In this document: positions 1 to 12,696 of the stretch, piece by piece
Position numbering within the stretch: the stretch's first letter is position 1
Layout of the letters: each line of letters begins with the position of its first letter
DNA from: a virus
Lineage: Duplodnaviria > Heunggongvirae > Uroviricota > Caudoviricetes
Length of the DNA: 12,696 bases
Strand: one strand, 5' to 3'
IMG/VR virus record: IMGVR_UViG_2639763115_000001
Coordinates: 1 to 12,696 of that record
Made by a program: the position numbers and the translations under genes
The notes under the pieces: generated by a model
The model's input: the letters and a program-made list of their open reading frames with translations, nothing else
Databases searched by the model: none
What the model was told of the DNA's origin: nothing

Positions 1-154
1 GTAAGTTGGCAGCATCACCTACAACGGCATTACCGCTATGCATTGCTCATCTTACACACAGCGCAATGTTGATAGATAACCCCAGCATGGAACATGGGTG
101 AAACAGTAGGTCAGAGCTTCAGGCTCTGTGTTGTCAATACAGTGAGGCATAATT

Positions 155-364
155 ATGGCTTTCATTCCACCAACCATCGACGATGTTAGACATTGCTCTA
201 ACGCTTTATCTGTAGACCCCGCCGAAACCGACGCTGCCCGCGCCATTGCTGAACACTACTCAAAGATATCCAATCAGGAGTACCGCATCACCCAAGACGA
301 CCTGGATGACCTCACTGACACAATCGAATATCTCATGGCCACTAACCAGCCAGACTCACAATAA
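155..364 (+). CDS. Small, highly acidic hypothetical protein (69 aa)
   Basis: ATG at 155 preceded by GTGAGG SD 7 nt upstream. 14 Asp/Glu versus 4 Arg/Lys (net about -10). No family recognised. Confidence 0.5.
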   Translation: MAFIPPTIDDVRHCSNALSVDPAETDAARAIAEHYSKISNQEYRITQDDLDDLTDTIEYLMATNQPDSQ

Positions 365-401
365 ATGCACTAATAAATCTATTATTTTCGTTGGATCCTT
401 C

Positions 402-452
402 TATAATGGTGGCCAACAACTCCCAGTGTAATTCGCTGTGAGTTGTTGGCCA
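402..452 (+). promoter_or_regulatory. Perfect -10 hexamer TATAAT (402-407) followed by a 13-bp perfect inverted repeat (410-422 / 440-452, 17-nt spacer); candidate promoter/operator or 5' UTR stem-loop for the 283-aa gene
   Basis: Read directly: TGGCCAACAACTC ... GAGTTGTTGGCCA. Sits in the 110-nt gap between the two plus-strand genes, 22 nt before the GGAGGAGG SD of the downstream gene. No convincing -35. Confidence 0.4.
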
Positions 453-474
453 TGTCAATTCTGGAGGAGGATCA

Positions 475-1326
475 ATGATAAATTATGTCTACGGCGAACA
501 ACTGTACCAGGAGTTCGTCAGCTTCAGGGATCTCTTTCTAAAAAAAGCTGTTGCACGCGCCCAACACGTTGATGCCGCCAGCGACGGTCGTCCTGTACGC
601 CCGGTTGTCGTTCTGCCGTTCAAAGAAACGGACAGCATTCAGGCTGAAATTGATAAATGGACTTTAATGGCGCGGGAACTGGAACAGTACCCAGACCTCA
701 ATATCCCAAAGACTATTTTATATCCTGTGCCTAACATCCTTCGCGGTGTGCGTAAGGTTACGACCTATCAGACAGAAGCTGTAAACAGCGTCAACATGAC
801 CGCTGGCCGCATTATTCATCTGATTGATAAGGACATTCGCATCCAAAAAAGCGCGGGGTTCAATGAGCACAGTGCGAAATACATAGAGAACCTGGAAGCA
901 ACAAAAGAGCTAATGAAGCAGTACCCGGAGGATGAAAAATTCCGTATGCGCGTACACGGCTTTAGCGAAACAATGCTGCGCGTTCACTACATCTCCAGTA
1001 GTCCTAACTACAATAACGGTAAATCAGTTAGTTACCATGTGCCGCTGTGTGGCGTGTTTATCTGCGATGAAACTCTCCGTGATGGAATCATCATCAACGG
1101 TGAATTCGAGAAAGCAAAATTTAGCCTTTATGACTCCATAGAACCGATCATCTGCGACCGCTGGCCACAAGCAAAAATATATCGCCTGGCAGATATTGAA
1201 AATGTAAAAAAACAAATTGCCATCACTCGCGAAGAGAAAAAGGTTAAGTCAGCCGCATCAGTTACGCGCAGCCGTAAAACCAAGAAGGGGCAGCCAGTAA
1301 ACGACAACCCCGAAAGCGCGCAATAA
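475..1326 (+). CDS. Hypothetical protein (283 aa) with a Lys/Arg-rich C-terminal tail
   Basis: ATG at 475 with strong SD GGAGGAGG. Long clean ORF ending 3 nt before a hairpin terminator. No family recognised by eye. Confidence 0.7.
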   Translation: MINYVYGEQLYQEFVSFRDLFLKKAVARAQHVDAASDGRPVRPVVVLPFKETDSIQAEIDKWTLMARELEQYPDLNIPKTILYPVPNILRGVRKVTTYQTEAVNSVNMTAGRIIHLIDKDIRIQKSAGFNEHSAKYIENLEATKELMKQYPEDEKFRMRVHGFSETMLRVHYISSSPNYNNGKSVSYHVPLCGVFICDETLRDGIIINGEFEKAKFSLYDSIEPIICDRWPQAKIYRLADIENVKKQIAITREEKKVKSAASVTRSRKTKKGQPVNDNPESAQ

Positions 1327-1358
1327 ATTATGCCCGGCATCAACCGGGCATTCTTCCA
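1327..1358. terminator. Hairpin between convergent genes (stem ATGCCCGG/CCGGGCAT 1330-1351, 6-nt loop); probable bidirectional terminator
   Basis: 8-bp GC-rich stem read directly, with AT-rich flanks on both sides. Lies between the stop of the 283-aa gene (1324-1326) and the stop of the alternate-frame segment (1359-1361). Confidence 0.55.
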
Positions 1359-1586
1359 TTATTCAGCCGCCACCGGTTTTAACAAGCCAGCATCGAGCAG
1401 TTTACGCGTCAACCACTGCTGGCCTTTACCCGTTAATTGAGGCGTCAACCGTATCTGATAGCCATCTTCATCATCCAGCACCACTTCTTTCACCGTGAAA
1501 TAATCGACTATGACGAACGATATAAGGCGTAATGTGAGCGCCAGCTCCCGCAGCTCCACAGCCACAGCATGGACGGGAAGCCACAA
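1359..1586 (-). other. Out-of-frame 3' continuation of the 1471-2370 gene (probable true C-terminus after a frameshift)
   Basis: This frame is open for 75 codons and ends exactly at the 1330-1351 hairpin. Its translation (…[15 protein letters not shown]…KPVAAE) looks protein-like, while the tail of the 299-aa frame (…[15 protein letters not shown]…) does not. Track start is TTG. Confidence 0.3.
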
Positions 1587-2370
1587 AGTCCATGTACTCG
1601 GGCAATTTTAGCGATTGAAGTTTTGGTATTTTGAAATGCGCCATACCTGGGTCGGAGTCAACATCCACAGGGCATACTTTTGCACGCATCGGCGCGGCGC
1701 GTTCTTCCATCATTTGAACATATGCTGTAGCGCGATCGTCATACGGGCGAATATCCGCCTCTTTCAGAGGTCCGCTATCCTGCGGAGTAGCCTTCATCTT
1801 ATTTATTGATATGCGGCAGACTTCTTCCGGCATCAGGTGCATCATGTTGCGCATGAAAGCCCACCAGCACAGCTCCTGAATACTTAAATCATGGCTATTT
1901 GAAAGGCCCATTTCCTGACGGGCGACATCCAGTATCCAGTTAACGCGATTATTGTGCAGCGTTTCTTTCAGCTCATTAAAACCACGCATCCGGTAATGGT
2001 TATCGTGATGCCAGCACAACAACACCGCGCTATTGTCTCGTTCTGCGTGGACAATATGGTTGTCACACCAACTACGATCTGCGGCCTGGCATTGACCCTC
2101 TTTCCTACGCAACCACGCCACCAGCGCGTCAATTCCACCAATACGGCGAAACAGTTCATCGCTGTTAAAAAACGGCTGCAACGCCTCATTTGTTGCCATG
2201 GTTTGCTCCGTAACAACGAGGCCGTCTTCCATGTGCTCGATTAACTCACGCGGCACCGGCTCCATAATAAATTTACGGCCAGCCTCCACCAGCTTTCGGA
2301 CCTCCTGATCCACTTTGAACGTGGCGAGGCCAAGCTCTTTCTGTACAAAGGGAGTAATTACGGCTTTCAC
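1471..2370 (-). CDS. Phage protein with a Cys/His cluster (C-x2-H … C-W-H-H-x2-H), HNH-like/metal-binding; tentatively DUF968-like; apparently frameshifted near 1580
   Basis: GTG start at 2370 with AAGGTG SD 5 nt upstream. Motif [24 protein letters not shown] read from the translation. Family assignment is from memory only. Confidence 0.55.
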
Positions 2371-2397
2371 ATCACACCTTTAATCACTGATTGGGCT

Positions 2398-2577
2398 TTA
2401 TCTGCTGCCCGGCATTATCTGTTTAAGCACAACCATTTCCTGACGGCATAACACAGCAATAGCAGTCCTGGCTCCAATTTGCTTACCAACCAGGTATTGC
2501 TTTACCTCGCGGCGACTCACGCCATCAAGAAGCATCTTTAACGCTTCACGGGACAATTTGTTGTATTTGCGTGCCAT
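2398..2577 (-). CDS. Small basic hypothetical protein (59 aa) immediately downstream of doc
   Basis: Internal ATG at 2577 with GGAG SD 7 nt upstream, 5 nt after the doc stop codon. The track ORF starts at an upstream ATG (2598) that overlaps doc. Confidence 0.45.
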   Translation of the reverse strand: MARKYNKLSREALKMLLDGVSRREVKQYLVGKQIGARTAIAVLCRQEMVVLKQIMPGSR

Positions 2578-2581
2578 TAAT

Positions 2582-2962
2582 CTACTCCGCAGAACCATAC
2601 AATCTACGTAACGTGGCGGCGACAGAAGATACAGATATCTCGCCAGTCGCAGCGCCTACAGTAAGGTCTGCCAGTTCAGGTGAATCAAATACCTGCACCC
2701 CGTTACGGCGTAGAAATAGCAGCGCACTGTTTAGCGCGGTACGCTTATTGGCATCATTGAATATATGCCCTCTCGCTGTAGCCACCAGGTAGGTGGCGGA
2801 GACTTCGAAAAGGTCGGTGATCTCTTCGTAGGCAACTCTGGCCTGAACTCTCCCGATAATGGCCTCTGCCCTACCCGGATCTGACATTCCCGGCAGGCCG
2901 CCGTAGCGGCTTATATTCGCATCATGAAGCGCAATAAGTTCTTCCGGTGATATATGCCTCAT
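2582..2962 (-). CDS. doc: Doc toxin (Fic-fold kinase, death on curing), 126 aa
   Basis: Translation carries the Fic/Doc active-site motif [12 protein letters not shown] and matches P1 Doc as I remember it over its whole length. Start ATG shares one base with the phd stop (TAATG). Confidence 0.95.
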
Positions 2963-3183
2963 TATCGGTTAACCAGTTCCTTGTTGGTGGAGTCCAGGGT
3001 GTCAAACAGGGATGCAAATTCAGCATCCAGCGCCGCTTTTTTGTAGGCTTCGAAAGTAGCCTTGCTGACAATTACTGCTGGCTCACGGCCTCTGCGGGTG
3101 ATTTCAACCTCTTCCCCGGCTTCAACATTGTTGAGCACTTCAGAAAGGTTGCCGCGCGCGGTACGGAAGTTAATGGATTGCAT
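2962..3183 (-). CDS. phd: Phd antitoxin (prevent host death), 73 aa
   Basis: Translation from the internal ATG ([19 protein letters not shown]…) matches P1 Phd in sequence and length. GAGGTG SD 5 nt upstream. The track ORF begins 2 codons earlier on GTG. Confidence 0.93.
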
Positions 3184-3189
3184 AAACAC

Positions 3190-3221
3190 CTCGTGTACTC
3201 GTTATGTGTACACAATTATAA
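3190..3221 (-). promoter_or_regulatory. Putative phd-doc promoter/operator: perfect palindrome TGTGTACACA (3205-3214), adjacent GTGTAC half-site (3193-3198), minus-strand -10 TATAAT (3215-3220)
   Basis: Palindrome and hexamer read directly. Phd/Doc are known to autoregulate through palindromic operator sites at their promoter. -35 is poor. Confidence 0.5.
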
Positions 3222-3255
3222 ACTTCACAGGCATAAAGCACCAGCACTTTGCAGC

Positions 3256-3645
3256 TTAAATCACCGGACAGTCATCAAATTCCCCACTTCGGGCATCATT
3301 GATGACATGAGTGATCACACCAAAAACAGCATTACTACCCGTGTAACCATCGTCATCTACTGGTAACGCCTCTTTCTTCCCGGTGCTTAAATCCTCCAGG
3401 TGCTGGCGCGGATACTTTCGGTATCTCTTTATGCGATATTCACCCTCCATAGCGCAGACAAGCAGCGAACCATCAACCGGAGTAAGCGAGGAATCAACCA
3501 CCAGCAAAGCACCCTGCAATATTCCCTCACGGTGATGGCTGTCTGCCGCCCGCATGAAGTATGTCGCTGATGGATGCCTGATTAGTTGCTGATCAAGAGA
3601 AATTCTGCTTTCAACATAATCCGCCGCAGGAGAAGGGAAGCCCAT
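3256..3645 (-). CDS. humD: UmuD'-like protein (S24 peptidase fold), encoded already in the processed form
   Basis: Starts MGFPSPAADYVE…, the N-terminus UmuD has only after RecA-mediated cleavage at Cys24-Gly25. Conserved HPSATYF and LLVVDSS blocks. GAGGTG SD. No umuC-like polymerase follows. Confidence 0.85.
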   Translation of the reverse strand: MGFPSPAADYVESRISLDQQLIRHPSATYFMRAADSHHREGILQGALLVVDSSLTPVDGSLLVCAMEGEYRIKRYRKYPRQHLEDLSTGKKEALPVDDDGYTGSNAVFGVITHVINDARSGEFDDCPVI

Positions 3646-3662
3646 AGCGTTTTCACCTCAAC

Positions 3663-3682
3663 AATACTGTTTATTTATACAG
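3663..3682. promoter_or_regulatory. LexA (SOS) box TACTGTTTATTTATACAGTA
   Basis: CTGT-N8-ACAG with TA flanks, about 17/20 to the E. coli consensus. Lies 18 nt upstream of the humD start codon and 138 nt upstream of the divergent 191-aa gene. Confidence 0.8.
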
Positions 3683-3819
3683 TATACATTAAAGAGACAC
3701 CTTTGGTGCAAACGCGTTATGTACATCAACCACCGCAGATGATTTTGTGCGCTTTGCTACTATTCATCACCAACGGATCAGCGTAACCTCGTTGCCAATC
3801 AGTTAATAAGGAATTAGCT

Positions 3820-4395
3820 ATGCCTAATCGCATTCCTCTCGATCCTGTATTGCCCAAAAATTTTGACTGCACTCCTAACGAGAAACGCTCTAAAGCTCAG
3901 CTGGACGCCTGGTGGGATCATCCGTATGGAGTTACACAATCTGACGGGAAAATTGTTGTTTTTTGTCTAAACGGTGGCGCGTGGGACCGTCCATCCATGC
4001 TTTGTTTGGCAGATAACTATGATGACGCCTGTGAACTTGCAGAAAGAAAGCAGGCAAGCTGGGTAAAAACACGGTCTAAACCGTCATTCATGTTTTCAAT
4101 AGAACCGCCATTTATCCTAGCAAGGATGCCGCAGCGACCAGACCAGGAACAGCAAGAGATTGTTGCCGAATTTGATTCAAGGGAAGAAATGAACCTCTTC
4201 ACGATGAAACAGGAACAAGAAGAGAATCTTGGAGTTTCACCATTTTTGGATCACAAGAGTATGAACCTCGACCTGCTTATCTGGTACAGCAATGAGCTTG
4301 AGTTATCGCTGTCCCGGCTTGAAAAAGAAAAAGCAGCTATCCAGGCACAACGTGAAGCTGTGTTGGCGCGGATTAAAGAAGTACAGAACGGATGA
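3820..4395 (+). CDS. Hypothetical protein (191 aa) with C-terminal coiled-coil, divergent from humD across the LexA box; possibly the lxr (LexA-regulated) position of P1
   Basis: ATG at 3820 with AAGGA SD. The lxr assignment is positional only, not sequence-based. Confidence 0.6.
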   Translation: MPNRIPLDPVLPKNFDCTPNEKRSKAQLDAWWDHPYGVTQSDGKIVVFCLNGGAWDRPSMLCLADNYDDACELAERKQASWVKTRSKPSFMFSIEPPFILARMPQRPDQEQQEIVAEFDSREEMNLFTMKQEQEENLGVSPFLDHKSMNLDLLIWYSNELELSLSRLEKEKAAIQAQREAVLARIKEVQNG

Positions 4396-4401
4396 TTGCT
4401 G

Positions 4402-4653
4402 TTATTTTTTGATGGTATCGTCTTTTTGGTATACCGGATCGCTTCCCTTTGGCAACTGGAGGCTTAACTGCCGGTAGTGCCGTAGACGTTCCATGAAATA
4501 GGTGCGCAGGTTCTCTGGTTGCTCGCGGGCTACCTGTTCAGCTATGACAGGTATGTTCAATCGCTCTTTGTAGGCAACCCCCCTAGCAGCCAGGTCAACG
4601 TTAACTTTATTCCTTTCTTCCTGGCTTTTAGCTGCTATGTTCCATTCGTTCAT
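4402..4653 (-). CDS. hot: Homolog of DNA polymerase III theta subunit (HolE-like), 83 aa
   Basis: [42 protein letters not shown] aligns with E. coli theta ([42 protein letters not shown]). Second in-frame ATG chosen, giving the 83-aa length I recall for P1 Hot; the track ORF starts 4 codons earlier (4665). Confidence 0.85.
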
Positions 4654-5121
4654 ATTAAATCCCATCCAGAATAATTGAATAACGGCTATTATTTAGTCGC
4701 CGCAATATCTTCAAAGTTTTTTTCTCACCCCATTGCTTTTTGCGCACAGCTTATCTGGCTTGCGGTGCGCCGAAATGTAAATTCGCCTTCAGAGTTATCC
4801 ACAAAGTTATGCACTTGCAACGAGGCCATTTTCCTCATACTGTGTTTGCACACACAGGAAATGGATATTTTATTAATTGAATTTTATTAAATAATAATGA
4901 TAAGGAGAAAATTTGAGATGTAATCATGACATTAATAGATAGGGCCTGCATTACAGGCCCCAACTACATCAAGGAATTCACAGTTCCCTGATTTTTATAC
5001 CGAAAACATGTGCCGTAAGTTCACGTTAACGACTTTCTTTCACCGAATCCAACTATATAGAGGTTGGGTTTCTACGTCAACGTGAGAGCACACAGCTTTA
5101 CATTTGACGAGGATTACCCTG

Positions 5122-5259
5122 ATGATTGTAATTTTTCAGTTTCTAAGTGCATTTTTAAATGCGCCTGTTCTTAGCCAAGTGCTGGCGATTGTCTTCATCG
5201 TGGTTCTGATATGGTTTTTCAAGTCAGTGATAAACAGAGGCGTGCGCTGGCTTATTTAA
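5122..5259 (+). CDS. Small hydrophobic protein (45 aa, MIVIFQFLSAFLNAPVLSQVLAIVFIVVLIWFFKSVINRGVRWLI); one predicted transmembrane helix, basic C-terminus
   Basis: Not in the ORF track. ATG at 5122 with GAGGA SD 8 nt upstream. Only plus-strand gene in an AT-rich intergenic island. Confidence 0.3.
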   Translation: MIVIFQFLSAFLNAPVLSQVLAIVFIVVLIWFFKSVINRGVRWLI

Positions 5260-5442
5260 TGTCGCGCTGAGATATTAATTCCCTTGCTGTTTAACCATTT
5301 TTTGTGTGTGCTGGTGAGCGTGTGAAGGCTCAATTTGTTGCCCACCAGTATTTACTATTTCTAAGCTCCACAGTGTCACTTCCGCACAAACAACTTAGCG
5401 CGGAATCAGTATTCGGCCCAAGATGTAAAAAGCCAACCTGCG

Positions 5443-5709
5443 TTATGGTTCGCATTTCCAAATAGTGTTCTGAACGCCCGTGCCGGGCGCGAGATGTGGA
5501 TTAGCGTTCGCGCTATGCTGATATACGGCTTTAGACTTTCCATATTGCTGACAGGCTTTATCTGCGGTTTTTTGCAGGCTATCCAGCCCATACCAGCCAT
5601 CAGACTGGATGCTTACCTTTTCACCGTCATTGTATTGCACCATTGCACACCCGGACATAGCCAGCATCGCACCGACAATAACGCTTTTCCATAAAACTCT
5701 ATGCAACAT
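5443..5709 (-). CDS. Putative small lipoprotein (88 aa from ATG; signal peptide with lipobox-like AMSGC)
   Basis: N-terminus MLHRVLWKSVIVGAMLAMSGC has a basic n-region, hydrophobic core and Cys. Track ORF starts on TTG two codons upstream. SD-like GAGGGGA lies inside the upstream terminator stem. Confidence 0.45.
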   Translation of the reverse strand: MLHRVLWKSVIVGAMLAMSGCAMVQYNDGEKVSIQSDGWYGLDSLQKTADKACQQYGKSKAVYQHSANANPHLAPGTGVQNTIWKCEP

Positions 5710-5713
5710 ATAC

Positions 5714-5745
5714 AAAAATCCCCTCTGTGAATTGAGGGGATTTTA
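5714..5745. terminator. Rho-independent terminator hairpin (TCCCCTC / GAGGGGA, 8-nt loop) with A-tract and T-tract flanks
   Basis: Read directly. Lies 34 nt downstream of the stop of the 249-aa minus-strand gene; the T-run follows the stem on the minus strand. Confidence 0.6.
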
Positions 5746-5778
5746 GCATGGTGATCAGATATCAGCTTTATCAGGAAT

Positions 5779-6528
5779 TTAATCAGCCTCCAGTGGCAAT
5801 AACGCCTTAGCCATTTCATGAACCAACATGGCATCAATGACGCCTAGCGTATGGCCCGGCTTAATCTTTAATGCGGCCTCAAGATAGCCTCTTTCCAGAG
5901 TGGTTTTTACGCTTTTCCTGGGCGCCTGTTGGGAACTATCCGGAAGATCCGGATGGTTCCCAGCCTCATAAGCTATCCGCAACCAGTGCATGAATGTTTC
6001 CGCAGACACACAACCGCAGTCCACATCGATTTTCCCGCGTTGCTGTTCCAGCCATTGCCCAAAATCCAACCTGTAAGCCTTACTTTCAAGTTCATCGCCA
6101 TTGAACTCGACTTTCTGCGACGCTATGAGAGCTGATTCGTATTGTTCGCGAGTGACAACTGACTGGTATTCATCGCTATCAAGATCACCAATTGGAAGCT
6201 CAATCTCACAACAAAAATTGCGCCCAAAGAACGTGTCTTTTTTGTGGTCTGAGCCAAAAGCAAAAGTCGCGCATGGCGCCATTAAATTGGCACTGAGCAG
6301 GCGACAATCGATCATACCATCAGGCCACCCGCCGCACTTAGGCAGCTCCTTCACTAACAAGTCGATAAGCTTCATTTTTTTATCATCTTTGCTAGTTGCT
6401 AACGCCATTTTTGCAAGTCCAAATACTTCATCTGCCGTATATCCAGCACCGTGACCATACATTTCGATACGGGAAATAATCTCTGATATACGCTCTTTAG
6501 TGATTCTGGTCATTTCTTTTTGCGCCAT
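5779..6528 (-). CDS. Hypothetical protein (249 aa)
   Basis: Long ORF. The ATG at 6528 has an AAGGA SD about 12 nt upstream; an alternative ATG at 6513 forms an ATGA start/stop overlap with the upstream gene. Confidence 0.7.
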   Translation of the reverse strand: MAQKEMTRITKERISEIISRIEMYGHGAGYTADEVFGLAKMALATSKDDKKMKLIDLLVKELPKCGGWPDGMIDCRLLSANLMAPCATFAFGSDHKKDTFFGRNFCCEIELPIGDLDSDEYQSVVTREQYESALIASQKVEFNGDELESKAYRLDFGQWLEQQRGKIDVDCGCVSAETFMHWLRIAYEAGNHPDLPDSSQQAPRKSVKTTLERGYLEAALKIKPGHTLGVIDAMLVHEMAKALLPLEAD

Positions 6529-6884
6529 TTCTTTTCACATTCCTTAGTCCATTTTTCAATGTTCATTTTGGCAATATCAGTCATTCCATCGCCTAAGAAA
6601 TACCTTTCCCGGTATGTCTTGCACTTAAACCACACTACAATAGCCACCAGCCAGAAAATAAAAGGCCAGACAGCAATACCAACTACAGCCACGATAAAGT
6701 CCAATAGACACAAATGAAGCTCCCCTACTTCTGTTTCAGGCAATATCTTTAAAGAGTTAAACAGCAGACTGAACGAATGGTCGTATGCAGTAGCGCTATA
6801 AGACATACAATCCATATAATTAAAATCATAGCCTGCGGCTGCCGCCCATAATGGGCAGTCAAGAAAATGTTTGAATGTCATCAT
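6510..6884 (-). CDS. Hypothetical membrane protein (124 aa), one long hydrophobic segment and a Lys-rich C-terminus
   Basis: ATG-ATG start at 6884 with no clear SD. Hydrophobic stretch FIVAVVGIAVWPFIFWLVAIVVWF. Confidence 0.5.
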   Translation of the reverse strand: MMTFKHFLDCPLWAAAAGYDFNYMDCMSYSATAYDHSFSLLFNSLKILPETEVGELHLCLLDFIVAVVGIAVWPFIFWLVAIVVWFKCKTYRERYFLGDGMTDIAKMNIEKWTKECEKKWRKKK

Positions 6885-6950
6885 ATAAATTTAATCAGTT
6901 ACACAGTGTGGCTGCTTCCCTGCCGTAACAGCAGGGTAATAAAGTTATAA

Positions 6951-7115
6951 TCAGTCTCCAGATAGAGATATAGCTAACGCACCAACGAGGAATAAGGTGC
7001 TACCAGCCAATGCACCGCAGCTCTCCGTTCCCCATTCAACGCCACCAGCCAAAGCCACAAAAAAACCACAAACACAGACAAATATAAACGTCGCCCAAAA
7101 CTGTTTCTTTTTCAT
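6951..7115 (-). CDS. Small membrane protein (54 aa, MKKKQFWATFIFVCVCGFFVALAGGVEWGTESCGALAGSTLFLVGALAISLSGD)
   Basis: Not in the ORF track. ATG at 7115 shares a base with the stop of the upstream gene (TAATG). GGAG 9 nt upstream. Two hydrophobic segments. Confidence 0.35.
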   Translation of the reverse strand: MKKKQFWATFIFVCVCGFFVALAGGVEWGTESCGALAGSTLFLVGALAISLSGD

Positions 7116-7408
7116 TATGGGGTGCTCCAGTTATCTTCAATTACAATGCTCAACCTTTGTAGCCATTCTGCTAATTTCAGCATTGCTTCTCTTTCGCTTA
7201 AACCACGCGGGAAATCATCAAGCGATATTGTTGGCTTGAAGTTCCCGAAATTATCCATTTCAACTGTCAGATTTTGCTCTAACACGGTATTCCTGACACG
7301 GCTATTGTGCCGAAGCAAATATACTGATCGTGATTCATTAGTTTTGTGGTCGAATTGATATTCGGTAAGTATCATCTGGCTTTTGCCATGACTATTACCT
7401 CTCCACAT
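7115..7408 (-). CDS. Hypothetical protein (97 aa from the internal ATG)
   Basis: ATG at 7408 with GAGG SD 7 nt upstream. The track ORF (7115-7495) extends further upstream across a small overlapping ORF, so the longer start is less likely. Confidence 0.5.
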   Translation of the reverse strand: MWRGNSHGKSQMILTEYQFDHKTNESRSVYLLRHNSRVRNTVLEQNLTVEMDNFGNFKPTISLDDFPRGLSEREAMLKLAEWLQRLSIVIEDNWSTP

Positions 7409-7415
7409 ACTTACC

Positions 7416-7538
7416 TCACTTAATAAAACAACTCCATGCGTAGTTGATGATTTTTTCCCACGCAATATAAATCTGCACTCCAGCAGTAAAACCAAAGCCT
7501 ACAATTGCTGAAAAAATCAAAACATTTACTTTTGACAT
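7416..7538 (-). CDS. Small hydrophobic peptide (40 aa, MSKVNVLIFSAIVGFGFTAGVQIYIAWEKIINYAWSCFIK)
   Basis: Not in the ORF track. Weak SD. Stop lies 8 nt before the ATG of the downstream 97-aa gene. Confidence 0.25.
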   Translation of the reverse strand: MSKVNVLIFSAIVGFGFTAGVQIYIAWEKIINYAWSCFIK

Positions 7539-7586
7539 TATAAAATTTCTCTCGGTGTCGTAGGTGATAGCACCATAATTGATAAT

Positions 7587-7919
7587 TTAGTGAGTTAGCA
7601 GCTTCATTTTTTTGATGATTTCCGCATGAGCATCATCGTTATCAACACTTAGCTCGTTTAATGCTTCTCGCACTACATCAACTTCTTCAGGCTGAAAGAA
7701 GTCGTCGCGGTAATCACCAAATAGAACCGAAACCAGCCTGGCACCAGCAACATCAAGATTAGCGCTAACAGGTGGCTCGATATCTCGCCCACAATTCCAG
7801 GCTTTTTGGGCTTCTTCCAGCGTGTAAACATGAGCGCGATCGATATCAGAGCTGTAACCATTGCCGTTATGGCAATGGAATGAAGCGTTATTACCCACAG
7901 TTTCACGCGAGCACATCAT
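7587..7919 (-). CDS. Hypothetical Cys/His-containing protein (110 aa from ATG)
   Basis: Track ORF starts on TTG at 7961 and would overlap the upstream gene by 32 nt. First ATG (MMCSRE…) lies 10 nt after the upstream stop. Cys3, His15, Cys16, His17, Cys43 near the N-terminus. Confidence 0.5.
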   Translation of the reverse strand: MMCSRETVGNNASFHCHNGNGYSSDIDRAHVYTLEEAQKAWNCGRDIEPPVSANLDVAGARLVSVLFGDYRDDFFQPEEVDVVREALNELSVDNDDAHAEIIKKMKLLTH

Positions 7920-7929
7920 GTAAAAACGG

Positions 7930-8511
7930 TTACTCACTGGTTGCCCCCTGAATACGCTCAAACTCGATTACCCAAACCCAGGGATTAGCGTTCCAACTTT
8001 CTTCGCCATAAATTGATTCCCATAGGCTACGGAAACCTGGGTAATGCTTATCGCCAATGAGGGTAAATTCTGTTGGTGCGCCCTCAGCCCTTGCATCGCA
8101 TTCGCTGATATCGTTCAACCGCTCAACGCGCACGTTGGTAATTTCCAGCAAAATGCGCGATGCCCAGCGCGGCATGTGAATTGATGGCGTCCACTTTTCT
8201 GATACTGGCTTATTACAAACCTCAACCGGAACCCGGTGCGTTTGTTCTGTCCAGGAGTTACGCACGCTTGCGCGATAAACCAGCGTTGCGACGTCCGTCG
8301 CTTTGCCATGTACCCGGTAGGTTTCACGAACCCAAATACGATCTCCCGGTTGACCATATGGACAATGTTTAGCAAGCAACTCTGCGGCCACTGCCCGTCC
8401 ATAGAATTTTTCTTCAACAATCCTGCGAGTCTGTGTTTTATTCCCGCCAAGAATTGCCCGGACCATCTCATCGTTGAAAATCATGCCGCGCTCTTTCACT
8501 TCGCCTTTCAT
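7930..8511 (-). CDS. Phage protein, tentatively ASCH-like domain (193 aa)
   Basis: ATG at 8511 with AAGGGGGA SD. The MIFNDEMVRAILGGNKTQTRR … PGDRIWVRETY pattern recalls ASCH-type phage proteins; assignment from memory. Confidence 0.65.
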   Translation of the reverse strand: MKGEVKERGMIFNDEMVRAILGGNKTQTRRIVEEKFYGRAVAAELLAKHCPYGQPGDRIWVRETYRVHGKATDVATLVYRASVRNSWTEQTHRVPVEVCNKPVSEKWTPSIHMPRWASRILLEITNVRVERLNDISECDARAEGAPTEFTLIGDKHYPGFRSLWESIYGEESWNANPWVWVIEFERIQGATSE

Positions 8512-8520
8512 GCATCCCCC

Positions 8521-8607
8521 TTACCCATGCGCGACAATGCCGCCAAAAGTGATAGAGAACAGCCAGAAATAGATCGCGGCCATAATGATTTTGAATGCCG
8601 TGTTCAT
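8521..8607 (-). CDS. Small hydrophobic peptide (28 aa, MNTAFKIIMAAIYFWLFSITFGGIVAHG), first ORF of the operon
   Basis: Not in the ORF track. Consensus AGGAG SD exactly 8 nt upstream of the ATG. Ends 10 nt before the next gene. Confidence 0.3.
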   Translation of the reverse strand: MNTAFKIIMAAIYFWLFSITFGGIVAHG

Positions 8608-8634
8608 ATTTTCAGCTCCTGTGATTGATTGGAT

Positions 8635-8666
8635 ACATGCCGCGCCTTGCGGCATGTTTTTATTTT
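8635..8666 (+). terminator. Strong hairpin (9-bp stem ACATGCCGC/GCGGCATGT, 5-nt loop) followed by TTTTTATTTT on the plus strand; terminator-like in plus orientation, or a 5' UTR stem-loop of the minus-strand operon
   Basis: Read directly. On the minus strand the stem is preceded by an A-tract and has no U-tract, so it would not terminate minus-strand transcription. Confidence 0.45.
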
Positions 8667-8676
8667 CACTTTCTCT

Positions 8677-8706
8677 GTTTTAAAAATCAATATTTATTAG
8701 AGCAAT
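8677..8706 (-). promoter_or_regulatory. C1-repressor-operator-like site ATTGCTCTAATAAATAT (8690-8706) overlapping a putative promoter (-35 TTGCTC, 17-nt spacer, -10 TAAAAC at 8677-8682)
   Basis: 16/17 match to the P1 C1 operator consensus ATTGCTCTAATAAATTT as I recall it. Overlaps the HAD gene stop codon by 1 nt; lies upstream of the 28-aa ORF and ASCH-like gene. Confidence 0.55.
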
Positions 8707-9212
8707 TATTGTTGATGGAGAAGCGCGTTTTCATACTCCCTGACCATTAACGTAAGCACGCCGTGCCTCCTGAAAACACGCGCCACTTCAATCTTATCTT
8801 CCAGCGCGAACGCGATTTTACTTAGACCAATTTTCTTAAGGAGATCAATCTTTGCTGGGCCGTCATTTCTGTCATCGGTGGCAGGACGCATAGATAGCAA
8901 AGGCTCAGCCCCGTTTGTTACGTACTTCCGCAGCCAGGCTCGTGTTTTATCCCTTGCGATCTCACAGCGCCCGGTTACAAACCAGACCGTGTAAACGTTA
9001 AATAACTGGCGCACAATATCAATAACTGGAGTTATGGGAGTATCAGTGTCACAGGCGAGATTAAACTCGTTCCAGTCCTTTGTTAATGCACCTTTACCTG
9101 GTGGCGGAAGCAAATGCAGTCTGTCTTCAGTTGCCTCTGATATTGTTCCATCAATATCAACTATGACGATATACGGACGTTCCTGGTGTGCGTGTTTATT
9201 GAAAATACTCAA
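8706..9212 (-). CDS. HAD-superfamily phosphatase/nucleotidase-like protein (168 aa)
   Basis: Motif I VIVDIDGT near the N-terminus, later T (WFVTGR) and K/DD-like positions. Only in-frame start is TTG at 9212, preceded by strong GAGGAGGG SD. Confidence 0.65.
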   Translation of the reverse strand: MSIFNKHAHQERPYIVIVDIDGTISEATEDRLHLLPPPGKGALTKDWNEFNLACDTDTPITPVIDIVRQLFNVYTVWFVTGRCEIARDKTRAWLRKYVTNGAEPLLSMRPATDDRNDGPAKIDLLKKIGLSKIAFALEDKIEVARVFRRHGVLTLMVREYENALLHQQ

Positions 9213-9230
9213 ATGCCCTCCTCATTGGAC

Positions 9231-9264
9231 GAAAAAAATGCTGGTGGGCGCACTCCACCAGCAT
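9231..9264 (-). terminator. Rho-independent terminator (10-bp stem ATGCTGGTGG/CCACCAGCAT, 7-nt loop, then T7 on the minus strand)
   Basis: Read directly. Lies between the 420-aa gene stop (9285) and the HAD gene start (9212), so it may act as an attenuator. Confidence 0.65.
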
Positions 9265-9284
9265 TAAAAGTGACACTGTAACTG

Positions 9285-10547
9285 TCAGCGAACGTAAATA
9301 GTGCCGCCGTTCTCTTTTTCCCATGCATCGCTACGTGCATAGCAAACATCGAGAAGTCTTCTTGCCGCTGTTTCCTCTAAACCCAATTCGACAACCAACT
9401 GCTCATGACGGCGGGTAACCACATCAAACAGGGTATGCAGCCCTTTAGCTGCCAGATCATCAATAAATTCCGGTTCGAACGGCAGCTCTGCATCTGCCAA
9501 CATAACCTCTTGCGCCCACTCGACACGGCGGACCAGTTCCGGGCGGCGGCTTTCCATCTCTTTACAGATCAATTCATGGAAGAACTCTACCCAACCTTCC
9601 GGCTGGAACTCGCGGAAAATGGCCAGCGGCTGGAAGTTTGGCATCAACCATTCGTTGATTCGGATATCAATGGCATAGCCCATGTCGCAGCAGAACTGAT
9701 AAGCAAAGTCCAGCTTAGAAACGATATAAGGACGCTCGTTATTGAACTCTTTAGGCGATGAGATCCCATAAGCCAGGAGGCGCGGGAAGAAGGAGATTTG
9801 CCCTAACGTCGGATGAAGTTTGCTTGCAGGGAAACGGCGCTCAGTAATGCCATACATTTCCTTCTTGAGCGTCGCAAATTTGGCATTCTCATTAACCAGC
9901 GCGGTAACCTCTGCTTTTTTATTAGCAAATGCCACGCGCGCTTCGCTTGCATCTTTAATAGTTTTTTTGAGCTGTTGGTTAAGATCGGCGACCTGCTTAC
10001 GCAGTTCCTGTCGCTCGCTTTTAGCTTTGTTATAGCGTTTCTCAAGGTTAAAAGGATCAAGTTTCATGATCTCTTTATATTGAGATTTTAGCGTTGAAAT
10101 CTGTGAGTTCCGCAGTTCAACCATCGCGGTCATTTCATTGAGTTTTGTTTCCAGCTCAATGCTTATACGTTCGGCATTATCAGCACGCTGGTTGGCGTCA
10201 TGCGTCGCATCGTCGATCGCGTCCTGTTGCTGGCGTTTCAAATGTTCAATTTGTAGCTGAAGCTCTTCAATTTCTTTACCCTTCAGACCGAGATCCAACT
10301 GCATATTTTCAGCTGCATCTACCAGGGAGTTATGGCTATCAGCTTCTGCGTTATAAACATCAATAAGCTGTGCGTGAAGCATCTCCGCTGACTGAACCGC
10401 ATTATCAAAAAAACGCGCTGTGAGGTCATCACAACTAACGCGGCGTTGCGCGGCCCGGATGTTCTGGATAATGGCTGGGATACCGGCATTCAGGACGTCA
10501 GGGATAGATACATTTTCGATTGATTGGTTTTGTGCTGAAGTGCTCAT
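9285..10547 (-). CDS. Hypothetical protein (420 aa): N-terminal ~230-aa coiled-coil, uncharacterised C-terminal domain
   Basis: Long ORF with ATG start. Heptad-like, charge-rich sequence (…EELQLQIEHLKRQQQDAIDDA…) from the translation. Confidence 0.7.
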   Translation of the reverse strand: MSTSAQNQSIENVSIPDVLNAGIPAIIQNIRAAQRRVSCDDLTARFFDNAVQSAEMLHAQLIDVYNAEADSHNSLVDAAENMQLDLGLKGKEIEELQLQIEHLKRQQQDAIDDATHDANQRADNAERISIELETKLNEMTAMVELRNSQISTLKSQYKEIMKLDPFNLEKRYNKAKSERQELRKQVADLNQQLKKTIKDASEARVAFANKKAEVTALVNENAKFATLKKEMYGITERRFPASKLHPTLGQISFFPRLLAYGISSPKEFNNERPYIVSKLDFAYQFCCDMGYAIDIRINEWLMPNFQPLAIFREFQPEGWVEFFHELICKEMESRRPELVRRVEWAQEVMLADAELPFEPEFIDDLAAKGLHTLFDVVTRRHEQLVVELGLEETAARRLLDVCYARSDAWEKENGGTIYVR

Positions 10548-10548
10548 T

Positions 10549-10767
10549 TCAAAGTTCCGTATTAGCTTGTGCTTCGGTCATTTTTCCTAAGTATGAAGGT
10601 GGAAGGACTACGCAATTTGTATCCAGTCCCTCACCTATGGCAGCCTGTAAAATTCTGGCTAAGGTGAGTCTCTTGTTGCGATACCTGGTGATTACATGCC
10701 TGATACCGCCGGTCGGCGTAACAAAGGCGATCAGCCAGTAGTGATATTTCCGTCGGAATGGCCACAT
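10549..10767 (-). CDS. Hypothetical small protein (72 aa), first gene after the operator/promoter
   Basis: ATG at 10767 with AAGGTG SD 6 nt upstream. Stop is 1 nt before the ATG of the 420-aa gene. Confidence 0.45.
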   Translation of the reverse strand: MWPFRRKYHYWLIAFVTPTGGIRHVITRYRNKRLTLARILQAAIGEGLDTNCVVLPPSYLGKMTEAQANTEL

Positions 10768-10781
10768 AGCGCACCTTGTAG

Positions 10782-10847
10782 ATTGCTCTAATAAAAAACG
10801 TGATGAGTGTACATCACGTTTTAAAAATATGAAATTATTAGAGCAAT
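10782..10847. promoter_or_regulatory. Pair of inverted C1-operator-like sites (10782-10798, plus orientation, 14/17; 10831-10847, minus orientation, 15/17) flanking an 11-bp-stem hairpin (10795-10822) that is a terminator for the upstream gene; putative promoter -35 TTGCTC / -10 TAAAAC on the minus strand
   Basis: Read directly. Outer 12-bp arms ATTGCTCTAATA/TATTAGAGCAAT are perfect inverted repeats. Inner stem AAAACGTGATG/CATCACGTTTT is followed by T6 on the minus strand. Confidence 0.55.
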
Positions 10848-10848
10848 A

Positions 10849-11550
10849 TTATTCTGATTCTCGCTCAAAAAATGAGCTGATAAGGGGAAGCCAATCCTCT
10901 GACACTTCGCGAGGTCGCGGTTTGCCGTGGAAAAAGATTATTCGGCAGTCTTTTGGTAATGCCCCATTCCCCCTGGAGTAACGCGCGCTCGCATATTTTG
11001 AACCAGGTTCCACAACATCGGCCTTGTAACTTACAAACCATCCTGGATACAGATCCTGAAATGCTGGTGTATCATCGCCCATAACCTTTCGTAAGAACCC
11101 CTGGTCACCCCAGCACTCAGTAGTGACACAACGAGAAATCCAACCTTCCGGATCTTGCCAGAATGAACTCCAGATATGCGCTTTTACACTATTTGGTATC
11201 CACAGGGCACCGCTACCACGATATTGTGGATGGTAAAAATCCCTAAGCATGGTGAAGCTGGTTGGTGGATTCTCAAGGATTGGGCGTATATCACCGGCAA
11301 TAACTGTGTCCAAATCCAGATAGAACAGATCATCTGTTATATCCGGTCGGAACAACTCGATTTTCGTCCACCAGCCACGGCACTTTTGCCACTGGTTGAT
11401 CAATGGGACAACTTTGACGCCAGGTACATGTAAACGCTTCAGGTCTGTCAGGCAAATAATTTCATAGCCTTTTGGCAGTTGATTAACCAGCCACTGCACA
11501 TCGGAAGCGTTATAGTCACCACCAGAGCGAAGAACTAAAGCAATCTTCAT
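10849..11550 (-). CDS. Hypothetical protein (233 aa), possibly a GT-A-type glycosyltransferase (DxD-like FYLDLDTV motif)
   Basis: ATG overlaps the ppp stop (ATGA). The functional guess rests only on the DxD-like motif and N-terminal beta-alpha start and is weak. Confidence 0.6.
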
Positions 11551-12239
11551 GCTGCACCATCACCTTTCACTTTCATCAATGTCAGGTTTCCGCAAAATAC
11601 GGCACCAGTGTCGATATAATGCTGATTCCAGAATGTCTTCGGGCTTTTCACCGGAGTGTGACCAAAGATAAAACGATCTGCGCCCGAAATTTCGCCACCA
11701 ATATCATCCATCGAATCACTGATACGCTCGCGCGCCCAGACAACGTTGAAAAGCGGCACCTCCTTACCGAATTGATATTCATTATCCGGATAGTCGGCAT
11801 GGGCTATAACGATAGTTTCTTGCCCGGTGTTCAACTCAATGATATAGGGCAGTCGTCTTACCAACTCCACCAGCGCCCTGGCTAATATTTCCTGATCAGC
11901 GTCCAGCATGAAGAACCATTGACCGCCATTCATTAGCCAATTATTCACGTTGCCATCAGGACTTAACGCATCAATCATCAGCTGCTCATGGTTGCCCATA
12001 ACCGCTCTGAACCATGGCATCTGCAATAGCTCCAAGCATTTAACATTTTCGGTGCCGCGATCGATAAGGTCGCCGACCGATATCAGTAAATCCTGCGCAG
12101 GGTCAAAATCCACACGATGGAGTTCGGACATCAGTCTGGTGTAGCAACCATGCAGATCACCAACAACCCAGATATTCCTGTATTTGGTACCGTCGATACG
12201 GTGATAAATTGTTGGTGCCATCATGTATTCTTCAGCCAT
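11547..12239 (-). CDS. ppp: Ser/Thr protein phosphatase, lambda-PPase-like metallophosphatase
   Basis: GDLHG, GDLIDRG, GNHE and later His motifs; near-collinear with lambda PPase from the IDG(T/S)[15 protein letters not shown] block onward. Start could be 12239, 12224 or 12221; the last overlaps the upstream stop as TGATG. Confidence 0.9.
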
Positions 12240-12565
12240 TCTTTAAGAGTCATCTGCGGAATACCTCCCATTTTCCCGCATGAAACAACGTCAATCTGTT
12301 CACGCGCAGACTGGAATAACAAAGGCAGGTGACTTAGATTTTTTGGCGTGCCGCCGGAATGAACGCGTGGTTCTTGCGTAGCGTCAACGCCCACCAGGGC
12401 TACATGTTTGAATCCGATATGGAAAGCCAGGTTCAGAGCACCATATGCACTATTGCCGCTGGCAATTTCATTCTCATCTTCGCAAAGGCCGAAATGTGCG
12501 GACCAGCGCCACGCCCACCACTCGGGAGAATTCGTATTTTTTGGCTCCGTGCCGCGCTCAGCCAC
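12221..12565 (-). CDS. Hypothetical protein; 5' end uncertain (GTG start at 12565, or a frameshifted/longer gene entering from beyond the window)
   Basis: C-terminal part (…[27 protein letters not shown]…) looks protein-like. A second minus frame is open from the window edge (12696) to 12433 and overlaps it. Confidence 0.35.
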
Positions 12566-12696
12566 ACGACGGAAGCACAGAACGCCGTCTCTGACCTCAC
12601 GTTCTTTAACATCGGGTAACCTTTTTTCTGCCCTTCAGCCTTCATTTTCCCGGCGGTTGCTTTTGAACGTTTCCCTCTGAAGTGGTTTACTGAATT

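Follow-up and report, generated by a model that had tools for sequence, protein, structure and literature searches.

We propose, with moderate confidence, that the inverted repeat just past the -10 hexamer of Pc1, the promoter of the phage P1 repressor gene c1, acts as plus-strand RNA and not as a protein-binding site, and that its hairpin tips a fold-back which would hide the c1 ribosome-binding site (RBS) on read-through transcripts only. On long transcripts from the upstream promoter P1coi (imcA-imcB-coi-c1 mRNA), the hairpin at 409-453 would be the tip of a fold-back of ~87 nt, in which the anti-Shine-Dalgarno (anti-SD) segment AUCCUUCU (390-402) would pair with the c1 Shine-Dalgarno sequence (SD), the spacer and the AUG (465-476). 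The c1 RBS would be sequestered on these transcripts, and therefore Coi would be made but little C1. Transcripts from Pc1 would begin at about 413-416, within the structure and downstream of the anti-SD, so that the RBS would be open and c1 translated. A remnant of the hairpin would stand at the extreme 5' end of the Pc1 mRNA, as a possible shield against 5'-end-dependent decay. Where Pc1 transcripts start, how far translation differs between the two and whether the hairpin affects stability are inferred here. The c1 promoter was already known; what is added is the leader hairpin, which is neither an operator nor linked to a toxin.

The window carries the c1 immunity locus of P1

The window, the whole stretch of 12,696 nucleotides analysed here, is by sequence identity a P1-like phage-plasmid: the E. 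coli plasmid pLKSZ04 is 100% identical to it, and P1 and P7 are ~97% identical. Because pLKSZ04 is a rearranged multidrug-resistance plasmid, MH422554, a complete 97-kb P1-like genome, was taken in its place as the whole-genome reference. Over positions 340-480, P1 and the window differ at a single position, one loop base of the repeat. Promoter, operator and genes were identified by annotation and homology. The two genes of the locus are as follows.

155-364, plus strand: coi, encoding the 69-aa C1 repressor inactivator, aligned to the coi CDS of P1 (AF234172)
475-1326, plus strand: c1, encoding the 283-aa primary repressor of phage P1 (NCBIfam NF041318, phage_rep_C1, equivalog)

The coi alignment places positions 399-608 of the P1 locus (L002, from record AF234172) at 155-364 of the window, an offset of 244. 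Coi is annotated in P1, P7 and RCS47, and the coi of the window also matches phrog_2079. The 283-aa product scored 608 bits against NF041318 (E = 1.6e-183), is 98.9% identical to P1 C1.100 and carries the RefSeq name 'phage repressor protein C1'. The earlier note had taken the 283-aa gene to be regulated separately from an acidic gene upstream, as expected for a toxic product. The toxic product did not survive this identification: the 283-aa product is the C1 repressor, and the acidic gene encodes its inactivator, Coi. Separate expression agrees with published work, in which two promoters, P1coi and Pc1, supply C1 and P1coi alone supplies Coi (PMC8546580), c1 being treated as co-transcribed from P1coi.

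The locus is the P1 immC region (Pc1/P99a, Oc1ab/Op99a,b, coi and c1), with its elements at the annotated positions. In this plasmid, an IS1 end at 1-19 cuts off the upstream promoter P1coi from the locus. The c1/coi locus was carried by ~13% of the complete E. coli genomes in our collection. Distant C1-like repressors (Pantoea, Citrobacter, Leclercia, Enterobacter and E. coli pEC361_3), at 22-30% identity, come without coi and without the leader hairpin and are therefore uninformative on the structure.

Promoter Pc1 and operator Oc1ab

The promoter elements and the C1 operator were located as follows.

402-407, plus strand: -10 hexamer TATAAT of Pc1, the c1 promoter, formerly P99a (P1 annotation, L002 646-651)
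378-383, plus strand: -35 hexamer TCTATT of Pc1, a weak match (P1 annotation, L002 622-627)
364-391, no strand assigned: Oc1ab, the bivalent C1 operator, formerly Op99a,b (transferred from the P1 annotation, L002 608-635)
364-380, plus strand: Oc1a, part of Oc1ab (P1 annotation)
375-391, minus strand: Oc1b, part of Oc1ab (P1 annotation)
413-416, plus strand: predicted Pc1 transcription start, from promoter geometry (6-9 nt past the -10, purines at 415 and 416)

The internal promoter suggested by the earlier note is real: both hexamers and their distance to the c1 start equal those of the annotated P1 GenBank record, the sequence is identical, and the TATAAT is the -10 of the already known, C1-repressed promoter Pc1. 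A simple promoter scan misses Pc1 because of the poor -35. The hexamer is not rare in itself, as the window has four TATAAT on the plus strand and two on the minus strand. The start at ~413-416 is a prediction from promoter geometry only.

The Oc1ab sequence is identical to that of P1 and overlaps the Pc1 -35. By hand count, Oc1ab AATGCACTAATAAATCT agrees at 14 of 17 positions with ATTGCTCTAATAAATTT, which we take to be the C1 operator consensus. The repeat arms bear no resemblance to ATTGCTCTAATAAATTT. According to the annotation of the P1 record, C1 binds Oc1ab as asymmetric 17-mers.

A hairpin of exceptional predicted stability in the c1 leader

Two further features lie between the -10 hexamer and the c1 start codon.

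409-453, plus strand: inverted repeat, predicted RNA hairpin (stem 410-426/436-452, C423.U439 mismatch, loop 429-433)
463-470, plus strand: c1 SD GGAGGAGG, read from the sequence, beginning 10 nt past the repeat

The perfect 13-bp arms TGGCCAACAACTC (410-422) and GAGTTGTTGGCCA (440-452), with 17 nt between them, follow the TATAAT as described previously, and the stem proved even longer. Counted in full, each arm spans 17 nt (410-426 and 436-452) on either side of a 9-nt spacer, and the only mismatch sets C423 against T439. With the further pairs 427:435 and 428:434, which RNAalifold places at the apex, the loop shrinks to 5 nt, and G409.U453 can also pair at the stem base. The 22 nt previously given as the distance from the repeat to the SD is in fact the distance to the c1 ATG at 475; the SD is only 10 nt away.

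Of 300 dinucleotide shuffles of the window, one contained an inverted repeat with perfect 13-bp arms no more than 20 nt apart. The predicted RNA fold of 408-480 has a free energy of -35.9 kcal/mol (z = -6.0), a value reached by none of 200 shuffles. Over both strands of the complete 97-kb P1-like genome, every other 48-nt local fold is less stable than the repeat hairpin, which reaches -31.1 kcal/mol; the genome-wide mean is -8.3 (sd 3.7).

The P1 GenBank record, with 535 features, has no annotation over the repeat and none for the anti-SD:SD complementarity. Full-text literature searches returned no mention of a c1 leader hairpin, and the P1 papers covered, among them PMC8546580, mention neither the repeat nor the anti-SD:SD complementarity; the classical immC papers, which lie outside this set, may describe the dyad or mapped start sites. 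Against Rfam 15, the hairpin had no match at gathering thresholds and only generic hairpin matches of at most 19 bits, far under the cut-offs.

The search for other copies of the half-site, proposed in the earlier note, came back empty for exact copies: TGGCCAACAACTC has no further copy in the window and no other exact copy in the complete 97-kb P1-like genome, where one copy with one mismatch lies unpaired within a coding region. A search of both strands of that genome for a trans-acting partner found no second stretch that shares 11 nt or more with the hairpin. A LexA box was rejected by eye, the repeat centre CAG-N9-CTG having the wrong order for CTGT-N8-ACAG. Among 5,426 E. coli genomes, no CRISPR spacer against the hairpin was found as a partial chromosomal match to either of the two alleles described below.

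The hairpin changes in sequence and keeps its pairing

Complete E. coli genomes carry the repeat as two main alleles, allele A (P1, P7 and the window; ~356 records) and allele B (RCS47; ~341 records), each in about half of the E. coli P1-like plasmids, and as an inverted-loop variant in 3. Between A and B, 20 of the 45 positions have changed, as against only 0-4 in flanking 45-nt bins, and C1 is ~99% identical between elements carrying the one and the other. The distance from TATAAT to TGTCAATTC is exactly 45 nt in all P1-like loci (~200 loci), and the c1 SD is invariant across all P1-like loci collected. No chimeric A/B alleles were seen among the loci compared.

Across the alleles, 91.7% of cells were paired and five pairs had changed on both sides, compared with 0-1 in slid-partner controls. 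Pair 413:449 appears as C-G, U.G or U-A. RNAalifold recovered the same hairpin helix independently. In our own tally of one-sided transitions, ~11 gave G.U and 2 gave A.C on the plus strand, and allele B folds to -24.5 kcal/mol on the plus strand against -13.5 on the minus strand. The hairpin thus has the properties of a structured cis-regulatory RNA, in that compensatory pairs are kept and the plus-strand fold is the stronger, with the reservation that template switching could mimic covariation. These observations favour the second option of the earlier note, a stable 5' stem-loop acting on RNA.

The reservation has a concrete basis. In the inverted-loop variant, the 17 nt between the perfect 13-bp arms are exactly inverted in three E. 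coli plasmids, which means that the repeat undergoes arm-mediated template switching or inversion, and one variant (L029) is a fully perfected palindrome. Template switching could keep the arms complementary without selection, and the covariation argument is therefore weakened; the G.U bias then rests on ~13 events that are partly non-independent.

In the Cronobacter phage JK004 and in Salmonella plasmids, C1 is 77-79% identical, and the operator and the TATAAT of Pc1 are retained. These relatives have an unrelated G+C-rich hairpin in the position of the P1 repeat. Four clades in all have a hairpin here, of unrelated sequence and differing architecture: the stems of the related clades have only 8-13 bp plus an outer 3-6 bp, compared with 17-18 bp with a mismatch in P1, and the outer stem is GUAUAC/GUAUAC in Salmonella as against UAUAA/UUAUA. 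A scan of genome contigs for further diversity recovered only near-identical P1 loci plus the distant Pantoea group. A metagenome scan with CTAATAAATCTATTTTTTTT gave ~100 stretches, nearly all chance matches to an A+T-rich pattern, and one extra JK004-like locus.

One reading of this pattern, which we regard as quite improbable, is that the hairpin is a fast-evolving, structure-preserving 45-nt cassette whose two deeply divergent alleles are kept apart by selection and not by drift, for example as a specificity determinant for a trans-acting RNA or protein or under sequence-directed pressure from host defence. If true, it would add a post-transcriptional layer of P1 immunity on top of promoter-dependent c1 translation. 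For the adjacent end of coi there is a type I-E CRISPR spacer whose seed region contains allele-linked changes.

The c1 ribosome-binding site is predicted to be occluded on read-through RNA

The two strands of the predicted basal helix flank the hairpin.

390-402, plus strand: anti-SD strand GUUGGAUCCUUCU, in the Pc1 spacer and upstream of any Pc1 start, predicted to pair with 465-476
465-476, plus strand: 3' strand of the basal helix, AGGAGGAUCAAU, covering most of the SD, the spacer and the AU of the AUG (predicted)

The 9-13 nt directly upstream of the -10 are complementary to the c1 SD and AUG. DNA positions 394-402 (GATCCTTCT) agree at 8 of 9 positions with the reverse complement of 465-473 (GATCCTCCT), and the odd position is a G.U on the plus strand. 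The anti-SD strand lies 26 nt or more beyond the stop codon of coi, and its last base is also the first of the -10. In read-through RNA, the pairing probability of 390-402 is 0.63-1.0 per nucleotide and that of the basal helix is near 1, and the helix is part of the minimum free energy structure in all six representatives. In every clade, AUCCUYY is conserved as an island immediately ahead of the -10. The basal helix shows one-sided changes only (pyrimidine to pyrimidine opposite G) and no true covariation, because the SD side is invariant; as the pairing register also shifts by up to 3 nt, there is no single covariation count for it across clades.

Opening energies were calculated for isolated RNAs and are predictions throughout. 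Opening the RBS (-16 to +6) was predicted to cost 12.1 kcal/mol on the read-through transcript versus 4.7 on the Pc1 transcript in the window, 13.0 versus 4.8 in RCS47, 10.4 versus 6.4 in JK004, 11.9-12.1 versus 9.2 in Salmonella and 9.4 versus 6.6 in the L096 clade. The predicted difference in occlusion is thus large only in the P1 clade. For the Salmonella and L096 clades it comes to 2-3 kcal/mol, and there the short transcript, too, has a structured RBS. When the 5' end was moved from 388 to 400, immediately upstream of the -10, occlusion was lost stepwise; the loss occurred at the same place in other clades and was weaker in Salmonella and L096. Among the 51 SD-bearing ORFs of the complete P1-like genome, c1 ranks first in the difference in accessibility between long and short transcripts, at 8.3 kcal/mol against a mean of 0.18 (sd 1.6) and a runner-up of 4.3.

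The hairpin itself contributes ~2-3 kcal/mol to the occlusion when compared with shuffled or CAA linkers of equal length, a modest share, since 4 of 40 shuffles reached the wild-type value. In pCVMN1543, shuffling the anti-SD did not lower the occlusion, and 31 of 40 shuffles reached the wild-type value. Two other roles were considered and rejected. As an RBS 'insulator', the wild-type hairpin gave an unpaired probability of the RBS no higher than shuffled hairpins did, on Pc1 and read-through transcripts alike; as for an anti-SD within the hairpin, the CUCC of the left arm of allele A is missing from allele B.

The regulatory reading of the earlier note stands in its internal promoter and its separate expression of the 283-aa gene, is favoured in its RNA stem-loop, and falls with its operator and its toxin; the larger structure predicted to pair with the SD and AUG had been missed.

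Alternative explanations for the repeat

We consider it rather unlikely that the repeat is only a 5'-terminal stabiliser, which would guard the Pc1 transcript against RppH- and RNase E-dependent decay and secure a steady supply of repressor from a weak autorepressed promoter, with the anti-SD complementarity being fortuitous. Predicted starts 6-9 nt past the -10 do leave only 0-2 nt between the 5' end and the base of a stable hairpin in 5 of 6 representatives, the inner stem of JK004 and Salmonella starts exactly at position 8, a purine in every clade, and ompA and papA are established cases of such protection (references listed in PMC3997798). For allele B, however, this holds only for predicted starts at +6 and +7, and with a start at 415-416 its truncated hairpin competes with an alternative fold. 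Moreover, the stems start 2-4 nt past the -10, upstream of any plausible Pc1 start, yet the pairs there show wobble or compensatory change, which therefore points to a function on longer transcripts. A stabiliser would also leave the AUCCUYY island and the outlier position of c1 among the 51 ORFs unexplained. Processing hairpins of a similar kind are known in T7 and lambda. The repeat separates two cistrons of one phage operon, and its stem, which forms in full length only on read-through RNA, is long, imperfect and marked by a conserved internal mismatch; it could be an intercistronic site of processing or protection, at which a cut by RNase III in the stem or an exonuclease block after RNase E cleavage would give the coi and c1 segments different stability. 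We find this improbable. An RNase III site would be expected to have about two helical turns of double-stranded RNA, conserved among relatives; the stem of 17-18 bp with a mismatch is short for it, and related clades have 8-13 bp plus the outer 3-6 bp. Such a site would in any case be compatible with the fold-back and not exclusive of it.

The exact inversion of the central 17 nt in three plasmids, the perfected palindrome of L029 and a divergence of the repeat far above that of its flanks are what one would expect of a functionless, self-maintaining palindrome, kept complementary by intrastrand template switching in replication and tolerated in the c1 leader. We give this reading little credence, as four clades keep a hairpin in this place although the hairpin sequences are unrelated, G.U changes on the plus strand far exceed A.C, the 45-nt length is fixed in ~200 loci and no chimeric A/B alleles were seen. 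The G.U asymmetry points to RNA and also argues against a role of the repeat as DNA, be it a cruciform or an operator that spans the start site, the latter being the first option of the earlier note; in this reading a dimeric protein would bind the palindrome and control Pc1. The palindrome does cover the predicted start site directly past the -10. C1 operators, however, are asymmetric 17-mers, and Pc1 has its own further upstream, at 364-391; the half-site does not recur in the window and has a single unpaired one-mismatch copy, in a coding region, in the 97-kb genome; alleles A and B diverge at 20 of 45 positions in elements with ~99% identical C1; and the repeat has another sequence, still able to pair, in allele B and in the JK004 and Salmonella clades. 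An operator here is thus very unlikely. Hardly more can be said for an intrinsic terminator or attenuator that would end coi transcripts ahead of c1: a strong hairpin does stand 45 nt past the coi stop codon, but no U-tract follows the stem (UGUCAAUUCUGG), the terminator scan had no match at the site, relatives likewise have no U-run adjoining the stem, and c1 is treated as co-transcribed from P1coi (PMC8546580).

Comparison with known systems

The fold-back proposed for c1 resembles those of T4 gene e and IS10, a likeness drawn wholly by computation. In T4, genes e (lysozyme), soc, 49 and I-TevI have an RBS that is sequestered on early read-through RNA and free on RNA from the late promoter, which is embedded in the DNA encoding the 5' strand of the RBS-sequestering structure (PMC3014915). 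Pc1 likewise sits in the DNA for the 5' strand of the RBS-occluding helix, and only RNA from the upstream promoter is predicted to form that helix. As in the fold-backs of the T4 e and IS10 type, a segment complementary to the SD and AUG lies between coi and the Pc1 start, and the RBS is predicted to be far less accessible on the long transcript, beyond what is seen for other genes. The T4 cases involve late (gp55) promoters, short simple hairpins and temporal control, whereas the promoter in the window is of the sigma-70 type and repressor-controlled. In the window, unlike T4, 62 nt separate the two strands, which are joined through a large hairpin predicted to fold autonomously, the genes are the repressor and anti-repressor of the lysis-lysogeny switch, and the fold-back is predicted from sequence.

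In IS10 and IS50, fold-back reportedly inhibits the translation of transposase on read-through RNA, as is said to have been described by Davis, Simons and Kleckner in 1985 and by Schulz and Reznikoff in 1991. There too, the RBS pairs with bases that precede the element's own transcription start, and external transcripts are poorly translated, as predicted here for c1. The IS elements are guarded against fortuitous outside promoters, whereas the 'outside' promoter of the window is the phage's own regulated P1coi.

Small hairpin-associated inversions, in which a loop flips between short inverted repeats, are known in chloroplast DNA, and quasipalindrome template switching is known in E. coli. 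The inversion of 17 nt between the 13-bp arms in three plasmids is of this kind; it is a mutational by-product and not a function, and it is rare (3 of ~700 records). According to references listed in PMC3997798, 5'-terminal stem-loops protect E. coli mRNAs (ompA and papA) from 5'-end-dependent decay. The predicted Pc1 transcript would resemble them in starting 0-2 nt from the base of a stable hairpin; unlike them, the P1 stem reaches upstream of the predicted start, which would be needless for a pure stabiliser. Compared with the P1 immC record, the repeat and the anti-SD:SD complementarity are the unannotated elements.

Meaning for P1 immunity

P1 is a classical model phage, and P1-like phage-plasmids are frequent carriers of resistance genes. 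The lysis-lysogeny decision of P1 hinges on the ratio of C1 to Coi, and the P1coi transcript encodes both. If c1 is silent on P1coi RNA and open only on Pc1 RNA, P1coi would be net pro-lytic and Pc1 the sole effective source of repressor. In the virC phenotype, constitutive upstream transcription makes the phage virulent, and the fold-back, if real, would give a simple reason for this. It would also change how counts of c1 and coi mRNA are converted to protein activities in quantitative models, among them those that use the measure 'free c1 mRNA = c1 - coi' (PMC8546580).

Identity of the locus and its promoter

Over its first 1.5 kb, the window was 100% identical to the E. coli plasmid pLKSZ04 and shared 95-99% identity with about 700 replicons of E. 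coli, almost all of them plasmids, and about 97% with phages P1, P7, RCS47 and SJ46. The 283-aa ORF (475-1326) encodes the P1 primary repressor C1 (NCBIfam equivalog NF041318, E = 1.6e-183), with 98.9% identity to P1 C1.100, and the 69-aa acidic ORF (155-364) encodes Coi, the C1 inactivator. Judged from these two genes, the window is the immunity region immC of a phage-plasmid of the P1 type and not a toxin locus. The rationale of an earlier note, that the 283-aa gene is regulated separately because its product is toxic, is thus wrong, since the product is the C1 repressor.

The annotation of P1 (GenBank record AF234172, 535 features) was carried over to the equivalent positions of the window.

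Known elements ahead of c1 according to the P1 record
364-391: Oc1ab (former Op99a,b), bivalent C1 operator
378-383: -35 of the sigma-70 promoter Pc1 (former P99a)
402-407: -10 of Pc1

Over 340-480, P1 and the window differ at a single loop base, at which P7 agrees with the window. Given this annotation, the TATAAT noticed before the 283-aa gene is the -10 of Pc1, and both the internal promoter and the regulation of this gene separately from the acidic gene upstream were already established for c1 and coi. The inverted repeat, in contrast, was unannotated in the P1, P7 and RCS47 records, and no mention of it was found in the P1 literature searched, a scope that excluded the classical immC papers. 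What the earlier note picked out is thus the c1 promoter, already known, together with a hairpin in the leader.

The inverted repeat and its alleles

The TATAAT and the inverted repeat are present in the sequence as described, and the repeat is longer than first reported. It has 17-nt arms (410-426/436-452) with one mismatch (C423 opposite T439), and RNAalifold adds two apical pairs, leaving a 5-nt loop. The 22 nt said to separate it from the Shine-Dalgarno sequence (SD) in fact separate it from the ATG; the SD (463-470) starts only 10 nt past the repeat. Of 300 dinucleotide-shuffled versions of the window, one held a 13-bp perfect close inverted repeat; the folding z-score of the region was -6, and no other 48-nt local fold on the two strands of the complete 97-kb P1-like genome MH422554 is as stable as the repeat. 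It is no chance feature. The proposed search for further copies of the half-site TGGCCAACAACTC recovered only the repeat itself in both the window and this genome. The sole other near-match in the genome was one unpaired copy with one mismatch inside a coding region, and neither strand had any other match of at least 11 nt to the hairpin.

The segment from TATAAT to TGTCAATTC was exactly 45 nt long in every one of about 200 P1-like loci drawn from IMG/VR and genomes, and came in two forms, allele A (P1, P7 and the window) and allele B (ATAGGTCAGTAATGACCGGTTTTCTCAGCCGGGCGTTATTGACCA; RCS47). Among complete E. coli genomes, about 356 records carried allele A, about 341 allele B and 3 a third form. 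The alleles differ at 20 of the 45 positions, against 0-4 differences in neighbouring 45-nt bins and about 99% identity in C1, and share one fold shape: a stem of 16-17 bp, one internal mismatch and a 5-nt loop. When 12 distinct variants were aligned without gaps, 91.7% of cells were paired and five pairs were changed on both sides, compared with 0-1 in controls with partners slid by 1-3 columns; RNAalifold recovered the helix independently. By our tally, one-sided transitions gave about 11 G.U pairs on the + strand versus two A.C mismatches, and for allele B the fold reached -24.5 kcal/mol on the + strand but only -13.5 on the other. In Cronobacter phage JK004 and a Salmonella plasmid group, whose C1 is 77-79% identical, the operator and TATAAT are retained, and the hairpin at this place is a different, G+C-rich one. 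From these patterns, the repeat appears to behave as RNA and not as a binding site.

In three E. coli plasmids (NZ_JBVWFV010000002, NZ_CP103660 and NZ_JBWLLS010000002), the central 17 nt between the 13-bp perfect arms (423-439) are exactly inverted, CCAGTGTAATCCGCTGT to ACAGCGGATTACACTGG, and the hairpin still forms (-27.6 kcal/mol). Template switching or inversion mediated by the arms thus does occur at the repeat, and could preserve their complementarity in the absence of selection. The G.U bias, the fixed length and the fact that a hairpin persists across clades nonetheless argue for function.

Predicted pairing of the SD with the promoter spacer

RNAalifold also paired CCUUC, just 5' of TATAAT, with GGAGG of the SD. 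In the folded read-through RNA, a basal helix of 390-402 (GUUG-G-AUCCUUCU) with 465-476 (AGGAGGAU-CAAU) had a pairing probability near 1, and the hairpin (409-453) sits atop it. At the DNA level, this is an outer inverted repeat: 8 of the 9 positions of GATCCTTCT (394-402) agree with the reverse complement of 465-473, and the odd one is again a G.U pair on the + strand. The arrangement was present in the MFE structure of all six representative loci folded, and in each of them UCCUYY, the six bases before the -10, paired with GGAGGA. AUCCUYY is a conserved island within the otherwise variable part of the promoter spacer. Sequence conservation is normally not needed in this part of a sigma-70 spacer. 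As this anti-SD strand lies upstream of any Pc1 start, the basal helix is available only to transcripts from upstream. Each strand of the predicted helix also contains a GATC (Dam) site, at 394-397 in the spacer just before the -10 (retained in P1 and JK004, lost in the Salmonella clade) and at 470-473 between the SD and ATG.

The cost of opening the c1 ribosome-binding site (RBS) was predicted as the energy to free -16 to +6, for the read-through RNA and for a short RNA starting 8 nt after the -10.

Predicted RBS-opening cost (kcal/mol)
Window (allele A): read-through 12.1, short 4.7
RCS47 (allele B): read-through 13.0, short 4.8
JK004: read-through 10.4, short 6.4
Salmonella plasmids: read-through 11.9-12.1, short 9.2
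Representative locus L096: read-through 9.4, short 6.6

When the 5' end was scanned along the window, the predicted cost was 13-15 kcal/mol for ends at or before 388, fell to 11.8 at 392, 9.5 at 396 and 4.7 at 400, and then stayed flat at 4-5.5. The other clades showed the step at the same distance from the -10, though it was lower in the Salmonella group. As an empirical null, the same long-minus-short comparison was made for 51 SD-bearing ORFs of the complete P1-like genome; the mean difference was 0.18 kcal/mol (sd 1.6), and c1 ranked first at 8.3, the next being 4.3. Shuffling the anti-SD lowered the occlusion in most, not all, representatives (0, 5, 2, 31, 0 and 9 of 40 shuffles each reached the wild-type level). 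Compared with linkers of the same length, either shuffled or made of CAA, the hairpin added about 2-3 kcal/mol of predicted occlusion, which is consistent with a role in bringing the anti-SD and SD strands together.

Neighbouring features

Positions 1-19 are the reverse complement of GGTGATGCTGCCAACTTAC, which we take to be the IS1 terminal repeat, and pLKSZ04 has an annotated IS1 fragment just upstream. Homology to P1 begins at 20, inside imcA. In the window's plasmid, a multidrug-resistance region has therefore cut off the upstream promoter P1coi, the operators Oc1d/e and lox from coi-c1. In RCS47, an IS5 element has inserted independently, about 10 bp further in. Downstream, c1 is followed by pacB in P1 and by a terminator-like hairpin (1330-1351) in the window, then by what is left of an ant/KilAC antirepressor gene (1359-1505, - strand; 90% identity to P1 ant1/ant2) and a truncated DUF968 gene. 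RCS47 shares this c1-ant junction.

A 32-nt spacer in chromosomal type I-E CRISPR arrays of E. coli (e.g. strains EC581 and ETEC1701; locus L336, 401-433) equals the coi 3' end plus the start of Oc1a (protospacer 338-369, PAM 335-337). The protospacer follows ATG, which functions as a PAM in type I-E systems. Allele-B lineages carry C340A, a synonymous change at seed position 3, and also CC350-351TT, the latter turning coi codon 66 from CCA to TTA and the Coi C-terminus from ...NQPDSQ to ...NQLDSQ. In most loci the codon 66 change goes together with the hairpin allele, but there are some recombinants in the promoter spacer. In one plasmid, NZ_CP062884 (L338), the PAM is mutated (G337A), the protospacer has several changes and coi contains a nonsense codon.

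At 10782-10847, two inverted copies of ATTGCTCTAATAA, 40 nt apart, match the start of the C1 operator consensus and flank an 11-bp inverted repeat (AAAACGTGATG/CATCACGTTTT). The nearby ORFs correspond, by size and order, to those between Ppp and PmgS in MH422554. The stretch has the look of a further site under C1 control. On other phage-plasmids (L221 and L222; E. coli pEC361_3 and Enterobacter), distant C1-like repressors are without a coi gene and adjoin a Cre-like integrase gene. Between the two genes, about 245-265 nt upstream of the repressor, lies an A+T-rich palindrome with 16-bp arms, CTAACTTTAAATAATGCCAATTATTTAAAGTTAG, which may be a lox-like site.

Proposed control of c1

We propose that P1coi transcripts, which carry imcA, imcB, coi and c1, would fold in a way that hides the c1 RBS and would therefore yield Coi with little C1. 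The anti-SD starts 26 nt past the coi stop codon and would probably be out of reach of a ribosome terminating there. Transcripts from Pc1, whose start site we infer from the -10, would begin inside the structure without the anti-SD strand and allow c1 to be translated. The documented logic of T4 genes e, soc, 49 and I-TevI is the same as this promoter-embedded fold-back. Fold-back inhibition in IS10 and IS50 also follows this logic. The hairpin left on the Pc1 transcript would begin 0-2 nt from the predicted 5' end, a geometry matching that of 5'-terminal stabilisers (references in PMC3997798), and may stabilise this RNA.

That the repeat serves only to stabilise the 5' end of the Pc1 mRNA is unlikely, as this leaves unexplained the anti-SD and the pairs maintained upstream of the start site. 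Cleavage by RNase III or other processing would be compatible with the fold-back, but the stems are short, above all in relatives, and we give such a site only a slim chance. The inversion allele favours a self-maintaining palindrome without function; the strand bias and a hairpin that persists across clades make this improbable. The operator reading of the earlier note does not hold up: the half-site is unique, the sequence has turned over between relatives and the known C1 operator, Oc1ab, lies upstream, so that a DNA operator at the repeat is very improbable. There is equally little to be said for a terminator, as the repeat has no U-tract and no match in the terminator scan.

No annotation seems to exist for the hairpin covariation, the two alleles or the promoter-embedded fold-back. 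All of the evidence is computational; if true, the c1 fold-back would add a further case of control of the T4 e type, and its point of interest is that it is placed in a repressor/anti-repressor switch.

Follow-up and report, generated by a model that had tools for sequence, protein, structure and literature searches.

The DNA considered here is a stretch of 12,696 nt, referred to below as the window, and its left part raises the question of how an apparently ordinary gene has come to end where it does. On the minus strand, an open reading frame (ORF) of 299 codons runs from 2370 to 1471 and stops well before any terminator, and a second frame of 75 codons (1586-1359) overlaps its end and stops 8 nt short of a hairpin. 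A preliminary description took the two frames to be parts of one gene split near 1580, the true C-terminus lying in the adjacent frame, and offered a sequencing or assembly indel, a real pseudogenization or a two-product arrangement as the possible causes. Comparison with relatives of the window leads to another answer. With a probability that we put at about 95%, the locus is the scar of a single deletion of about 4.9 kb in a decayed P1-like phage-plasmid, where a truncated pdcB was joined to the tail of the antirepressor gene, ant. The features of the locus are collected in Table 1.

Table 1. Features at and around the junction of pdcB and ant, in window coordinates.
Feature	Position	Strand	Description	Basis
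c1 repressor gene	475..1326	+	283 aa, intact; left neighbor of the junction	ORF; same place relative to P1 c1
Terminator-like hairpin	1330..1351	-	Stem of 9 pairs (6 G-C), where c1 and ant converge	Terminator scan
'ant	1359..1502	-	Last 47 codons and stop of the antirepressor gene, KilAC domain; N-terminal ~304 codons deleted	
Foreign tail of truncated PdcB	1471..1500	-	Nine codons (FHGERSGAG) and stop; the ant remnant read out of frame	
Deletion junction	1500..1502		ATA (+ strand), common to both parental flanks	Three-way alignment and blastn
pdcB'	1501..2370	-	Codons 1-290 of the 347 of P1 pdcB; DUF968; 3' end absent	tblastn, protein alignment, Pfam, PGAP
Out-of-frame pdcB	1503..1586	-	First 28 codons of the 75-codon ORF; not coding in that frame; TTG start is a mechanical call	
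pdcA	2398..2598	-	Intact, upstream of pdcB; PGAP start at 2577	ORF, P1 annotation, PGAP
phd-doc addiction operon	2582..3183	-	Intact; doc 2582-2962, phd 2962-3183	ORFs, P1 annotation, PGAP

The window can be assigned to a P1-like plasmid. Several complete plasmids from Salmonella enterica, E. coli, E. albertii and Shigella flexneri match it at 100% over its whole 12.7 kb, and its ORF map is that of the immunity and addiction region of phage P1, with coi and c1 on the plus strand and pdcB, pdcA, doc, phd and humD on the minus strand. The annotation of the identical plasmids names c1 'phage repressor protein C1'. When window positions 1200-2700 are compared with phage records by megablast, P1, P7, SJ46, RCS47 and others match at 96-99%, only over 1500-2700, and in every phage record matched the pdcB match ends below window base 1500. 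Positions 1200-1340 match the c1 region of phage records.

The 299-aa ORF is a fragment of a member of the DUF968/PdcB family, not an intact member. Residues 1-290 of P1 PdcB (YP_006573.1, 347 aa) align by tblastn to window positions 2370-1501 with 99.3% identity, ungapped and in a single frame. Protein alignment of the same residues with the ORF gives no gap and two or three differences, the "low-complexity" stretch included. PdcB of the P1-like plasmid pLH85-a-A likewise matches the 299-aa frame over the same stretch, at 97.2%, and both homologs leave this frame only at base 1500. The place of the gene, after phd-doc-pdcA, is also that of P1 pdcB. What the window copy does not share with P1 PdcB is the last 57 residues (CAHDIYAIPLCQSCQ...SSSVR; DUF968 positions 115-171), in whose stead stand nine unrelated residues; the DNA that encodes these (1471..1500) corresponds to the 3'-terminal part of pLH85-a-A ant. 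The ORF passes the gathering score of Pfam DUF968 (PF06147) with 108.7 bits (E = 4e-31; cut-off 27.8), covering profile positions 1-114 of 171, whereas P1 PdcB covers positions 1-171 with 170.8 bits. The domain is therefore incomplete, the CQSC motif and everything beyond residue 290 being gone. Because the last third of DUF968 is lost, including its second Cys pair (CQSC), the truncated PdcB would be non-functional. In the literature PdcB is listed as a protein of unknown function, and P1 with a pdcB::kan insertion can be recovered as a lysogen (PMC10067587). Its gene was among those conserved in P1-like elements in one survey (PMC9603915), and its RefSeq name is 'HNH endonuclease'.

The adjacent 75-codon frame consists of the end of one gene preceded by the out-of-frame sequence of another. 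The Pfam profile ANT/KilAC (PF03374) matches it with 27.2 bits, just above the cut-off of 25.3, and only over profile positions 69-106 of 108. In tblastn, residues 300-351 of the antirepressor of pLH85-a-A (WP_254521326.1, 351 aa) match window positions 1517-1362; this local match extends past the junction, and the part of it on the ant side, bounded by base 1502, amounts to no more than the final 47 codons. At the DNA level, window positions 1375-1502 are 91.4% identical to the 3' end of P1 ant1/ant2. Relative to ant of pLH85-a-A, the window keeps the last 47 codons, the stop and the c1-side terminator, and is without the roughly 304 N-terminal codons, the native start and the preceding icd and C4 RNA. 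The remnant is thus no full-length antirepressor, lacking the N-terminal region and a start of its own, and it is probably not expressed. As to the 28 codons of out-of-frame pdcB that precede it, a stop-free run of this length is expected by chance about one time in four by simple arithmetic. The sole terminator-like hairpin between 1100 and 2700 is that at 1351-1330, which lies 120 nt beyond the stop of the 299-aa ORF. This hairpin is the native terminator of ant and does not belong to pdcB: it lies inside the block that is collinear with pLH85-a-A, a plasmid in which c1 and an ant of full length run toward it from either side.

The undeleted order is seen in pLH85-a-A, where c1 on the plus strand is followed on the opposite strand by ant, icd, pacB, pacA, lpa, pdcB (347 aa), pdcA, doc and phd. 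In blastn against this segment (given in its own coordinates), window 20-1502 corresponds to 1001-2483 with 98.9% identity, and window 1500-2700 to 7430-8630 with 96.3%. A base-by-base three-way alignment with both flanks shows two collinear blocks that overlap by 3 bp and are separated in pLH85-a-A by 4,949 bp, a figure that is an estimate, pLH85-a-A not being the direct parent but a plasmid to which the ancestor was a mosaic relative. As read from pLH85-a-A, the deletion took the last 57 codons of pdcB (291-347), then lpa, pacA, pacB, c4 and icd, and some 304 codons of ant. The P1 annotation places the site of pac cleavage inside pacA. Rfam recognizes in the deleted interval of pLH85-a-A the C4 antisense RNA (RF01695, 75.9 bits) and a match to isrK; a scan of the window at gathering thresholds gives no match, to C4 RNA and isrK included.

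The arrangement of pLH85-a-A differs from that of P1 in that its immI module (C4 RNA, an isrK-like sRNA match, icd and ant; segment 3668-3858) lies between pacB and c1. With immI in this position, one deletion is able to remove the packaging genes and immI together. Across the junction the identity to pLH85-a-A falls from 98.9 to 96.3%, which suggests that the P1-like ancestor was a mosaic.

These comparisons can be put together in a model of how the two frames arose. One deletion of the estimated size, with microhomology of 3 bp at its ends, would have brought codon 290 of pdcB and the final 47 codons of ant together in different frames. Translation of pdcB now continues for nine foreign codons into the ant remnant and stops at 1471. 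The remnant itself retains its own frame, stop and terminator, and the adjacent frame for this reason resembles a real protein that ends at the hairpin. Without Lpa and the terminase, the late program and the packaging of DNA would be impossible, and the element is expected to persist only as a plasmid.

How does this model compare with a change of a single base? A one-base insertion at about 1581-1584, whether a real mutation or an error of sequencing, would have split a gene of 336 aa. Several of the observations behind this proposal are sound. The 299-aa frame does stop well short of a terminator, the gap to the hairpin being 120 nt; the removal of any one base at 1581-1584 does yield a 336-aa fusion when simulated; and the adjacent frame does stop beside the hairpin. 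That frame was said to read as ordinary protein, which is correct for its last 47 codons, those of ant, and incorrect for its first 28, which are pdcB out of frame. PdcB, however, is 347 aa long in P1, pLH85-a-A and pEC1515-2, and the 299-aa frame is still matched, without a gap, by the proteins of P1 and pLH85-a-A over the 27 codons (80 nt) that follow the proposed site. The low-complexity tail is therefore authentic PdcB, homologs following the 299-aa frame to residue 290. Compared with both frames, homologs followed the first past residue 260 or so and never aligned to the second, and the C-terminus that the second frame encodes is that of Ant by Pfam (ANT/KilAC) and tblastn. A one-base repair at 1581-1584 makes the product score worse: its DUF968 match falls from 108.7 to 84.1 bits and from positions 1-114 to 1-96, and a foreign KilAC fragment is gained. 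Moreover, at least 13 independent assemblies, all of them complete plasmids, have exactly this sequence, which rules out an assembly artifact and with it the sequencing or assembly indel. A frameshift is in our view extremely improbable. The preliminary description was right that something is amiss at the 3' end of the gene, and right in naming real pseudogenization among the causes; it was mistaken as to how and where the gene was broken and what product was to be expected, since the break lies at 1500-1502 and is that of a deletion.

The overlapping open frames could also be taken for a programmed frameshift, in which two products would be made by design, the 299-aa protein and a trans-frame one of 336 aa. 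The downstream frame is, however, the tail of another gene that the deletion placed there, and it has this position in only 13 of 704 matching PLSDB records. The second frame is absent after pdcB from every intact homolog examined, and what follows pdcB there is the operator and promoter of lpa, according to the P1 annotation. We give such a pair of products practically no weight. A somewhat better case, still a very unlikely one, can be made for an illegitimate or homologous exchange between two P1-like elements that brought a block of c1 and the ant tail beside a truncated pdcB. Recombination among P1-like elements is frequent (PMC10879196), and the unequal identity of the two flanks to pLH85-a-A (98.9 versus 96.3%) suggests mosaic ancestry; the inequality can, however, be older than the deletion, and a single deletion from the layout c1-ant-icd-c4-pacBA-lpa-pdcB, with its 3 bp of microhomology, explains both new adjacencies. 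Whether by deletion or by exchange, the outcome for the two ORFs is the same, a truncated pdcB and an ant stub.

The deletion junction is found in a limited number of plasmids. A 300-bp query that spans it is present in one piece and at 100% identity in 13 PLSDB plasmids (from E. coli, E. albertii, E. fergusonii, S. flexneri and S. enterica), and likewise in 12 plasmids of the complete E. coli genome set. In PLSDB the carriers are 13 of the 704 matching records, and the other records, about 700, hold the two halves apart. All junction copies are identical in sequence, and the carriers form a small clonal set of plasmids, a single lineage. PGAP already treats both pieces as partial pseudogenes, pdcB' as 'incomplete; missing C-terminus' and the ant stub as 'missing N-terminus'. 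For another of the identical plasmids, the one entry that PLSDB has within the ant stub is a hypothetical protein of 41 aa, which we regard as a mechanical call. In annotation, the 299-aa ORF is properly a pdcB pseudogene that lacks its C-terminus, the short ORF downstream of it is an ant remnant, and no base of either should be edited.

The state of the rest of the element was assessed from one carrier, the 84-kb plasmid pYLPD4b, read as a whole. It has kept replication and partition genes of P1 type, cre, c1 and phd-doc, and it holds many IS elements, mobI, a gene with a TraI domain, a class 1 integron (dfrA17-aadA5) and sul2. By tblastn, Lpa, PacA and PacB of P1 and Icd of pLH85-a-A have no match anywhere in the complete pYLPD4b, and among its annotated products there is no capsid, tail or terminase protein. 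A relocation of the pac genes to another part of the plasmid was also considered and rejected, the tblastn comparison of pYLPD4b with Lpa, PacA, PacB, Icd and Ant returning stubs only. A functional P1-like phage-plasmid is thus not what is seen here: Lpa, PacA, PacB and Icd are absent from pYLPD4b, and the C4 RNA, present in the intact relative, is absent from the window.

Pfeifer and Rocha have described how P1-like phage-plasmids lose phage genes and become plain plasmids, often with gain of mobilization and resistance genes (PMC10879196). pYLPD4b follows the same course, with the P1 backbone kept, the terminase and late-activator genes gone, and relaxase-related and resistance genes gained, and it differs from the published cases in nothing essential (PMC10879196). 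The locus fits this published decay of phage-plasmids into mobilizable plasmids. Since both the annotation as partial pseudogenes and the route of decay are already on record, the locus is a case of ordinary gene decay and reveals no new biology. Its use is of a practical kind. The junction at 1500-1502 is a compact marker of one clonal P1-derived lineage that is without packaging and late-gene control, and the lineage so marked carries resistance genes as a plasmid across Escherichia, Shigella and Salmonella.

The same block is missing at this locus in other P1-like elements, with other end points. Plasmids of the pEC1515-2 class and the phage record phi456 are like the window in having a 3' ant stub beside c1, from whose neighborhood pacA, pacB, c4 and icd have gone together with the 5' part of ant. 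In pEC1515-2 (NZ_CP021846.1), unlike in the window, pdcB is intact (347 aa), and a truncated lpa is followed by a 74-bp island of pacB and an ant stub of about 300 bp. This arrangement lies at 2509-3034 of the pEC1515-2 segment, and about 20 similar plasmids are among the matches of the junction query. In phi456 (OR339795.1; segment 4160-5753), an IS1 separates an ant stub of 110 codons from a pdcB of which 155 codons are left. The phi456 record is filed as a complete phage genome of 89 kb. On these alignments, P1-like elements appear to have lost the pac/lpa/immI block (5 kb) on at least three separate occasions, with the 3' stub of ant left beside c1 each time.

Recurrence of this kind may reflect selection and not neutral decay, a reading that we consider unlikely in all its variants. 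In one of these, c4, icd and ant must be lost together, since icd and ant without c4 would be harmful. In another, proper expression of c1 could require that the c1-proximal tail of ant and its terminator stay in place. In a weaker variant, the 290-residue stub of PdcB could retain a function through its N-terminal Cys/His region.

More signs of decay are present elsewhere in the window. PGAP calls two further partial pseudogenes, at 7758-7937 and 12221-12619 (22068-22247 and 26531-26929 of pYLPD4b), and the second adjoins an IS30 and transposase fragments that lie just past the right end of the window. At the other end, an IS1A is found directly upstream of window base 1 in the identical plasmids, between the cre-adjacent gene and coi (13577-14274 of pYLPD4b); pLH85-a-A has no IS in this position. 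A last region to be mentioned is that of about 790 bp from hot to the next called gene (4653-5443), which has no match in Rfam and carries no annotated feature in the RefSeq copy (18963-19753 of that record). Its counterpart in P1 consists of upfM, upfN and upfO, and pLH85-a-A also differs there.

Follow-up and report, generated by a model that had tools for sequence, protein, structure and literature searches.

Judged from its sequence, the region described here corresponds to humD-phd-doc of a P1-like phage-plasmid, and it appears to be made of two juxtaposed, independently mobile modules, a LexA box with humD and a promoter (Pphd) with phd-doc. Taken as a whole, we consider it very likely that the region works as a LexA-repressed humD beside a self-regulated phd-doc operon, with read-through from the first into the second as an accessory effect. 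The window (the whole stretch of DNA analysed, 12,696 nt) is found at 100% identity in P1-like plasmids of Salmonella, E. coli, Shigella and E. albertii. Its synteny and high identity with P1, which take in c1-coi, pdcBA, doc-phd, humD, lxr, hot and the pmg genes, are those of a P1-like phage-plasmid (Punavirus).

Positions 2300-4000 align over their full length with phages P1 and P7 at 97.8% nucleotide identity. The alignment with the humD-phd-doc genes of P1, which a preliminary description of this DNA had proposed as a check, showed this identity together with an identical gene order. In P1 (AF234172 / NC_005856, 87.5-88.7 kb) the genes, their order and spacing, the LexA site, Pphd with its operator and the TAATG overlap of phd and doc are the same as in the window. 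The P1 record AF234172 already annotates the LexA site, humD, Pphd, phd and doc. It describes the LexA site as a 'LexA binding site in the regulatory region of lxr and humD', and names phd as the antitoxin gene and doc as the toxin gene of P1 addiction. Every gene and site named in the preliminary description agrees with this curated annotation. For P1, the genes, the LexA site, the pre-processed form of HumD, the phd-doc promoter and operator and the cluster as such are already known and of textbook standing; a 'humD-phd-doc cluster' and a LexA-regulated humD are found in the literature (PMC9603915). The features of the region, in window coordinates, are:

3820..4395, plus strand: lxr ('LexA regulated function' in P1), the divergent neighbour of humD (ORF list, P1 annotation)
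3706..3711, minus strand: -35-like hexamer TTGCAC of the proposed humD promoter (conserved across humD contexts)
3681..3686, minus strand: putative -10 hexamer TATACT, which lies partly in the left arm of the LexA box (conserved across humD contexts)
3665..3684 (read 3684..3665), no strand assigned: LexA box TACTGTATAAATAAACAGTA (consensus match, P1 annotation)
3659..3654, minus strand: SD sequence of humD, GAGGTG
3256..3645, minus strand: humD, 129 aa, UmuD'-like and pre-processed (Pfam Peptidase_S24, UmuD alignment)
3184..3255, minus strand: humD-phd spacer, 72 nt (sequence reading, P1 alignment)
3215..3243, minus strand: Pphd, a sigma-70 promoter with -35 TGGTGC at 3243..3238 and -10 TATAAT at 3220..3215 (P1 annotation via alignment)
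3193..3213, no strand assigned: Phd/Doc operator with palindromes GTGTACAC (3213..3206) and GAGTACAC (3200..3193) (direct reading)
2962..3183, minus strand: phd, antitoxin, 73 aa (Pfam PhdYeFM_antitox)
2582..2962, minus strand: doc, toxin of the Fic/Doc family, 126 aa (Pfam Fic)
2398..2598, minus strand: pdcA, a small ORF (ORF list, P1 record)

As in P1, pdcA overlaps the 3' end of doc; RefSeq calls a shorter pdcA at 2398-2577. The lxr genes of P1 and the window share 85% nucleotide identity overall, with blocks down to about 60%, a divergence far above that of the neighbouring genes. A Pfam search assigned lxr to no family.

The separability of the two modules is apparent from their distribution across plasmids. 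We searched 72,556 plasmids with positions 2582-3700 as the query, and 1,423 plasmid records matched. In 477 of these the match extends over at least 80% of the query and includes humD and phd-doc together, an arrangement that is also kept in most P1-type phages. Arrangement types were counted in 40 evenly spaced records of the 1,423: humD with phd-doc was found in 14, phd-doc alone in 20 and a humD-like gene alone in 5. In the 20 records with phd-doc alone, homology starts inside the humD stop codon, at query position 442 (window position 3259); this position is the left edge of the mobile phd-doc cassette. The divergence from P1 shifts at the same stop codon, from 3.6% in humD to none over the next approximately 370 nt (spacer, phd and the start of doc, as far as its first difference). 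The P1 record notes 98% identity to a conjugative-plasmid sequence for a cassette that takes in the final 5 nt of humD and extends to the doc 3' end.

Each module is found with other neighbours. Where phd-doc lacks humD, as in the IncF plasmid NZ_CP023854 and phage phi456, a type I R-M gene (hsdM) lies upstream in divergent orientation, so phd-doc can use only its own promoter there. The cassettes that lie beside type I R-M genes (EcoDXXI-type hsd) in IncF plasmids have the same Pphd-phd-doc-pdcA at 98-99% identity but have no humD or LexA box upstream, and with a divergent neighbour are left with their own promoter. Conversely, humD is found without phd-doc in the SSU5-like plasmids pGD31-F25 and pTW10722, in phage Cyrano and in pTB423, where it is followed by a convergent gene. 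In phage D6 both modules are present, and a 141-aa ORF lies between humD and phd.

The LexA box TACTGTATAAATAAACAGTA has two mismatches to the LexA consensus TACTGTATATATATACAGTA and is the sole match with three or fewer mismatches within the 12.7-kb window. At the same cutoff, matches were found in 0 of 200 dinucleotide-preserving shuffles. The box was graded by its mismatch count to the consensus and not by heterology index. Its CTGT-N8-ACAG core, at 3667-3682, is intact and unique in the window. The preliminary description had placed a near-consensus LexA box at 3663-3682, 18 nt before the humD start. A near-consensus box is indeed present, but these coordinates are 2 nt off the true palindrome at 3665-3684, and the distance to the humD ATG (3645) is 19 nt. 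The P1 box has three mismatches in comparison to the two of the window, with G at box position 13 in P1 and A in the window. The hexamer beside the box also differs, TGTACT in P1 and TATACT in the window, and that of the window is nearer the -10 consensus.

To compare the DNA before humD, eight humD contexts were extracted (the window, P1, D6, pTB423, pGD31-F25, CMS-2020a, Cyrano and pTW10722). The motif T(A/G)TACTGT-N8-ACAGTA is kept 19-20 nt before the humD ATG in all eight. The DNA further upstream is unrelated among the contexts, and in the non-P1 contexts homology to the window ends about 10 nt before the box. No lxr is annotated upstream of humD in the annotated non-P1 contexts (CMS-2020a carries no annotation). 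Based on these eight contexts, the LexA box is a sequence that travels with humD. TATACT overlaps the left arm of the box in seven of them, the exception being P1. Exactly 19 nt upstream of the -10-like hexamer, TTGCAC or TTTCAC is found in six contexts; in the remaining two the hexamer is TTCAAA, at 17 nt. This conservation suggests a humD promoter that probably coincides in part with the LexA box, as in classical SOS occlusion, and that is not the distal site given in the P1 record. The 19-nt spacer of this proposed promoter is unusual, and the -35 of Pphd is weak. A consensus promoter scan of 2300-4500 found no sigma-70-like site anywhere; since it missed the experimentally established Pphd, with its weak -35, the scan is not usable against either promoter. 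LexA binding and damage-inducible humD, reported for P1 in its record and in PMC9603915, would be expected to hold for the window. Relative to what was known of P1, the refinements are small: a humD promoter that probably overlaps the box, and a box in the window that is one base nearer the consensus than that of P1.

The protein encoded by humD matches PF00717 (Peptidase_S24; E = 5.7e-9, 36.1 bits, cut-off 23.3). Residues 2-116 of HumD pair with 25-136 of UmuD (8gmt_B), and against UmuD' (1umu_A) the alignment runs from UmuD' residue 1 onward along the whole length (E = 2.4e-23). The view that HumD begins at the post-cleavage N-terminus of UmuD is borne out by this alignment, in which HumD G2 pairs with UmuD G25. 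Compared with UmuD, HumD is without the 24-residue N-terminal arm, and therefore RecA-mediated self-cleavage would not be needed. By alignment, the Ser/Lys dyad of the S24 family (UmuD S60 and K97) is kept in HumD as S36 and the Lys within 'RIKRY'. Between P1 and the window there are 14 nucleotide changes in humD (3.6% diverged) and a single amino acid change, C103G, which points to purifying selection on humD. According to the P1 record, humD 'functionally complements E. coli UmuD''; the window protein, which is P1 HumD except for C103G, would be predicted to do the same. A LexA box overlapping the promoter of an S24-family mutagenesis protein is also found in E. coli umuDC and in plasmid mucAB/rumAB. 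Unlike in those operons, no umuC-like partner gene lies 3' of humD, where the toxin-antitoxin pair is found instead.

In the phd-doc module, Phd matches PF02604 (PhdYeFM_antitox, E = 2.8e-13) and Doc matches PF02661 (Fic, E = 3e-9), the latter scoring above the curated cut-off, as do HumD and Phd. Phd is identical to P1 Phd, and phd has no nucleotide differences from P1. Doc differs from P1 Doc only by D116A, outside the Fic motif HIFNDANKR, which is intact (H66-R74) and fits the pattern HxFx(D/N)(A/G)N(K/G)R. The phd stop and the doc start share one base as TAATG, the overlap that had been read earlier as a sign of translational coupling. Between the end of the humD stop codon (3256) and the phd ATG (3183) lies the 72-nt spacer. 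Within it, a perfect TATAAT at 3220..3215 is followed by the palindromes GTGTACAC and GAGTACAC, and the whole spacer, including Pphd and these operator palindromes, is 100% identical to P1. The operon thus has the palindromic operator and promoter of its own that the preliminary description gave it. In P1, phd-doc is autoregulated via conditional cooperativity (PMC4803016), and given the identity of the spacer this known Phd/Doc autoregulation would apply directly.

That description had also noted the 72-nt gap between humD and phd and its lack of a hairpin, and both points held. We found no terminator-like hairpin or site in the spacer, and the predicted RNA fold of 3300..3170 does not exceed shuffled sequences in stability (z = +1.04). 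Based on this value, a hidden terminator or attenuator at the humD 3' end and in the spacer was considered and ruled out. An Rfam scan of 2300-4700 gave no match at E <= 0.1. The spacer is short and C-poor, with 11 C and 19 G, and so would be an unlikely entry site for Rho.

With no intrinsic terminator between the modules, some humD transcription into phd-doc is physically plausible, and we give read-through from the humD promoter about an even chance of occurring. Such read-through would plausibly add no more than a further input to phd-doc, an operon run by its own autoregulated promoter. The independent movement of the humD and phd-doc modules lowers the prior for a selected functional coupling, and a selected physiological role for read-through seems to us quite unlikely. 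We place the same low estimate on SOS-induced humD transcription entering phd-doc with a physiological effect, such as a top-up of Phd or an altered Phd:Doc ratio. The preliminary description had the whole cluster as one SOS-wired transcription unit. What stands of this is that the genes are co-directional and that no intrinsic terminator separates them; the modules assort separately, being together in 477 of the 1,423 matching plasmids, which weakens the case for a single unit as a designed linkage.

Even this speculative SOS wiring of phd-doc has a characterised analogue. In E. coli, dinB-yafN-yafO-yafP likewise has a LexA-controlled translesion gene followed by a co-directional type II TA pair with a Phd/YefM-family antitoxin, YafN; we take this family assignment from a Pfam match of YafN. 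The layout of humD-phd-doc is of the same type, with a LexA-controlled upstream gene, a co-directional TA pair and no terminator between them. The yafNO pair has two sources of transcription, the SOS promoter upstream and a promoter of its own under antitoxin autoregulation (PMC2814082). The rise in yafNO transcription on DNA damage depends on the dinB promoter, as shown by its deletion, and read-through past the antitoxin-repressed promoter was readily detected (PMC2814082). The two loci differ in that the gene upstream of yafNO encodes a polymerase (Pol IV) and here an accessory subunit, UmuD', in that YafO is a RelE-like toxin and Doc a Fic-type kinase, and in that dinB-yafNO is chromosomal. 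SOS read-through has been demonstrated for dinB-yafNO, whereas for humD-phd-doc it is predicted from sequence.

The mechanism that we propose has two modules. In the first, humD would be transcribed from a promoter formed by TTGCAC, 19 nt and TATACT, with the -10 within the left arm of the box. LexA would occlude this promoter until DNA damage triggers LexA cleavage. HumD would then be made directly in the UmuD' form and would pair with host UmuC, skipping the RecA-mediated cleavage step. In the second module, the phd-doc addiction operon would be transcribed from its own sigma-70 promoter and repressed by Phd/Doc complexes at the two palindromic sites, with phd and doc translationally coupled via TAATG. 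Part of the SOS-induced humD transcription would probably run into phd-doc, as in dinB-yafNO. This read-through would be an accessory effect of juxtaposition and not the main control of the TA pair. The evidence gathered here is sequence identity, domain families, conservation of the box, separability of the modules and the absence of a terminator hairpin; HumD function, LexA regulation and Phd/Doc autoregulation are taken from the P1 literature, and we infer from both the position of the humD promoter, LexA binding and read-through.

The region could also be one integrated SOS-induced unit in which damage deliberately raises the TA pair together with the mutagenesis factor. Co-directional genes, a 72-nt gap free of a terminator hairpin, and a spacer too short and C-poor for Rho loading would all agree with this, as would the retention of the arrangement in 477 plasmids and most P1-type phages, and dinB-yafNO shows that such wiring exists. 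Nevertheless, phd-doc is alone in about half of the matching plasmids and humD in about an eighth, D6 has its extra ORF between humD and phd, and the mosaic boundary is exactly at the humD stop. Co-transcription would moreover lift Phd and Doc together, and no change in toxin activity is expected from that alone. No SOS transcript data for P1 humD or phd turned up in the literature searched, with the primary P1 papers (Lehnherr 1993, McLenigan 1999, Lobocka 2004, Magnuson 1996) outside its scope. Ronayne et al. 2016 applied RT-qPCR primers for humD and phd solely to cells whose lytic growth had been triggered by heat, not to cells with DNA damage, and a P1 CRISPRi essentiality study only lists humD, phd and doc as non-essential. 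We regard an integrated unit as unlikely. The opposite arrangement, in which phd-doc is insulated and SOS has no measurable effect on the TA pair, is in our view possible but doubtful. Here weak humD transcription would be stopped by a Phd/Doc roadblock or by factor-dependent termination. Read-through would have to cross the operator sites directly, HumD is reportedly poorly expressed from P1, and the phd-doc module is fully functional where no co-directional gene lies upstream. Against insulation, the spacer yielded no terminator signal, read-through past a repressed promoter is readily seen at dinB-yafNO, and TATACT in the window is nearer the consensus than the P1 hexamer.

A further alternative is that the LexA box mainly controls lxr and that humD is transcribed from the distal predicted promoter, the box being at most a roadblock. 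The P1 record calls lxr a 'LexA regulated function' and predicts PhumD as TTGATG-15-CATCCT, about 440 nt upstream of the box and inside lxr; the consensus scan, in addition, found no canonical promoter at the box. However, the distance of 19-20 nt between box and humD is kept in D6, pTB423, pGD31-F25, Cyrano, pTW10722 and CMS-2020a, with no lxr annotated upstream (CMS-2020a being unannotated), and the box is 135 nt from the lxr start. The -10 of the distal promoter, CATCCT, is poor, and its -35 is disrupted in the window by a 3-nt insertion. We judged the distal PhumD, which is not conserved, unlikely to be the true humD promoter, and control mainly of lxr is very unlikely as an account of the region. 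The preferred reading remains that of two modules, a LexA-repressed humD and a self-regulated phd-doc.

Should humD read-through affect phd-doc after all, its consequences could go in either direction. Labile Phd would be replenished under DNA damage and the stressed lysogen spared killing by Doc, or a shifted Phd:Doc ratio would push damaged cells to Doc-mediated translation arrest. The better box and -10 in the window would give a stronger SOS input than in P1. P1-type phage-plasmids would then join dinB-yafNO as carriers of SOS-modulated TA pairs. As these phage-plasmids are widespread carriers of resistance genes in Enterobacteriaceae, such an input would bear on prophage-plasmid stability and on drug tolerance under quinolone exposure.

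Elsewhere in the window, the complete lytic gene set with lpa and pacAB at the P1 position is absent. P1 positions 89730-93231, which hold the pdcB 3' end, Olpa/Plpa, lpa, pacA with the pac site, and pacB, are replaced by 174 nt. On the two sides of this joint, window positions 1500-2629 correspond to P1 88600-89729 and positions 20-1325 to P1 93232-94537 (c1, coi). For lpa-pacAB at another location, the first 45 kb of an identical plasmid, NZ_CP104485.1, gave no match. No phage records spanning the deletion junction were found. The 174-nt joint matches the 3' end of ant, which adjoins c1 in RCS47- and phi456-type relatives. The junction is spanned by at least eight plasmids, and in one of them the segment lies between IS1 copies in a multiresistance mosaic plasmid.

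The features discussed here are as follows (window coordinates, unless another record is named).

1326-1499: junction of 174 nt at a deletion between pdcB and c1, with flanks at 20-1325 and 1500-2629
3259: point at which the phd-doc cassette begins on its left side, as in plasmid NZ_CP023854 and phage phi456, which carry the cassette without humD
3665-3686, minus strand: LexA box and overlapping -10 hexamer, with differences from P1
3820-4395: lxr, diverged from P1
4123-4152, minus strand, inside lxr: where the P1 GenBank record's 'predicted sigma 70 promoter PhumD' maps
Locus L003 (phage D6), 1938-2604: region with an ORF inserted between humD and phd
NZ_CP104485.1 (locus L002), 36089-48784: P1-like segment identical to the window

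In the alignment with P1, position 13 of the LexA box is A in the window and G in P1, and the box has two mismatches to the consensus in the window versus three in P1. The base immediately 5' of the box is also A rather than G, so that the overlapping hexamer reads TATACT in the window and TGTACT in P1. Because TATACT was found in seven of the eight humD contexts, with reference P1 the only exception, P1 is the outlier and its humD promoter may be unusually weak. The predicted PhumD of the P1 record, some 440 nt farther upstream than the LexA box, was considered and set aside as unlikely. Its -35 element is broken in the window by a 3-nt insertion and its -10 element is CATCCT; given both, the annotation probably does not mark the functional humD promoter.

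The lxr gene is 85% identical to that of P1 at the nucleotide level overall, falling to ~60-70%, with indels, in its 3' half, whereas its flanks are far closer to P1 (96% for humD and 97-100% for the lxr-humD intergenic region). This divergence fits the 'variable region 8' of P1-like plasmids, as that region is outlined in the published account. A Pfam search with lxr returned no family, and no lxr gene is annotated upstream of humD in the D6 and SSU5-like contexts.

On the phd side, D6 and plasmid NZ_CP157120 carry a 141-aa ORF between humD and phd. The -35 region of Pphd is replaced in D6, since similarity to P1 upstream of phd begins only at the Pphd -10. In about half of the 1423 matching plasmids, the Pphd-phd-doc-pdcA cassette starts exactly at the humD stop codon. 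In IncF plasmids and phage phi456, the cassette with this edge adjoins hsdM/hsdS, a type I restriction-modification gene pair in divergent orientation, and the association of the phd-doc addiction module with a restriction-modification system is recurrent.

Intact P1-like prophages are not the only carriers of the humD-phd-doc segment, which also moves as a fragment: the P1-like segment of Salmonella plasmid NZ_CP104485.1 is flanked on both sides by IS1 copies within a resistance mosaic. Between IS26 boundaries this mosaic holds the resistance genes aadA2, lnu(F), aac(3)-IId, blaTEM-1 and tet(A), and it also includes a second Phd/YefM-RelE/ParE pair.

Compared with P1, the window lacks P1 positions 89730-93231, comprising the 3' end of pdcB, lpa (the late-promoter activator), pacA including the pac site, and pacB; pdcB is cut to 299 aa, versus 347 aa in P1. 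A published table gives lpa and pacAB among the genes that P1 needs for lytic growth, and with these genes absent the element may be packaging-deficient, unless they sit elsewhere. The 174 nt bridging shortened pdcB to c1 match the 3' end of the ant gene in P1 relatives of the RCS47/phi456 type. The junction is spanned by none of the phage records compared and by at least eight plasmids.

Follow-up and report, generated by a model that had tools for sequence, protein, structure and literature searches.

Results

The region between hot and the lipoprotein gene

The window, i.e. the whole stretch of 12,696 nt analysed here, is a P1-like phage-plasmid. On its minus strand, the coding region of hot (PF06440) ends at 4653/4665, and the gap that follows is bounded on its other side by a second minus-strand gene (5443-5709) with the lipobox LAMSGC. 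In an identical plasmid, 4654-5442 is without any PGAP annotation, and the longest ORF inside the gap is at most 71 aa. An earlier note, made from the sequence alone, described the gap as an AT-rich island. The AT excess is real but only modest, with a GC content of 0.404 for 4666-5442 against 0.465 for the whole window; within the island the GC content dips to 0.36 (4840-5100) and 0.21 (4850-4920). A check of the sequence found all the elements described in that note in place, and its proposal that promoters lie within the island was borne out, see Table 1.

Table 1. Features in and around the module, in window positions.
Feature	Position	Strand	Details
Putative late promoter of hot, corresponding to LPhot (former LPr91) in P1	4688-4711	-	Alignment to annotated P1 features, L001 3376-3399; predicted
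Segment homologous to the upstream region of E. coli nrdA (ypaB/nrdA promoter)	4719-4833	+	About 78% identity to 5423 E. coli chromosomes
Tandem DnaA boxes	4795-4815	+	TTATCCACA (4795-4803), TTATGCACT (4807-4815)
Rightward sigma-70 promoter	4815-4843	+	-35 TTGCAA, 17-nt spacer, -10 TACTGT; predicted start near 4850
Strong SD and start-stop mini-ORF	4903-4923	+	AGGAG 4903-4907, ATG 4918-4920, TAA 4921-4923
21-codon ORF	4926-4991	+	Not conserved as coding sequence
Predicted antisense RNA, about 115 nt	4930-5044	-	Loose 5' part and two hairpins, the second a putative terminator; both ends predicted
Hairpin 3	4942-4960	-	GGGCCTG 4942-4948 / CAGGCCC 4954-4960; likely intrinsic terminator
Hairpin 2 of the antisense RNA	4968-4992	-	Stem kept, 3 of 7 loop bases vary
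Plus-strand-specific leader structure	5021-5085	+	Helix 5021-5031/5075-5085 around hairpin 5045-5054/5062-5071
Antisense sigma-70 promoter	5052-5080	-	-35 TTGACG (5080-5075), 17-nt spacer, -10 TATAGT (5057-5052)
SD and 45-aa ORF (ORF45), putative small membrane protein	5109-5259	+	GAGGA 5109-5113; ATG 5122, stop 5257-5259
Long hairpin and T-rich tail where the ORF45 mRNA may end	5304-5355	+	-18.7 kcal/mol, z = -2.4; weak evidence

The P1 annotation of the gap lists the ORFs upfM, upfN and upfO together with an "nrdA-like" promoter and the late promoter of hot. All three ORFs are interrupted by stops or have no start in the window lineage; we therefore reject them as an explanation of the island, and they are unlikely to be genes. 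The P1 record (NC_005856) agrees with our analysis in that upfM, upfN and upfO occupy the same DNA and in that its predicted promoter PupfN is the antisense promoter of Table 1. It differs in that the conserved ORF45, on the other strand, is missing from it.

No tRNA or tmRNA genes were found, and Rfam gave nothing meaningful either for the whole window at the gathering threshold or for 4600-5500 at E-values up to 10. A LexA box suggested by reading the sequence at 4840-4857 has the wrong spacing and is missing from P1, and folding gives no support to an intrinsic terminator of the lipoprotein gene at 5410-5441. Our literature search turned up no paper that describes a small protein or an RNA from this locus.

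Conservation among P1-like elements

We compared 76 copies from four sequence lineages, i.e. the window lineage, P1/P7, L063 and L070; with only four deep lineages, any covariation amounts to a handful of events. The region that holds the module (the rightward promoter, the leader, ORF45 and the minus-strand RNA) is hypervariable in P1-like elements and dispensable for lytic growth. Despite these hypervariable surroundings the module is kept in all four diverged lineages. The mean pairwise difference among the lineages is 0.08-0.13 for 5010-5084, compared with 0.4-0.5 in the flanks. The best-conserved block, about 4995-5085, is non-coding and comprises the invariant minus-strand promoter and the first 50 nt of the predicted structured RNA. 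A metagenome scan with a 15-mer returned mostly chance matches; four of the loci are real and none of them represents a new lineage. Among genome representatives, an exact 25-mer had no match.

A rightward promoter related to that of nrdA

The segment at 4719-4833 already carries the label 'nrdA-like promoter' in GenBank record M95666. The P7-type allele is 89% identical to the E. coli nrdA region over 132 columns and 98% identical across the DnaA boxes and the -35. The homology ends within the -35/-10 spacer. DnaA box 1, the sole perfect DnaA box of the whole window, is invariant in all four lineages, and so is box 2, save for its first base in L063. The tandem arrangement is the same as at nrdA, and it abuts or overlaps the -35 as expected of a promoter of the nrdAB type; nrdAB itself is under DnaA control via its DnaA boxes (PMC8203912). 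The -35 hexamer is invariant, and the -10 reads TACTGT, TATTGT, TACTGT and TAGTGT by lineage, i.e. TA..GT is kept while the middle varies. The position of the promoter is that of the mapped nrdA promoter. Two other promoter candidates near ORF45, TTTACA-18-GATGAT and TTGACG-17-TGTAAT, were rejected, since the other lineages do not conserve them.

The leader of the predicted rightward transcript

The earlier note had pointed to an AGGAG SD before a start-stop mini-ORF, followed by a 21-codon ORF. The start-stop is present, and its form is conserved in the four lineages: ATG-TAA in the window and L070, GTG-TAA after GGAGG in L063, and ATG-CAA-TCA-TGA in P1/P7. The 21-codon ORF is not conserved as a gene. 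Its ATG is replaced by GTA in L063, and a comparison of the window with P1 shows 6 replacements among its 21 residues; most of these are due to changes at second codon positions, which track the RNA hairpins. Its stop lies 130 nt before ORF45, and an in-frame fusion to ORF45 is found in L070 only.

Further downstream, 99.2% of the pair cells in the plus-strand leader helices are paired, with one compensatory change from A-U to U-A. Three one-sided changes are all C to U opposite G, and are tolerated on the plus strand only. Helix 5021-5031/5075-5085 cannot be contained in the antisense RNA, because one of its arms sits in the antisense promoter. In addition, the consensus fold of the leader has long-range helices and a small conserved hairpin that pairs SD and anti-SD (AGG/CCU) around a variable loop, which are no more than hints of a translationally restrained mRNA.

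The antisense promoter and its predicted RNA

The antisense promoter matches 10 of the 12 consensus positions, both in the window and in P1. The spacer differs among the four lineages but the hexamers do not, and the promoter is intact in all 76 copies. The predicted start of the RNA near 5044 corresponds to about 86208 in P1 (NC_005856). The predicted RNA folds with an MFE of -38.3 kcal/mol (z = -4.2), and the consensus fold energy is -40 to -42 kcal/mol for the minus strand versus -27 for the plus strand. In the alignment, 94.4% of the pair cells are paired and there are four compensatory pairs, compared with 1.1 in shuffles and 0-1 in slid controls. Hairpin 2 of L070 has a compensatory A-U to G-C change with a register shift. 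A G.U pair in this hairpin on the minus strand corresponds to A.C on the plus strand.

The 7-bp hairpin of the earlier note, placed there at about 4942-4965, is hairpin 3; it is present but ends at 4960. On the minus strand its folding energy is -19.5 kcal/mol (z = -4.4). Two of its pairs have changed independently in a compensatory way, one from C-G to T-A (P1) and one from G-C to A-T (L063), and one further change gives G.U on the minus strand and C.A on the plus strand. Because the G.U pairs of the minus strand are C.A mismatches on the plus strand, the hairpin fits best as a terminator of the minus-strand RNA, and judged from its pattern of substitutions this is its likely role. Its conserved tail is UAUCUAUUAA (UAUCUUUUAA in L063), and the strength of the terminator is uncertain because the U tract is interrupted.

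As a check, the note had proposed to look for an antisense RNA over the SD of ORF45. A candidate RNA does exist, but it overlaps the leader (about 4930-5044) and not the SD, which lies 65-190 nt further downstream. Since there is such a candidate, the idea that ORF45 is a type I toxin or a small membrane regulator stays open. Complementarity in cis is automatic and can therefore not alone explain the extreme conservation of 4995-5085. No candidate target in trans stood out from shuffles in duplex tests with hot, lxr, the lipoprotein gene, ORF45 and the nrdA leader.

The small membrane protein candidate ORF45

The sequence of ORF45 is MIVIFQFLSAFLNAPVLSQVLAIVFIVVLIWFFKSVINRGVRWLI. The good SD that had been described is found 8 nt before the ATG. 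That the ORF is unannotated is true of the window allele but not of the P1-type homologue, which is the PGAP hypothetical protein WP_170988307.1; homologues of ORF45 are called by gene callers as well as by PGAP. An ATG ORF of at least 45 aa is found in 81% of the dinucleotide shuffles of the island, and ORF45 alone is therefore not beyond chance; an ORF of its length also stays open by chance in 38% of simulations. Its significance comes only from the comparative evidence.

The SD and the ATG are conserved, and the frame, rather than being freely interrupted in related elements, is open in the four lineages (45, 45, 45 and, in L070, 42 aa) and intact in about 73 of the 76 copies. IS1 and frameshift variants occur, and the C-terminal tail is not conserved. 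By codon position, the minimum numbers of changes in codons 4-33 are 13/2/19 (P = 1.6e-4), i.e. second positions are avoided. The dN/dS ratio is only 0.49 at a dS of 0.48, and dS in hot is also about 0.48. The hydrophobicity that was noted earlier is retained across the lineages (P = 0.0025), with a core hydropathy of about 2.2-2.4, and ORF45 falls within the size and hydrophobicity range of type I toxins (below about 60 aa). AlphaFold predicts helices at residues 2-12 and 16-44 with a pLDDT of 84.

We found no Pfam family for ORF45 at E-values up to 10, only chance matches to viral membrane proteins, and no PHROGs, NCBIfam or PADLOC family. There is no match to Hok/Gef (Pfam PF01848). A profile search of 1.84 billion representatives returned only the ORF45 family itself, and a word-indexed search only this family and its truncated variants. 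The single match of a peptide-pattern scan of genome representatives, in Synechococcus, is apparent hydrophobic noise.

A terminator-like hairpin at 5147-5164 was rejected; it is weak (-7 kcal/mol) and lies within the conserved coding part of ORF45. The long hairpin downstream of ORF45 has a counterpart in L063 with a stem change from T-A to C-G, is not significant in L070, and is absent in P1.

Discussion

A proposed two-strand module

The gap probably holds a conserved, uncharacterised pair, i.e. a 45-aa membrane peptide with an nrdA-derived promoter, and a small RNA on the opposite strand that is likely to control the peptide. The best reading of this layout is a small membrane protein controlled by an antisense RNA, similar to a type I toxin-antitoxin system, and from the sequence comparison we give this reading an even chance of being right.

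According to our model, the sigma-70 promoter, which incorporates the upstream half of the nrdA promoter of the host, would fire rightwards from about 4850 and give an mRNA of perhaps 500 nt with a leader of 270 nt. The leader would carry the strong SD with the start-stop and the conserved helices, followed by ORF45, whose product is predicted to form a short N-terminal helix and one transmembrane helix and may insert into the membrane. From the promoter inside the leader, the opposite strand would give a structured RNA of about 115 nt that ends at hairpin 3, with perfect complementarity to the leader beginning just past the start-stop. The antisense RNA would most likely pair with the leader and either block ribosome loading at the start-stop/standby region or cause cleavage, and the convergent promoters may interfere with each other. 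The peptide would be off unless the antisense RNA is outrun by the promoter, which is presumably under DnaA control, or is lost through decay.

The most conserved stretch of the module is the 5' part of the minus-strand RNA, which is not strongly folded (z = 0.4). This RNA could instead be the main product, a trans-acting sRNA on host or phage mRNAs with the invariant, loose 5' 50 nt as its seed, ORF45 and the leader being separate or secondary. An external partner would explain an invariance that complementarity in cis does not need, and the order of 5' region, A/U-rich linker, two hairpins and U-rich tail resembles enterobacterial sRNAs. However, the same stretch carries the promoter and the plus-strand helix, which could explain its conservation; there is no Rfam match, and the duplex tests gave no target signal. 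An Hfq-dependent sRNA would be expected to end in an uninterrupted U tail; the predicted RNA has a strong hairpin, followed by the tail UAUCUAUUAA. We consider such a trans-acting RNA unlikely.

It is also rather unlikely that the architecture is as we propose but with a benign small membrane protein as its product, e.g. one that modulates a membrane protein of the host or acts in exclusion, and no toxin, addiction or abortive module. Invariant polar residues in the helix (S18, Q19 and the NAP break) suggest a specific partner, and truncated variants are rare, not common. In the P1 addiction study of Lehnherr 1993 (record M95666), killing on the fragment that carries the module was reportedly assigned to phd-doc only. 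Tight antisense control with sequestered, distant ribosome loading is, however, more typical of toxic peptides such as those of tisB/istR-1 and hok/sok, and nothing computational separates a benign protein from a toxin.

The minus-strand promoter could instead be a lysogenic sigma-70 promoter of hot or of leftward DNA. The conserved core would then be its long leader, with attenuation at the hairpin and a roadblock at the DnaA boxes, and ORF45 would be incidental. Of 60 copies, 37 have hot downstream of the promoter on the same strand, in L070 hot and the module are found together in a non-P1 context, the imperfect U tract makes read-through plausible, and the P1 GenBank record lists PupfN as the promoter of the ORF to the right of hot. 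In the other 23 of the 60 copies (P7 type), hot is missing, yet the promoter, the core and ORF45 are intact. The 70 nt between hairpin 3 and the DnaA boxes are the least conserved part and contain indels, and both the coding signature of ORF45 and the plus-strand-specific helices are left unexplained. We regard a promoter for hot as quite improbable.

Finally, it is highly improbable that the core is a DNA-level element, e.g. paired sites CACGTT(A/G)ACG (5022-5031 and 5076-5085) bound by a protein of the phage or the host, with a non-functional small RNA and ORF45: the two 10-mers are inverted copies, one of which overlaps the -35 of the minus-strand promoter, and a dimeric binding site would likewise fit the symmetric change of L070 (TCTCG/CGAGA), but DNA binding predicts neither that the one-sided changes are all wobble-tolerated for one strand nor the conserved stems, variable loops and compensatory pairs of hairpins 2 and 3, and it leaves the three-base periodicity of the ORF45 substitutions unexplained.

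Returning to the antisense-controlled membrane peptide, a more far-reaching and doubtful version is that P1-like prophages carry here a second RNA-controlled membrane-toxin module. The promoter captured from host nrdA would place production of the peptide under the control of DnaA and replication status, so that the module, which lies beside a phage Pol III theta homologue, would translate the replication state of the host or the plasmid into membrane damage, arrested growth or exclusion, and the antisense RNA, with 90 invariant nt, would also act on a host target.

P1 is among the most studied phages and a workhorse of genetics. Yet the three ORFs annotated at this locus fail the comparison, and its reference record lacks both the conserved ORF of one strand and the conserved RNA predicted on the other. 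Confirmation of the module would give P1 a small membrane protein under RNA control, in addition to phd-doc and the c4 RNA. The module would then also clearly exemplify how a mobile element reuses a host cell-cycle promoter, with the nrdA DnaA boxes, for the timing of a small gene, and the annotation of hundreds of P1-like resistance plasmids would be corrected.

Comparison with known systems

The rightward promoter resembles the E. coli nrdAB promoter region (DnaA boxes, Fis and IciA sites) with 78-89% identity over about 115-130 bp, two tandem DnaA boxes, the -35 TTGCAA and a -10 at the equivalent distance. In contrast, the two are unrelated in the -10 itself, around the start, in the NrdR-box region and in the transcribed sequence, and the phage promoter drives a leader and a small ORF, not ribonucleotide reductase.

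Control acts via a ribosome standby site in tisB/istR-1 and via the leader ORF mok in hok/sok. The module shares with both systems a hydrophobic single-helix peptide of less than 60 aa, a long conserved structured 5' leader, and the location on a plasmid or prophage. The predicted minus-strand RNA would, as in these systems, pair with the leader at some distance upstream of the peptide's own SD, and an initiation element of the leader, here the SD and start-stop, would adjoin the pairing region. However, ORF45 has no similarity to the known type I toxins Hok/Gef, TisB, Ldr, Ibs, ShoB, ZorO or DinQ, and the promoter of the mRNA is of the nrdA type with DnaA boxes, rather than LexA-controlled or constitutive. 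The leader ORF is reduced to a start-stop, unlike mok, which overlaps the toxin gene and is translationally coupled to it.

The c4 RNA encoded by P1 and P7 (immI operon) is cited in PMC8201110 as a small RNA that controls the translation of downstream genes by base pairing. The RNA predicted here would likewise be a small regulatory RNA of a P1-type phage that acts by pairing. While c4 is processed from the transcript of its own targets, i.e. the mRNA of the same strand, the predicted RNA would be a convergent cis-antisense RNA with a promoter of its own at a different locus.

The gap between hot and the lipoprotein gene

Segments of several Enterobacteriaceae plasmids have the same sequence as the 12.7-kb window, and phages P1, P7 and SJ46 match most of it at about 95% identity. 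The genes run in the order c1, doc, phd, humD, lxr, hot, the gap (4666-5442) and hypothetical genes. At 4313-5316 the identity to P1 is only about 81%; P1-like phage-plasmids have eight hypervariable regions, and this stretch falls in one of them (PMC9603915). The neighbouring annotated genes are non-essential for P1 lytic growth by CRISPRi (PMC10695390). On the left the gap is bordered by hot, a homologue of Pol III theta, and on the right by a lipoprotein with the lipobox LAMSGC. An earlier note had described the gap as an AT-rich island, and all the elements it listed are present in the sequence. The GC content of the island is 0.40 versus 0.465 overall, with 0.21 at 4850-4920.

In P1 the annotation of the homologous gap comprises a late promoter, LPhot (LPr91), and, on the hot strand, the ORFs upfO, upfN and upfM, whose functions are unknown. 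It also has the predicted sigma-70 promoters PupfN and P1/P2upfM and an "nrdA-like promoter" of the opposite strand that includes a DnaA box. The window lineage has stops or start loss in all of the three ORFs, which by this comparison look wrongly annotated as genes. In E. coli the counterpart of upfO is ypaB, a small ORF that is annotated in antisense orientation to the nrdA promoter region.

Plasmids, phage records, viral contigs, metagenomes and assemblies yielded 76 copies, which form four deep lineages: the window type, the P1/P7 type and the types of loci L063-L068 and L070-L074. The last resembles P1 only in hot and the module (nrdA-like promoter, leader, the 45-aa ORF45 and convergent promoter), while its flanks, TsiV, a VRR-NUC protein and an H-NS homologue, are unlike P1; in L070 (2503-4231) hot and the module are a cassette in an otherwise unrelated element. 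A viral contig scan with the pattern CAACTATATANNNGGTTGGGTTT gave no match although loci from that collection contain CAACTATATANNNGGTTGGGTTT, and internal N runs may be mis-scanned.

The gene content to the right of the module (window 5316-7500) differs from P1, which has pmgV/pmgU/pmgT there, and comprises an 88-aa lipoprotein (5443-5709) and hypothetical proteins without a Pfam or PADLOC match. In L004 (2633-3776), an island relative of 99% identity, the type I restriction-modification gene hsdM directly follows the module. The island region is an insertion hot spot for cargo.

Features of the island and its surroundings (window positions unless stated)
Feature	Position	Strand	Basis or remark
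upfO/upfN/upfM counterparts	4689-5133; P1 NC_005856 86099-86543	-	P1 reference genes
DnaA box 1, TTATCCACA	4795-4803	+	only perfect DnaA box in window
DnaA box 2, TTATGCACT	4807-4815	+	tandem with box 1
nrdA-like promoter, 17-nt spacer	-35 TTGCAA 4815-4820; -10 TACTGT 4838-4843	+	abuts DnaA boxes
Start-stop	SD AGGAG 4903-4907; ATG-TAA 4918-4923	+
21-codon ORF	4926-4991	+	sequence
Leader helix	5021-5031/5075-5085, enclosing hairpin 5045-5054/5062-5071	+	pairing across lineages
Antisense promoter, 17-nt spacer	-35 TTGACG 5080-5075; -10 TATAGT 5057-5052	-	invariant block
ORF45	SD GAGGA 5109-5113; ORF 5122-5259	+	45 aa
Long hairpin, T-rich tail	about 5304-5355	+	folding; possible mRNA end

A promoter homologous to that of nrdA

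In 5423 E. coli chromosomes the ypaB/nrdA upstream region is about 78% identical to window 4719-4833. The P7-type allele shares 89% identity with E. coli across 132 columns and 98% across the DnaA boxes plus the -35; the homology ends within the -35/-10 spacer. The -10 reads TACTGT, TATTGT, TACTGT and TAGTGT across the lineages, so that the critical TA..GT positions are kept. The promoter points rightward, towards ORF45 and away from hot. Control of nrdAB by DnaA, Fis and IciA through such boxes is documented (PMC8203912). Compared over the same columns with the E. coli sequence upstream of nrdA (L061), the P7 type (L007/L062) is 89% identical, P1 76% and the window 68%; such unequal values suggest that the host chromosome has repeatedly exchanged sequence with, or converted, these alleles.

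ORF45

As an ATG ORF of at least 45 aa is found in 81% of island shuffles, ORF45 alone is uninformative without comparison. The frame holds up in this comparison, being open in all four lineages (45, 45, 45 and 42 aa); the 42-aa form stems from a 20-nt deletion and only its tail is replaced. The SD (AGG/AAGG) and the ATG are also conserved. Between the window and P1, dS is 0.48, the same as for hot (0.47), and dN/dS is 0.49 vs 0.085 for hot. In codons 4-33, at least 13, 2 and 19 changes are needed at the first, second and third codon positions (binomial P = 1.6e-4). In 38% of simulations chance alone leaves the frame open; the retention of core hydropathy is above 99.7% of the simulations with an open frame, and the BLOSUM score is unremarkable in this test. 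AlphaFold predicts a short helix (2-12), a break at an invariant N-A-P and a long helix (16-44), with a pLDDT of 84.

The homologues are picked up by gene callers and PGAP and labelled "hypothetical protein". There is no family match in Pfam, PHROGs, NCBIfam or PADLOC, and a profile search of 1.84 billion representatives matched only the family itself and IS1- or frameshift-truncated variants. ORF45 probably encodes a real small membrane protein, with 33 conserved residues at the N-terminus and a free basic tail. A non-toxic role, as a benign membrane modulator, is also conceivable. The long hairpin downstream may, tentatively, end its mRNA.

In some natural copies (L008 2050-2766; protein calls P0003-P0006) the 3' end of ORF45 is cut by IS1 or altered by a frameshift, and the N-terminal 33-37 residues are always retained.

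The predicted antisense promoter and RNA

The mean pairwise difference between the four lineages is 0.08-0.13 at 5010-5084, 0.19-0.27 at 4910-5009 and 0.4-0.5 at 4835-4909 and beyond 5210. By this measure the best-conserved segment of the island is non-coding. It holds a minus-strand promoter, the PupfN of the P1 record, with 10 of 12 consensus positions in the window and P1 alike. Its hexamers are constant in all lineages, the spacer is variable, and it is intact in 76/76 copies.

A transcript from about 5044 would read leftwards through two hairpins, the second being the GGGCCTG/CAGGCCC stem (4942-4960) noticed earlier, which is followed on the minus strand by a conserved UAUCUAUUAA (UAUCUUUUAA in L063). 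The 122-nt RNA folds with -38.3 kcal/mol (z = -4.2), and the consensus fold across lineages is -40 to -42 kcal/mol for the minus strand vs -27 for the plus strand. For its 39 pairs, 94.4% of cells are paired. Compensatory double changes occur in four pairs, compared with 1.1 in shuffles (3/500) and 0-1 in slid controls. The second hairpin has two independent compensatory changes, C-G to T-A (P1) and G-C to A-T (L063); the first (4968-4992) keeps its stem with a variable loop and has an A-U to G-C exchange in L070. Several pairs are G.U on the minus strand, i.e. C.A on the plus strand. The first 50 nt are the most conserved part and fold weakly (z = 0.4), as expected of a recognition region.

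The RNA might instead act mainly in trans, which would explain its invariance, but no target was found among the neighbouring genes and the nrdA leader. A role as the leader of hot is made less likely by the abundant P7 type (23 of the 60 copies with enough flank), where hot is absent and the module intact, and by the lack of conservation in the 70 nt before the DnaA boxes.

The plus-strand leader

Across the lineages, 99.2% of the leader helix is paired. One A-U pair is exchanged for U-A, and three one-sided changes are all C to U opposite G, a type tolerated by the plus strand only. One arm lies within the -35 of the antisense promoter, therefore the antisense RNA cannot contain this helix. 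Each strand thus has its own wobble-compatible pattern, in exactly those segments where a convergent mRNA/antisense pair would lead one to expect it. These strand-specific patterns, together with the codon periodicity of ORF45, contradict the idea that the conserved core is a protein-binding DNA element.

The SD and start-stop are kept in form (ATG-TAA, GTG-TAA or ATG-CAA-TCA-TGA), just past the point where the antisense RNA is predicted to end. The 21-codon ORF does not hold up as a gene: it is not conserved, its ATG is lost in L063, and the differences are mostly at second positions, dictated by the hairpins. In L070 it is fused in frame to ORF45 (106-aa call, P0007).

Just upstream of the ORF45 SD, CTTTACATTTGA (5094-5106) is invariant between variable flanks, save for one base in the minority of window-type copies that read CATTAGA. 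The consensus fold pairs it with the start-stop region (AUGUAA/UUACAU), one pair being broken in P1.

Proposed control and comparison with known systems

The DnaA-box promoter taken from nrdA would drive an mRNA in which a 270-nt leader precedes ORF45. Inside the leader, the strong and constitutive-looking convergent promoter would make an antisense RNA of about 115 nt, which would pair with the leader beside the start-stop. This would block ribosome loading or leader opening, or trigger cleavage, and so keep the peptide off. We infer all these functional steps from the comparison of only four lineages. The observations of the earlier note are confirmed, while its interpretation, a type I toxin or small membrane regulator, is partly supported.

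The locus is unusual for its host-derived DnaA-box promoter, and it was hidden under apparently spurious annotation in a classic phage. It is not a member of any known toxin family, as it has no sequence similarity to them, and is best placed, from its sequence, among the small membrane proteins controlled by antisense RNA, as a new and uncharacterised member of that class. The proposed control, deduced here from sequence, resembles that of type I toxin-antitoxin loci regulated far upstream of the toxin SD, the models being the standby site of tisB/istR-1 and the mok leader of hok/sok.

Follow-up and report, generated by a model that had tools for sequence, protein, structure and literature searches.

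In phages P1 and P7 an accessory operon stands directly after pap, with a C1 operator at the pap stop codon: OpmgT (Op88), carrying pmgT-pmgU-pmgV, in P1, and the 'hea' operon in P7. The slot is a known variable hotspot of P1-like phage-plasmids, published as variable region 8 or RD-5 (PMC9603915, PMC6906374), and the P1 counterparts pmgT, pmgU, pmgV, upfN and upfO scored as non-essential by CRISPRi (PMC10695390).

We analysed a 12,696-nt stretch of viral DNA (IMGVR_UViG_2639763115_000001:1-12696, referred to here as the window), in which an earlier note had pointed out a minus-strand operon interleaved with small hydrophobic ORFs and had taken the region to be undescribed. That last view does not hold, as the slot is the published one: judged by alignment and gene order, the region is the counterpart of the P1-family OpmgT/Op88 (P7 'hea') operon. 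It shares with P1 and P7 the position directly after pap, the operator at the pap stop, the promoter region, a hairpin and an identical 28-aa ORF peptide, but it lacks pmgU, pmgV and most of the P7 upf genes, and the genes called C to H below derive from SJ46-type and other cassettes. The gene order pmgS/shtB - pap - operon - hot - humD - phd/doc is kept, with the operon on the pap strand, as the annotated genes of P1, P7, SJ46 and an identical plasmid show. The observation of the operon itself was confirmed, and its interpretation partly supported.

Organization and predicted control of the operon

The segment 8706-5715 on the minus strand is, on its predicted signals, a single transcription unit. 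Read 5' to 3' it contains a C1 operator and sigma-70 promoter, a 5' hairpin, eight cistrons (A to H) of 28, 193, 116, 40, 97, 54, 124 and 244 or 249 aa, and an intrinsic terminator:

8690-8706, minus strand: C1 repressor operator, ATTGCTCTAATAAATAT, one mismatch against the 17-bp consensus
8662-8690, minus strand: predicted sigma-70 promoter (P1pmgT counterpart), from a relaxed promoter scan and the P1 annotation
8635-8657, minus strand: hairpin with a 9-bp GC-rich stem at the predicted mRNA 5' end
8521-8607, minus strand: ORF A, 28 aa, with a single predicted membrane helix (MNTAFKIIMAAIYFWLFSITFGGIVAHG) and an AGGAG 8 nt ahead of its start codon ATG
7930-8511, minus strand: ORF B, 193 aa, soluble, corresponding to P7 Upf86.8 and to the N-terminal part of P1 PmgT
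7587-7937 or 7587-7919, minus strand: ORF C, 116 aa (GTG start) or 110 aa (ATG start), in-frame chimera
7416-7538, minus strand: ORF D, 40 aa, with a single predicted membrane helix and a full-length match to phrog_5525 (E=1e-24)
7115-7408, minus strand: ORF E, 97 aa, soluble, phrog_1258 (E=1e-48), GAGGT before the ATG
6951-7115, minus strand: ORF F, 54 aa, predicted two-helix membrane hairpin, start overlapping the E stop (TAATG)
6510-6884, minus strand: ORF G, 124 aa, with an acidic N-terminal domain, a predicted membrane helix around residues 58-86 and a basic tail at the C terminus
5779-6528 or 5779-6513, minus strand: ORF H, 249 aa from the RefSeq start at 6528 or 244 aa from the start at 6513, in the ATGA overlap
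5715-5744, minus strand: intrinsic terminator ending the operon, 11-bp stem and UUUUUGU

The ATTGCTCTAATAAATTT-like 17-bp operator stands directly after pap, overlapping both the pap stop codon and the promoter of the downstream genes, and the P1 and P7 annotations place a C1 operator at this same position; operator-type sites number four in the window against 0.10 expected. The promoter elements (-35 TTGATT at 8690-8685, a 17-nt spacer, -10 GAAAAT at 8667-8662) are predicted, their position being the one annotated in P1, transferred by an alignment with 98% identity, and the transcript start and translational coupling are likewise read from the sequence and the P1 annotation. Because the operator overlaps the promoter, the operon should switch on at induction, in line with the joint expression that had been proposed for it; both C1 repression and expression after induction are predicted solely from this overlap.

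The eight minus-strand ORFs lie in one operon at the places first described, and the TAATG at the E-F junction and the ATGA at the G-H junction are real. The tight packing that had been reported stands as to the overlaps but not as to uniform gaps of 8-10 nt: the spacing is 9 nt for A-B, 10 nt or an 8-nt overlap for B-C, 48 nt for C-D, 7 nt for D-E and 66 nt for F-G, with E-F and G-H overlapping. The terminator (5744-5715) was found where it had been placed, with its 11-bp stem and U-run, and folds at -21 kcal/mol (z=-3.2; 0 of 200 shuffles equally stable). Neither a minus-strand promoter nor a strong terminator was found in the operon interior, a hairpin between F and G (about 6918-6936) was not significant (z=-1.1), and an Rfam scan of 5300-9300 returned GcvB alone, at chance level (E=0.2; 20 bits, where the gathering score is 42).

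The 5' hairpin folds at -20 kcal/mol (z=-3.5). Over about 104 loci its stem varies at C72, in the closing pair, and nowhere else, the C-to-U change there preserving a G-U wobble; the rest of the variation is in the loop. Read on the plus strand, the same element resembles an intrinsic terminator with a T-run. An antisense RNA terminated at this element would span the ribosome-binding site of A, which is small and hydrophobic (A, D and F have 28-54 aa and Kyte-Doolittle maxima of 1.8-2.4), and A might on this basis act as toxin in a module of the type I toxin-antitoxin kind. We regard this as highly improbable: the best plus-strand promoter within 200 nt matches 8 of 12 positions and is not credible, Rfam and Pfam gave no toxin or antitoxin family match, A is the first of eight genes in a repressor-controlled operon, and the plus-strand terminator is explained by a convergent hsdR that reads into it in related plasmids.

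Predicted membrane products and family searches

Kyte-Doolittle profiles predict one membrane helix each in A, D and G and two in F (19-residue maxima: A 2.10, D 1.83, F 2.36 and 1.93, G 2.63), making the four membrane-targeted products of the earlier note plausible. Pfam, NCBIfam and PADLOC scans of the eight proteins and their neighbours gave no significant match for A-H, and sequence searches of the PDB with B, E and H gave none; across Pfam, NCBIfam, PADLOC, PDB and Rfam no match pointed to a function for the operon products. The family scans also returned weak, helix-driven matches, to KleE and DUF805 only.

Hydrophobicity by itself is weak evidence for small genes: small hydrophobic ORFs number 6 in the whole window, where shuffles give 3.0 +/- 1.6. 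Among them A, D and F are the sole ATG-led ones, and they occupy intergenic gaps of the operon on the coding strand; they rise above chance because they are conserved, not because of their composition.

ORF A

A degenerate DNA pattern collected ORF A from 103 IMG/VR loci, in 87 of which the peptide is identical. Every P1-like element found retains it, and the peptide is the same in P1, P7 and SJ46, though it lacks annotation in the P1 and P7 records. Public protein collections hold a 44-aa reading, starting at 8655, on at least 1000 contigs; that start falls within the hairpin at the predicted transcript start, and A is better read as 28 aa.

Codons 12-28 of A hold 9 synonymous and 6 non-synonymous variants, a synonymous excess against 24% expected (P=0.0027) that is confined to the A frame, in a test comprising just 15 distinct variants from related sequences. 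This excess (P=0.003 when rounded) favours constraint on the amino acids over a reading in which A is a regulatory leader, its translation opening the mRNA or feeding ribosomes to B 9 nt downstream while the peptide is functionless. The leader reading fits the position of A as the first cistron past the 5' hairpin, its stop (TAA, 8523-8521) just ahead of the GGGGGA site and ATG of B, and its retention in every P1-like element found. It would also fit the non-synonymous variants of A being frequent only where an hsd cassette replaces B/pmgT (12 of 23 loci against 2 of 72 others). Counted as events, however, non-synonymous and synonymous changes stand at 4:8 and 2:4, the same ratio in both contexts, so that relaxed selection on A in hsd-type loci is suggestive at most and is not established. 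We consider a leader function unlikely.

ORF D

ORF D is annotated in SJ46, and its 40-aa form is found on 843 contigs in public protein collections. Comparison between phages shows it preserved as a 40-aa ORF across unrelated groups: in Uetakevirus phages an ORF about 50% identical to D lies downstream of Eaa/Ea22 genes and has an AGGAGG site, and at 57% nucleotide identity this ORF has exactly 40 codons, with codon position 2 changing least. Among P1-like elements there are 12 protein variants, one copy with a CTG start and one that is disrupted, and no detectable synonymous excess (6 synonymous, 16 non-synonymous); in the window the ribosome-binding sequence is weak.

The missing excess and weak ribosome-binding sequence of D, together with the conserved hairpin and promoter around A and the only mild enrichment of small hydrophobic ORFs noted above, are what one would expect if at least one of the small ORFs, D being the most plausible and A a possible case, were an untranslated chance ORF in a spacer conserved for RNA or DNA reasons. 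The Uetakevirus copies of D, with their exact length, strong AGGAGG and conserved second positions, argue against this, as do the frame-specific constraint at A, the invariant residues of the deep family to which F belongs, and mosaic junctions that respect the ORF borders. We hold it to be very unlikely that any of the three is such a chance ORF, and the small hydrophobic ORFs look like genuine, independently mobile genes.

ORF F and its family

The predicted 54-aa protein F stands for a broader family that lacks curation, two-helix proteins some 55 aa long that share an AGGxxWGT loop or turn motif (AGGVEWGTxxCG in F itself). An exhaustive HMMER search gave 35 clusters, spread over the early regions of many temperate phages, in which F10, G25, W28 and G29 are invariant. 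The family is without a Pfam entry, phrog_22580 is matched by 5 of 28 members, and tblastn with a distant member against GenBank phages gave no match. The 54-aa form occurs on 333 contigs in public protein collections, variants of 52 and 58 aa occupy the same junction, and dN/dS is 0.35-0.44. In P1-like elements that carry F, it always follows E. We considered E as an obligate partner of F, and this was excluded, distant members having unrelated upstream genes.

ORF G

ORF G matches phrog_2638 (E=1e-60), has homologues at 50-59% identity in other temperate phages, and is under strong purifying selection (dN/dS 0.17; variant test P=6e-9). Its AF2 model is all-helical (pLDDT 77), and a Foldseek search of BFVD with this model found one unnamed protein only (28% identical, E=7e-3).

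These comparisons show signatures of protein-level constraint at A, F and G; D is supported by its preservation across phage groups, no synonymous excess being detected within P1-like elements. All three small ORFs, being ATG-led, conserved elsewhere and backed by comparison, are plausible genes as had been suggested. They were not new: databases already list each of them under the name 'hypothetical' or 'membrane' protein.

Mosaic structure

Salmonella phage SJ46 (Punavirus SJ46, P1-like) matches the operon, over J46_0087 to J46_0098, in blocks of 93-98% identity that take in A, B, D, E, G and the greater part of H. Its annotation includes D, as J46_0090, and A in the 44-aa reading, as J46_0098 ('membrane protein'). 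SJ46 is without F, has a longer H counterpart (310 aa), and carries about 2.4 kb extra between B and D, which is deleted here, creating the chimera C. Residues 1-60 of C match phrog_2457 and residues 53-116 phrog_3876, the two SJ46 blocks overlap within C in a 21-nt repeat (7758-7778), and PGAP flags the 5' part as an incomplete pseudogene. ORF C is probably a deletion scar, left when the sequence between two such 21-nt repeats was lost from an SJ46-like ancestor.

ORF B is 98% identical to its P7 and SJ46 counterparts and 48% identical to the N-terminal part of PmgT, matches phrog_874 (E=1.5e-86) and has a dN/dS of 0.12. PGAP names its product (WP_039022010.1) 'ASCH domain-containing'; Pfam at E<=0.1 gave no match, and the single-sequence AF2 model (pLDDT 37) was unusable. 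ORF E has a dN/dS of 0.10 (variant test P=4e-9). ORF H is a mosaic of several phage protein families, its pieces matching 8 PHROGs. In plasmids without G, homology stops exactly at 6513, which is their H start, and because the mosaic junction ends exactly there the ATGA start of H is favoured.

Cassette junctions were mapped in the window at 8517, 7932-7948, 7758-7778, 7414, 7127/6894, 6513 and 5443, those at 8517, 7414, 7127/6894 and 6513 lying at ORF borders. Related elements carry D-E-G without F, E-F-H without G, or E alone. The cassettes therefore assort independently, and their products are not a complex; D, F and G occurring independently also speaks against treating the small membrane proteins as one set.

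The earlier note had proposed that these proteins, expressed together on induction, serve in superinfection exclusion, in lysis as holin-like factors or in membrane stress. Four predicted inner-membrane products in one inducible operon and the basic C-terminal tail of G lend this some appeal, and early-expressed exclusion proteins are known in other phages, T4 Imm being an example. The exclusion genes of temperate phages, however, act in the lysogen, where C1 is predicted to repress this operon, a poor fit to such a role. For a holin-like role, the operon contains no lysis gene, and adjacent endolysin and late promoter are both absent, the nearest late promoter annotated in P1 being LPhot, further downstream; the early, repressor-controlled expression predicted here also suits a holin poorly. 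The charged, usually basic C-terminal tail typical of holins is missing from A, which ends AHG, from D (CFIK) and from F (SGD); only G has a basic tail. Pfam, NCBIfam, PADLOC and the PHROG lysis category gave no holin, Sie or PADLOC family match, and the independent assortment of the cassettes tells against joint action of any kind. We judge a shared function of this sort to be distinctly unlikely.

Proposed role of the operon

The explanation we favour, and think probable, is a repressor-controlled early accessory operon whose products A, D, F and G are individually acting, dispensable membrane factors. C1 would silence the operon in a lysogen. Once induction or infection sets in, the sigma-70 promoter would fire to give one polycistronic mRNA with coupled translation, and A, D, F and G would enter the inner membrane, where they would form neither a lysis device nor a four-part complex. 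Each product alone may then serve early lytic growth as a dispensable accessory factor aimed at a membrane target in the host or in a competitor, for example by altering the activity of a membrane protein or defence effector of the host or by keeping secondary phages from entering; this step, modulation of a membrane target, is one we infer by analogy. A narrower version, which we offer tentatively and rate as unlikely, would have the F family be a conserved host-directed membrane effector with a single host target and A be a true small protein at the head of the operon, working with the ASCH-like/PmgT-type gene that usually comes next. If it were true, the F family and ORF A would be two unrecognised functional families.

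P1-like phage-plasmids are common in Enterobacteriaceae, and about 1000 plasmid records share parts of the region. The slot is one of few recombination hotspots in P1-like elements, and its cargo therefore likely matters in phage-host or phage-phage conflict. Small-protein studies can take up the small ORFs A, D and F as testable candidates, and the current picture of P1 biology is unchanged by this analysis.

Comparison with known systems

In size (28-54 aa) and in having one or two predicted helices, A, D and F are like holins, T4 Imm, Hok, TisB and MgrB, but there is no match to any of these at the level of sequence family, and the genomic setting and regulation of holins and type I toxins differ from those found here. 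The operon is, judged from its homologies, built of cassettes common with the lambdoid and Uetakevirus early ('ea'/nin) regions and rebuilt within a P1-like element. In that early pool (exo-xis 'ea', nin), D homologues follow Eaa/Ea22-like genes and F-family members adjoin NinB, NinG and replication genes, while in other temperate phages G homologues stand among RdgC, exonuclease, RNase T, Dam and DinI genes; related P1-like loci, for their part, have Ead/Ea22, DUF551 and DUF1382 genes in the operon slot. As here, the early regions are made of short overlapping genes swapped as cassettes, but there they come under lambda-type PL/PR control, whereas in this operon they are set in a P1 backbone, under a predicted C1 repressor operator.

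Genomic context

The window is a P1-like phage-plasmid, and gene order in its annotated relatives runs c1 ... doc-phd-humD ... hot ..., then the region described here, then pap-pmgS/shtB. Ten Enterobacteriaceae plasmids match region 5500-8900 at 99.9-100% identity, and parts of it are common to 1059 plasmid records; the best GenBank phage matches are SJ46, P7 and P1, each of which covers blocks only. The slot from pap to hot/lxr has been published as 'variable region 8' (PMC9603915) and also as 'RD-5' (PMC6906374). The P1 slot genes pmgT, pmgU, pmgV, upfN and upfO were non-essential by CRISPRi, upfM not being among the genes tested (PMC10695390). Positions 4666-5316 show 77% identity to the upfM-upfN-upfO region of P1, a divergence far above that of the flanking backbone. 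A related P1-like contig (L010) carries a Tad2-like (PF11195) gene at 7883-8159, just past doc, a possible anti-defence gene within the adjacent variable slot.

Organization and regulation of the operon

The eight minus-strand ORFs described in the earlier note are present (A, 28 aa; B, 193; C, 116 or 110; D, 40; E, 97; F, 54; G, 124; H, 244 or 249), as are the TAATG and ATGA junctions and the AGGAG ahead of ORF A. The claimed tight packing stood for the overlaps and failed for uniformly small gaps, two of which are larger (48 and 66 nt). The transcription unit has the following limits.

8690-8706: C1 operator, 17 bp with one mismatch, overlapping the pap stop codon
8690-8685 (-35) and 8667-8662 (-10), minus strand: predicted promoter, mapped from P1pmgT of P1
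8657-8635: 5' hairpin, -20 kcal/mol, z=-3.5
5744-5715, minus strand: terminator with an 11-bp stem, confirming the one noted earlier

At the same place as the C1 operator, P1 has OpmgT (formerly Op88) annotated, and P7 has Op(hea), 'predicted to regulate expression of hea operon'. With the promoter in this position, transcription is predicted to begin near 8655, at the base of the hairpin. Across about 104 related loci the sole change in the hairpin stem is at C72, in the closing pair, where C-to-U retains a G-U wobble; the remaining changes fall in the loop. Neither a minus-strand promoter-like site nor a strong terminator was found in the interior (8600-5780). Upstream, a strong terminator-like minus-strand hairpin (9237-9265; 11-bp stem plus T run) lies between pmgS/shtB and pap, which suggests that pap would be transcriptionally separate from the upstream sheath genes.

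By hydropathy, A, D and G each have one predicted membrane helix and F has two. Small hydrophobic ORFs are present as claimed. The window holds 6 against 3.0 +/- 1.6 in shuffles, no strong enrichment, and composition by itself proves little. From several small membrane proteins expressed together, the earlier note had proposed holin-like or superinfection exclusion functions. A holin is unlikely: lysis context, late promoter and charged tails are all absent. Exclusion in the lysogen is also unlikely, because the C1 operator lies over the promoter; exclusion during lytic growth may occur.

A lipoprotein-like gene of 88 aa (5443-5709, minus strand; signal peptide and AMSGC lipobox; phrog_7757) starts 6 nt past the operon terminator stem, and its GAGGGG ribosome-binding site lies within the 3' arm of that stem. 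Its dN/dS of 0.03 is the strongest constraint nearby, and in other plasmids it abuts hot directly. The otherwise unannotated stretch between this gene and hot contains, on the opposite strand, a very hydrophobic 45-aa ORF (5122-5259, plus strand). P1, P7 and SJ46 have an ORF of the same length (61% amino-acid identity), annotated only in SJ46 (J46_0085) and antisense to upfM in P1; pairwise dN/dS is about 0.45, and the variant test did not single out its own frame.

Cassette structure

Homology breakpoints, taken from local alignments against nine relatives, coincide with ORF borders.

8517: A stop at 8521
7932-7948: B/C border
7414: D stop at 7416, E start at 7408
7127 and 6894: bounds of a 232-nt cassette with F
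6513: H start (ATGA)
5443: lipoprotein gene stop

Gene content varies among related elements: SJ46-type plasmids have D-E-G-H without F, and other sets are E-F-G-H without D and E-F-H without G. Neighbours in related loci include Ead/Ea22-like, DUF551, DUF1382 and 'eaa' genes, which belong to the accessory gene pool of lambdoid early regions.

ORF C is chimeric: 60 residues at its N-terminus match one phage family and 63 at its C-terminus match another, and PGAP flags its 5' part as an incomplete pseudogene. Two SJ46-like blocks join in it within a 21-nt repeat (7758-7778); judged from these alignments, the chimera is the apparent product of one microhomology recombination event that removed about 2.4 kb. 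Short repeats of 21 nt (7758-7778) and 17 nt (7932-7948) occur at block boundaries where separate segments of SJ46 and P7 overlap, in keeping with recombination through microhomologies at gene borders.

ORF A

ORF A was found in 103 IMG/VR loci with a degenerate pattern covering codons 1-11, and 87 of these loci encode the identical peptide; on plasmids there are roughly 870 copies of A. Distinct variants in codons 12-28, outside the search pattern, number 9 synonymous against 6 non-synonymous, a synonymous excess (binomial P=0.0027 against 24% synonymous sites of the total); the other five frames were not significant or marginal at best (P=0.05). Databases give a 44-aa reading starting at 8655. 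That start would lie inside the hairpin at the extreme mRNA end, so the AGGAG-led 28-aa reading of the earlier note is preferred.

In some P1-like plasmids an hsd cassette (type I restriction-modification, convergent) takes the place of the whole operon, joined 4 nt past the A stop. Non-synonymous variants of A are frequent only with this replacement (12/23 loci vs 2/72), an excess that is suggestive only, since the ratios are equal when variants are counted as mutational events. In IncF plasmids an 84-bp remnant of ORF A, truncated by IS1, adjoins hsdR, which suggests transfer of the hsd locus between conjugative plasmids and P1-like elements. The stretches concerned are 8517-8600 in the window, 3001-3206 in locus L009 and 3001-3084 in locus L008.

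On the plus strand the conserved hairpin has the form of an intrinsic terminator (8635-8667), followed by TTTTATTTTC, and no plus-strand gene precedes it in the window. Such a terminator at A might belong to a type I toxin arrangement, but an antisense promoter is lacking and Rfam offers no support. The terminator is explained by the relatives, where hsdR reads into it; in these hsd-type elements it would end hsdR transcription.

ORFs D, F and G

A, D and F are already in public protein collections, labelled hypothetical or 'membrane', and B carries the PGAP name 'ASCH domain-containing' with no Pfam match. ORF D, annotated in SJ46, aligns with phrog_5525 from end to end (E=1e-24). After their Eaa/Ea22 genes, the Uetakevirus phages phiv142-3 and EC.W1-9 have a counterpart of 40 aa that is about 50% identical and has an AGGAGG site. 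Differences by codon position number 19, 12 and 22 (positions 1-3). Constraint on D within P1-like elements is weak: synonymous variants are not in excess (6 against 16 non-synonymous), one copy lacks the ATG and one is disrupted.

Variant forms of F (52 aa, 71-77% identical; 58 aa, 49%) occupy the same overlapping junction after E, and dN/dS is 0.35-0.44. When 1.84 billion representatives were searched exhaustively with a profile, a family of 35 clusters, 46-84 aa long, emerged. All 28 members of an alignment share F10, G25, W28 and G29, and the loop between the two hydrophobic helices reads AGGxxWGTxx[C/A]G. The family has no Pfam entry, and only 5 of the 28 match phrog_22580. Distant members sit next to NinB, NinG, replication O-like or helicase genes, within nin or early regions, and overlap whichever gene precedes them, which is not an E homologue.

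G matches phrog_2638 and is constrained (dN/dS 0.17; 34 synonymous variants against 30 non-synonymous, P=6e-9). Its homologues (50-59% identity) come from further temperate phages, where their neighbours are genes for RdgC, exonuclease, Dam and DinI. Conservation is highest in the acidic N-terminal domain (WAAAAGY.F.YMDC) and at the C-terminal ECEKK; the AF2 model is a helical rod for which no informative structural neighbour was found.

Interpretation

Searches of Pfam, NCBIfam, PADLOC and PDB gave no functional match, and the best-supported account is therefore structural and regulatory: from its sequence, the operon would be an early, repressor-controlled, dispensable accessory unit. Its membrane mini-proteins are cassettes independent of one another, and each probably works singly at the inner membrane, on a target in the host or in a competitor. 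The earlier observation holds and its interpretation is supported in part. What is new is modest: a definition for the F family, and the 28-aa reading and constraint of A, an ORF left unannotated in the P1 and P7 records. Set beside known systems, the operon is a new combination of known but uncharacterised cassettes in a known hotspot.

Follow-up and report, generated by a model that had tools for sequence, protein, structure and literature searches.

The window, meaning the whole 12,696-nucleotide stretch of DNA that was analyzed (IMG/VR record IMGVR_UViG_2639763115_000001), is identified by megablast as a P1/P7-like element. Positions 7500-11600 belong to the P1 family, with 98.6% identity to P7 and Salmonella phage SJ46 and 98.1% identity to P1 over 80% of the query. 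Every gene of this region lies on the minus strand; the order is ppp, pmgQ/hdmD, pmgR, pmgS, pap, and a cassette of genes of unknown function. pap (8706..9212) encodes a HAD-superfamily phosphatase (Pfam PF25109 HAD_PNKP, E=6e-12) and is named Pap in the P1 and P7 annotations. The gene has no annotated promoter of its own. A strong intrinsic-terminator-like hairpin (9237-9265, minus strand), composed of an 11-bp stem followed by TTTTTTT, separates the pmgS stop from the pap start. When the whole window was scanned against Rfam at E<=1, a sole match was returned, to GcvB, which scored 20.3 bits against a gathering score of 42 and was taken as chance. An exact 13-nt direct repeat, CATATTTTCAGCT, is present at 8605-8617, across the start codon and spacer of a small open reading frame (ORF), and at 10302-10314, inside pmgS. 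This repeat is probably also due to chance.

The stop codon of pap (TAA, 8708..8706) shares its last A with the first base of a 17-bp C1 operator, ATTGCTCTAATAAATAT, located at 8690..8706 on the minus strand. From 8706 to 8677, this strand reads ATTGCTCTAATAAATAT-TGATTTT-TAAAAC. The consensus of the asymmetric C1 operator is ATTGCTCTAATAAATTT, and there are 22 C1 sites per P1 genome (PMC8546580). The 17-mer in the window matches this consensus at 16 of 17 positions, the only mismatch being at position 16. A first-pass annotation, made from the letters of the DNA, had proposed both this 16/17 match and its position against the stop codon of the HAD gene; both are correct, and the consensus that it used appears verbatim in PMC8546580. 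In the P1 annotation (GenBank AF234172), the homologous 17-mer is the "monovalent C1-controlled operator OpmgT", formerly Op88. The P7 annotation (AF503408) calls the Op88 equivalent Op(hea) and the Op86 pair, discussed below, Op(sht[a]) and Op(sht[b]). After alignment, the protein_bind features of P1 and P7 coincide with 8690-8706. By its sequence, then, this site is the known, annotated and conserved P1-family operator Op88, and nothing new. C1 binding at Op88 is reported for P1 by the GenBank notes and is expected, by analogy, for this element. A full-text literature search for Op88 and Op86 returned reference-list mentions only. Op88 reportedly stands in the title of a 1989 paper by Citron, Velleman and Schuster (J Biol Chem 1989;264:3611).

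Across the operator, promoter, and leader, the window shares 99% identity with P1 and P7. P1 Op88 has the same position at the pap stop, the same orientation and hexamers, and the same leader hairpin and small ORF (99% identity over a 221-nt alignment). Position 16 of the operator is a C in P1 and an A in the window. P1 carries a pmgT-pmgU-pmgV cassette, whereas the window is of the P7/SJ46 type from approximately 250 nt downstream. In P7, the 17-mer of Op(hea) and the 13 nt that follow are identical to the window and the first downstream gene, upf86.8, is the same, but homology to the window breaks near 7760.

A position weight matrix (PWM) was built from 14 other annotated P7 operators, with Op(hea) and Op(sht[a]/[b]) left out. 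With this matrix, 8690-8706 scores 25.3 bits, within the 15.1-27.0 bits of the training operators. The next highest scores in the window are those of 10831-10847 (21.7 bits), 364-380 (18.3 bits), and 10782-10798 (16.7 bits). Among 500 windows simulated with a first-order Markov model, the best score was 19.97, and none reached 20. A search of the window for ATTGCTCTAATAAATTT with up to 3 mismatches found 4 sites where 0.10 were expected. A functionless chance match in AT-rich DNA has the AT-richness of the region, and nothing else, in its favor. The number of matches, a PWM score above that of every simulated window, the orthology to annotated operators, and the two occurrences of TTGCTC-N17-TAAAAC where 0.00 were expected all speak against it, and this explanation, whose probability is negligible, was rejected.

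The operator is also retained in relatives. Through Pap, 80 IMG/VR loci were gathered, and in all 79 that reach past pap the operator directly follows the gene. The sole common variation in the operator among these loci is A or C at position 16. Among 48 unique relatives, column variability is 0.028 in the operator and 0.003-0.039 in its flanks; the operator is not better conserved than the flanks here because divergence is too low (93-99% identity). Cronobacter phage JK004 is more distant, with amino acid identities of 73% for Pap and 77% for C1. JK004 keeps all 17 bases of the operator, which overlaps the pap stop there too, while the surrounding DNA is only 49-51% identical. Op88 in JK004 amounts to a clean phylogenetic footprint, which is a further point against a chance match. 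Across the JK004 genome, the PWM finds 16 sites at or above 14 bits, and the Op88 equivalent scores best. Op86a and Op86b are each 16/17 identical in JK004.

P1 annotates two overlapping predicted sigma-70 promoters at Op88, P1pmgT and P2pmgT, both on the minus strand. The -35 of predicted P2pmgT is TTGCTC (8700..8705), which corresponds to operator positions 2-7, and its -10 is TAAAAC (8677..8682), 17 nt further on (spacer 8699..8683). Through alignment to P1, predicted P1pmgT spans 8662..8690 and consists of TTGATT (8690-8685), 17 nt, and GAAAAT (8667-8662), its -35 beginning at operator position 17. A P1pmgT transcript would start near 8655, at the base of the leader hairpin. The hexamers of P2pmgT match the sigma-70 consensus at 3/6 and 4/6 positions (7/12 in total, with no T at -7), and those of P1pmgT at 4/6 and 4/6 (8/12, with A at -11 and T at -7). 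A sigma-70 consensus scan of 8400-11000 called neither of them, nor the similar promoter at 10818-10846. The assignment of a promoter therefore rests on annotation and context and not on the quality of the hexamers. The sole nearby match of the scan, ATGAAA-18-AATAAT at 8734-8705, is at chance level (2 found, 3.6 expected) and was set aside. The promoter that the first-pass annotation placed on the operator is thus the P2pmgT predicted in P1, but it is weak, it is negative in the scan, and it is overlapped by a second annotated promoter that the annotation had not named.

Which of the two promoters fires affects how C1 would act. If it is the overlapping P1pmgT type and not TTGCTC-N17-TAAAAC, C1 would sit against the -35 instead of on it. 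Both promoters are annotated in P1, and P1pmgT has the slightly better hexamers and the A at -11 and T at -7. Its JK004 equivalent is TTGTTT-N17-AATAAT, with a -10 that matches the consensus at 5/6 positions and a GC hairpin 7 nt later. In some IMG/VR relatives, the -10 of P2pmgT drifts from TAAAAC to TAAAGC, TAAGGC, or TAAGAC, and in JK004 it reads TAAGGT. On the other side, the P2pmgT geometry is also kept in JK004, where the TTG-TTTTTAA block after the operator, whose TTTTTAA lies over the P2pmgT -10, is retained and the sequence beyond has diverged. The JK004 hairpin alone is not significant (z -0.4). Moreover, in 8 of 16 operators compared, the operator-borne TTGCTC-type hexamer is followed at exactly 17 nt by a hexamer that starts with TA, which argues that an operator-borne -35 is a general design. 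Firing from P1pmgT is a live possibility, though we lean against it.

These 8 operators are Op(dam), Op(c4), Op(rep), Op(ban[a]), Op(26), Op(hdm), Op86a, and Op88. In the window, TTGCTC-N17-TAAAAC is found at 8677-8705 and 10818-10846, and a direct-repeat search recovers 8677-8706 and 10818-10847 as a 30-nt direct repeat with 83% identity. The recurrence of the architecture, which the first-pass annotation had pointed out, is real. Its reading of the two promoters as duplicates of one another does not stand. Over the operator and -10 region, Op88 is closer to P7 Op(dam), the equivalent of P1 Op68 (26/30), than to Op86a (25/30), and because the architecture is common to the regulon, a private duplication of the two promoters was rejected. 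Op(dam) has the identical 17-mer, ATTGCTCTAATAAATAT, and is the nearest paralogue of Op88, but it lies at a different locus and serves different genes (hrdC, dam). The similarity between Op88 and Op86a is best described from these alignments as a regulon-wide operator-promoter module.

The second site is more elaborate than the first. OpmgRa (Op86a, P7 Op(sht[a])), ATTGCTCTAATAATTTC, is located at 10831..10847 on the minus strand (21.7 bits), and OpmgRb (Op86b, P7 Op(sht[b])), ATTGCTCTAATAAAAAA, at 10782..10798 on the plus strand (16.7 bits). Both are annotated in P1 and P7, and one base is changed from P1 and P7 at this second site. The predicted PpmgR lies on Op86a, with a -35 of TTGCTC (10846-10841) and a -10 of TAAAAC (10823-10818) on the minus strand by the P1 annotation, and serves pmgR (10549-10767) and pmgS (9285-10547), both on the minus strand and named in the P1 and P7 annotations. 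Whereas Op88 is a single operator, Op86a and Op86b are inverted, 49 bp apart from center to center, and bracket a terminator-like hairpin predicted by folding, ACGTGATG-loop-CATCACG followed by a U-run (10799..10821, minus strand). With the operator arms included, this hairpin folds at -26.9 kcal/mol (z -9.7). The A-run of Op86b, its deviation from consensus, is the U-tract of the terminator on the opposite strand. The hairpin and its U-run resemble a terminator for the upstream pmgN-pmgQ operon. The PpmgR -10 overlaps the 5' arm of the hairpin, so transcripts derived from pmgQ would hold the whole terminator and those started at PpmgR would not. In JK004, a hairpin of different sequence with a U-run is found at the same place. 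The first-pass proposal of two repressor-controlled sites is supported in that Op88 and Op86a are both annotated C1 operators; the inverted Op86b and the hairpin had been missed.

Published P1vir RNA-seq data bear on the timing of these genes. In the wild type at 10 min, log fold changes are 7.05 for pmgQ, 9.02 for pmgR, 9.99 for pmgS, 8.45 for pap, 9.72 for pmgT, and 9.84 for pmgU (supplement of PMC8201110). At the same time point, the values for ssb and ref, two known early genes under C1 control, are 7.53 and 8.29, and those of late genes range from 0.2 to 6.1 (PMC8201110). At 10 min, pmgR-pmgS and pmgT-pmgV have thus already reached high levels, as have ssb and ref (PMC8201110), and the description of both promoters as early fits these values. 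The step-ups from pmgQ to pmgR and from pap to pmgT coincide with the predicted positions of the two promoters. The lower value of pap than of pmgS fits partial termination at the 9237-9265 hairpin.

The same data bear on a different role for Op88, in which C1 would mainly act as a roadblock that stops pap read-through into the cassette, and the block to initiation would be secondary. The pap stop overlaps the first operator base, there is no terminator-like site between pap and the operator, and the asymmetric operator points along transcription. In mycobacteriophage L5, asymmetric operators reportedly stop elongation (PMC1934351). These L5/L1 stoperators are, like Op88, asymmetric repressor sites, many and dispersed and some in transcribed regions (PMC1934351), but their repressor and motif are unrelated to C1, and no report of an elongation block by C1 was found. 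Little read-through may arrive at Op88 past the terminator-like hairpin upstream of pap, and the rise from pap to pmgT in P1vir needs a promoter at Op88. A role confined mainly to blocking read-through has, in our estimate, a slim chance of being correct. As an addition to a block of initiation, C1 at Op88 may still hinder read-through from pap to some extent, given that the two are not separated by a terminator.

Downstream of Op88, the 5' leader of the transcript would contain a GC-rich hairpin (8635..8657); the leader folds at -18.3 kcal/mol (z -3.7). On the plus strand, 8635-8657 reads as an intrinsic-terminator-like stem followed by TTTTTATTTT, which is antisense to every neighboring gene. 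The hairpin could stop antisense transcription or serve as a 5' stabilizing stem-loop of the sense transcript. As a conserved structure it was not accepted, and it is left as a lead: JK004 shares a GCCGC/GCGGC core but shows no compensatory change, and its z-score is the -0.4 given above. The first ORF after Op88 (8521..8607, minus strand) has an AGGAG Shine-Dalgarno sequence and encodes a small hydrophobic product of 28 amino acids (MNTAFKIIMAAIYFWLFSITFGGIVAHG). SJ46 annotates it as a "membrane protein" with a longer start, P1 AF234172 leaves it unannotated, and neither PHROG nor Pfam gives a match. A small hydrophobic ORF that resembles it is found at the equivalent place in JK004. The leader and ribosome binding site upstream of the 28-amino-acid ORF (offsets 76-105) are the most conserved stretch among the 48 unique IMG/VR sequences, with a mean column variability of 0.003.

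The first larger downstream gene (7930..8511, minus strand) is P7 upf86.8-like and belongs to phrog_874; its 193-amino-acid product, of unknown function, has no Pfam match. PHROG assigns the genes after Op88, without exception, to families of unknown function. In P1-like phage-plasmids, pmgT to humD is one of eight hypervariable regions (region 8) (PMC9603915). Consistent with the variability of this region, homology of the IMG/VR loci to the window or to P1 spans 160-280 nt past the operator, a distance that takes in the promoter, leader, and small ORF. Past this point, at least three cassette types are found among the IMG/VR loci: the P1 pmgT type, the P7/window type, and a third.

The cognate repressor gene lies in the same window. 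c1 (475..1326, plus strand) encodes a 283-amino-acid protein that is identical to P1 C1.100 at 280 of 283 positions. Upstream of it, in a near-identical copy of the P1 immC region, are coi (155-364, plus strand) and the plus-strand operators Oc1c/Op99c (192-208, 9.9 bits) and Oc1a/Op99a (364-380, 18.3 bits). Downstream of c1 and its terminator-like hairpin comes an ant/kilA-like fragment (1369-1502), which is fused to a truncated pdcB/upf95.7. The ant fragment is 134 nt long and approximately 90% identical to the 3' end of P7 ant1/ant2 (region 1327-1502; the pdcB part is 1471-2370). In P1, P7, SJ46, and JK004, lpa, pacA, and pacB, together with Op(lpa), lie between c1 and pdcB. They are absent there in the window, where c1 is joined to the truncated pdcB through the ant-like fragment, so that lpa, pacA, and pacB are missing. 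The element, as read from the window, lacks the late-gene activator and the packaging enzyme at their normal place.

Identical DNA is carried by plasmids. At least eight plasmid matches, from Salmonella, E. coli, Shigella, and E. albertii, cover the full length of the window at 100% identity. In NZ_CP104485.1 and NZ_CP070289.2, IS1 delimits the P1 segment next to c1, IS1 or IS30 delimits it next to ppp, and tet(A), blaTEM-1, and other resistance genes adjoin it. NZ_CP104485.1, the one identical plasmid that was checked in full, has no lpa, pacA, pacB, repL, ban, dam, ssb, sit, S, or lyz, and no tail or lysis genes were found in it. Still present in it are c1, lxc, and cre, along with the major head gene and a partition/replication region of the P1 type. 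In contrast to P7, which is a complete phage, the plasmids identical to the window are degraded hybrids. The PLSDB tables of two matching plasmids list protein-coding and predicted resistance genes only, and the genes of the segment are mostly hypothetical.

Such carriers raise the question of whether Op88 is now a relic in a degraded mosaic resistance plasmid without lytic growth. It would then be permanently occupied or irrelevant, and the downstream genes would never be induced as early genes. The plasmid identities, the insertion sequences that bound the segment in the two plasmids examined, the genes missing from NZ_CP104485.1, and the deletion of lpa-pacAB within the window itself all fit this explanation. 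Against it, c1, coi, lxc, and all operators of the segment are intact, which leaves the circuit complete. In P1, Coi has a link to SOS (PMC4713147), so derepression could still occur, and the evidence on gene loss comes from NZ_CP104485.1 as the only identical plasmid checked at full length. We regard a relic as unlikely, though it deserves a hearing. The first-pass expectation that the downstream genes are silent in the prophage and switched on at induction agrees with an intact C1 circuit, but it presupposes an inducible prophage. With lpa, pacA, and pacB missing in the window and repL in NZ_CP104485.1, "prophage induction" may not apply to the actual carrier.

Taken together, the most probable account, in which we have high confidence, is that Op88, bound by the C1 of the element itself, represses the operon behind pap and that Op86a and Op86b do likewise for pmgR-pmgS. 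C1, made 7 kb away in the same window, would bind the asymmetric 17-bp Op88, which covers the -35 of predicted P2pmgT and lies directly against that of P1pmgT, the second, overlapping predicted promoter. With the operator over or against these hexamers, bound C1 should exclude RNA polymerase, and we infer steric exclusion at the -35. RNA polymerase would then be barred from the start of the post-pap operon, which is composed of the leader hairpin, the 28-amino-acid ORF, and the variable cassette. Op86a, backed by the inverted Op86b, would control pmgR-pmgS in the same manner. When C1 activity is lost, through Coi, Ant, or a thermolabile C1, both promoters would be released early.

As a discovery, the site carries little weight, for it is a named and annotated operator in a temperate phage that is among the best studied. 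The useful outcome is that Op88 was correctly recognized from sequence alone. For annotators of P1-like resistance plasmids, the P1 operator map is directly transferable. In a more speculative reading, to which we give a low probability, the operator, promoter, leader hairpin, and 28-amino-acid ORF would form a conserved, C1-gated "expression head" for swapped cassettes, with breakpoints at 160-280 nt. c1-coi-lxc would still gate the cassette in degraded plasmids, possibly providing immunity to incoming P1-like phages. If this is true, the small ORF and the hairpin would have an undescribed role of their own, such as transcript stabilization or translational coupling. Any insert that lands behind Op88 in this hypervariable region would come under C1-controlled early expression.

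Follow-up and report, generated by a model that had tools for sequence, protein, structure and literature searches.

From comparison of nucleotide sequences, the locus that we analyzed is the already annotated pmgR-pmgS-pap cluster of a P1/P7-type (Punavirus) plasmid prophage. It lies on a 12,696-nt stretch of viral DNA, hereafter called the window. The reading that best accounts for all of the observations, and to which we assign a probability of roughly 60%, is that within this known cluster PmgS is an early DNA factor, PmgR is its restraint, and Pap is a 3′-phosphatase expressed via read-through of a terminator. Positions 8500-11000 of the window are 98.1-99.3% identical in nucleotide sequence to P7, SJ46, and P1 across 100% of their length (19 records), and the original prediction, that the genes could not be assigned to any described system, is superseded by this match to an annotated cluster.

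As the outcome of a genome scan, the locus is of small value: P1 and P7 records have carried annotations of it, of its operators, and of its gene products for some two decades, and each of the three genes has already been knocked out. What is new here is the domain architecture of PmgS, the description of Pap as a stand-alone PNKP-type phosphatase, the proposed assignment of PmgS to early DNA transactions, and a model of PmgS restraint by PmgR. In addition, the conserved pair, pmgR-pmgS, can now be told apart from an optional passenger, pap.

Layout and control of the cluster

The cluster is named pmgR-pmgS-pap in P1 (GenBank AF234172, annotation of Lobocka et al. 2004) and shtA-shtB-pap in P7 (AF503408), and in both phages it lies behind the operators Op86a and Op86b. 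The window has in common with P1 and P7 the genes for proteins of 72, 420, and 168 amino acids, together with their spacing, the operators, the terminator, and the TTG start, and nothing of substance sets its trio apart. PmgS of the window is 100% identical to that of SJ46 and 99.5% identical to those of P1 and P7. Beyond Op88, the window has the gene set of P7 and SJ46 (upf86.8 onwards), whereas P1 has pmgT-V there. To place the annotated features of P1 on the window, 5999 was added to each locus coordinate (Table 1). Three minus-strand genes with a 1-nt junction, an operator pair, a terminator, and a TTG start had all been predicted from the sequence, and each was found where predicted, to within a few bases. 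The toxin-antitoxin pair phd/doc sits in the same window.

Table 1. Features of the pmgR-pmgS-pap locus, in window coordinates
Feature	Position	Strand	Description and basis
Op86a (OpmgRa / Op(sht[a])), C1 operator	10831-10847	-	ATTGCTCTAATAATTTC, 2 mismatches to C1 consensus; protein_bind at the matching position of P1 and P7
PpmgR, predicted sigma-70 promoter	10818-10846	-	TTGCTC, 17-nt spacer, TAAAAC; coordinates from P1 annotation
Hairpin with T run, nested between Op86a and Op86b	10795-10822	-	AAAACGTGATG-tacact-CATCACGTTTT; 11 nt, 100% complementary
Op86b, C1 operator, inverted relative to Op86a	10782-10798	+	Consensus match; P1/P7 annotation
pmgR / shtA, 72-aa ORF	10549-10767	-	Small partner protein; ORF list, P1/P7 annotation, phrog_3177
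pmgS / shtB, 420-aa ORF	9285-10547	-	ORF list, P1/P7 annotation
PmgS residues 35-42, N-terminal motif	10422-10445	-	RRVSCDDL, motif KRxxGDD[LV]; co-occurs with pmgR
PmgS residues 41-232, predicted coiled coil	9852-10427	-	Two very long helices (AlphaFold, 41-160 and 166-232); weak coiled-coil-type matches (Pfam, NCBIfam, PADLOC)
PmgS residues 238-347, conserved alpha/beta domain	9507-9836	-	Motifs RINEWLxP and HPxLxxRxxWA
PmgS residues 348-413, (HhH)2 domain	9309-9506	-	RNA polymerase alpha-CTD / RAD51 NTD type
Intrinsic terminator	9230-9265	-	11-bp stem, 7-nt loop, T7; Chi octamer in both arms
pap Shine-Dalgarno and TTG start	9210-9223	-	GAGGAGGG (9216-9223), TTG (9210-9212); sequence reading
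pap, 168-aa ORF, stand-alone PNKP-type HAD phosphatase	8706-9212	-	Matches to PF25109, phrog_415, and PDB 4xrp
Op88 (OpmgT / Op(hea)), C1 operator	8690-8706	-	ATTGCTCTAATAAATAT, 1 mismatch to consensus; annotated in P1 and P7

The consensus of the C1 operator is matched four times in the window, compared with 0.10 matches expected. The operator pair that had been predicted upstream of the trio proved to be Op86a and Op86b, the C1 operators of P1/P7, which have a 13-nt perfect inverted repeat in common. As for the claim that all three genes form one operator-controlled unit, it holds for pmgR and pmgS but not for pap, since the P1 curators assign only the first two genes to the unit. Op86a overlaps the -35 element of the predicted promoter PpmgR, which is weak by consensus and was missed by a simple promoter scan. 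The hairpin nested between the two operators probably, judging by its sequence, terminates the pmgN..pmgQ unit that lies upstream. Op88, at the other end of the cluster, begins on the final base of the pap stop codon and serves the next operon.

Late promoters that depend on Lpa carry a 9-bp box at -22, which we read from LPhot (e.g., AAGTTACTT), and no match to the box AAGTNACTT was found in or near positions 8700-10900. The inverted pair of C1 operators over a sigma-70 promoter places the unit in the C1-controlled class and not in the Lpa-dependent late class. Derepression would give rise to a bicistronic pmgR-pmgS mRNA, and its two genes, with a single spacer base (10548) between the TGA of pmgR and the ATG of pmgS, would be translationally coupled.

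The terminator after pmgS and expression of pap

A strong terminator had been predicted between the coiled-coil gene and the HAD gene, and it is indeed there: a G+C-rich stem at 9237-9265 (AATGCTGGTGG, a 7-nt loop, and CCACCAGCATT) pairs perfectly over 11 bp, with T7 directly downstream. The hairpin is kept in all 21 sequence variants found among ~80 related loci, and Cronobacter phage JK004 (70% identity) has a different, yet paired, stem with compensatory changes and T8. Canonical terminators lie 3′ of pmgS in four other P1-like lineages (JK004, L119, L120, and L122). The description of this element as an internal attenuator, on the other hand, did not survive. When 196 nt of context were folded, the terminator was retained and no competing pairing appeared; no leader peptide was found; and the 86-nt terminator segment is only marginally more stable than its shuffled versions (z = -2.2). 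The stop codon of pmgS lies 19 nt upstream of the stem, so that a ribosome stopped there would not reach it. A search of the whole window with Rfam at gathering thresholds returned no family and no structured RNA. We therefore rejected a regulated attenuator, although antitermination mediated by a protein could still operate here. Given the canonical terminators that follow pmgS in other P1-like lineages, and the lack of attenuator parts, the element seems to mark where the pmgRS unit ends, with some transcription leaking through into pap. Most transcripts would stop at the terminator, and the minority that read through would supply a low level of Pap.

The same hairpin could be mainly a pair of Chi sites, i.e., a recombination or RecBCD signal in which termination is secondary and pap is expressed at about the level of pmgRS. 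Both arms do contain GCTGGTGG, and the window has 10 Chi octamers, nine of them on the minus strand, versus 0.28 expected. We nevertheless regard this as a poor explanation with little chance of being correct, because the hairpin and T8 at the same place in JK004 lack the Chi octamer (GCTGATGG), unrelated terminators follow pmgS in other P1-like lineages, and the T7 immediately after the stem is needed by a terminator but not by Chi.

Translation of pap was likewise predicted correctly: its only start is the TTG behind a strong Shine-Dalgarno sequence. All variants, JK004 among them, keep this TTG, and no in-frame ATG or GTG precedes the catalytic DIDGT motif. From the terminator stem to the TTG there are ~25 nt. 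A consensus scan found no promoter between pmgS and pap, no Lpa box is present there, and the P1 curators list none, which led us to discard a promoter of pap's own. The proposal that output of the HAD protein depends on read-through is thus upheld as far as a sequence scan can tell, and pap would be reachable only through the terminator, with a cryptic promoter as a possibility.

The HAD signature DxDGT of Pap occupies residues 19-23 (DIDGT; VDIDGT at 18-23; nt 9144-9158), and is kept in a homologue of 58% identity. In likeness to T4 Pnkp and Pnkp1, Pap scores above the Pfam cutoff for PF25109 HAD_PNKP (46.3 bits versus 27.6). It also matches phrog_415, polynucleotide kinase (2e-56), the phosphatase region of Pnkp1 (PDB 4xrp, E 5.5e-4), and phrog_505, in the last case in the phosphatase part only (profile positions 156-292 of 295). 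With 168 residues, Pap lacks the P-loop 5′-kinase domain of the bifunctional T4 enzyme. The bacterial Pnkp1-Rnl-Hen1 RNA repair system has a ligase and Hen1, neither of which is found near pap. The old name, "acid phosphatase", goes back to 25% identity with a Streptomyces protein (P1 annotation); these profile matches point instead to a putative polynucleotide 3′-phosphatase, which would heal nucleic-acid ends.

Whilst pmgR and pmgS are paired across distant P1-like phages, pap is limited to close relatives. None of the distant relatives that we examined has it, and one relative carries an additional gene between pmgS and pap, so that the three genes do not travel as a unit. Pap would accordingly be a dispensable add-on of close P1 relatives, outside the conserved pair. 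Two outcomes had been named beforehand as speaking against the original prediction. One, that the three genes do not co-occur outside this lineage, is what we observed for pap; the other, that the coiled-coil protein resembles a known structural or partition protein, is not, as PmgS matched none.

Architecture of PmgS and its relatives

The suggested profile and structure search of the C-terminal part of PmgS was carried out, and it resolved this part into an alpha/beta domain followed by an (HhH)2 domain. For the former (residues 238-347), no structural or Pfam relative was detected. The latter adopts a five-helix fold that is superposable on known members, and the family profile of PmgS, when compared with the PDB, matches the RNA polymerase alpha-CTD (1doq, E 2.5e-7) and the RAD51 NTD (1b22, E 5.9e-7); the structural matches include NusA AR domains. 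The models have a pLDDT of 74 for the full-length protein and 90.9 for the C-terminal half. Among 32 PmgS homologues, 12 match PF03118 and 11 match PF14520. PmgS of the window, taken alone, falls under every HhH Pfam threshold, and homologue P0029 exceeds the cutoff (32 versus 27 bits). In PmgS, the kind of domain known from alpha-CTD, the RAD51/RadA NTD, and the acidic repeats of NusA is joined to a coiled coil of ~190 residues and to an alpha/beta domain for which no relative was detected. The second of the two hairpins has degenerated in the P1/P7 proteins, in which ELGLEETA takes the place of the KGIGxKTA of distant homologues (GLE for GIG), and in lacking the GIG signature these proteins differ from known (HhH)2 domains. 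Non-specific DNA binding, which (HhH)2 domains achieve through GIG-type hairpins, is for P1 PmgS a candidate function. HhH domains of the RAD51 NTD and NusA AR type can bind proteins instead of DNA. We infer that PmgS has the form of a long coiled coil and is probably dimeric.

A PmgS profile search found 121 clusters at 50% identity. Homologues without PmgR occur in unrelated temperate phages of 48-60 kb, where they sit in RecT/exonuclease/methylase modules and not in structural modules. RecT is encoded within three genes upstream of the pmgS homologue in three separate lineages. Other neighbors include the PDDEXK exonuclease DUF3799, Sipho_Gp157, Dam, MT-A70 and C5 methylases, RdgC, and SSB. 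The argument is one of guilt by association, and the set includes 20 Aeromonas-type loci that are related to each other. Accessory genes typical of RecT/exonuclease modules (Sipho_Gp157, RdgC-like, orphan Dam/MT-A70) thus adjoin pmgS homologues in non-P1 phages, whereas P1 and P7 have no RecT or exonuclease gene next to pmgS. Scans of viral contigs with a nine-sequence alignment of PmgS retrieved near-identical P1/P7 copies only, and with an alignment of a single PmgS clade retrieved nothing. A literature search on shtA/shtB and "PmgS-like" yielded nothing relevant.

Possible roles of PmgS and PmgR

If PmgS is an early DNA factor, its target would be phage DNA or a partner bound to DNA, its task would lie in recombination-dependent replication or in the handling of concatemers, and it would be neither a virion protein nor a scaffold. 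The conventional annotation says otherwise, namely that pmgR and pmgS are morphogenesis genes whose control by the repressor is incidental. Much of what is on record agrees with it: deletion of pmgR leaves tails and incomplete heads (PMC9024508); the P7 names shtA and shtB refer to sheath structure and contraction; the PHROGs family is labeled "PmgS-like head morphogenesis"; the homologue in D6 bears the annotation "putative prohead scaffolding protein"; and for the upstream genes pmgN-pmgQ, P1 lists a "putative morphogenetic function" and P7 uses names that stand for head morphogenesis (hdm). However, in-frame deletions of pmgS and pap are among the mutants without a plaquing defect (PMC9024508), the published virion-proteome paper does not name PmgS in its main text or its tables, and no Lpa late promoter lies near the unit, a combination that is better accommodated by an early, DNA-associated PmgS than by morphogenesis. 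Also against the annotation are the (HhH)2 domain at the C-terminus and the modules in which PmgR-less homologues reside, and the Pfam match of PmgS to Phage_scaffold (E 0.77) is noise. Furthermore, the phenotype of the pmgR deletion is near that of the packaging mutant pacA (PMC9024508), so that a structural role of PmgR is not required. Judged by the literature, PmgS does not behave as a virion or scaffold protein, and PmgR is needed for assembly. We consider it unlikely, though by no means negligible, that the conventional annotation is right. The labels "PmgS-like head morphogenesis" and, in D6, "prohead scaffolding protein" probably mislead annotators, in view of the HhH domain of DNA-repair type and the recombination/methylation modules outside P1.

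The early, repressor-controlled expression of pmgS, as judged from annotation and operator matches, would also suit a transcription or host-takeover factor, in which the alpha-CTD-like domain mimics the CTD of RNA polymerase alpha and competes for UP elements, activators, or NusA. The best match of the family profile is to alpha-CTD itself, over a third of the homologues match PF03118, and NusA AR appears among the structural matches. Yet the RAD51/RadA NTD is matched equally well, and the neighbors of the homologues are recombination and DNA-modification genes, not regulators; such a factor seems to us improbable, more so than a role in morphogenesis. The original prediction had leaned toward a three-gene sensor-effector module for defence or for replication or plasmid control, with the coiled-coil protein as sensor, the HAD protein as effector, and the attenuator setting the dose. 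P1-type prophages do carry accessory modules, of which phd/doc is one, and PADLOC gives PmgS weak matches to LmuB and JetC (E 1e-4 to 4e-2). These matches, however, are limited to the coiled coil, and models of the SMC, Rad50, keratin, and myosin type match the same region; PmgR and Pap have no defence match in PADLOC. Moreover, pap is unlinked to pmgS beyond close relatives, no antiterminator structure was found, and the pmgS and pap deletions leave antirestriction and plaquing unchanged (PMC9024508). The operon is repressed by C1 in the lysogen, which is the wrong state for a prophage defence gene. We give a sensor-effector module almost no credence. A defence system was rejected on a best PADLOC hit for PmgS of E 1.4e-4 (18 bits), within the coiled coil only and without partner genes, and an SMC/Rad50/partition protein on Pfam and NCBIfam matches that fall far short of their cutoffs (for NCBIfam, 14-19 bits against 300-1000), again in the coiled coil only and with no P-loop. 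What PmgS has in common with Lamassu LmuB, Wadjet JetC, and SMC/Rad50 is a long coiled coil, where the weak matches fall (residues 55-230); it differs from them in having no ATPase head, Walker motifs, or partner genes, and its 18 bits compare with curated cutoffs of 567-729 for the SMC models.

Preferring an early DNA role for PmgS leaves PmgR to be accounted for, a protein with no match in Pfam, NCBIfam, or PADLOC. Its gene lies directly upstream of a pmgS homologue in 13 loci, down to ~20-27% identity in PmgS. The KRxxGDD[LV] motif and PmgR are both present in these 13 loci and both absent from 29, and in one locus the motif occurs without a detectable PmgR; the association, which comes from sequence comparison, may reflect shared ancestry rather than contact. 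We propose that PmgR, as a P1-lineage-specific partner, would dock on PmgS at its N-terminal KRxxGDDL region and restrain it, and that without PmgR heads would remain unfilled and unjoined. Deletion of pmgR is lethal and is complemented in trans, and the gene is essential for the formation of infectious P1 particles (PMC9024508). A dCas12a roadblock in pmgR, in a system of demonstrated polarity, gave an EOP of 0.94. Put together, a lethal pmgR deletion, a viable pmgS deletion, and a harmless polar roadblock in pmgR are compatible with restraint of PmgS by PmgR. The harmless outcome may, alternatively, be due to an ineffective roadblock, as the authors of the CRISPRi study assumed for genes 25 and 26; P1 is not among the phages included in CRISPRi-ART. 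PmgR might also be a genuine head-completion factor, the role proposed by its discoverers.

In its fullest form, the proposal is that PmgS is the founder of a widespread early phage family (coiled coil, novel alpha/beta domain, and (HhH)2), which works with RecT recombination/methylation modules and has been mislabeled "head morphogenesis", that PmgR of the P1 lineage is a dedicated antagonist that binds KRxxGDDL, and that pmgR is essential only because free PmgS blocks packaging or head filling. We hold this version tentatively, at clearly less than even odds. If true, it would explain why the phage tolerates polar knockdown of the entire operon but is killed by a clean deletion of pmgR, and restraint of PmgS by PmgR would offer a simple explanation for the published contradiction on the essentiality of pmgR.

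Identity and transcriptional layout of the locus

The three minus-strand genes were originally predicted to form an operon that could not be assigned to any described system. However, the locus is a rediscovery of an annotated cluster and was already known. The ORFs of the window (phd/doc, humD, and a lambda-type protein phosphatase, among other telltale genes) mark it as a P1-type plasmid prophage, and a megablast search of deposited phage genomes returned 19 records that span all of 8500-11000 at 97.3-99.3% identity. Salmonella phage SJ46 and phage P7 are closest to this region (99.3%), and P1 is 98.1% identical. The curated P1 record names the three ORFs pmgR (72 aa), pmgS (420 aa), and pap (168 aa), and the P7 record names them shtA, shtB, and pap. 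What our analysis adds is an improved account of the domains of PmgS, evidence that the name given to it in databases misleads, and a proposed, genetically testable relationship between PmgR and PmgS.

Features of the locus and neighboring elements in the window
Feature	Position	Strand	Remarks
Weaker C1-operator-like site	364-380	+	3 mismatches
Other P7-type genes (doc + phd, humD, upf86.8, pmgQ/hdmD, ppp)	2582-3189, 3256-3645, 7930-8511, 10849-12239		
Op88	8690-8706		third strong C1 operator, 1 mismatch; starts on the final nucleotide of the pap stop codon; controls the next operon
pap start (TTG)	9210-9212		behind GAGGAGGG
pmgS-pap terminator stem	9237-9265		11-bp perfect stem, 7-nt loop, seven T
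pmgS	9285-10547	-	from ORF list and sequence
pmgR	10549-10767	-	from ORF list and sequence
Second hairpin	10795-10822		11-bp perfect stem and T run; exactly between Op86a and Op86b; overlaps the predicted -10 of PpmgR, the promoter upstream of pmgR
Remaining Chi octamers	1861, 2118, 2286, 3498, 6644, 7042, 11368, 11867		

The structural description in the original prediction was accurate, and every statement it made about the sequence holds. A single base separates the pmgR stop from the pmgS start, the perfect stem and T run of a strong terminator lie between the coiled-coil gene and the HAD gene, and the TTG is the sole usable start of the latter, as no other canonical start is found upstream of its catalytic DIDGT motif. 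Among the neighboring genes, doc and phd form a toxin-antitoxin pair, humD is UmuD-like, and ppp encodes a lambda-type Ser/Thr phosphatase; upf86.8 gives a weak ASCH-domain hint (E 0.16), and pmgQ/hdmD is labelled a glycosyltransferase by PHROGs.

The "operator pair" noted upstream of pmgR proved to be Op86a and Op86b, operators of the C1 repressor of P1 and P7, the consensus for which has four matches in the window versus 0.10 expected. The P1 annotators place a sigma-70 promoter (TTGCTC, 17-nt spacer, TAAAAC) under Op86a and state that pmgR and pmgS are controlled by Op86a/Op86b. The late-promoter box AAGTTACTT, read from the annotated LPhot promoter, has no match near pmgR-pmgS-pap in the window. 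The unit therefore falls into the repressor-controlled class and not into the late class dependent on Lpa, which serves most virion genes. The hairpin between the two operators probably terminates the upstream pmgN-pmgQ transcript, in which case ~65 bp would hold both the end of that unit and the start, under repressor control, of the following one.

The pmgS-pap intergenic region is common to ~80 near-identical viral-contig loci, where it occurs in 21 variants whose changes lie nearly all in the loop or outside the stem. In Cronobacter phage JK004, whose PmgS is 69.5% identical to that of the window, the stem is spelled differently but is fully paired and followed by T8, and the TTG start of pap is kept. 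Four further P1-like lineages (JK004 and loci L119, L120, and L122) likewise have a canonical terminator 3′ of their pmgS homologue. Only ~25 nt separate the stem from the pap start codon, and neither a scan nor reading of this interval found a promoter-like site; pap transcription must therefore pass the terminator, in agreement with the proposed dependence of HAD output on read-through. In contrast, "attenuator" is too strong a word: on present evidence the structure is an ordinary, possibly leaky terminator, and we found no sign of regulated passage. Folding of the 196-nt context yielded no competing helix and left the terminator intact, no Rfam family is present, and the pmgS stop codon, 19 nt before the stem, would be too far away for a terminating ribosome to interfere. 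The simplest reading is that the terminator closes a bicistronic unit and that some transcription leaks into the downstream sequence.

Both arms of this terminator contain the Chi octamer GCTGGTGG, one copy per strand. P1 is Chi-rich, and the window holds 10 such octamers versus 0.28 expected, nine of them on the minus strand. The Chi palindrome that serves as the terminator stem is not kept in JK004.

Conservation and genomic context of PmgS

Searches with PmgS gave 29 close and medium relatives, and a profile search of 1.84 billion representative proteins gave 121 clusters, mostly of 370-470 aa and matched end to end. We inspected the gene neighborhoods of 43 loci that encode a PmgS homologue. 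Using a PmgR profile, a PmgR homologue was detected directly upstream in 13 of them, all large contigs or P1-like phages (D6, JK004, and metagenomic contigs of 55-99 kb) whose PmgS identity extends down to about 20-27%, and was absent from 29 others. The pap gene lies 3′ of pmgS in 79 of 87 close relatives and in JK004. However, an extra gene intervenes in a 53%-identity relative, and pap is missing from a 69%-identity Salmonella relative, D6, a 27%-identity contig, and every more distant locus examined. Consequently, the conserved unit is the pmgR-pmgS pair and not the trio that had been proposed to act together.

In phages without PmgR, the PmgS homologue resides within early DNA-metabolism modules. 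Aeromonas phage phiARM81mr and about 20 related viral contigs encode, in this order, a DUF3799 PDDEXK exonuclease, RecT, a coiled-coil protein, the PmgS-like protein, a Dam or MT-A70 methylase, and RdgC. The order is exonuclease, RecT, PmgS-like in a separate clade of 48-kb phages, and RecT, Sipho_Gp157, PmgS-like in Pseudomonas phage 15b/15G. A DNA methylase gene lies directly 3′ of the pmgS homologue in two Vibrio phages, one of which also has a YfdQ-type DUF2303 protein upstream; on another contig, a C5 methylase is encoded two genes upstream, and a P1-like contig has SSB three genes downstream. None of these gene neighborhoods constitutes a structural module. The labels "PmgS-like head morphogenesis" (phrog_1660) and "putative prohead scaffolding protein" (D6 gp118) originate from the "putative morphogenetic function" of P1, and morphogenesis labels, including RefSeq re-annotations, are now attached to Vibrio and Aeromonas phage proteins within recombination modules, which is evidence that the PmgS database label is misleading.

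The phiARM81mr coiled-coil protein p15 (L088 4331-5434) and 20 homologues of 362-392 aa, located between RecT and the PmgS-like protein, are annotated as "integrase". They have no integrase domain and no significant Pfam match and are glutamine/arginine/alanine-rich coiled coils; the annotation is probably wrong.

Domain architecture of PmgS

The P1/P7 PmgS protein has no significant match to any Pfam, NCBIfam, or PADLOC model, and its weak profile matches all fall within residues 55-235, where the targets are coiled-coil proteins of every kind. The suggestion that the three genes constitute a defence or sensor-effector module is not supported. An AlphaFold model of the full-length protein (pLDDT 74) shows a pair of very long helices (41-160 and 166-232) ahead of a C-terminal half that is compact, and a model of residues 226-420 built on 25 diverse homologues is confident (pLDDT 90.9, pTM 0.86).

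By profile comparison, the last 65 residues are identified as an (HhH)2 domain. Searched against solved structures, the family profile matches the RNA polymerase alpha-CTD (E 2.5e-7) and the RAD51 N-terminal domain (E 5.9e-7), and PF03118 and PF14520 are matched by 12 and 11 of 32 homologues, respectively. Distant members carry a classic KGIGxKTA hairpin, whereas the P1/P7 protein has ELGLEETA and may therefore bind DNA less well. Conservation across the family is highest in the domain that links the coiled coil to the HhH region (residues 238-347), which has the motifs RINEWLxP and HPxLxxRxxWA; neither the PDB nor predicted viral structures contain a relative of it.

Distant homologues often end in ...AA (QTAA, EKAA, REAA, KVAA, KNAA, and QEAA; examples in alignment A2 of these homologues are P0051, P0054, P0064, P0067, P0075, P0086, P0087, P0089, and P0103), reminiscent of ssrA-like C-terminal degradation tags; P1/P7 PmgS ends in IYVR. 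Proteins P0002, P0005, and P0016 (480, 531, and 463 aa) appear as fusions of PmgS to a cytosine methyltransferase or a metallophosphoesterase. Each is one sequence from one contig, and they are probably gene-calling or assembly chimeras and not real fusions.

The relationship between PmgR and PmgS

Gonzales et al. (PMC9024508) deleted 29 P1 genes in frame, pmgR, pmgS, and pap among them, and found just five, one of which was pmgR, to be essential. The pmgR deletion led to tails and incomplete heads and was rescued in trans; no homologue with a known function could be detected for PmgR, and the protein was not seen in virions. PmgS is not mentioned in the text or tables of that study, and is thus not among the virion proteins reported there. 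Piya et al. (PMC10695390) listed pmgS and pap as non-essential both by deletion and by CRISPRi, whereas pmgR was essential when deleted but not when knocked down with dCas12a (EOP 0.94), and was listed as "missed". The same study showed that the dCas12a roadblock is polar on downstream genes. The two results would agree if pmgR were needed only when pmgS is expressed. Loss of pmgR alone is lethal, loss of pmgS is harmless, and blocking the transcription of both is harmless; these observations are compatible with restraint of PmgS by PmgR, in the absence of which PmgS would block head filling. A trivial alternative is that the roadblock at pmgR was ineffective, an explanation that the authors invoked for two other genes.

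An N-terminal KRxxGDD[LV] motif is present in all 13 PmgR-linked PmgS proteins and absent from all 29 unlinked ones; at L114, the motif occurs although no PmgR is detectable. This distribution points to the motif as a possible contact site, although the pattern could also stem from shared ancestry.

Directly observed are a unit of two genes under C1 control, the terminator that follows it, and, beyond that, a phosphatase gene. In the proposed mechanism, PmgS would be an early, probably dimeric coiled-coil protein and not a building block of the particle. Its C-terminal half would engage DNA, or a partner bound to DNA, while DNA is being replicated or recombined or the packaging substrate is being prepared. 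PmgR would be a lineage-specific partner that keeps PmgS in check, and free PmgS would stop head filling. Pap has a DxDxT motif and no kinase domain, and its match to the PNKP phosphatase domain exceeds the Pfam cutoff; from its sequence, it is best read as a stand-alone polynucleotide 3′-phosphatase. The terminator, through which transcription must leak, and the TTG start would keep its level low. The PmgR homologue of D6 (L089 5603-5902) is longer (about 99 aa) and has a hydrophobic C-terminal extension, VMRLLSLLQWAIVPVFIAYLIY, which is absent from other PmgR proteins and may be a membrane anchor.

Follow-up and report, generated by a model that had tools for sequence, protein, structure and literature searches.

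Paired C1 operators, a predicted promoter and a putative terminator hairpin at the junction of the ppp-pmgQ and pmgR-pmgS units in a P1/P7-like phage-plasmid

The DNA analysed here, a stretch of 12,696 nucleotides referred to as the window, is part of a P1/P7-like phage-plasmid that encodes the C1 repressor itself. The region shares 98.8-99.3% identity with phages P7 and P1, and with hundreds of P1-like phage-plasmids, and P1 features were mapped onto the window by adding 8899 to the locus coordinate. Around the site of interest, ppp, pmgQ/hdmD and the head-completion genes pmgR/shtA and pmgS/shtB all lie on the minus strand (Table 1). The cognate repressor gene, c1, is located in the same window, and its product of 283 residues is identical to P1 C1.100 at 280 of the 283 positions.

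Table 1. Positions of the features discussed in the text, in window coordinates
Feature	Position	Strand	Details and basis
ppp	11547-12239	-	ORF list; annotation of P1 and P7 homologues
pmgQ/hdmD, last gene of the upstream ppp unit	10849-11550	-	stop codon TAA 10849-10851; ORF list; P1 and P7 homologues
C1 operator a (OpmgRa, former Op86a; P7 Op(sht[a]))	10831-10847	-	ATTGCTCTAATAATTTC; annotated protein_bind 'phage repressor C1' in P1 and P7
Predicted sigma-70 promoter PpmgR	10818-10846	-	-35 TTGCTC 10841-10846, 17-nt spacer, -10 TAAAAC 10818-10823; AF234172
Candidate alternative promoter	10806-10833	-	-35 TTCATA 10828-10833, 16-nt spacer, -10 TACACT 10806-10811 (hairpin loop); rough PWM
Hairpin, proposed intrinsic terminator of the ppp-pmgQ unit	10795-10822	-	loop 10806-10811; inner inverted repeat
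C1 operator b (OpmgRb, former Op86b; P7 Op(sht[b])), inverted relative to a	10782-10798	+	ATTGCTCTAATAAAAAA; annotated in P1 and P7
Linker between operator b and the pmgR Shine-Dalgarno sequence	10778-10781		
pmgR/shtA, first gene of the downstream unit	10549-10767	-	Shine-Dalgarno AAGGTG 10772-10777
pmgS/shtB, after pmgR	9285-10547	-	ORF list; P1 and P7 homologues
Second terminator-like hairpin	9237-9265	-	T-run 9232-9238; about 20 nt past the pmgS/shtB stop codon
C1 operator at the end of pap (P1 OpmgT counterpart, former Op88)	8690-8706	-	ATTGCTCTAATAAATAT
doc	2582-2962		
DUF968 (pdcB-like) ORF	1471-2370		
c1	475-1326		
Oc1b-like operator	375-391		upstream of c1
Oc1a-like operator	364-380		upstream of c1
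Oc1c-like operator	192-208		upstream of c1

The junction between pmgQ and pmgR contains a nested palindrome of 66 bp (10782-10847), which reads ATTGCTCTAATAAAAAACGTGATGAGTGTACATCACGTTTTAAAAATATGAAATTATTAGAGCAAT. A repeat finder reproduces the coordinates and the extent given in the initial annotation, together with its hairpin of an 11-bp stem between two inverted operator-like 17-mers: the inner arms (10795-10805 and 10812-10822) are 11 nt long, 100% complementary and separated by a loop of 6 nt. The outer inverted arms (10782-10794 and 10835-10847) are perfect, as had been claimed, but measure 13 nt rather than the 12 bp first reported. The 91-nt region around it folds far more stably than shuffled sequences on both strands (z = -6.4 and -6.0). 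A search of Rfam gives no family match anywhere in the window, so that a known RNA family does not fit the hairpin.

The 17-mers at the two ends of the palindrome correspond to C1 operators. P1 is described as having 22 C1 operators, with ATTGCTCTAATAAATTT as their asymmetric 17-bp consensus (PMC8546580). With up to three mismatches allowed, this consensus is matched four times in the window, against 0.10 matches expected, and none of 200 shuffles reaches four. Operators a and b, with two and three mismatches, respectively, are two of these matches, and the remaining two are the operator at the end of pap and the Oc1a-like site. A position weight matrix (PWM) derived from 13 further annotated operators of P1 assigns 22.0 bits to operator a and 19.1 bits to operator b, compared with 8.5-25.7 bits for the training sites and a shuffle maximum of 18.8 bits. 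At the homologous position, the P1 record AF234172 lists OpmgRa, which controls pmgR and pmgS, as a 'monovalent' C1-controlled operator and describes OpmgRb in the same terms; the P7 record AF503408 places Op(sht[a]) and Op(sht[b]) at homologous coordinates and calls them monovalent as well. The proposal that both 17-mers are C1 operators agrees with these annotations and with matches beyond chance, and binding of C1 to both sites is predicted. Operator a starts 1 nt past the pmgQ/hdmD stop codon, and the A-rich tail of operator b is the template of the U-tract of the gene-strand hairpin.

The locus, orientation and spacing of OpmgRa, OpmgRb and PpmgR in P1, and of Op(sht[a]) and Op(sht[b]) in P7, are identical to those in the window, and the 66-mer differs from both phages at one position, in that operator a has T instead of C at its position 16. 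This position (10832) is C (…TTCC) in P1, in P7 and in almost all IMG/VR relatives; with the T of the window, operator a comes nearer to the consensus, and the candidate -35 of the alternative promoter (TTCATA) is improved too. The palindrome had been offered as a discovery, yet the operators have been catalogued since the P1 genome was annotated. Because the P1 and P7 records already carry both operators and a -35 within the outer site, the core of the finding was known. Relevance beyond P1 biology is small, since the operator pair and its promoter have stood in the P1 and P7 annotations for two decades. Within the full-text literature covered, nothing relevant on Op86/OpmgR is found.

The junction is conserved well beyond the close relatives of P1. 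Three diverged lineages were compared: P1/P7, the Salmonella Newport plasmid pCVMN1543 with its relatives, and the Cronobacter phage JK004 with a metagenome contig. The length of exactly 66 bp and both operator cores are kept in all three, with flanks that are approximately 68-71% identical. Within the P1 clade, 78 loci were sampled through PmgS, independently of the operator. Among these loci, segregating sites are found at 0 of 13 positions of the operator a core, 0 of 6 of the T-run, 0 of 6 of the hairpin loop, 1 of 11 of the operator b core (in one sequence, L041), 8 of 18 stem positions and 4 of 4 positions of the linker after operator b. This linker is hypervariable, with minor alleles in 31 of the 78 sequences, while the adjacent operator cores are near-invariant. 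L041 is an IMG/VR contig of the P1 clade in which operator b (element at 2201-2266) reads ATTGCTCTGATAAAAAA, with A9 changed to G, plus a G·U change in the stem; among the relatives seen, no other has an altered operator core.

Further searches for relatives returned little additional diversity. The scan of genome contigs with PmgS yields two near-identical loci, the scan of viral contigs with the PmgS alignment yields only relatives that are 99-100% identical, and the scan of metagenomes for hairpins not of the P1 type yields one JK004-like contig, which together indicate that the diversity of the junction is limited to about three or four lineages. Matches to PmgS of approximately 20% identity in other plasmids were left out of the comparison, as their orthology is doubtful. 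In one further candidate, H59, the homology ends inside pmgR; this IncHI1B plasmid holds a truncated remnant of P1 and is uninformative on the junction.

A second part of the initial annotation described the operator pair as a bivalent repressor site, and the comparison with the known bivalent operators of P1 does not support this description. In Obanab (Op72ab, 68667-68694 in P1) and Oc1ab (Op99ab, 94166-94193 in P1), two inverted 17-mers overlap at an 11-bp offset and form a 28-bp unit. As in the window, the paired 17-mers of these operators are arranged heads-out and control a sigma-70 promoter. However, operators a and b do not overlap but are offset by 49 bp, with the hairpin and the promoter core between them; the overlapping 28-bp unit is absent, and both phage records call the two sites monovalent. 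A related reading is that the two inverted operators nevertheless act as one cooperative or looped C1 site, in which a C1-C1 contact across the hairpin creates a tight switch. The heads-out orientation, which is that of the true bivalent operators, and the spacing fixed at 66 bp in three lineages are consistent with such a site. C1 reportedly mediates looping between distant Op99 sites, which also counts in its favor. Additionally, ternary complexes of Lxc, C1 and the operator have been described (PMC8546580). However, an offset of 49 bp corresponds to approximately 4.7 helical turns, which places the operators out of phase, on different faces of the helix, and much too close to each other for an unassisted loop, and the constant spacing is equally accounted for by the promoter geometry, the hairpin and the U-tract. 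Cooperative or looped binding of C1 at operators a and b is therefore a reading that we do not favor and regard as unlikely.

The preferred reading, in which the two sites are separate monovalent operators, connects directly with the promoter of the downstream unit. The outer site had been said to provide the -35 of the next operon, and this is borne out by the P1 record, in which operator a holds the -35 TTGCTC of the predicted promoter PpmgR of pmgR-pmgS. The annotated hexamers match the consensus at three of six and four of six positions, respectively, and the final conserved T is absent from the -10. The weakness of these hexamers explains why a built-in promoter consensus scan called no promoter at the junction. 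In the relatives, the annotated -10 reads TGAAAC or TAAAGC (P1-clade variants), TAAAGC (some members of the Salmonella lineage) or TGAAGC (JK004).

A second candidate -10 is formed by the hairpin loop, whose sequence is TACACT in members of the P1 clade and TATCAT in the remaining lineages; across 22 sequence types, T49, A50 and T54 of the alignment (TAnnnT) do not vary. Against a sigma-70 pattern of -35 and -10 hexamers spaced 16-18 bp apart, both candidate promoters at the junction (TTGCTC-17-TAAAAC and TTCATA-16-TACACT) are weak by a PWM. By this PWM, a rough one that uses consensus-base frequencies from the literature, the combination with the loop as -10 is top-scoring in the window (7.3 bits, against 4.9 bits for annotated PpmgR), in the Salmonella lineage (8.2 against 3.0-4.9 bits), in L140 (8.2 against 4.9 bits) and in JK004 (9.2 against -0.2 bits). 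The two combinations differ in geometry. With the loop as -10, the predicted start is G10799 and operator b spans about +2 to +18; with the annotated -10, the start falls within the hairpin loop and operator b spans about +13 to +29.

These observations raise the possibility that the annotated -10 TAAAAC is wrong and that the loop is the functional -10, with transcription starting at G10799, so that operator a adjoins the -35 and operator b extends over the start, which leaves the promoter sandwiched between the two. In addition to the PWM scores, the change of position 2 of the annotated -10 from A to G in the L027-type variant (in at least three distinct flanking contexts) and in JK004, together with a TAnnnT motif that stays invariant across the 78 loci, points in this direction. 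However, the scores derive from a crude matrix, the two candidates are alike in P1 itself (4.6 bits for the loop combination and 4.9 bits for annotated PpmgR), none of the -35 candidates is good, and at other P1 promoters the operator TTGCTC is the annotated -35. On balance, the conserved -10 is probably not the one annotated for PpmgR and the loop may be the real -10, and we place the full sandwiched arrangement somewhat below an even chance. The doubt about the annotated -10 is relevant to P1 engineering and to the use of C1-controlled promoters. A divergent or antisense promoter from operator b was also considered and was rejected, as inspection of the sequence reveals no plus-strand -10 at the right distance.

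The hairpin between the operators has the features of an intrinsic terminator of the ppp-pmgQ unit. The minus-strand RNA reads AAAACGUGAUG-UACACU-CAUCACGUUUU followed by UUAUU, which gives U6AUU overall (the complement of 10790-10798), and the 11-bp stem consists of a 7-bp core (CGUGAUG/CAUCACG, with four G-C pairs) and four A-U pairs. The hairpin begins 26 nt past the pmgQ stop codon, within the interval of 13-50 nt past it, and a stable stem-loop thus directly precedes a U-rich tract downstream of a stop codon. The folding energy on the gene strand is -13.0 kcal/mol, and the modest energy of the 7-bp core alone (-8.5 kcal/mol) suggests that termination may be partial. In a crude scan, the hairpin ranks fourth among the candidates that combine a hairpin with a T-run on the minus strand of the window. 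The built-in terminator scan of the window did not call it, an artefact that arises because the scan prolongs the stem into the T-run. Unlike the present analysis, the P1 and P7 records give the hairpin no terminator label, the -10 that they assign may differ from the one in use, and no terminator is annotated at the hairpin in any matching phage record.

The element resembles intrinsic terminators with an upstream A-tract, which look bidirectional: both consist of a stem-loop and a U-tract with a 5' A-tract that pairs with the first U residues. It differs from them in that only the gene-strand version is kept across the lineages. The hairpin energy on the gene strand is -13.0 kcal/mol in P1/P7, -13.6 kcal/mol in Salmonella and -13.6 kcal/mol in Cronobacter, whereas that of the antisense hairpin weakens from -13.4 kcal/mol in P1/P7 to -9.7 kcal/mol in Salmonella and -5.8 kcal/mol in Cronobacter, with loss of the T-run. 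It also differs from usual intrinsic terminators in that the DNA of the U-tract doubles as an operator tail and the hairpin overlaps the promoter core.

Changes within the stem follow the same strand preference. At pair 43-60 of the alignment, P1 has G-C where the other lineages have A-U; at pair 46-57 the situation is reversed, with A-U in P1 and G-C elsewhere. Six further stem pairs differ solely by G·U or U·G wobbles. Overall, 97.1% of the stem cells are paired (7 of 242 are unpaired and 13 are G·U), and when the partner columns are slid by one to three positions, pairing across the whole structure falls from 97.9% to 39-52%. The two compensatory pairs probably represent a single ancestral event common to four sequences, and the shuffle controls on the covariation leave the relatedness of the sequences in place. 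Among P1-clade variants, the stem changes that occur in several distinct contexts are transitions to G·U on the gene strand, and seven substitutions that disrupt the stem occur in one context each. Covariation of the strand-specific kind looked for in an intrinsic terminator is thus found, and this wobble pattern points to selection on the gene-strand RNA over a DNA palindrome, although the signal is modest and comprises few independent events. The strand-specific wobbles also disfavor a DNA palindrome for a dimeric protein as the identity of the inner repeat.

Expression data from P1vir place a boundary at the same position. The RNA-seq values (Table S1 of PMC8201110) are per-gene log fold changes from P1 rather than 3'-end maps of the element in the window. 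For the wild-type (WT) host at 10 min, the dksA host at 10 min and the change in WT from 10 to 30 min, the values are 7.39, 6.63 and +4.4 for pmgO; 6.99, 6.52 and +4.3 for pmgP; 6.95, 6.09 and +4.5 for ppp; 7.05, 6.23 and +4.6 for pmgQ; 9.02, 9.00 and +1.8 for pmgR; and 9.99, 9.09 and +1.7 for pmgS. The C1-controlled genes pmgT (+1.9) and pmgU (+2.2) exhibit a late rise like that of pmgR and pmgS (PMC8201110). A sharp boundary between expression classes therefore lies exactly between pmgQ and pmgR. The step of two to three log units from pmgQ to pmgR and pmgS at 10 min, which is observed in both hosts, indicates that a promoter at the junction is active in P1, and the failure of pmgR and pmgS to follow the approximately 24-fold late rise of pmgQ argues for little late read-through. 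Additionally, roadblocks set by CRISPRi in ppp and pmgQ are non-lethal, and pmgR is essential by deletion (PMC10695390). The non-lethal roadblocks are compatible with a separate pmgR promoter, a weak argument because knock-down of pmgR itself did not score in that study.

Taken with the sequence features and the conservation and covariation pattern, the expression boundary suggests that the hairpin is a plausible terminator and most likely ends the upstream ppp-pmgQ transcript, as the initial annotation held; as the P1 values are at gene level and do not map 3' ends, termination itself is what we infer from these three lines. An opposing reading is that the inner palindrome is not a terminator but an element that acts at the DNA level, either as a promoter spacer and -10 or as a site for a dimeric protein, and that upstream transcripts run on into pmgR. 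The invariant loop with its conserved TAnnnT suggests a role of the DNA sequence, the stem core is of modest stability, and pmgS is as abundant at 30 min (11.70) as pmgQ (11.66) (PMC8201110), all of which would fit this opposing reading. However, the natural changes that occur in more than one distinct context break the dyad symmetry and weaken the antisense hairpin but keep the gene-strand RNA energy, an invariant U6 tract directly follows the hairpin, and the time course of pmgR and pmgS is unlike that of pmgQ. Furthermore, the loop could serve as a -10 without impeding termination, and the opposing reading therefore excludes only part of the main model. The inner palindrome also bears no convincing resemblance to the -22 boxes of P1 late promoters, and a late promoter at this position was rejected on these grounds. 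We consider a purely DNA-level role of the inner palindrome improbable.

The terminator reading can be combined with the operators and the internal promoter in a model that we consider probable as a whole, in which the 66-bp element represents the known control region of the P1 family that separates the ppp-pmgQ and pmgR-pmgS units. Two asymmetric 17-bp C1 sites in heads-out orientation would flank a weak sigma-70 promoter. In the lysogen, C1 with its corepressor Lxc/Bof would occupy both sites; operator a would cover or abut the -35, and operator b would lie either at the start site or at about +13 to +29, depending on the promoter used, so that under either geometry C1 occupancy would prevent initiation and the first steps of elongation into pmgR. 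A polymerase that comes from ppp-pmgQ would transcribe the entire hairpin and terminate, whereas RNA polymerase from the internal promoter would start in or after the hairpin, and its transcript, which lacks the 5' arm of the hairpin, would escape termination. The junction would thereby insulate the early, C1-controlled pmgR-pmgS unit from the upstream unit that is boosted late. Within this model, actual termination, the choice of -10 and the role of operator b are the parts that we infer.

A more elaborate version of the model is a terminator-in-promoter cassette, in which the loop is the -10, operator b lies over the start and the DNA of the U-tract, and C1 bound at operator b both blocks initiation and acts as a roadblock directly downstream of the terminator hairpin. 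If this version were true, the C1 roadblock would raise the termination of stray upstream transcripts in lysogens, a form of repressor-assisted termination; we give this version little credence.

The simpler model, with insulation by the hairpin, also concerns the distal end of the downstream unit. A second terminator-like hairpin is located after pmgS (AATGCTGGTGG-AGTGCGC-CCACCAGCATT followed by T7, about -18 kcal/mol), and it is stronger than the hairpin before pmgR and ranks first in the crude scan. The strong hairpin after pmgS and the hairpin before pmgR indicate that pmgR-pmgS is bracketed by terminator-like structures. In the P1vir RNA-seq data, the 10-min value of pap is 1.5 log2 units below that of pmgS (PMC8201110). 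The unit, which includes the essential head-completion gene pmgR and exhibits early kinetics, thus appears to be insulated by intrinsic terminators on both sides.

Additional C1-related features are observed elsewhere in the window. The operator at the end of pap departs from the consensus at a single position, and its 24.0 bits are the highest operator score in the window. Upstream of c1, three sites resemble Oc1a, Oc1b and Oc1c. Downstream, c1 is followed directly by the DUF968 (pdcB-like) ORF and then by doc (window 1326-2962); the lpa-pacA-pacB block, which lies between c1 and pdcB in P1, is absent from the window, and no Olpa/Op94-like operator above 8 bits is present in the window. At least six natural plasmids carry the c1-pdcB junction at 100% identity, which indicates that it is a real lineage variant and not an assembly artefact.

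Follow-up and report, generated by a model that had tools for sequence, protein, structure and literature searches.

In phage P1 (NC_005856 / AF503408), ppp and pmgQ are catalogued genes, already named metallophosphoesterase and glycosyltransferase in RefSeq, and they belong to the operon pmgN-pmgO-pmgP-ppp-pmgQ, known in P7 as hdmA-hdmB-hdmC-ppp-hdmD. The P1 genes pmgO, pmgP, ppp and pmgQ have been reported to be non-essential, and single knock-outs or knock-downs of these genes gave no plaque phenotype (PMC10695390, PMC9024508). We found no functional study of pmgQ, pmgO or pmgP in the literature, including that on DUF115 in phages and on capsid glycosylation, and glycosylation is nowhere mentioned in the text of the P1 virion proteome paper.

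The stretch of DNA analysed here (the window, 12,696 nucleotides) is, judged by its sequence, a P1-like plasmid prophage. Positions 8420-12618 share 97.5% nucleotide identity with phage P1 (BLAST; positions 721-4919 of the P1 locus L001), and positions 8950-12696 are 100% identical to the E. coli plasmid pLKSZ04. As in P1, the gene order, the strand and both overlapping junctions are unchanged, and the PpmgR promoter region downstream is intact with its two C1 operators. Unlike P1, the window lacks 1201 bp, and its pmgM is additionally interrupted by an insertion sequence (IS). The region is very probably the downstream remnant of the P1 operon, i.e. an intact ppp and pmgQ lying behind a deletion stump of pmgP (Table 1). 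The original prediction had described three open reading frames here as a coupled operon of an unknown gene, a phosphatase and a DxD-motif protein; all three are present on the minus strand.

Table 1. Features of the P1-derived region, in window coordinates
Feature	Position	Strand	Description
pmgQ (P7 hdmD)	10849..11550	-	Intact, 233 aa; predicted GT8-like GT-A glycosyltransferase, D79-L-D81
ppp	11547..12239	-	Intact; predicted lambda-PPase/NinI-type metallophosphoesterase; candidate starts 12239, 12224, 12221
pmgP 3' stump	12221..12618	-	Codons 78-208 of 208; pseudogene; 114-aa ORF 12221-12565 inside
Deletion junction	12613..12618		CGGGTA; imperfect 6-bp microhomology with pmgM-side CGGATA in P1
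pmgM internal fragment (VRR-NUC)	12619..12677	-	Cut at both sides
Insertion sequence end, non-P1	12678..12696		Truncates pmgM; no P1 match

The truncated upstream end and its probable effect on expression

The 114-aa open reading frame had been taken for an upstream gene of unknown fold, but what it represents is the 3' end of a truncated pmgP and not a gene in its own right; PmgP is a putative Maf/CstII-like glycosyltransferase paralogue. The reading frame begins with a GTG at 12565, which corresponds to codon 95 of P1 pmgP and has no SD-like sequence upstream. The homology to pmgP extends past this GTG to 12618, where it ends at the deletion junction together with the collinearity to P1. A profile search of the 114-aa product, which the original prediction had proposed, matched the stump to the PmgP family (PHROG 2111, positions 78-208 of 208), and direct Pfam and NCBIfam scans of the stump gave no match. 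The window retains PmgP codons 78-208 (95-208 counted from the first start codon), PmgP homologues being 195-210 aa long. The complete ~200-aa PmgP domain is not found in the window, the N-terminal GSGPS nucleotide-binding strand and the invariant D53 having been lost, and PGAP labels the stump a pseudogene ('incomplete, missing N-terminus').

Between the junction sites 1201 bp of P1 are missing (L001 positions 4920-6120), and window positions 12613-12677 match L001 6121-6185 (BLAST against P1). The alignment indicates that a deletion of this length across a 6-bp near-repeat created the pmgP stump, taking out pmgN, pmgO and codons 1-77 of pmgP, both control elements (the promoter PpmgN and the C1 operator Oppp) and the 3' end of pmgM. 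The exact junction occurs in 9 of 581 P1-like plasmids and in 9 of the 583 E. coli genomes with a match. The pmgM fragment joins the pmgP stump out of frame, the joined frame stopping at 12433-12435; PmgM matches VRR_NUC, and its ELK motif falls in the deleted part. An IS end lies 65 bp past the junction. In pLKSZ04 this end runs on into truncated transposase genes (IS30 and IS1), and the same IS break point in pmgM is found in the non-deleted relative pHH194M-140K.

What remains is not a C1-controlled pmgN operon, as PpmgN and its operator Oppp (Op83) both lie inside the deleted 1201 bp. Scans of the window and of the next 1.2 kb of pLKSZ04 found no sigma-70-like promoter upstream of ppp on the minus strand, and terminator-like matches were at chance level. 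With the promoter and the C1 operator lost and no sigma-70-like site upstream of ppp, early co-expression is therefore not to be assumed, and the expression in early development that had been suggested is not supported for this operon. The IS or other plasmid genes could provide read-through into ppp-pmgQ. Decay is not visible in ppp and pmgQ because both open reading frames are intact. In this plasmid the glycosyl cassette would be disabled, PmgQ being left without both of its MptE-like partners and ppp-pmgQ without a recognisable promoter.

The stop/start overlaps have to be read against this background. At the pmgQ/ppp junction, TCAT at 11547-11550 on the plus strand gives ATGA on the minus strand (pmgQ ATG 11550-11548, ppp TGA 11549-11547), an overlap that was correctly predicted and is inherited unchanged from P1. 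The SD-like sequence AAAGGTGA lies ~9 nt upstream of the pmgQ ATG. At the junction between the pmgP stump and ppp (minus strand, ACATGATGGC), the frame of the stump ends in the TGA at 12223-12221, which overlaps two ATG codons, i.e. that at 12221-12219 (codon 7 of the long ppp ORF, giving TGATG) and that at 12224-12222 (codon 6, giving ATGA). PGAP starts ppp at codon 6 in the identical plasmid, and of the two codons only this one is kept in P1, where codon 7 is Ile. The P1 record puts the ppp start at 12239, giving a 19-nt overlap with pmgP, and ppp has only a weak SD. The predicted TGATG at 12219-12223 is thus real as a sequence overlap, but the upstream ORF is not a gene and the codon 7 start is absent in P1.

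The overlaps are no special signal, because genes in the window are, as a rule, tightly spaced or overlapping (phd/doc at 2962, pmgR/pmgS at 10547/10549, and overlaps at 7930-7961 and 6510-6528). Coupling from the pmgP stump to ppp appears unlikely because the stump is without a native start, SD and promoter; coupling from ppp to pmgQ is plausible. Production of the three proteins in a fixed ratio was not borne out, the upstream product belonging to a 5'-truncated pseudogene of the putatively Maf/CstII-like pmgP. ppp would now have no translated ORF upstream to couple to, and pmgQ, if transcribed, would still be translatable, since it has an SD of its own and overlaps ppp at ATGA.

Predicted activities of PmgQ, Ppp and PmgO/PmgP

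The pmgQ gene is predicted to encode an intact GT8-like glycosyltransferase, of retaining type by family, with a DxD metal/nucleotide-sugar site. Its product has 98% amino acid identity to P1 PmgQ (4 substitutions) and matches PHROG 1962 'glycosyltransferase' at 1.8e-127. The aspartates D79 and D81 are found in every one of 67 homologues, and R8, S9, G10, G11, G148, D149, Q150 and H208 are conserved in at least 90% of these sequences. When the family profile was compared with the PDB it found 6mw5 (7.8e-8) and glycogenin (~1e-5). The AF2 model (pLDDT 95.4) was used to search the PDB with Foldseek, and the best 15 matches were all GT8 proteins, including 6mw5 and glycogenin, with LgtC, GlyE and another GT8 protein lower; E values were 5e-9 to 1e-6 and TMq was 0.5-0.6, and the TM scores of the predicted fold were moderate, at 0.55-0.60. 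The profile matches, the AF2 fold, the Foldseek results and the invariant D79/D81 bear out the earlier suggestion that the DxD protein might be a glycosyltransferase, and the profile and structure searches proposed for the 233-aa product point to a nucleotide-sugar glycosyltransferase fold of GT-A/GT8 type. In the comparison with Pfam and NCBIfam models 0 families matched at E<=1, and we therefore call PmgQ GT8-like and not a curated GT8 member.

The ppp gene is predicted to encode an intact lambda-type Ser/Thr/Tyr metallophosphatase, orthologous to lambda-PPase. The resemblance to lambda-PPase that had been noted holds over the full length, Ppp aligning end to end with the lambda phosphatase structure 1G5B (residues 11-229, E 5.7e-95). 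The motifs GDLHG, GDLIDRG and GNHE can be read in this alignment, as can AHAD and GHTP, the putative downstream His ligands. Ppp also matches Pfam Metallophos (PF00149, 6.7e-16; 59.7 bits against a cut-off of 21.5), PRK11439 (2.8e-84) and the NinI-like PHROG 246 (1e-113), with scores of 282 bits for PRK11439 and 239 bits for PRK09968 that are under the NCBIfam equivalog cut-offs for PrpA/PrpB (326 and 332 bits). In GC and GC3, ppp is unremarkable beside the adjoining genes, so composition gives no sign of a recent foreign origin.

PmgO and PmgP appear, from profile matches and models, to be paralogous proteins with an MptE/Maf/CstII-like glycosyltransferase fold. PF01973 gave sub-threshold matches on the G-N-S...G-x-D segment, at 20.9 and 23.4 bits against its cut-off of 34.6. 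Foldseek with the full-length PmgP model gave weak matches to Maf (5mu5, E 5.6e-4, TM 0.52), MptE (8sd5, 1.4e-3) and CstII (2e-2), and the PmgP family profile found nothing among PDB sequences. Among the names given in RefSeq are 'motility associated factor glycosyltransferase family protein' and also 'alpha-2,3-sialyltransferase'. According to the P7 record, HdmB is similar to orf7 of Pseudomonas phage D3, which makes D3 a candidate carrier of the cassette. The idea that pmgO and pmgP are one frameshifted gene was rejected, each spanning its own family profile nearly end to end (PmgP 1-208 of 208 in PHROG 2111; PmgO 1-177 of 178 in PHROG 4603). The support for the fold is weaker for PmgP than for PmgQ. 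PADLOC gave no match for PmgQ, Ppp, PmgP, PmgO or Pap, so a defence or anti-defence label for these proteins finds no support.

Gene neighbourhoods and the proposed role of the intact cassette

Of 98 non-P1 loci with a PmgQ relative, 49 had an MptE-like gene on the same strand no more than 2.5 kb away, and 1 had a Ppp relative nearby. The MptE-like gene was present at 34 of 68 genome loci, in 20 of the 33 non-P1 viral contigs with PmgQ relatives, and at 38 of the 39 loci flanked by phage structural genes; the PmgQ and MptE/Maf-like pairs are often inside phage head-gene modules. Searching BFVD with the PmgQ model placed phage proteins of 700 aa and 685 aa, both named 'MptE-like', at ranks 2 and 4, which is consistent with a fusion of MptE-like and PmgQ domains. 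Methyltransferase genes, of the types Methyltransf_24 and FkbM, flank PmgQ relatives at 33 of the 98 loci, and nucleotide-sugar biosynthesis genes were looked for inside the phage cassettes at these 98 loci and none were found. The nearest chromosomal relatives of PmgQ (43-49% identity) occur in Erwinia, Rosenbergiella and Martelella alba and are followed by a Wzy_C/O-antigen-ligase-like gene. This neighbour in Erwiniaceae chromosomes favours envelope glycans over virion proteins.

Ppp accompanies PmgQ only in the P1/P7 sub-lineage. The P1-like phage JK004, locus L117 and the lambdoid phage phiNP carry pmgO-pmgP-pmgQ without ppp, the phiNP trio lying between the lysis genes and terS, and phage D6 has ppp alone; the three genes of the original prediction do not constantly co-occur. 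The 233-aa protein is predicted to have a glycosyltransferase fold; the genes are separable across phages, and P1 mutants show no plaque phenotype. As ppp is separable from pmgP-pmgQ, the phosphatase is therefore read as a lineage-specific insertion. The ancestral functional unit would be the glycosyl cassette PmgO/PmgP plus PmgQ; in the E. coli/Salmonella/Pantoea P1 sub-lineage ppp would have come in at a site between pmgP and pmgQ, acquiring the ATGA junctions, and would be a passenger and not an obligate partner.

The intact cassette is likely to have a late or lytic function, given its repression by C1 in P1 and its place within late structural operons of many other phages. Its probable activity is to attach a short glycan, made from host nucleotide sugars, to a protein. 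Among the possible acceptors we favour a virion (head) protein most, with somewhat less than an even chance. More tentative still is the general proposal that PmgO/PmgP plus PmgQ is a widespread glycosylation cassette of tailed phages with Gram-negative hosts that decorates virion head proteins. The cassette would then be expressed with the late genes, usually from between the major-capsid and head-tail-connector genes, often with a sugar-type methyltransferase alongside and with the two domains apparently fused in some phages. In E. coli the cassette would be represented by the P1 'pmg' and P7 'hdm' genes, ppp being a secondary insertion, and in the plasmid of the window it would have been knocked out naturally.

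Alternatively the cassette, possibly including the orphan PmgQ here, may modify the host envelope and not the virion. For example, a sugar on the LPS core, which is the P1 receptor, could stop progeny or competing phages from adsorbing to infected cells or debris. LPS-core transferases belong to GT8 and LgtC is among the fold matches of PmgQ, the O-antigen-ligase-like gene that follows the Erwinia, Rosenbergiella and Martelella alba relatives points the same way, and the N-terminus of PmgP very weakly resembles the Kdo transferase WaaZ (E 0.1), although this match is not significant. However, the P1 operon is repressed in lysogens, and ~39 other loci lie within late structural operons, which would leave little time for LPS export. 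PmgQ is also short and soluble-looking, with no Lpt, flippase or ligase partner in the phage loci, and we consider envelope modification improbable.

The original prediction, that a three-gene coupled unit made in fixed ratio acts with Doc and a HAD phosphatase to reprogramme host proteins early by (de)phosphorylation, has very little chance of being correct. The stop/start overlaps are real, Ppp appears to be a genuine protein-phosphatase-type enzyme, and the P1 operon is under a C1 operator and so de-repressed at induction. However, the first gene is a promoterless 5'-truncated pseudogene, Ppp and PmgQ are found apart in related phages, and the P1 knock-outs and knock-downs are without a plaque phenotype. 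The unusual density of phospho-transfer enzymes (Doc, HAD phosphatase and ppp) is not a functional group: Doc is the toxin of a phd-doc addiction pair, with a Fic match (3e-9) at 2582-2962 and PhdYeFM_antitox (3e-13) directly preceding it at 2962-3189. This Fic-fold toxin and Phd/YefM antitoxin form a toxin-antitoxin module of their own, 8.6 kb away from ppp, and the HAD/PNKP-like gene Pap is also separate. The model is largely refuted by the anatomy of the deletion.

P1 DNA is cut by restriction enzymes in the normal way. Glycosylation of phage DNA by the cassette, as a hypermodification guarding against restriction, is the least probable reading of all and was rated unlikely: some phage GT-A enzymes are known to glycosylate 5hmC DNA (bioRxiv 10.1101/2023.12.21.572611) and methyltransferase genes do lie beside a third of the PmgQ relatives (33/98), but these are Methyltransf_24/FkbM and not C5-cytosine DNA methyltransferases, general labelling of the neighbourhoods picked out no dioxygenase or thymidylate-synthase genes, and P1 pmg knock-outs left antirestriction activity unchanged (PMC9024508).

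Comparison with known systems

The results are in part corrective: the 'unknown gene' is a deletion stump, the operon here is without its regulatory region, and the pairing of the phosphatase with the glycosyltransferase is not conserved. Of more interest is a by-product of the analysis, i.e. that an MptE/Maf-like plus GT8-like cassette is a recurrent feature of head-gene modules in many proteobacterial phages and is also present in P1. If the cassette does glycosylate virions, phage virion glycosylation would be extended beyond mycobacteriophages, and E. coli/P1 genetics would offer a direct route for studying it.

PmgQ resembles the GT8 enzymes (glycogenin, the Skp1 alpha-galactosyltransferase 6MW5, LgtC and GlyE) in its predicted GT-A fold, its DxD motif and its conserved C-terminal HG.P.P motif (H208, G209, P211, P213); it differs from them in having ~15% identity, in being shorter (233 aa) and in having no direct match to Pfam PF01501. 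Ppp aligns over its full length with lambda NinI (1G5B), metallophosphoesterase motifs included, and resembles E. coli PrpA/PrpB with scores under their cut-offs; unlike the lambda phosphatase gene, the P1-type ppp lies inside the glycosyl cassette and not in the nin region. The nearest folds to the full-length PmgP model are those of Maf, the CstII/Cst-I sialyltransferases (GT42) and the MptE HPPK 8SD5, although the PmgP scores are weak and the window keeps residues 78-208 only. Phage-encoded virion glycosylation was reportedly described in mycobacteriophages by Freeman et al. in 2023. The hosts there are different and the comparison is an analogy only; what the two systems have in common is non-essential phage glycosyltransferase genes tied to structural genes.

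Identity of the genes and a deletion that removed the regulatory region

Positions 10700-12696 gave 19 near-full-length megablast matches to phage records at 97-98% identity (P1, P7, SJ46, RCS47 and relatives), every one split in two pieces, with ∼3.2 kb of phage for ∼2.0 kb of query. In the P1 RefSeq/GenBank records the genes lie on one strand in the order pmgM, the promoter PpmgN with the C1 operator Oppp, pmgN, pmgO, pmgP, ppp and pmgQ; beyond pmgQ come PpmgR, which has two C1 operators, and then pmgR, pmgS and pap. The E. coli plasmid pLKSZ04 (NZ_CP030285.1) is 100% identical to positions 8950-12696. The remainder of the window contains the P1 variable region, including humD and phd-doc; P1, P7 and SJ46 cover only 66-83% of positions 1-8420, the known variable pmgT-humD region, at ∼94% identity. 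The genes are already known and annotated; locally, all that is new is the naturally occurring allele with the 1.2-kb deletion.

BLAST showed that positions 8420-12618 are collinear with 721-4919 of the P1 reference locus (L001), and that 12613-12677 then jumps to L001 6121-6185; 1201 bp are absent relative to P1, between the near-identical hexamers CGGGTA and CGGATA. Lost with them are pmgP codons 1-77, the whole of pmgO and pmgN, Oppp (formerly Op83), PpmgN and the final third of pmgM, where the ELK motif of the nuclease lies. The 114-aa ORF upstream of ppp, originally taken for an unknown gene, is the deletion stump of pmgP: collinearity with P1 breaks here, the stump matches PHROG 2111 at positions 78-208 of 208, and PGAP labels it a pseudogene with its N-terminus missing. 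Its frame is open from 12616 and corresponds to PmgP residues 78-208 (database homologues are 195-210 aa), while the GTG at 12565 that starts the ORF is PmgP codon 95, before which no Shine-Dalgarno (SD) sequence was seen by inspection. The stump retains neither the N-terminal GSGPS strand nor the invariant D53 and so cannot function as an enzyme.

At the far side of the deletion a 65-bp internal fragment of pmgM abuts the stump, out of frame with it, and the joined frame stops at 12433; the final 19 bases of the window form an insertion-sequence (IS) end (TGAAGTGGTTTACTGAATT...). Beyond it in pLKSZ04 lie a truncated transposase ORF that opens with MKKRNFSAEF, an IS30 that is also truncated, and IS1A. 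The identical IS break occurs in pHH194M-140K, a relative retaining the 1.2 kb, so the IS inserted first and the deletion came second. A search for the exact deletion junction found it in 9 of 581 matching plasmids (E. coli, E. albertii, Shigella, Salmonella), and 9 of the 583 E. coli genomes having a match also carry it; the allele represents a genuine natural lineage, though a minor one.

In a promoter scan of the coding strand upstream of ppp, neither the window nor the following 1.2 kb of pLKSZ04 had a sigma-70-like promoter. Immediately after pmgQ lies the pmgR promoter, and both C1 operators that flank it are intact, so the next operon, pmgR-pmgS, keeps immunity control, while that of ppp-pmgQ is lost. 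In this plasmid PmgQ would be orphaned, ppp-pmgQ would probably be poorly expressed or silent, and the sole plausible coupling left would be that of ppp to pmgQ.

Coordinates of features in the window and of related loci
Feature	Position	Remarks
ORFs without Pfam match	475-1326, 3820-4395, 5779-6528, 7587-7961, 7930-8511	within window 1-8420
DUF968 protein	1471-2370	within window 1-8420
Doc, Fic-fold toxin	2582-2962	paired with Phd, 2962-3189
Pap, HAD/PNKP-phosphatase-like	8706-9212	minus strand; next operon
C1 operators ATTGCTCTAATAAAAAA, ATTGCTCTAATAATTTC (OpmgRb, OpmgRa in P1)	10782-10798 (+), 10831-10847 (-)	intact
pmgM remnant and IS end	12613-12696; 3664-5518 of the pLKSZ04 locus (L003)	deletion on one side, IS on the other
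Head-module cassette loci	L010-L020, L037-L050, L072, L120-L152	e.g. L120 6036-8540, L144 6106-8438
Wzy_C/O-antigen-ligase-like gene	∼8000-10000 of L008, L009, L011, L035	membrane protein gene; directly after the nearest chromosomal PmgQ relatives

Stop/start overlaps

The three ORFs and both overlaps noted from the sequence are present, on the minus strand. ATGA (11550-11547) forms the ppp/pmgQ junction, with an SD-like AAAGGTGA ∼9 nt upstream; at the junction of the pmgP stump and ppp (ACATGATGGC), TGA 12223-12221 overlaps both ATG 12224-12222 and ATG 12221-12219. Since codon 7 of ppp is Ile in P1, only codon 6 is conserved as an overlapping start, and PGAP uses it too in pLKSZ04. In the P1 record the annotated ppp start lies another 15 nt upstream; the alignment with lambda PPase begins at residue 11 of Ppp, which fits the shorter forms. 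Adjacent genes across the whole window likewise abut or overlap, and the overlaps are ordinary phage gene packing, copied from P1. The pmgO/pmgP overlap in the P1 record is unusually long, at 103 nt (L001 5046-5148).

Enzyme classes

The lambda-PPase-like class of the middle gene is confirmed: 1G5B, the lambda phosphatase, aligns with Ppp from end to end (E 5.7e-95), with GDLHG, GDLIDRG and GNHE visible, and Ppp also matches Pfam Metallophos (6.7e-16), PRK11439 (2.8e-84) and the PHROG 'NinI-like' (1e-113). There are 8 residue differences from P1 Ppp.

The guess that the 233-aa protein, PmgQ, is a DxD glycosyltransferase is also supported. PmgQ has no direct match in Pfam or NCBIfam; it falls in PHROG 1962, 'glycosyltransferase', and a search found 106 homologues. 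In an alignment of 67 sequences V6, K63, D79 and D81 are invariant, and conservation is 90% or higher for RSGG (8-11), GDQ (148-150) and H208-G-x-P-x-P. Among solved structures the family profile hits GT8 enzymes, namely Skp1 alpha-galactosyltransferase 6mw5 (7.8e-8) and glycogenins (∼1e-5), and a Foldseek search of the PDB with the AF2 model (pLDDT 95.4) gave 6mw5 and glycogenin at ranks 1-15, with LgtC, GlyE and one more GT8 protein lower down. These profile and model matches support a GT8-like glycosyltransferase, so named because the curated family model was not reached.

P1 PmgO and PmgP each have sub-threshold matches to PF01973 (MptE-like) on the G-N-S...G-x-D segment, and each also matches the other's PHROG; one of the two PHROGs carries the name 'alpha-2,3-sialyltransferase'. 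The possibility that they are one split gene was rejected; they are tandem paralogues. Full-length PmgP, modelled with high confidence (pLDDT 94.6), is structurally nearest to 5MU5, a flagellin glycosyltransferase of the Maf type (E 5.6e-4), to archaeal MptE and to the CstII/Cst-I sialyltransferases, a suggestive but weak likeness. Conservation in the PmgP family alignment begins only at ∼residue 9, and the annotated P1 start of pmgP may therefore be too far upstream.

A conserved glycosyltransferase cassette and its possible role

A scan with a single genome for each species yielded 68 loci with PmgQ relatives, and IMG/VR more than 585. Ppp adjoins PmgQ only in P1/P7-like loci and one Pantoea relative; among 98 non-P1 loci a Ppp relative occurs once, on the opposite strand and 2.5 kb away, while an MptE-like gene lies on the same strand within 2.5 kb in 49 and a Methyltransf_24 or FkbM methyltransferase is nearby in 33. 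Phage structural genes flank the pair in 39 of the 98, all but one of these 39 having the MptE-like gene; upstream are TerL, portal, protease and major capsid, and downstream connector, tail and tape measure. In many HK97-type (pro)phages of Proteobacteria a cassette of an MptE/Maf-like and a PmgQ-like (GT8-like) gene, often with one of these methyltransferases, is placed after the gene for the major capsid protein and before that for the head-tail connector; in several of these loci, a collagen-repeat protein gene lies just upstream. The P1-like Cronobacter phage JK004 (L155 1499-6349) and an IMG/VR contig (L117 854-3938) have pmgM-(pmgN)-pmgO-pmgP-pmgQ-pmgR without ppp, lambdoid phiNP (L154 4876-6645) has the PmgO-PmgP-PmgQ trio between Rz (lysis genes) and terS, and P1-like phage D6 (L156 3490-4182) has ppp without pmgO/pmgP/pmgQ, among nin/ea-type genes. 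The three genes therefore do not always co-occur; the conserved unit is PmgO/PmgP plus PmgQ, and these gene arrangements mark ppp as a secondary insertion in one sub-lineage. Among BFVD matches to the PmgQ model, the top one is nameless (A0A7D0GP32, 441 aa, TMq 0.76), and ranks 2 and 4 are uncultured-phage proteins named 'MptE-like', A0A6J5PVH5 (700 aa, TMq 0.68) and A0A6J7XC21 (685 aa, TMq 0.71), each with a region that superposes on the model; the two may be natural fusions of both cassette enzymes.

The separability of ppp removes the argument for a concerted phospho-transfer system, and Doc/Phd and Pap belong to the standard P1 backbone as modules independent of each other. Pap, annotated 'P1 acid phosphatase', matches the PNKP HAD phosphatase domain PF25109 (6e-12) and is listed as a 3'-phosphatase/5'-polynucleotide kinase in one P7-like plasmid paper; nucleic-acid-end repair seems as likely a role as acid phosphatase. 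The original observation is confirmed in part and its interpretation supported in part: the enzyme classes stand, but the operon logic and host-modification story do not.

In intact phages the cassette would be lytic or late, given the C1 operator in P1 and its position in structural operons elsewhere. The neighbourhood survey found no nucleotide-sugar synthesis genes inside phage cassettes, so host donors would be required. Single knock-outs and CRISPRi knock-downs of P1 pmgO, pmgP, ppp and pmgQ gave no plaque phenotype (PMC10695390; PMC9024508), and glycosylation goes unmentioned in the paper on the P1 virion proteome. The reading we rank first, tentatively, is that the intact cassette may glycosylate a virion protein, because of the late/structural setting, the protein-glycosylating members of both families and the P7 record, where the hdm genes are labelled 'head morphogenesis' and HdmB is likened to phage D3 orf7. 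Modification of the envelope (LPS core) comes second: the nearest chromosomal PmgQ relatives (Erwinia, Rosenbergiella, Martelella alba) are 43-49% identical, and the Wzy_C/O-antigen-ligase-like membrane protein gene that comes directly after them is a hint that envelope glycans are the target of some family members. That the cassette glycosylates DNA is unlikely.

The conserved MptE-like plus GT8-like phage cassette is the lead worth following. Both enzyme families include cytoplasmic protein-glycosylating members, namely Maf, acting on flagellin, and, within GT8, glycogenin and GlyE, all three of which are among the fold matches of the PmgP and PmgQ models.
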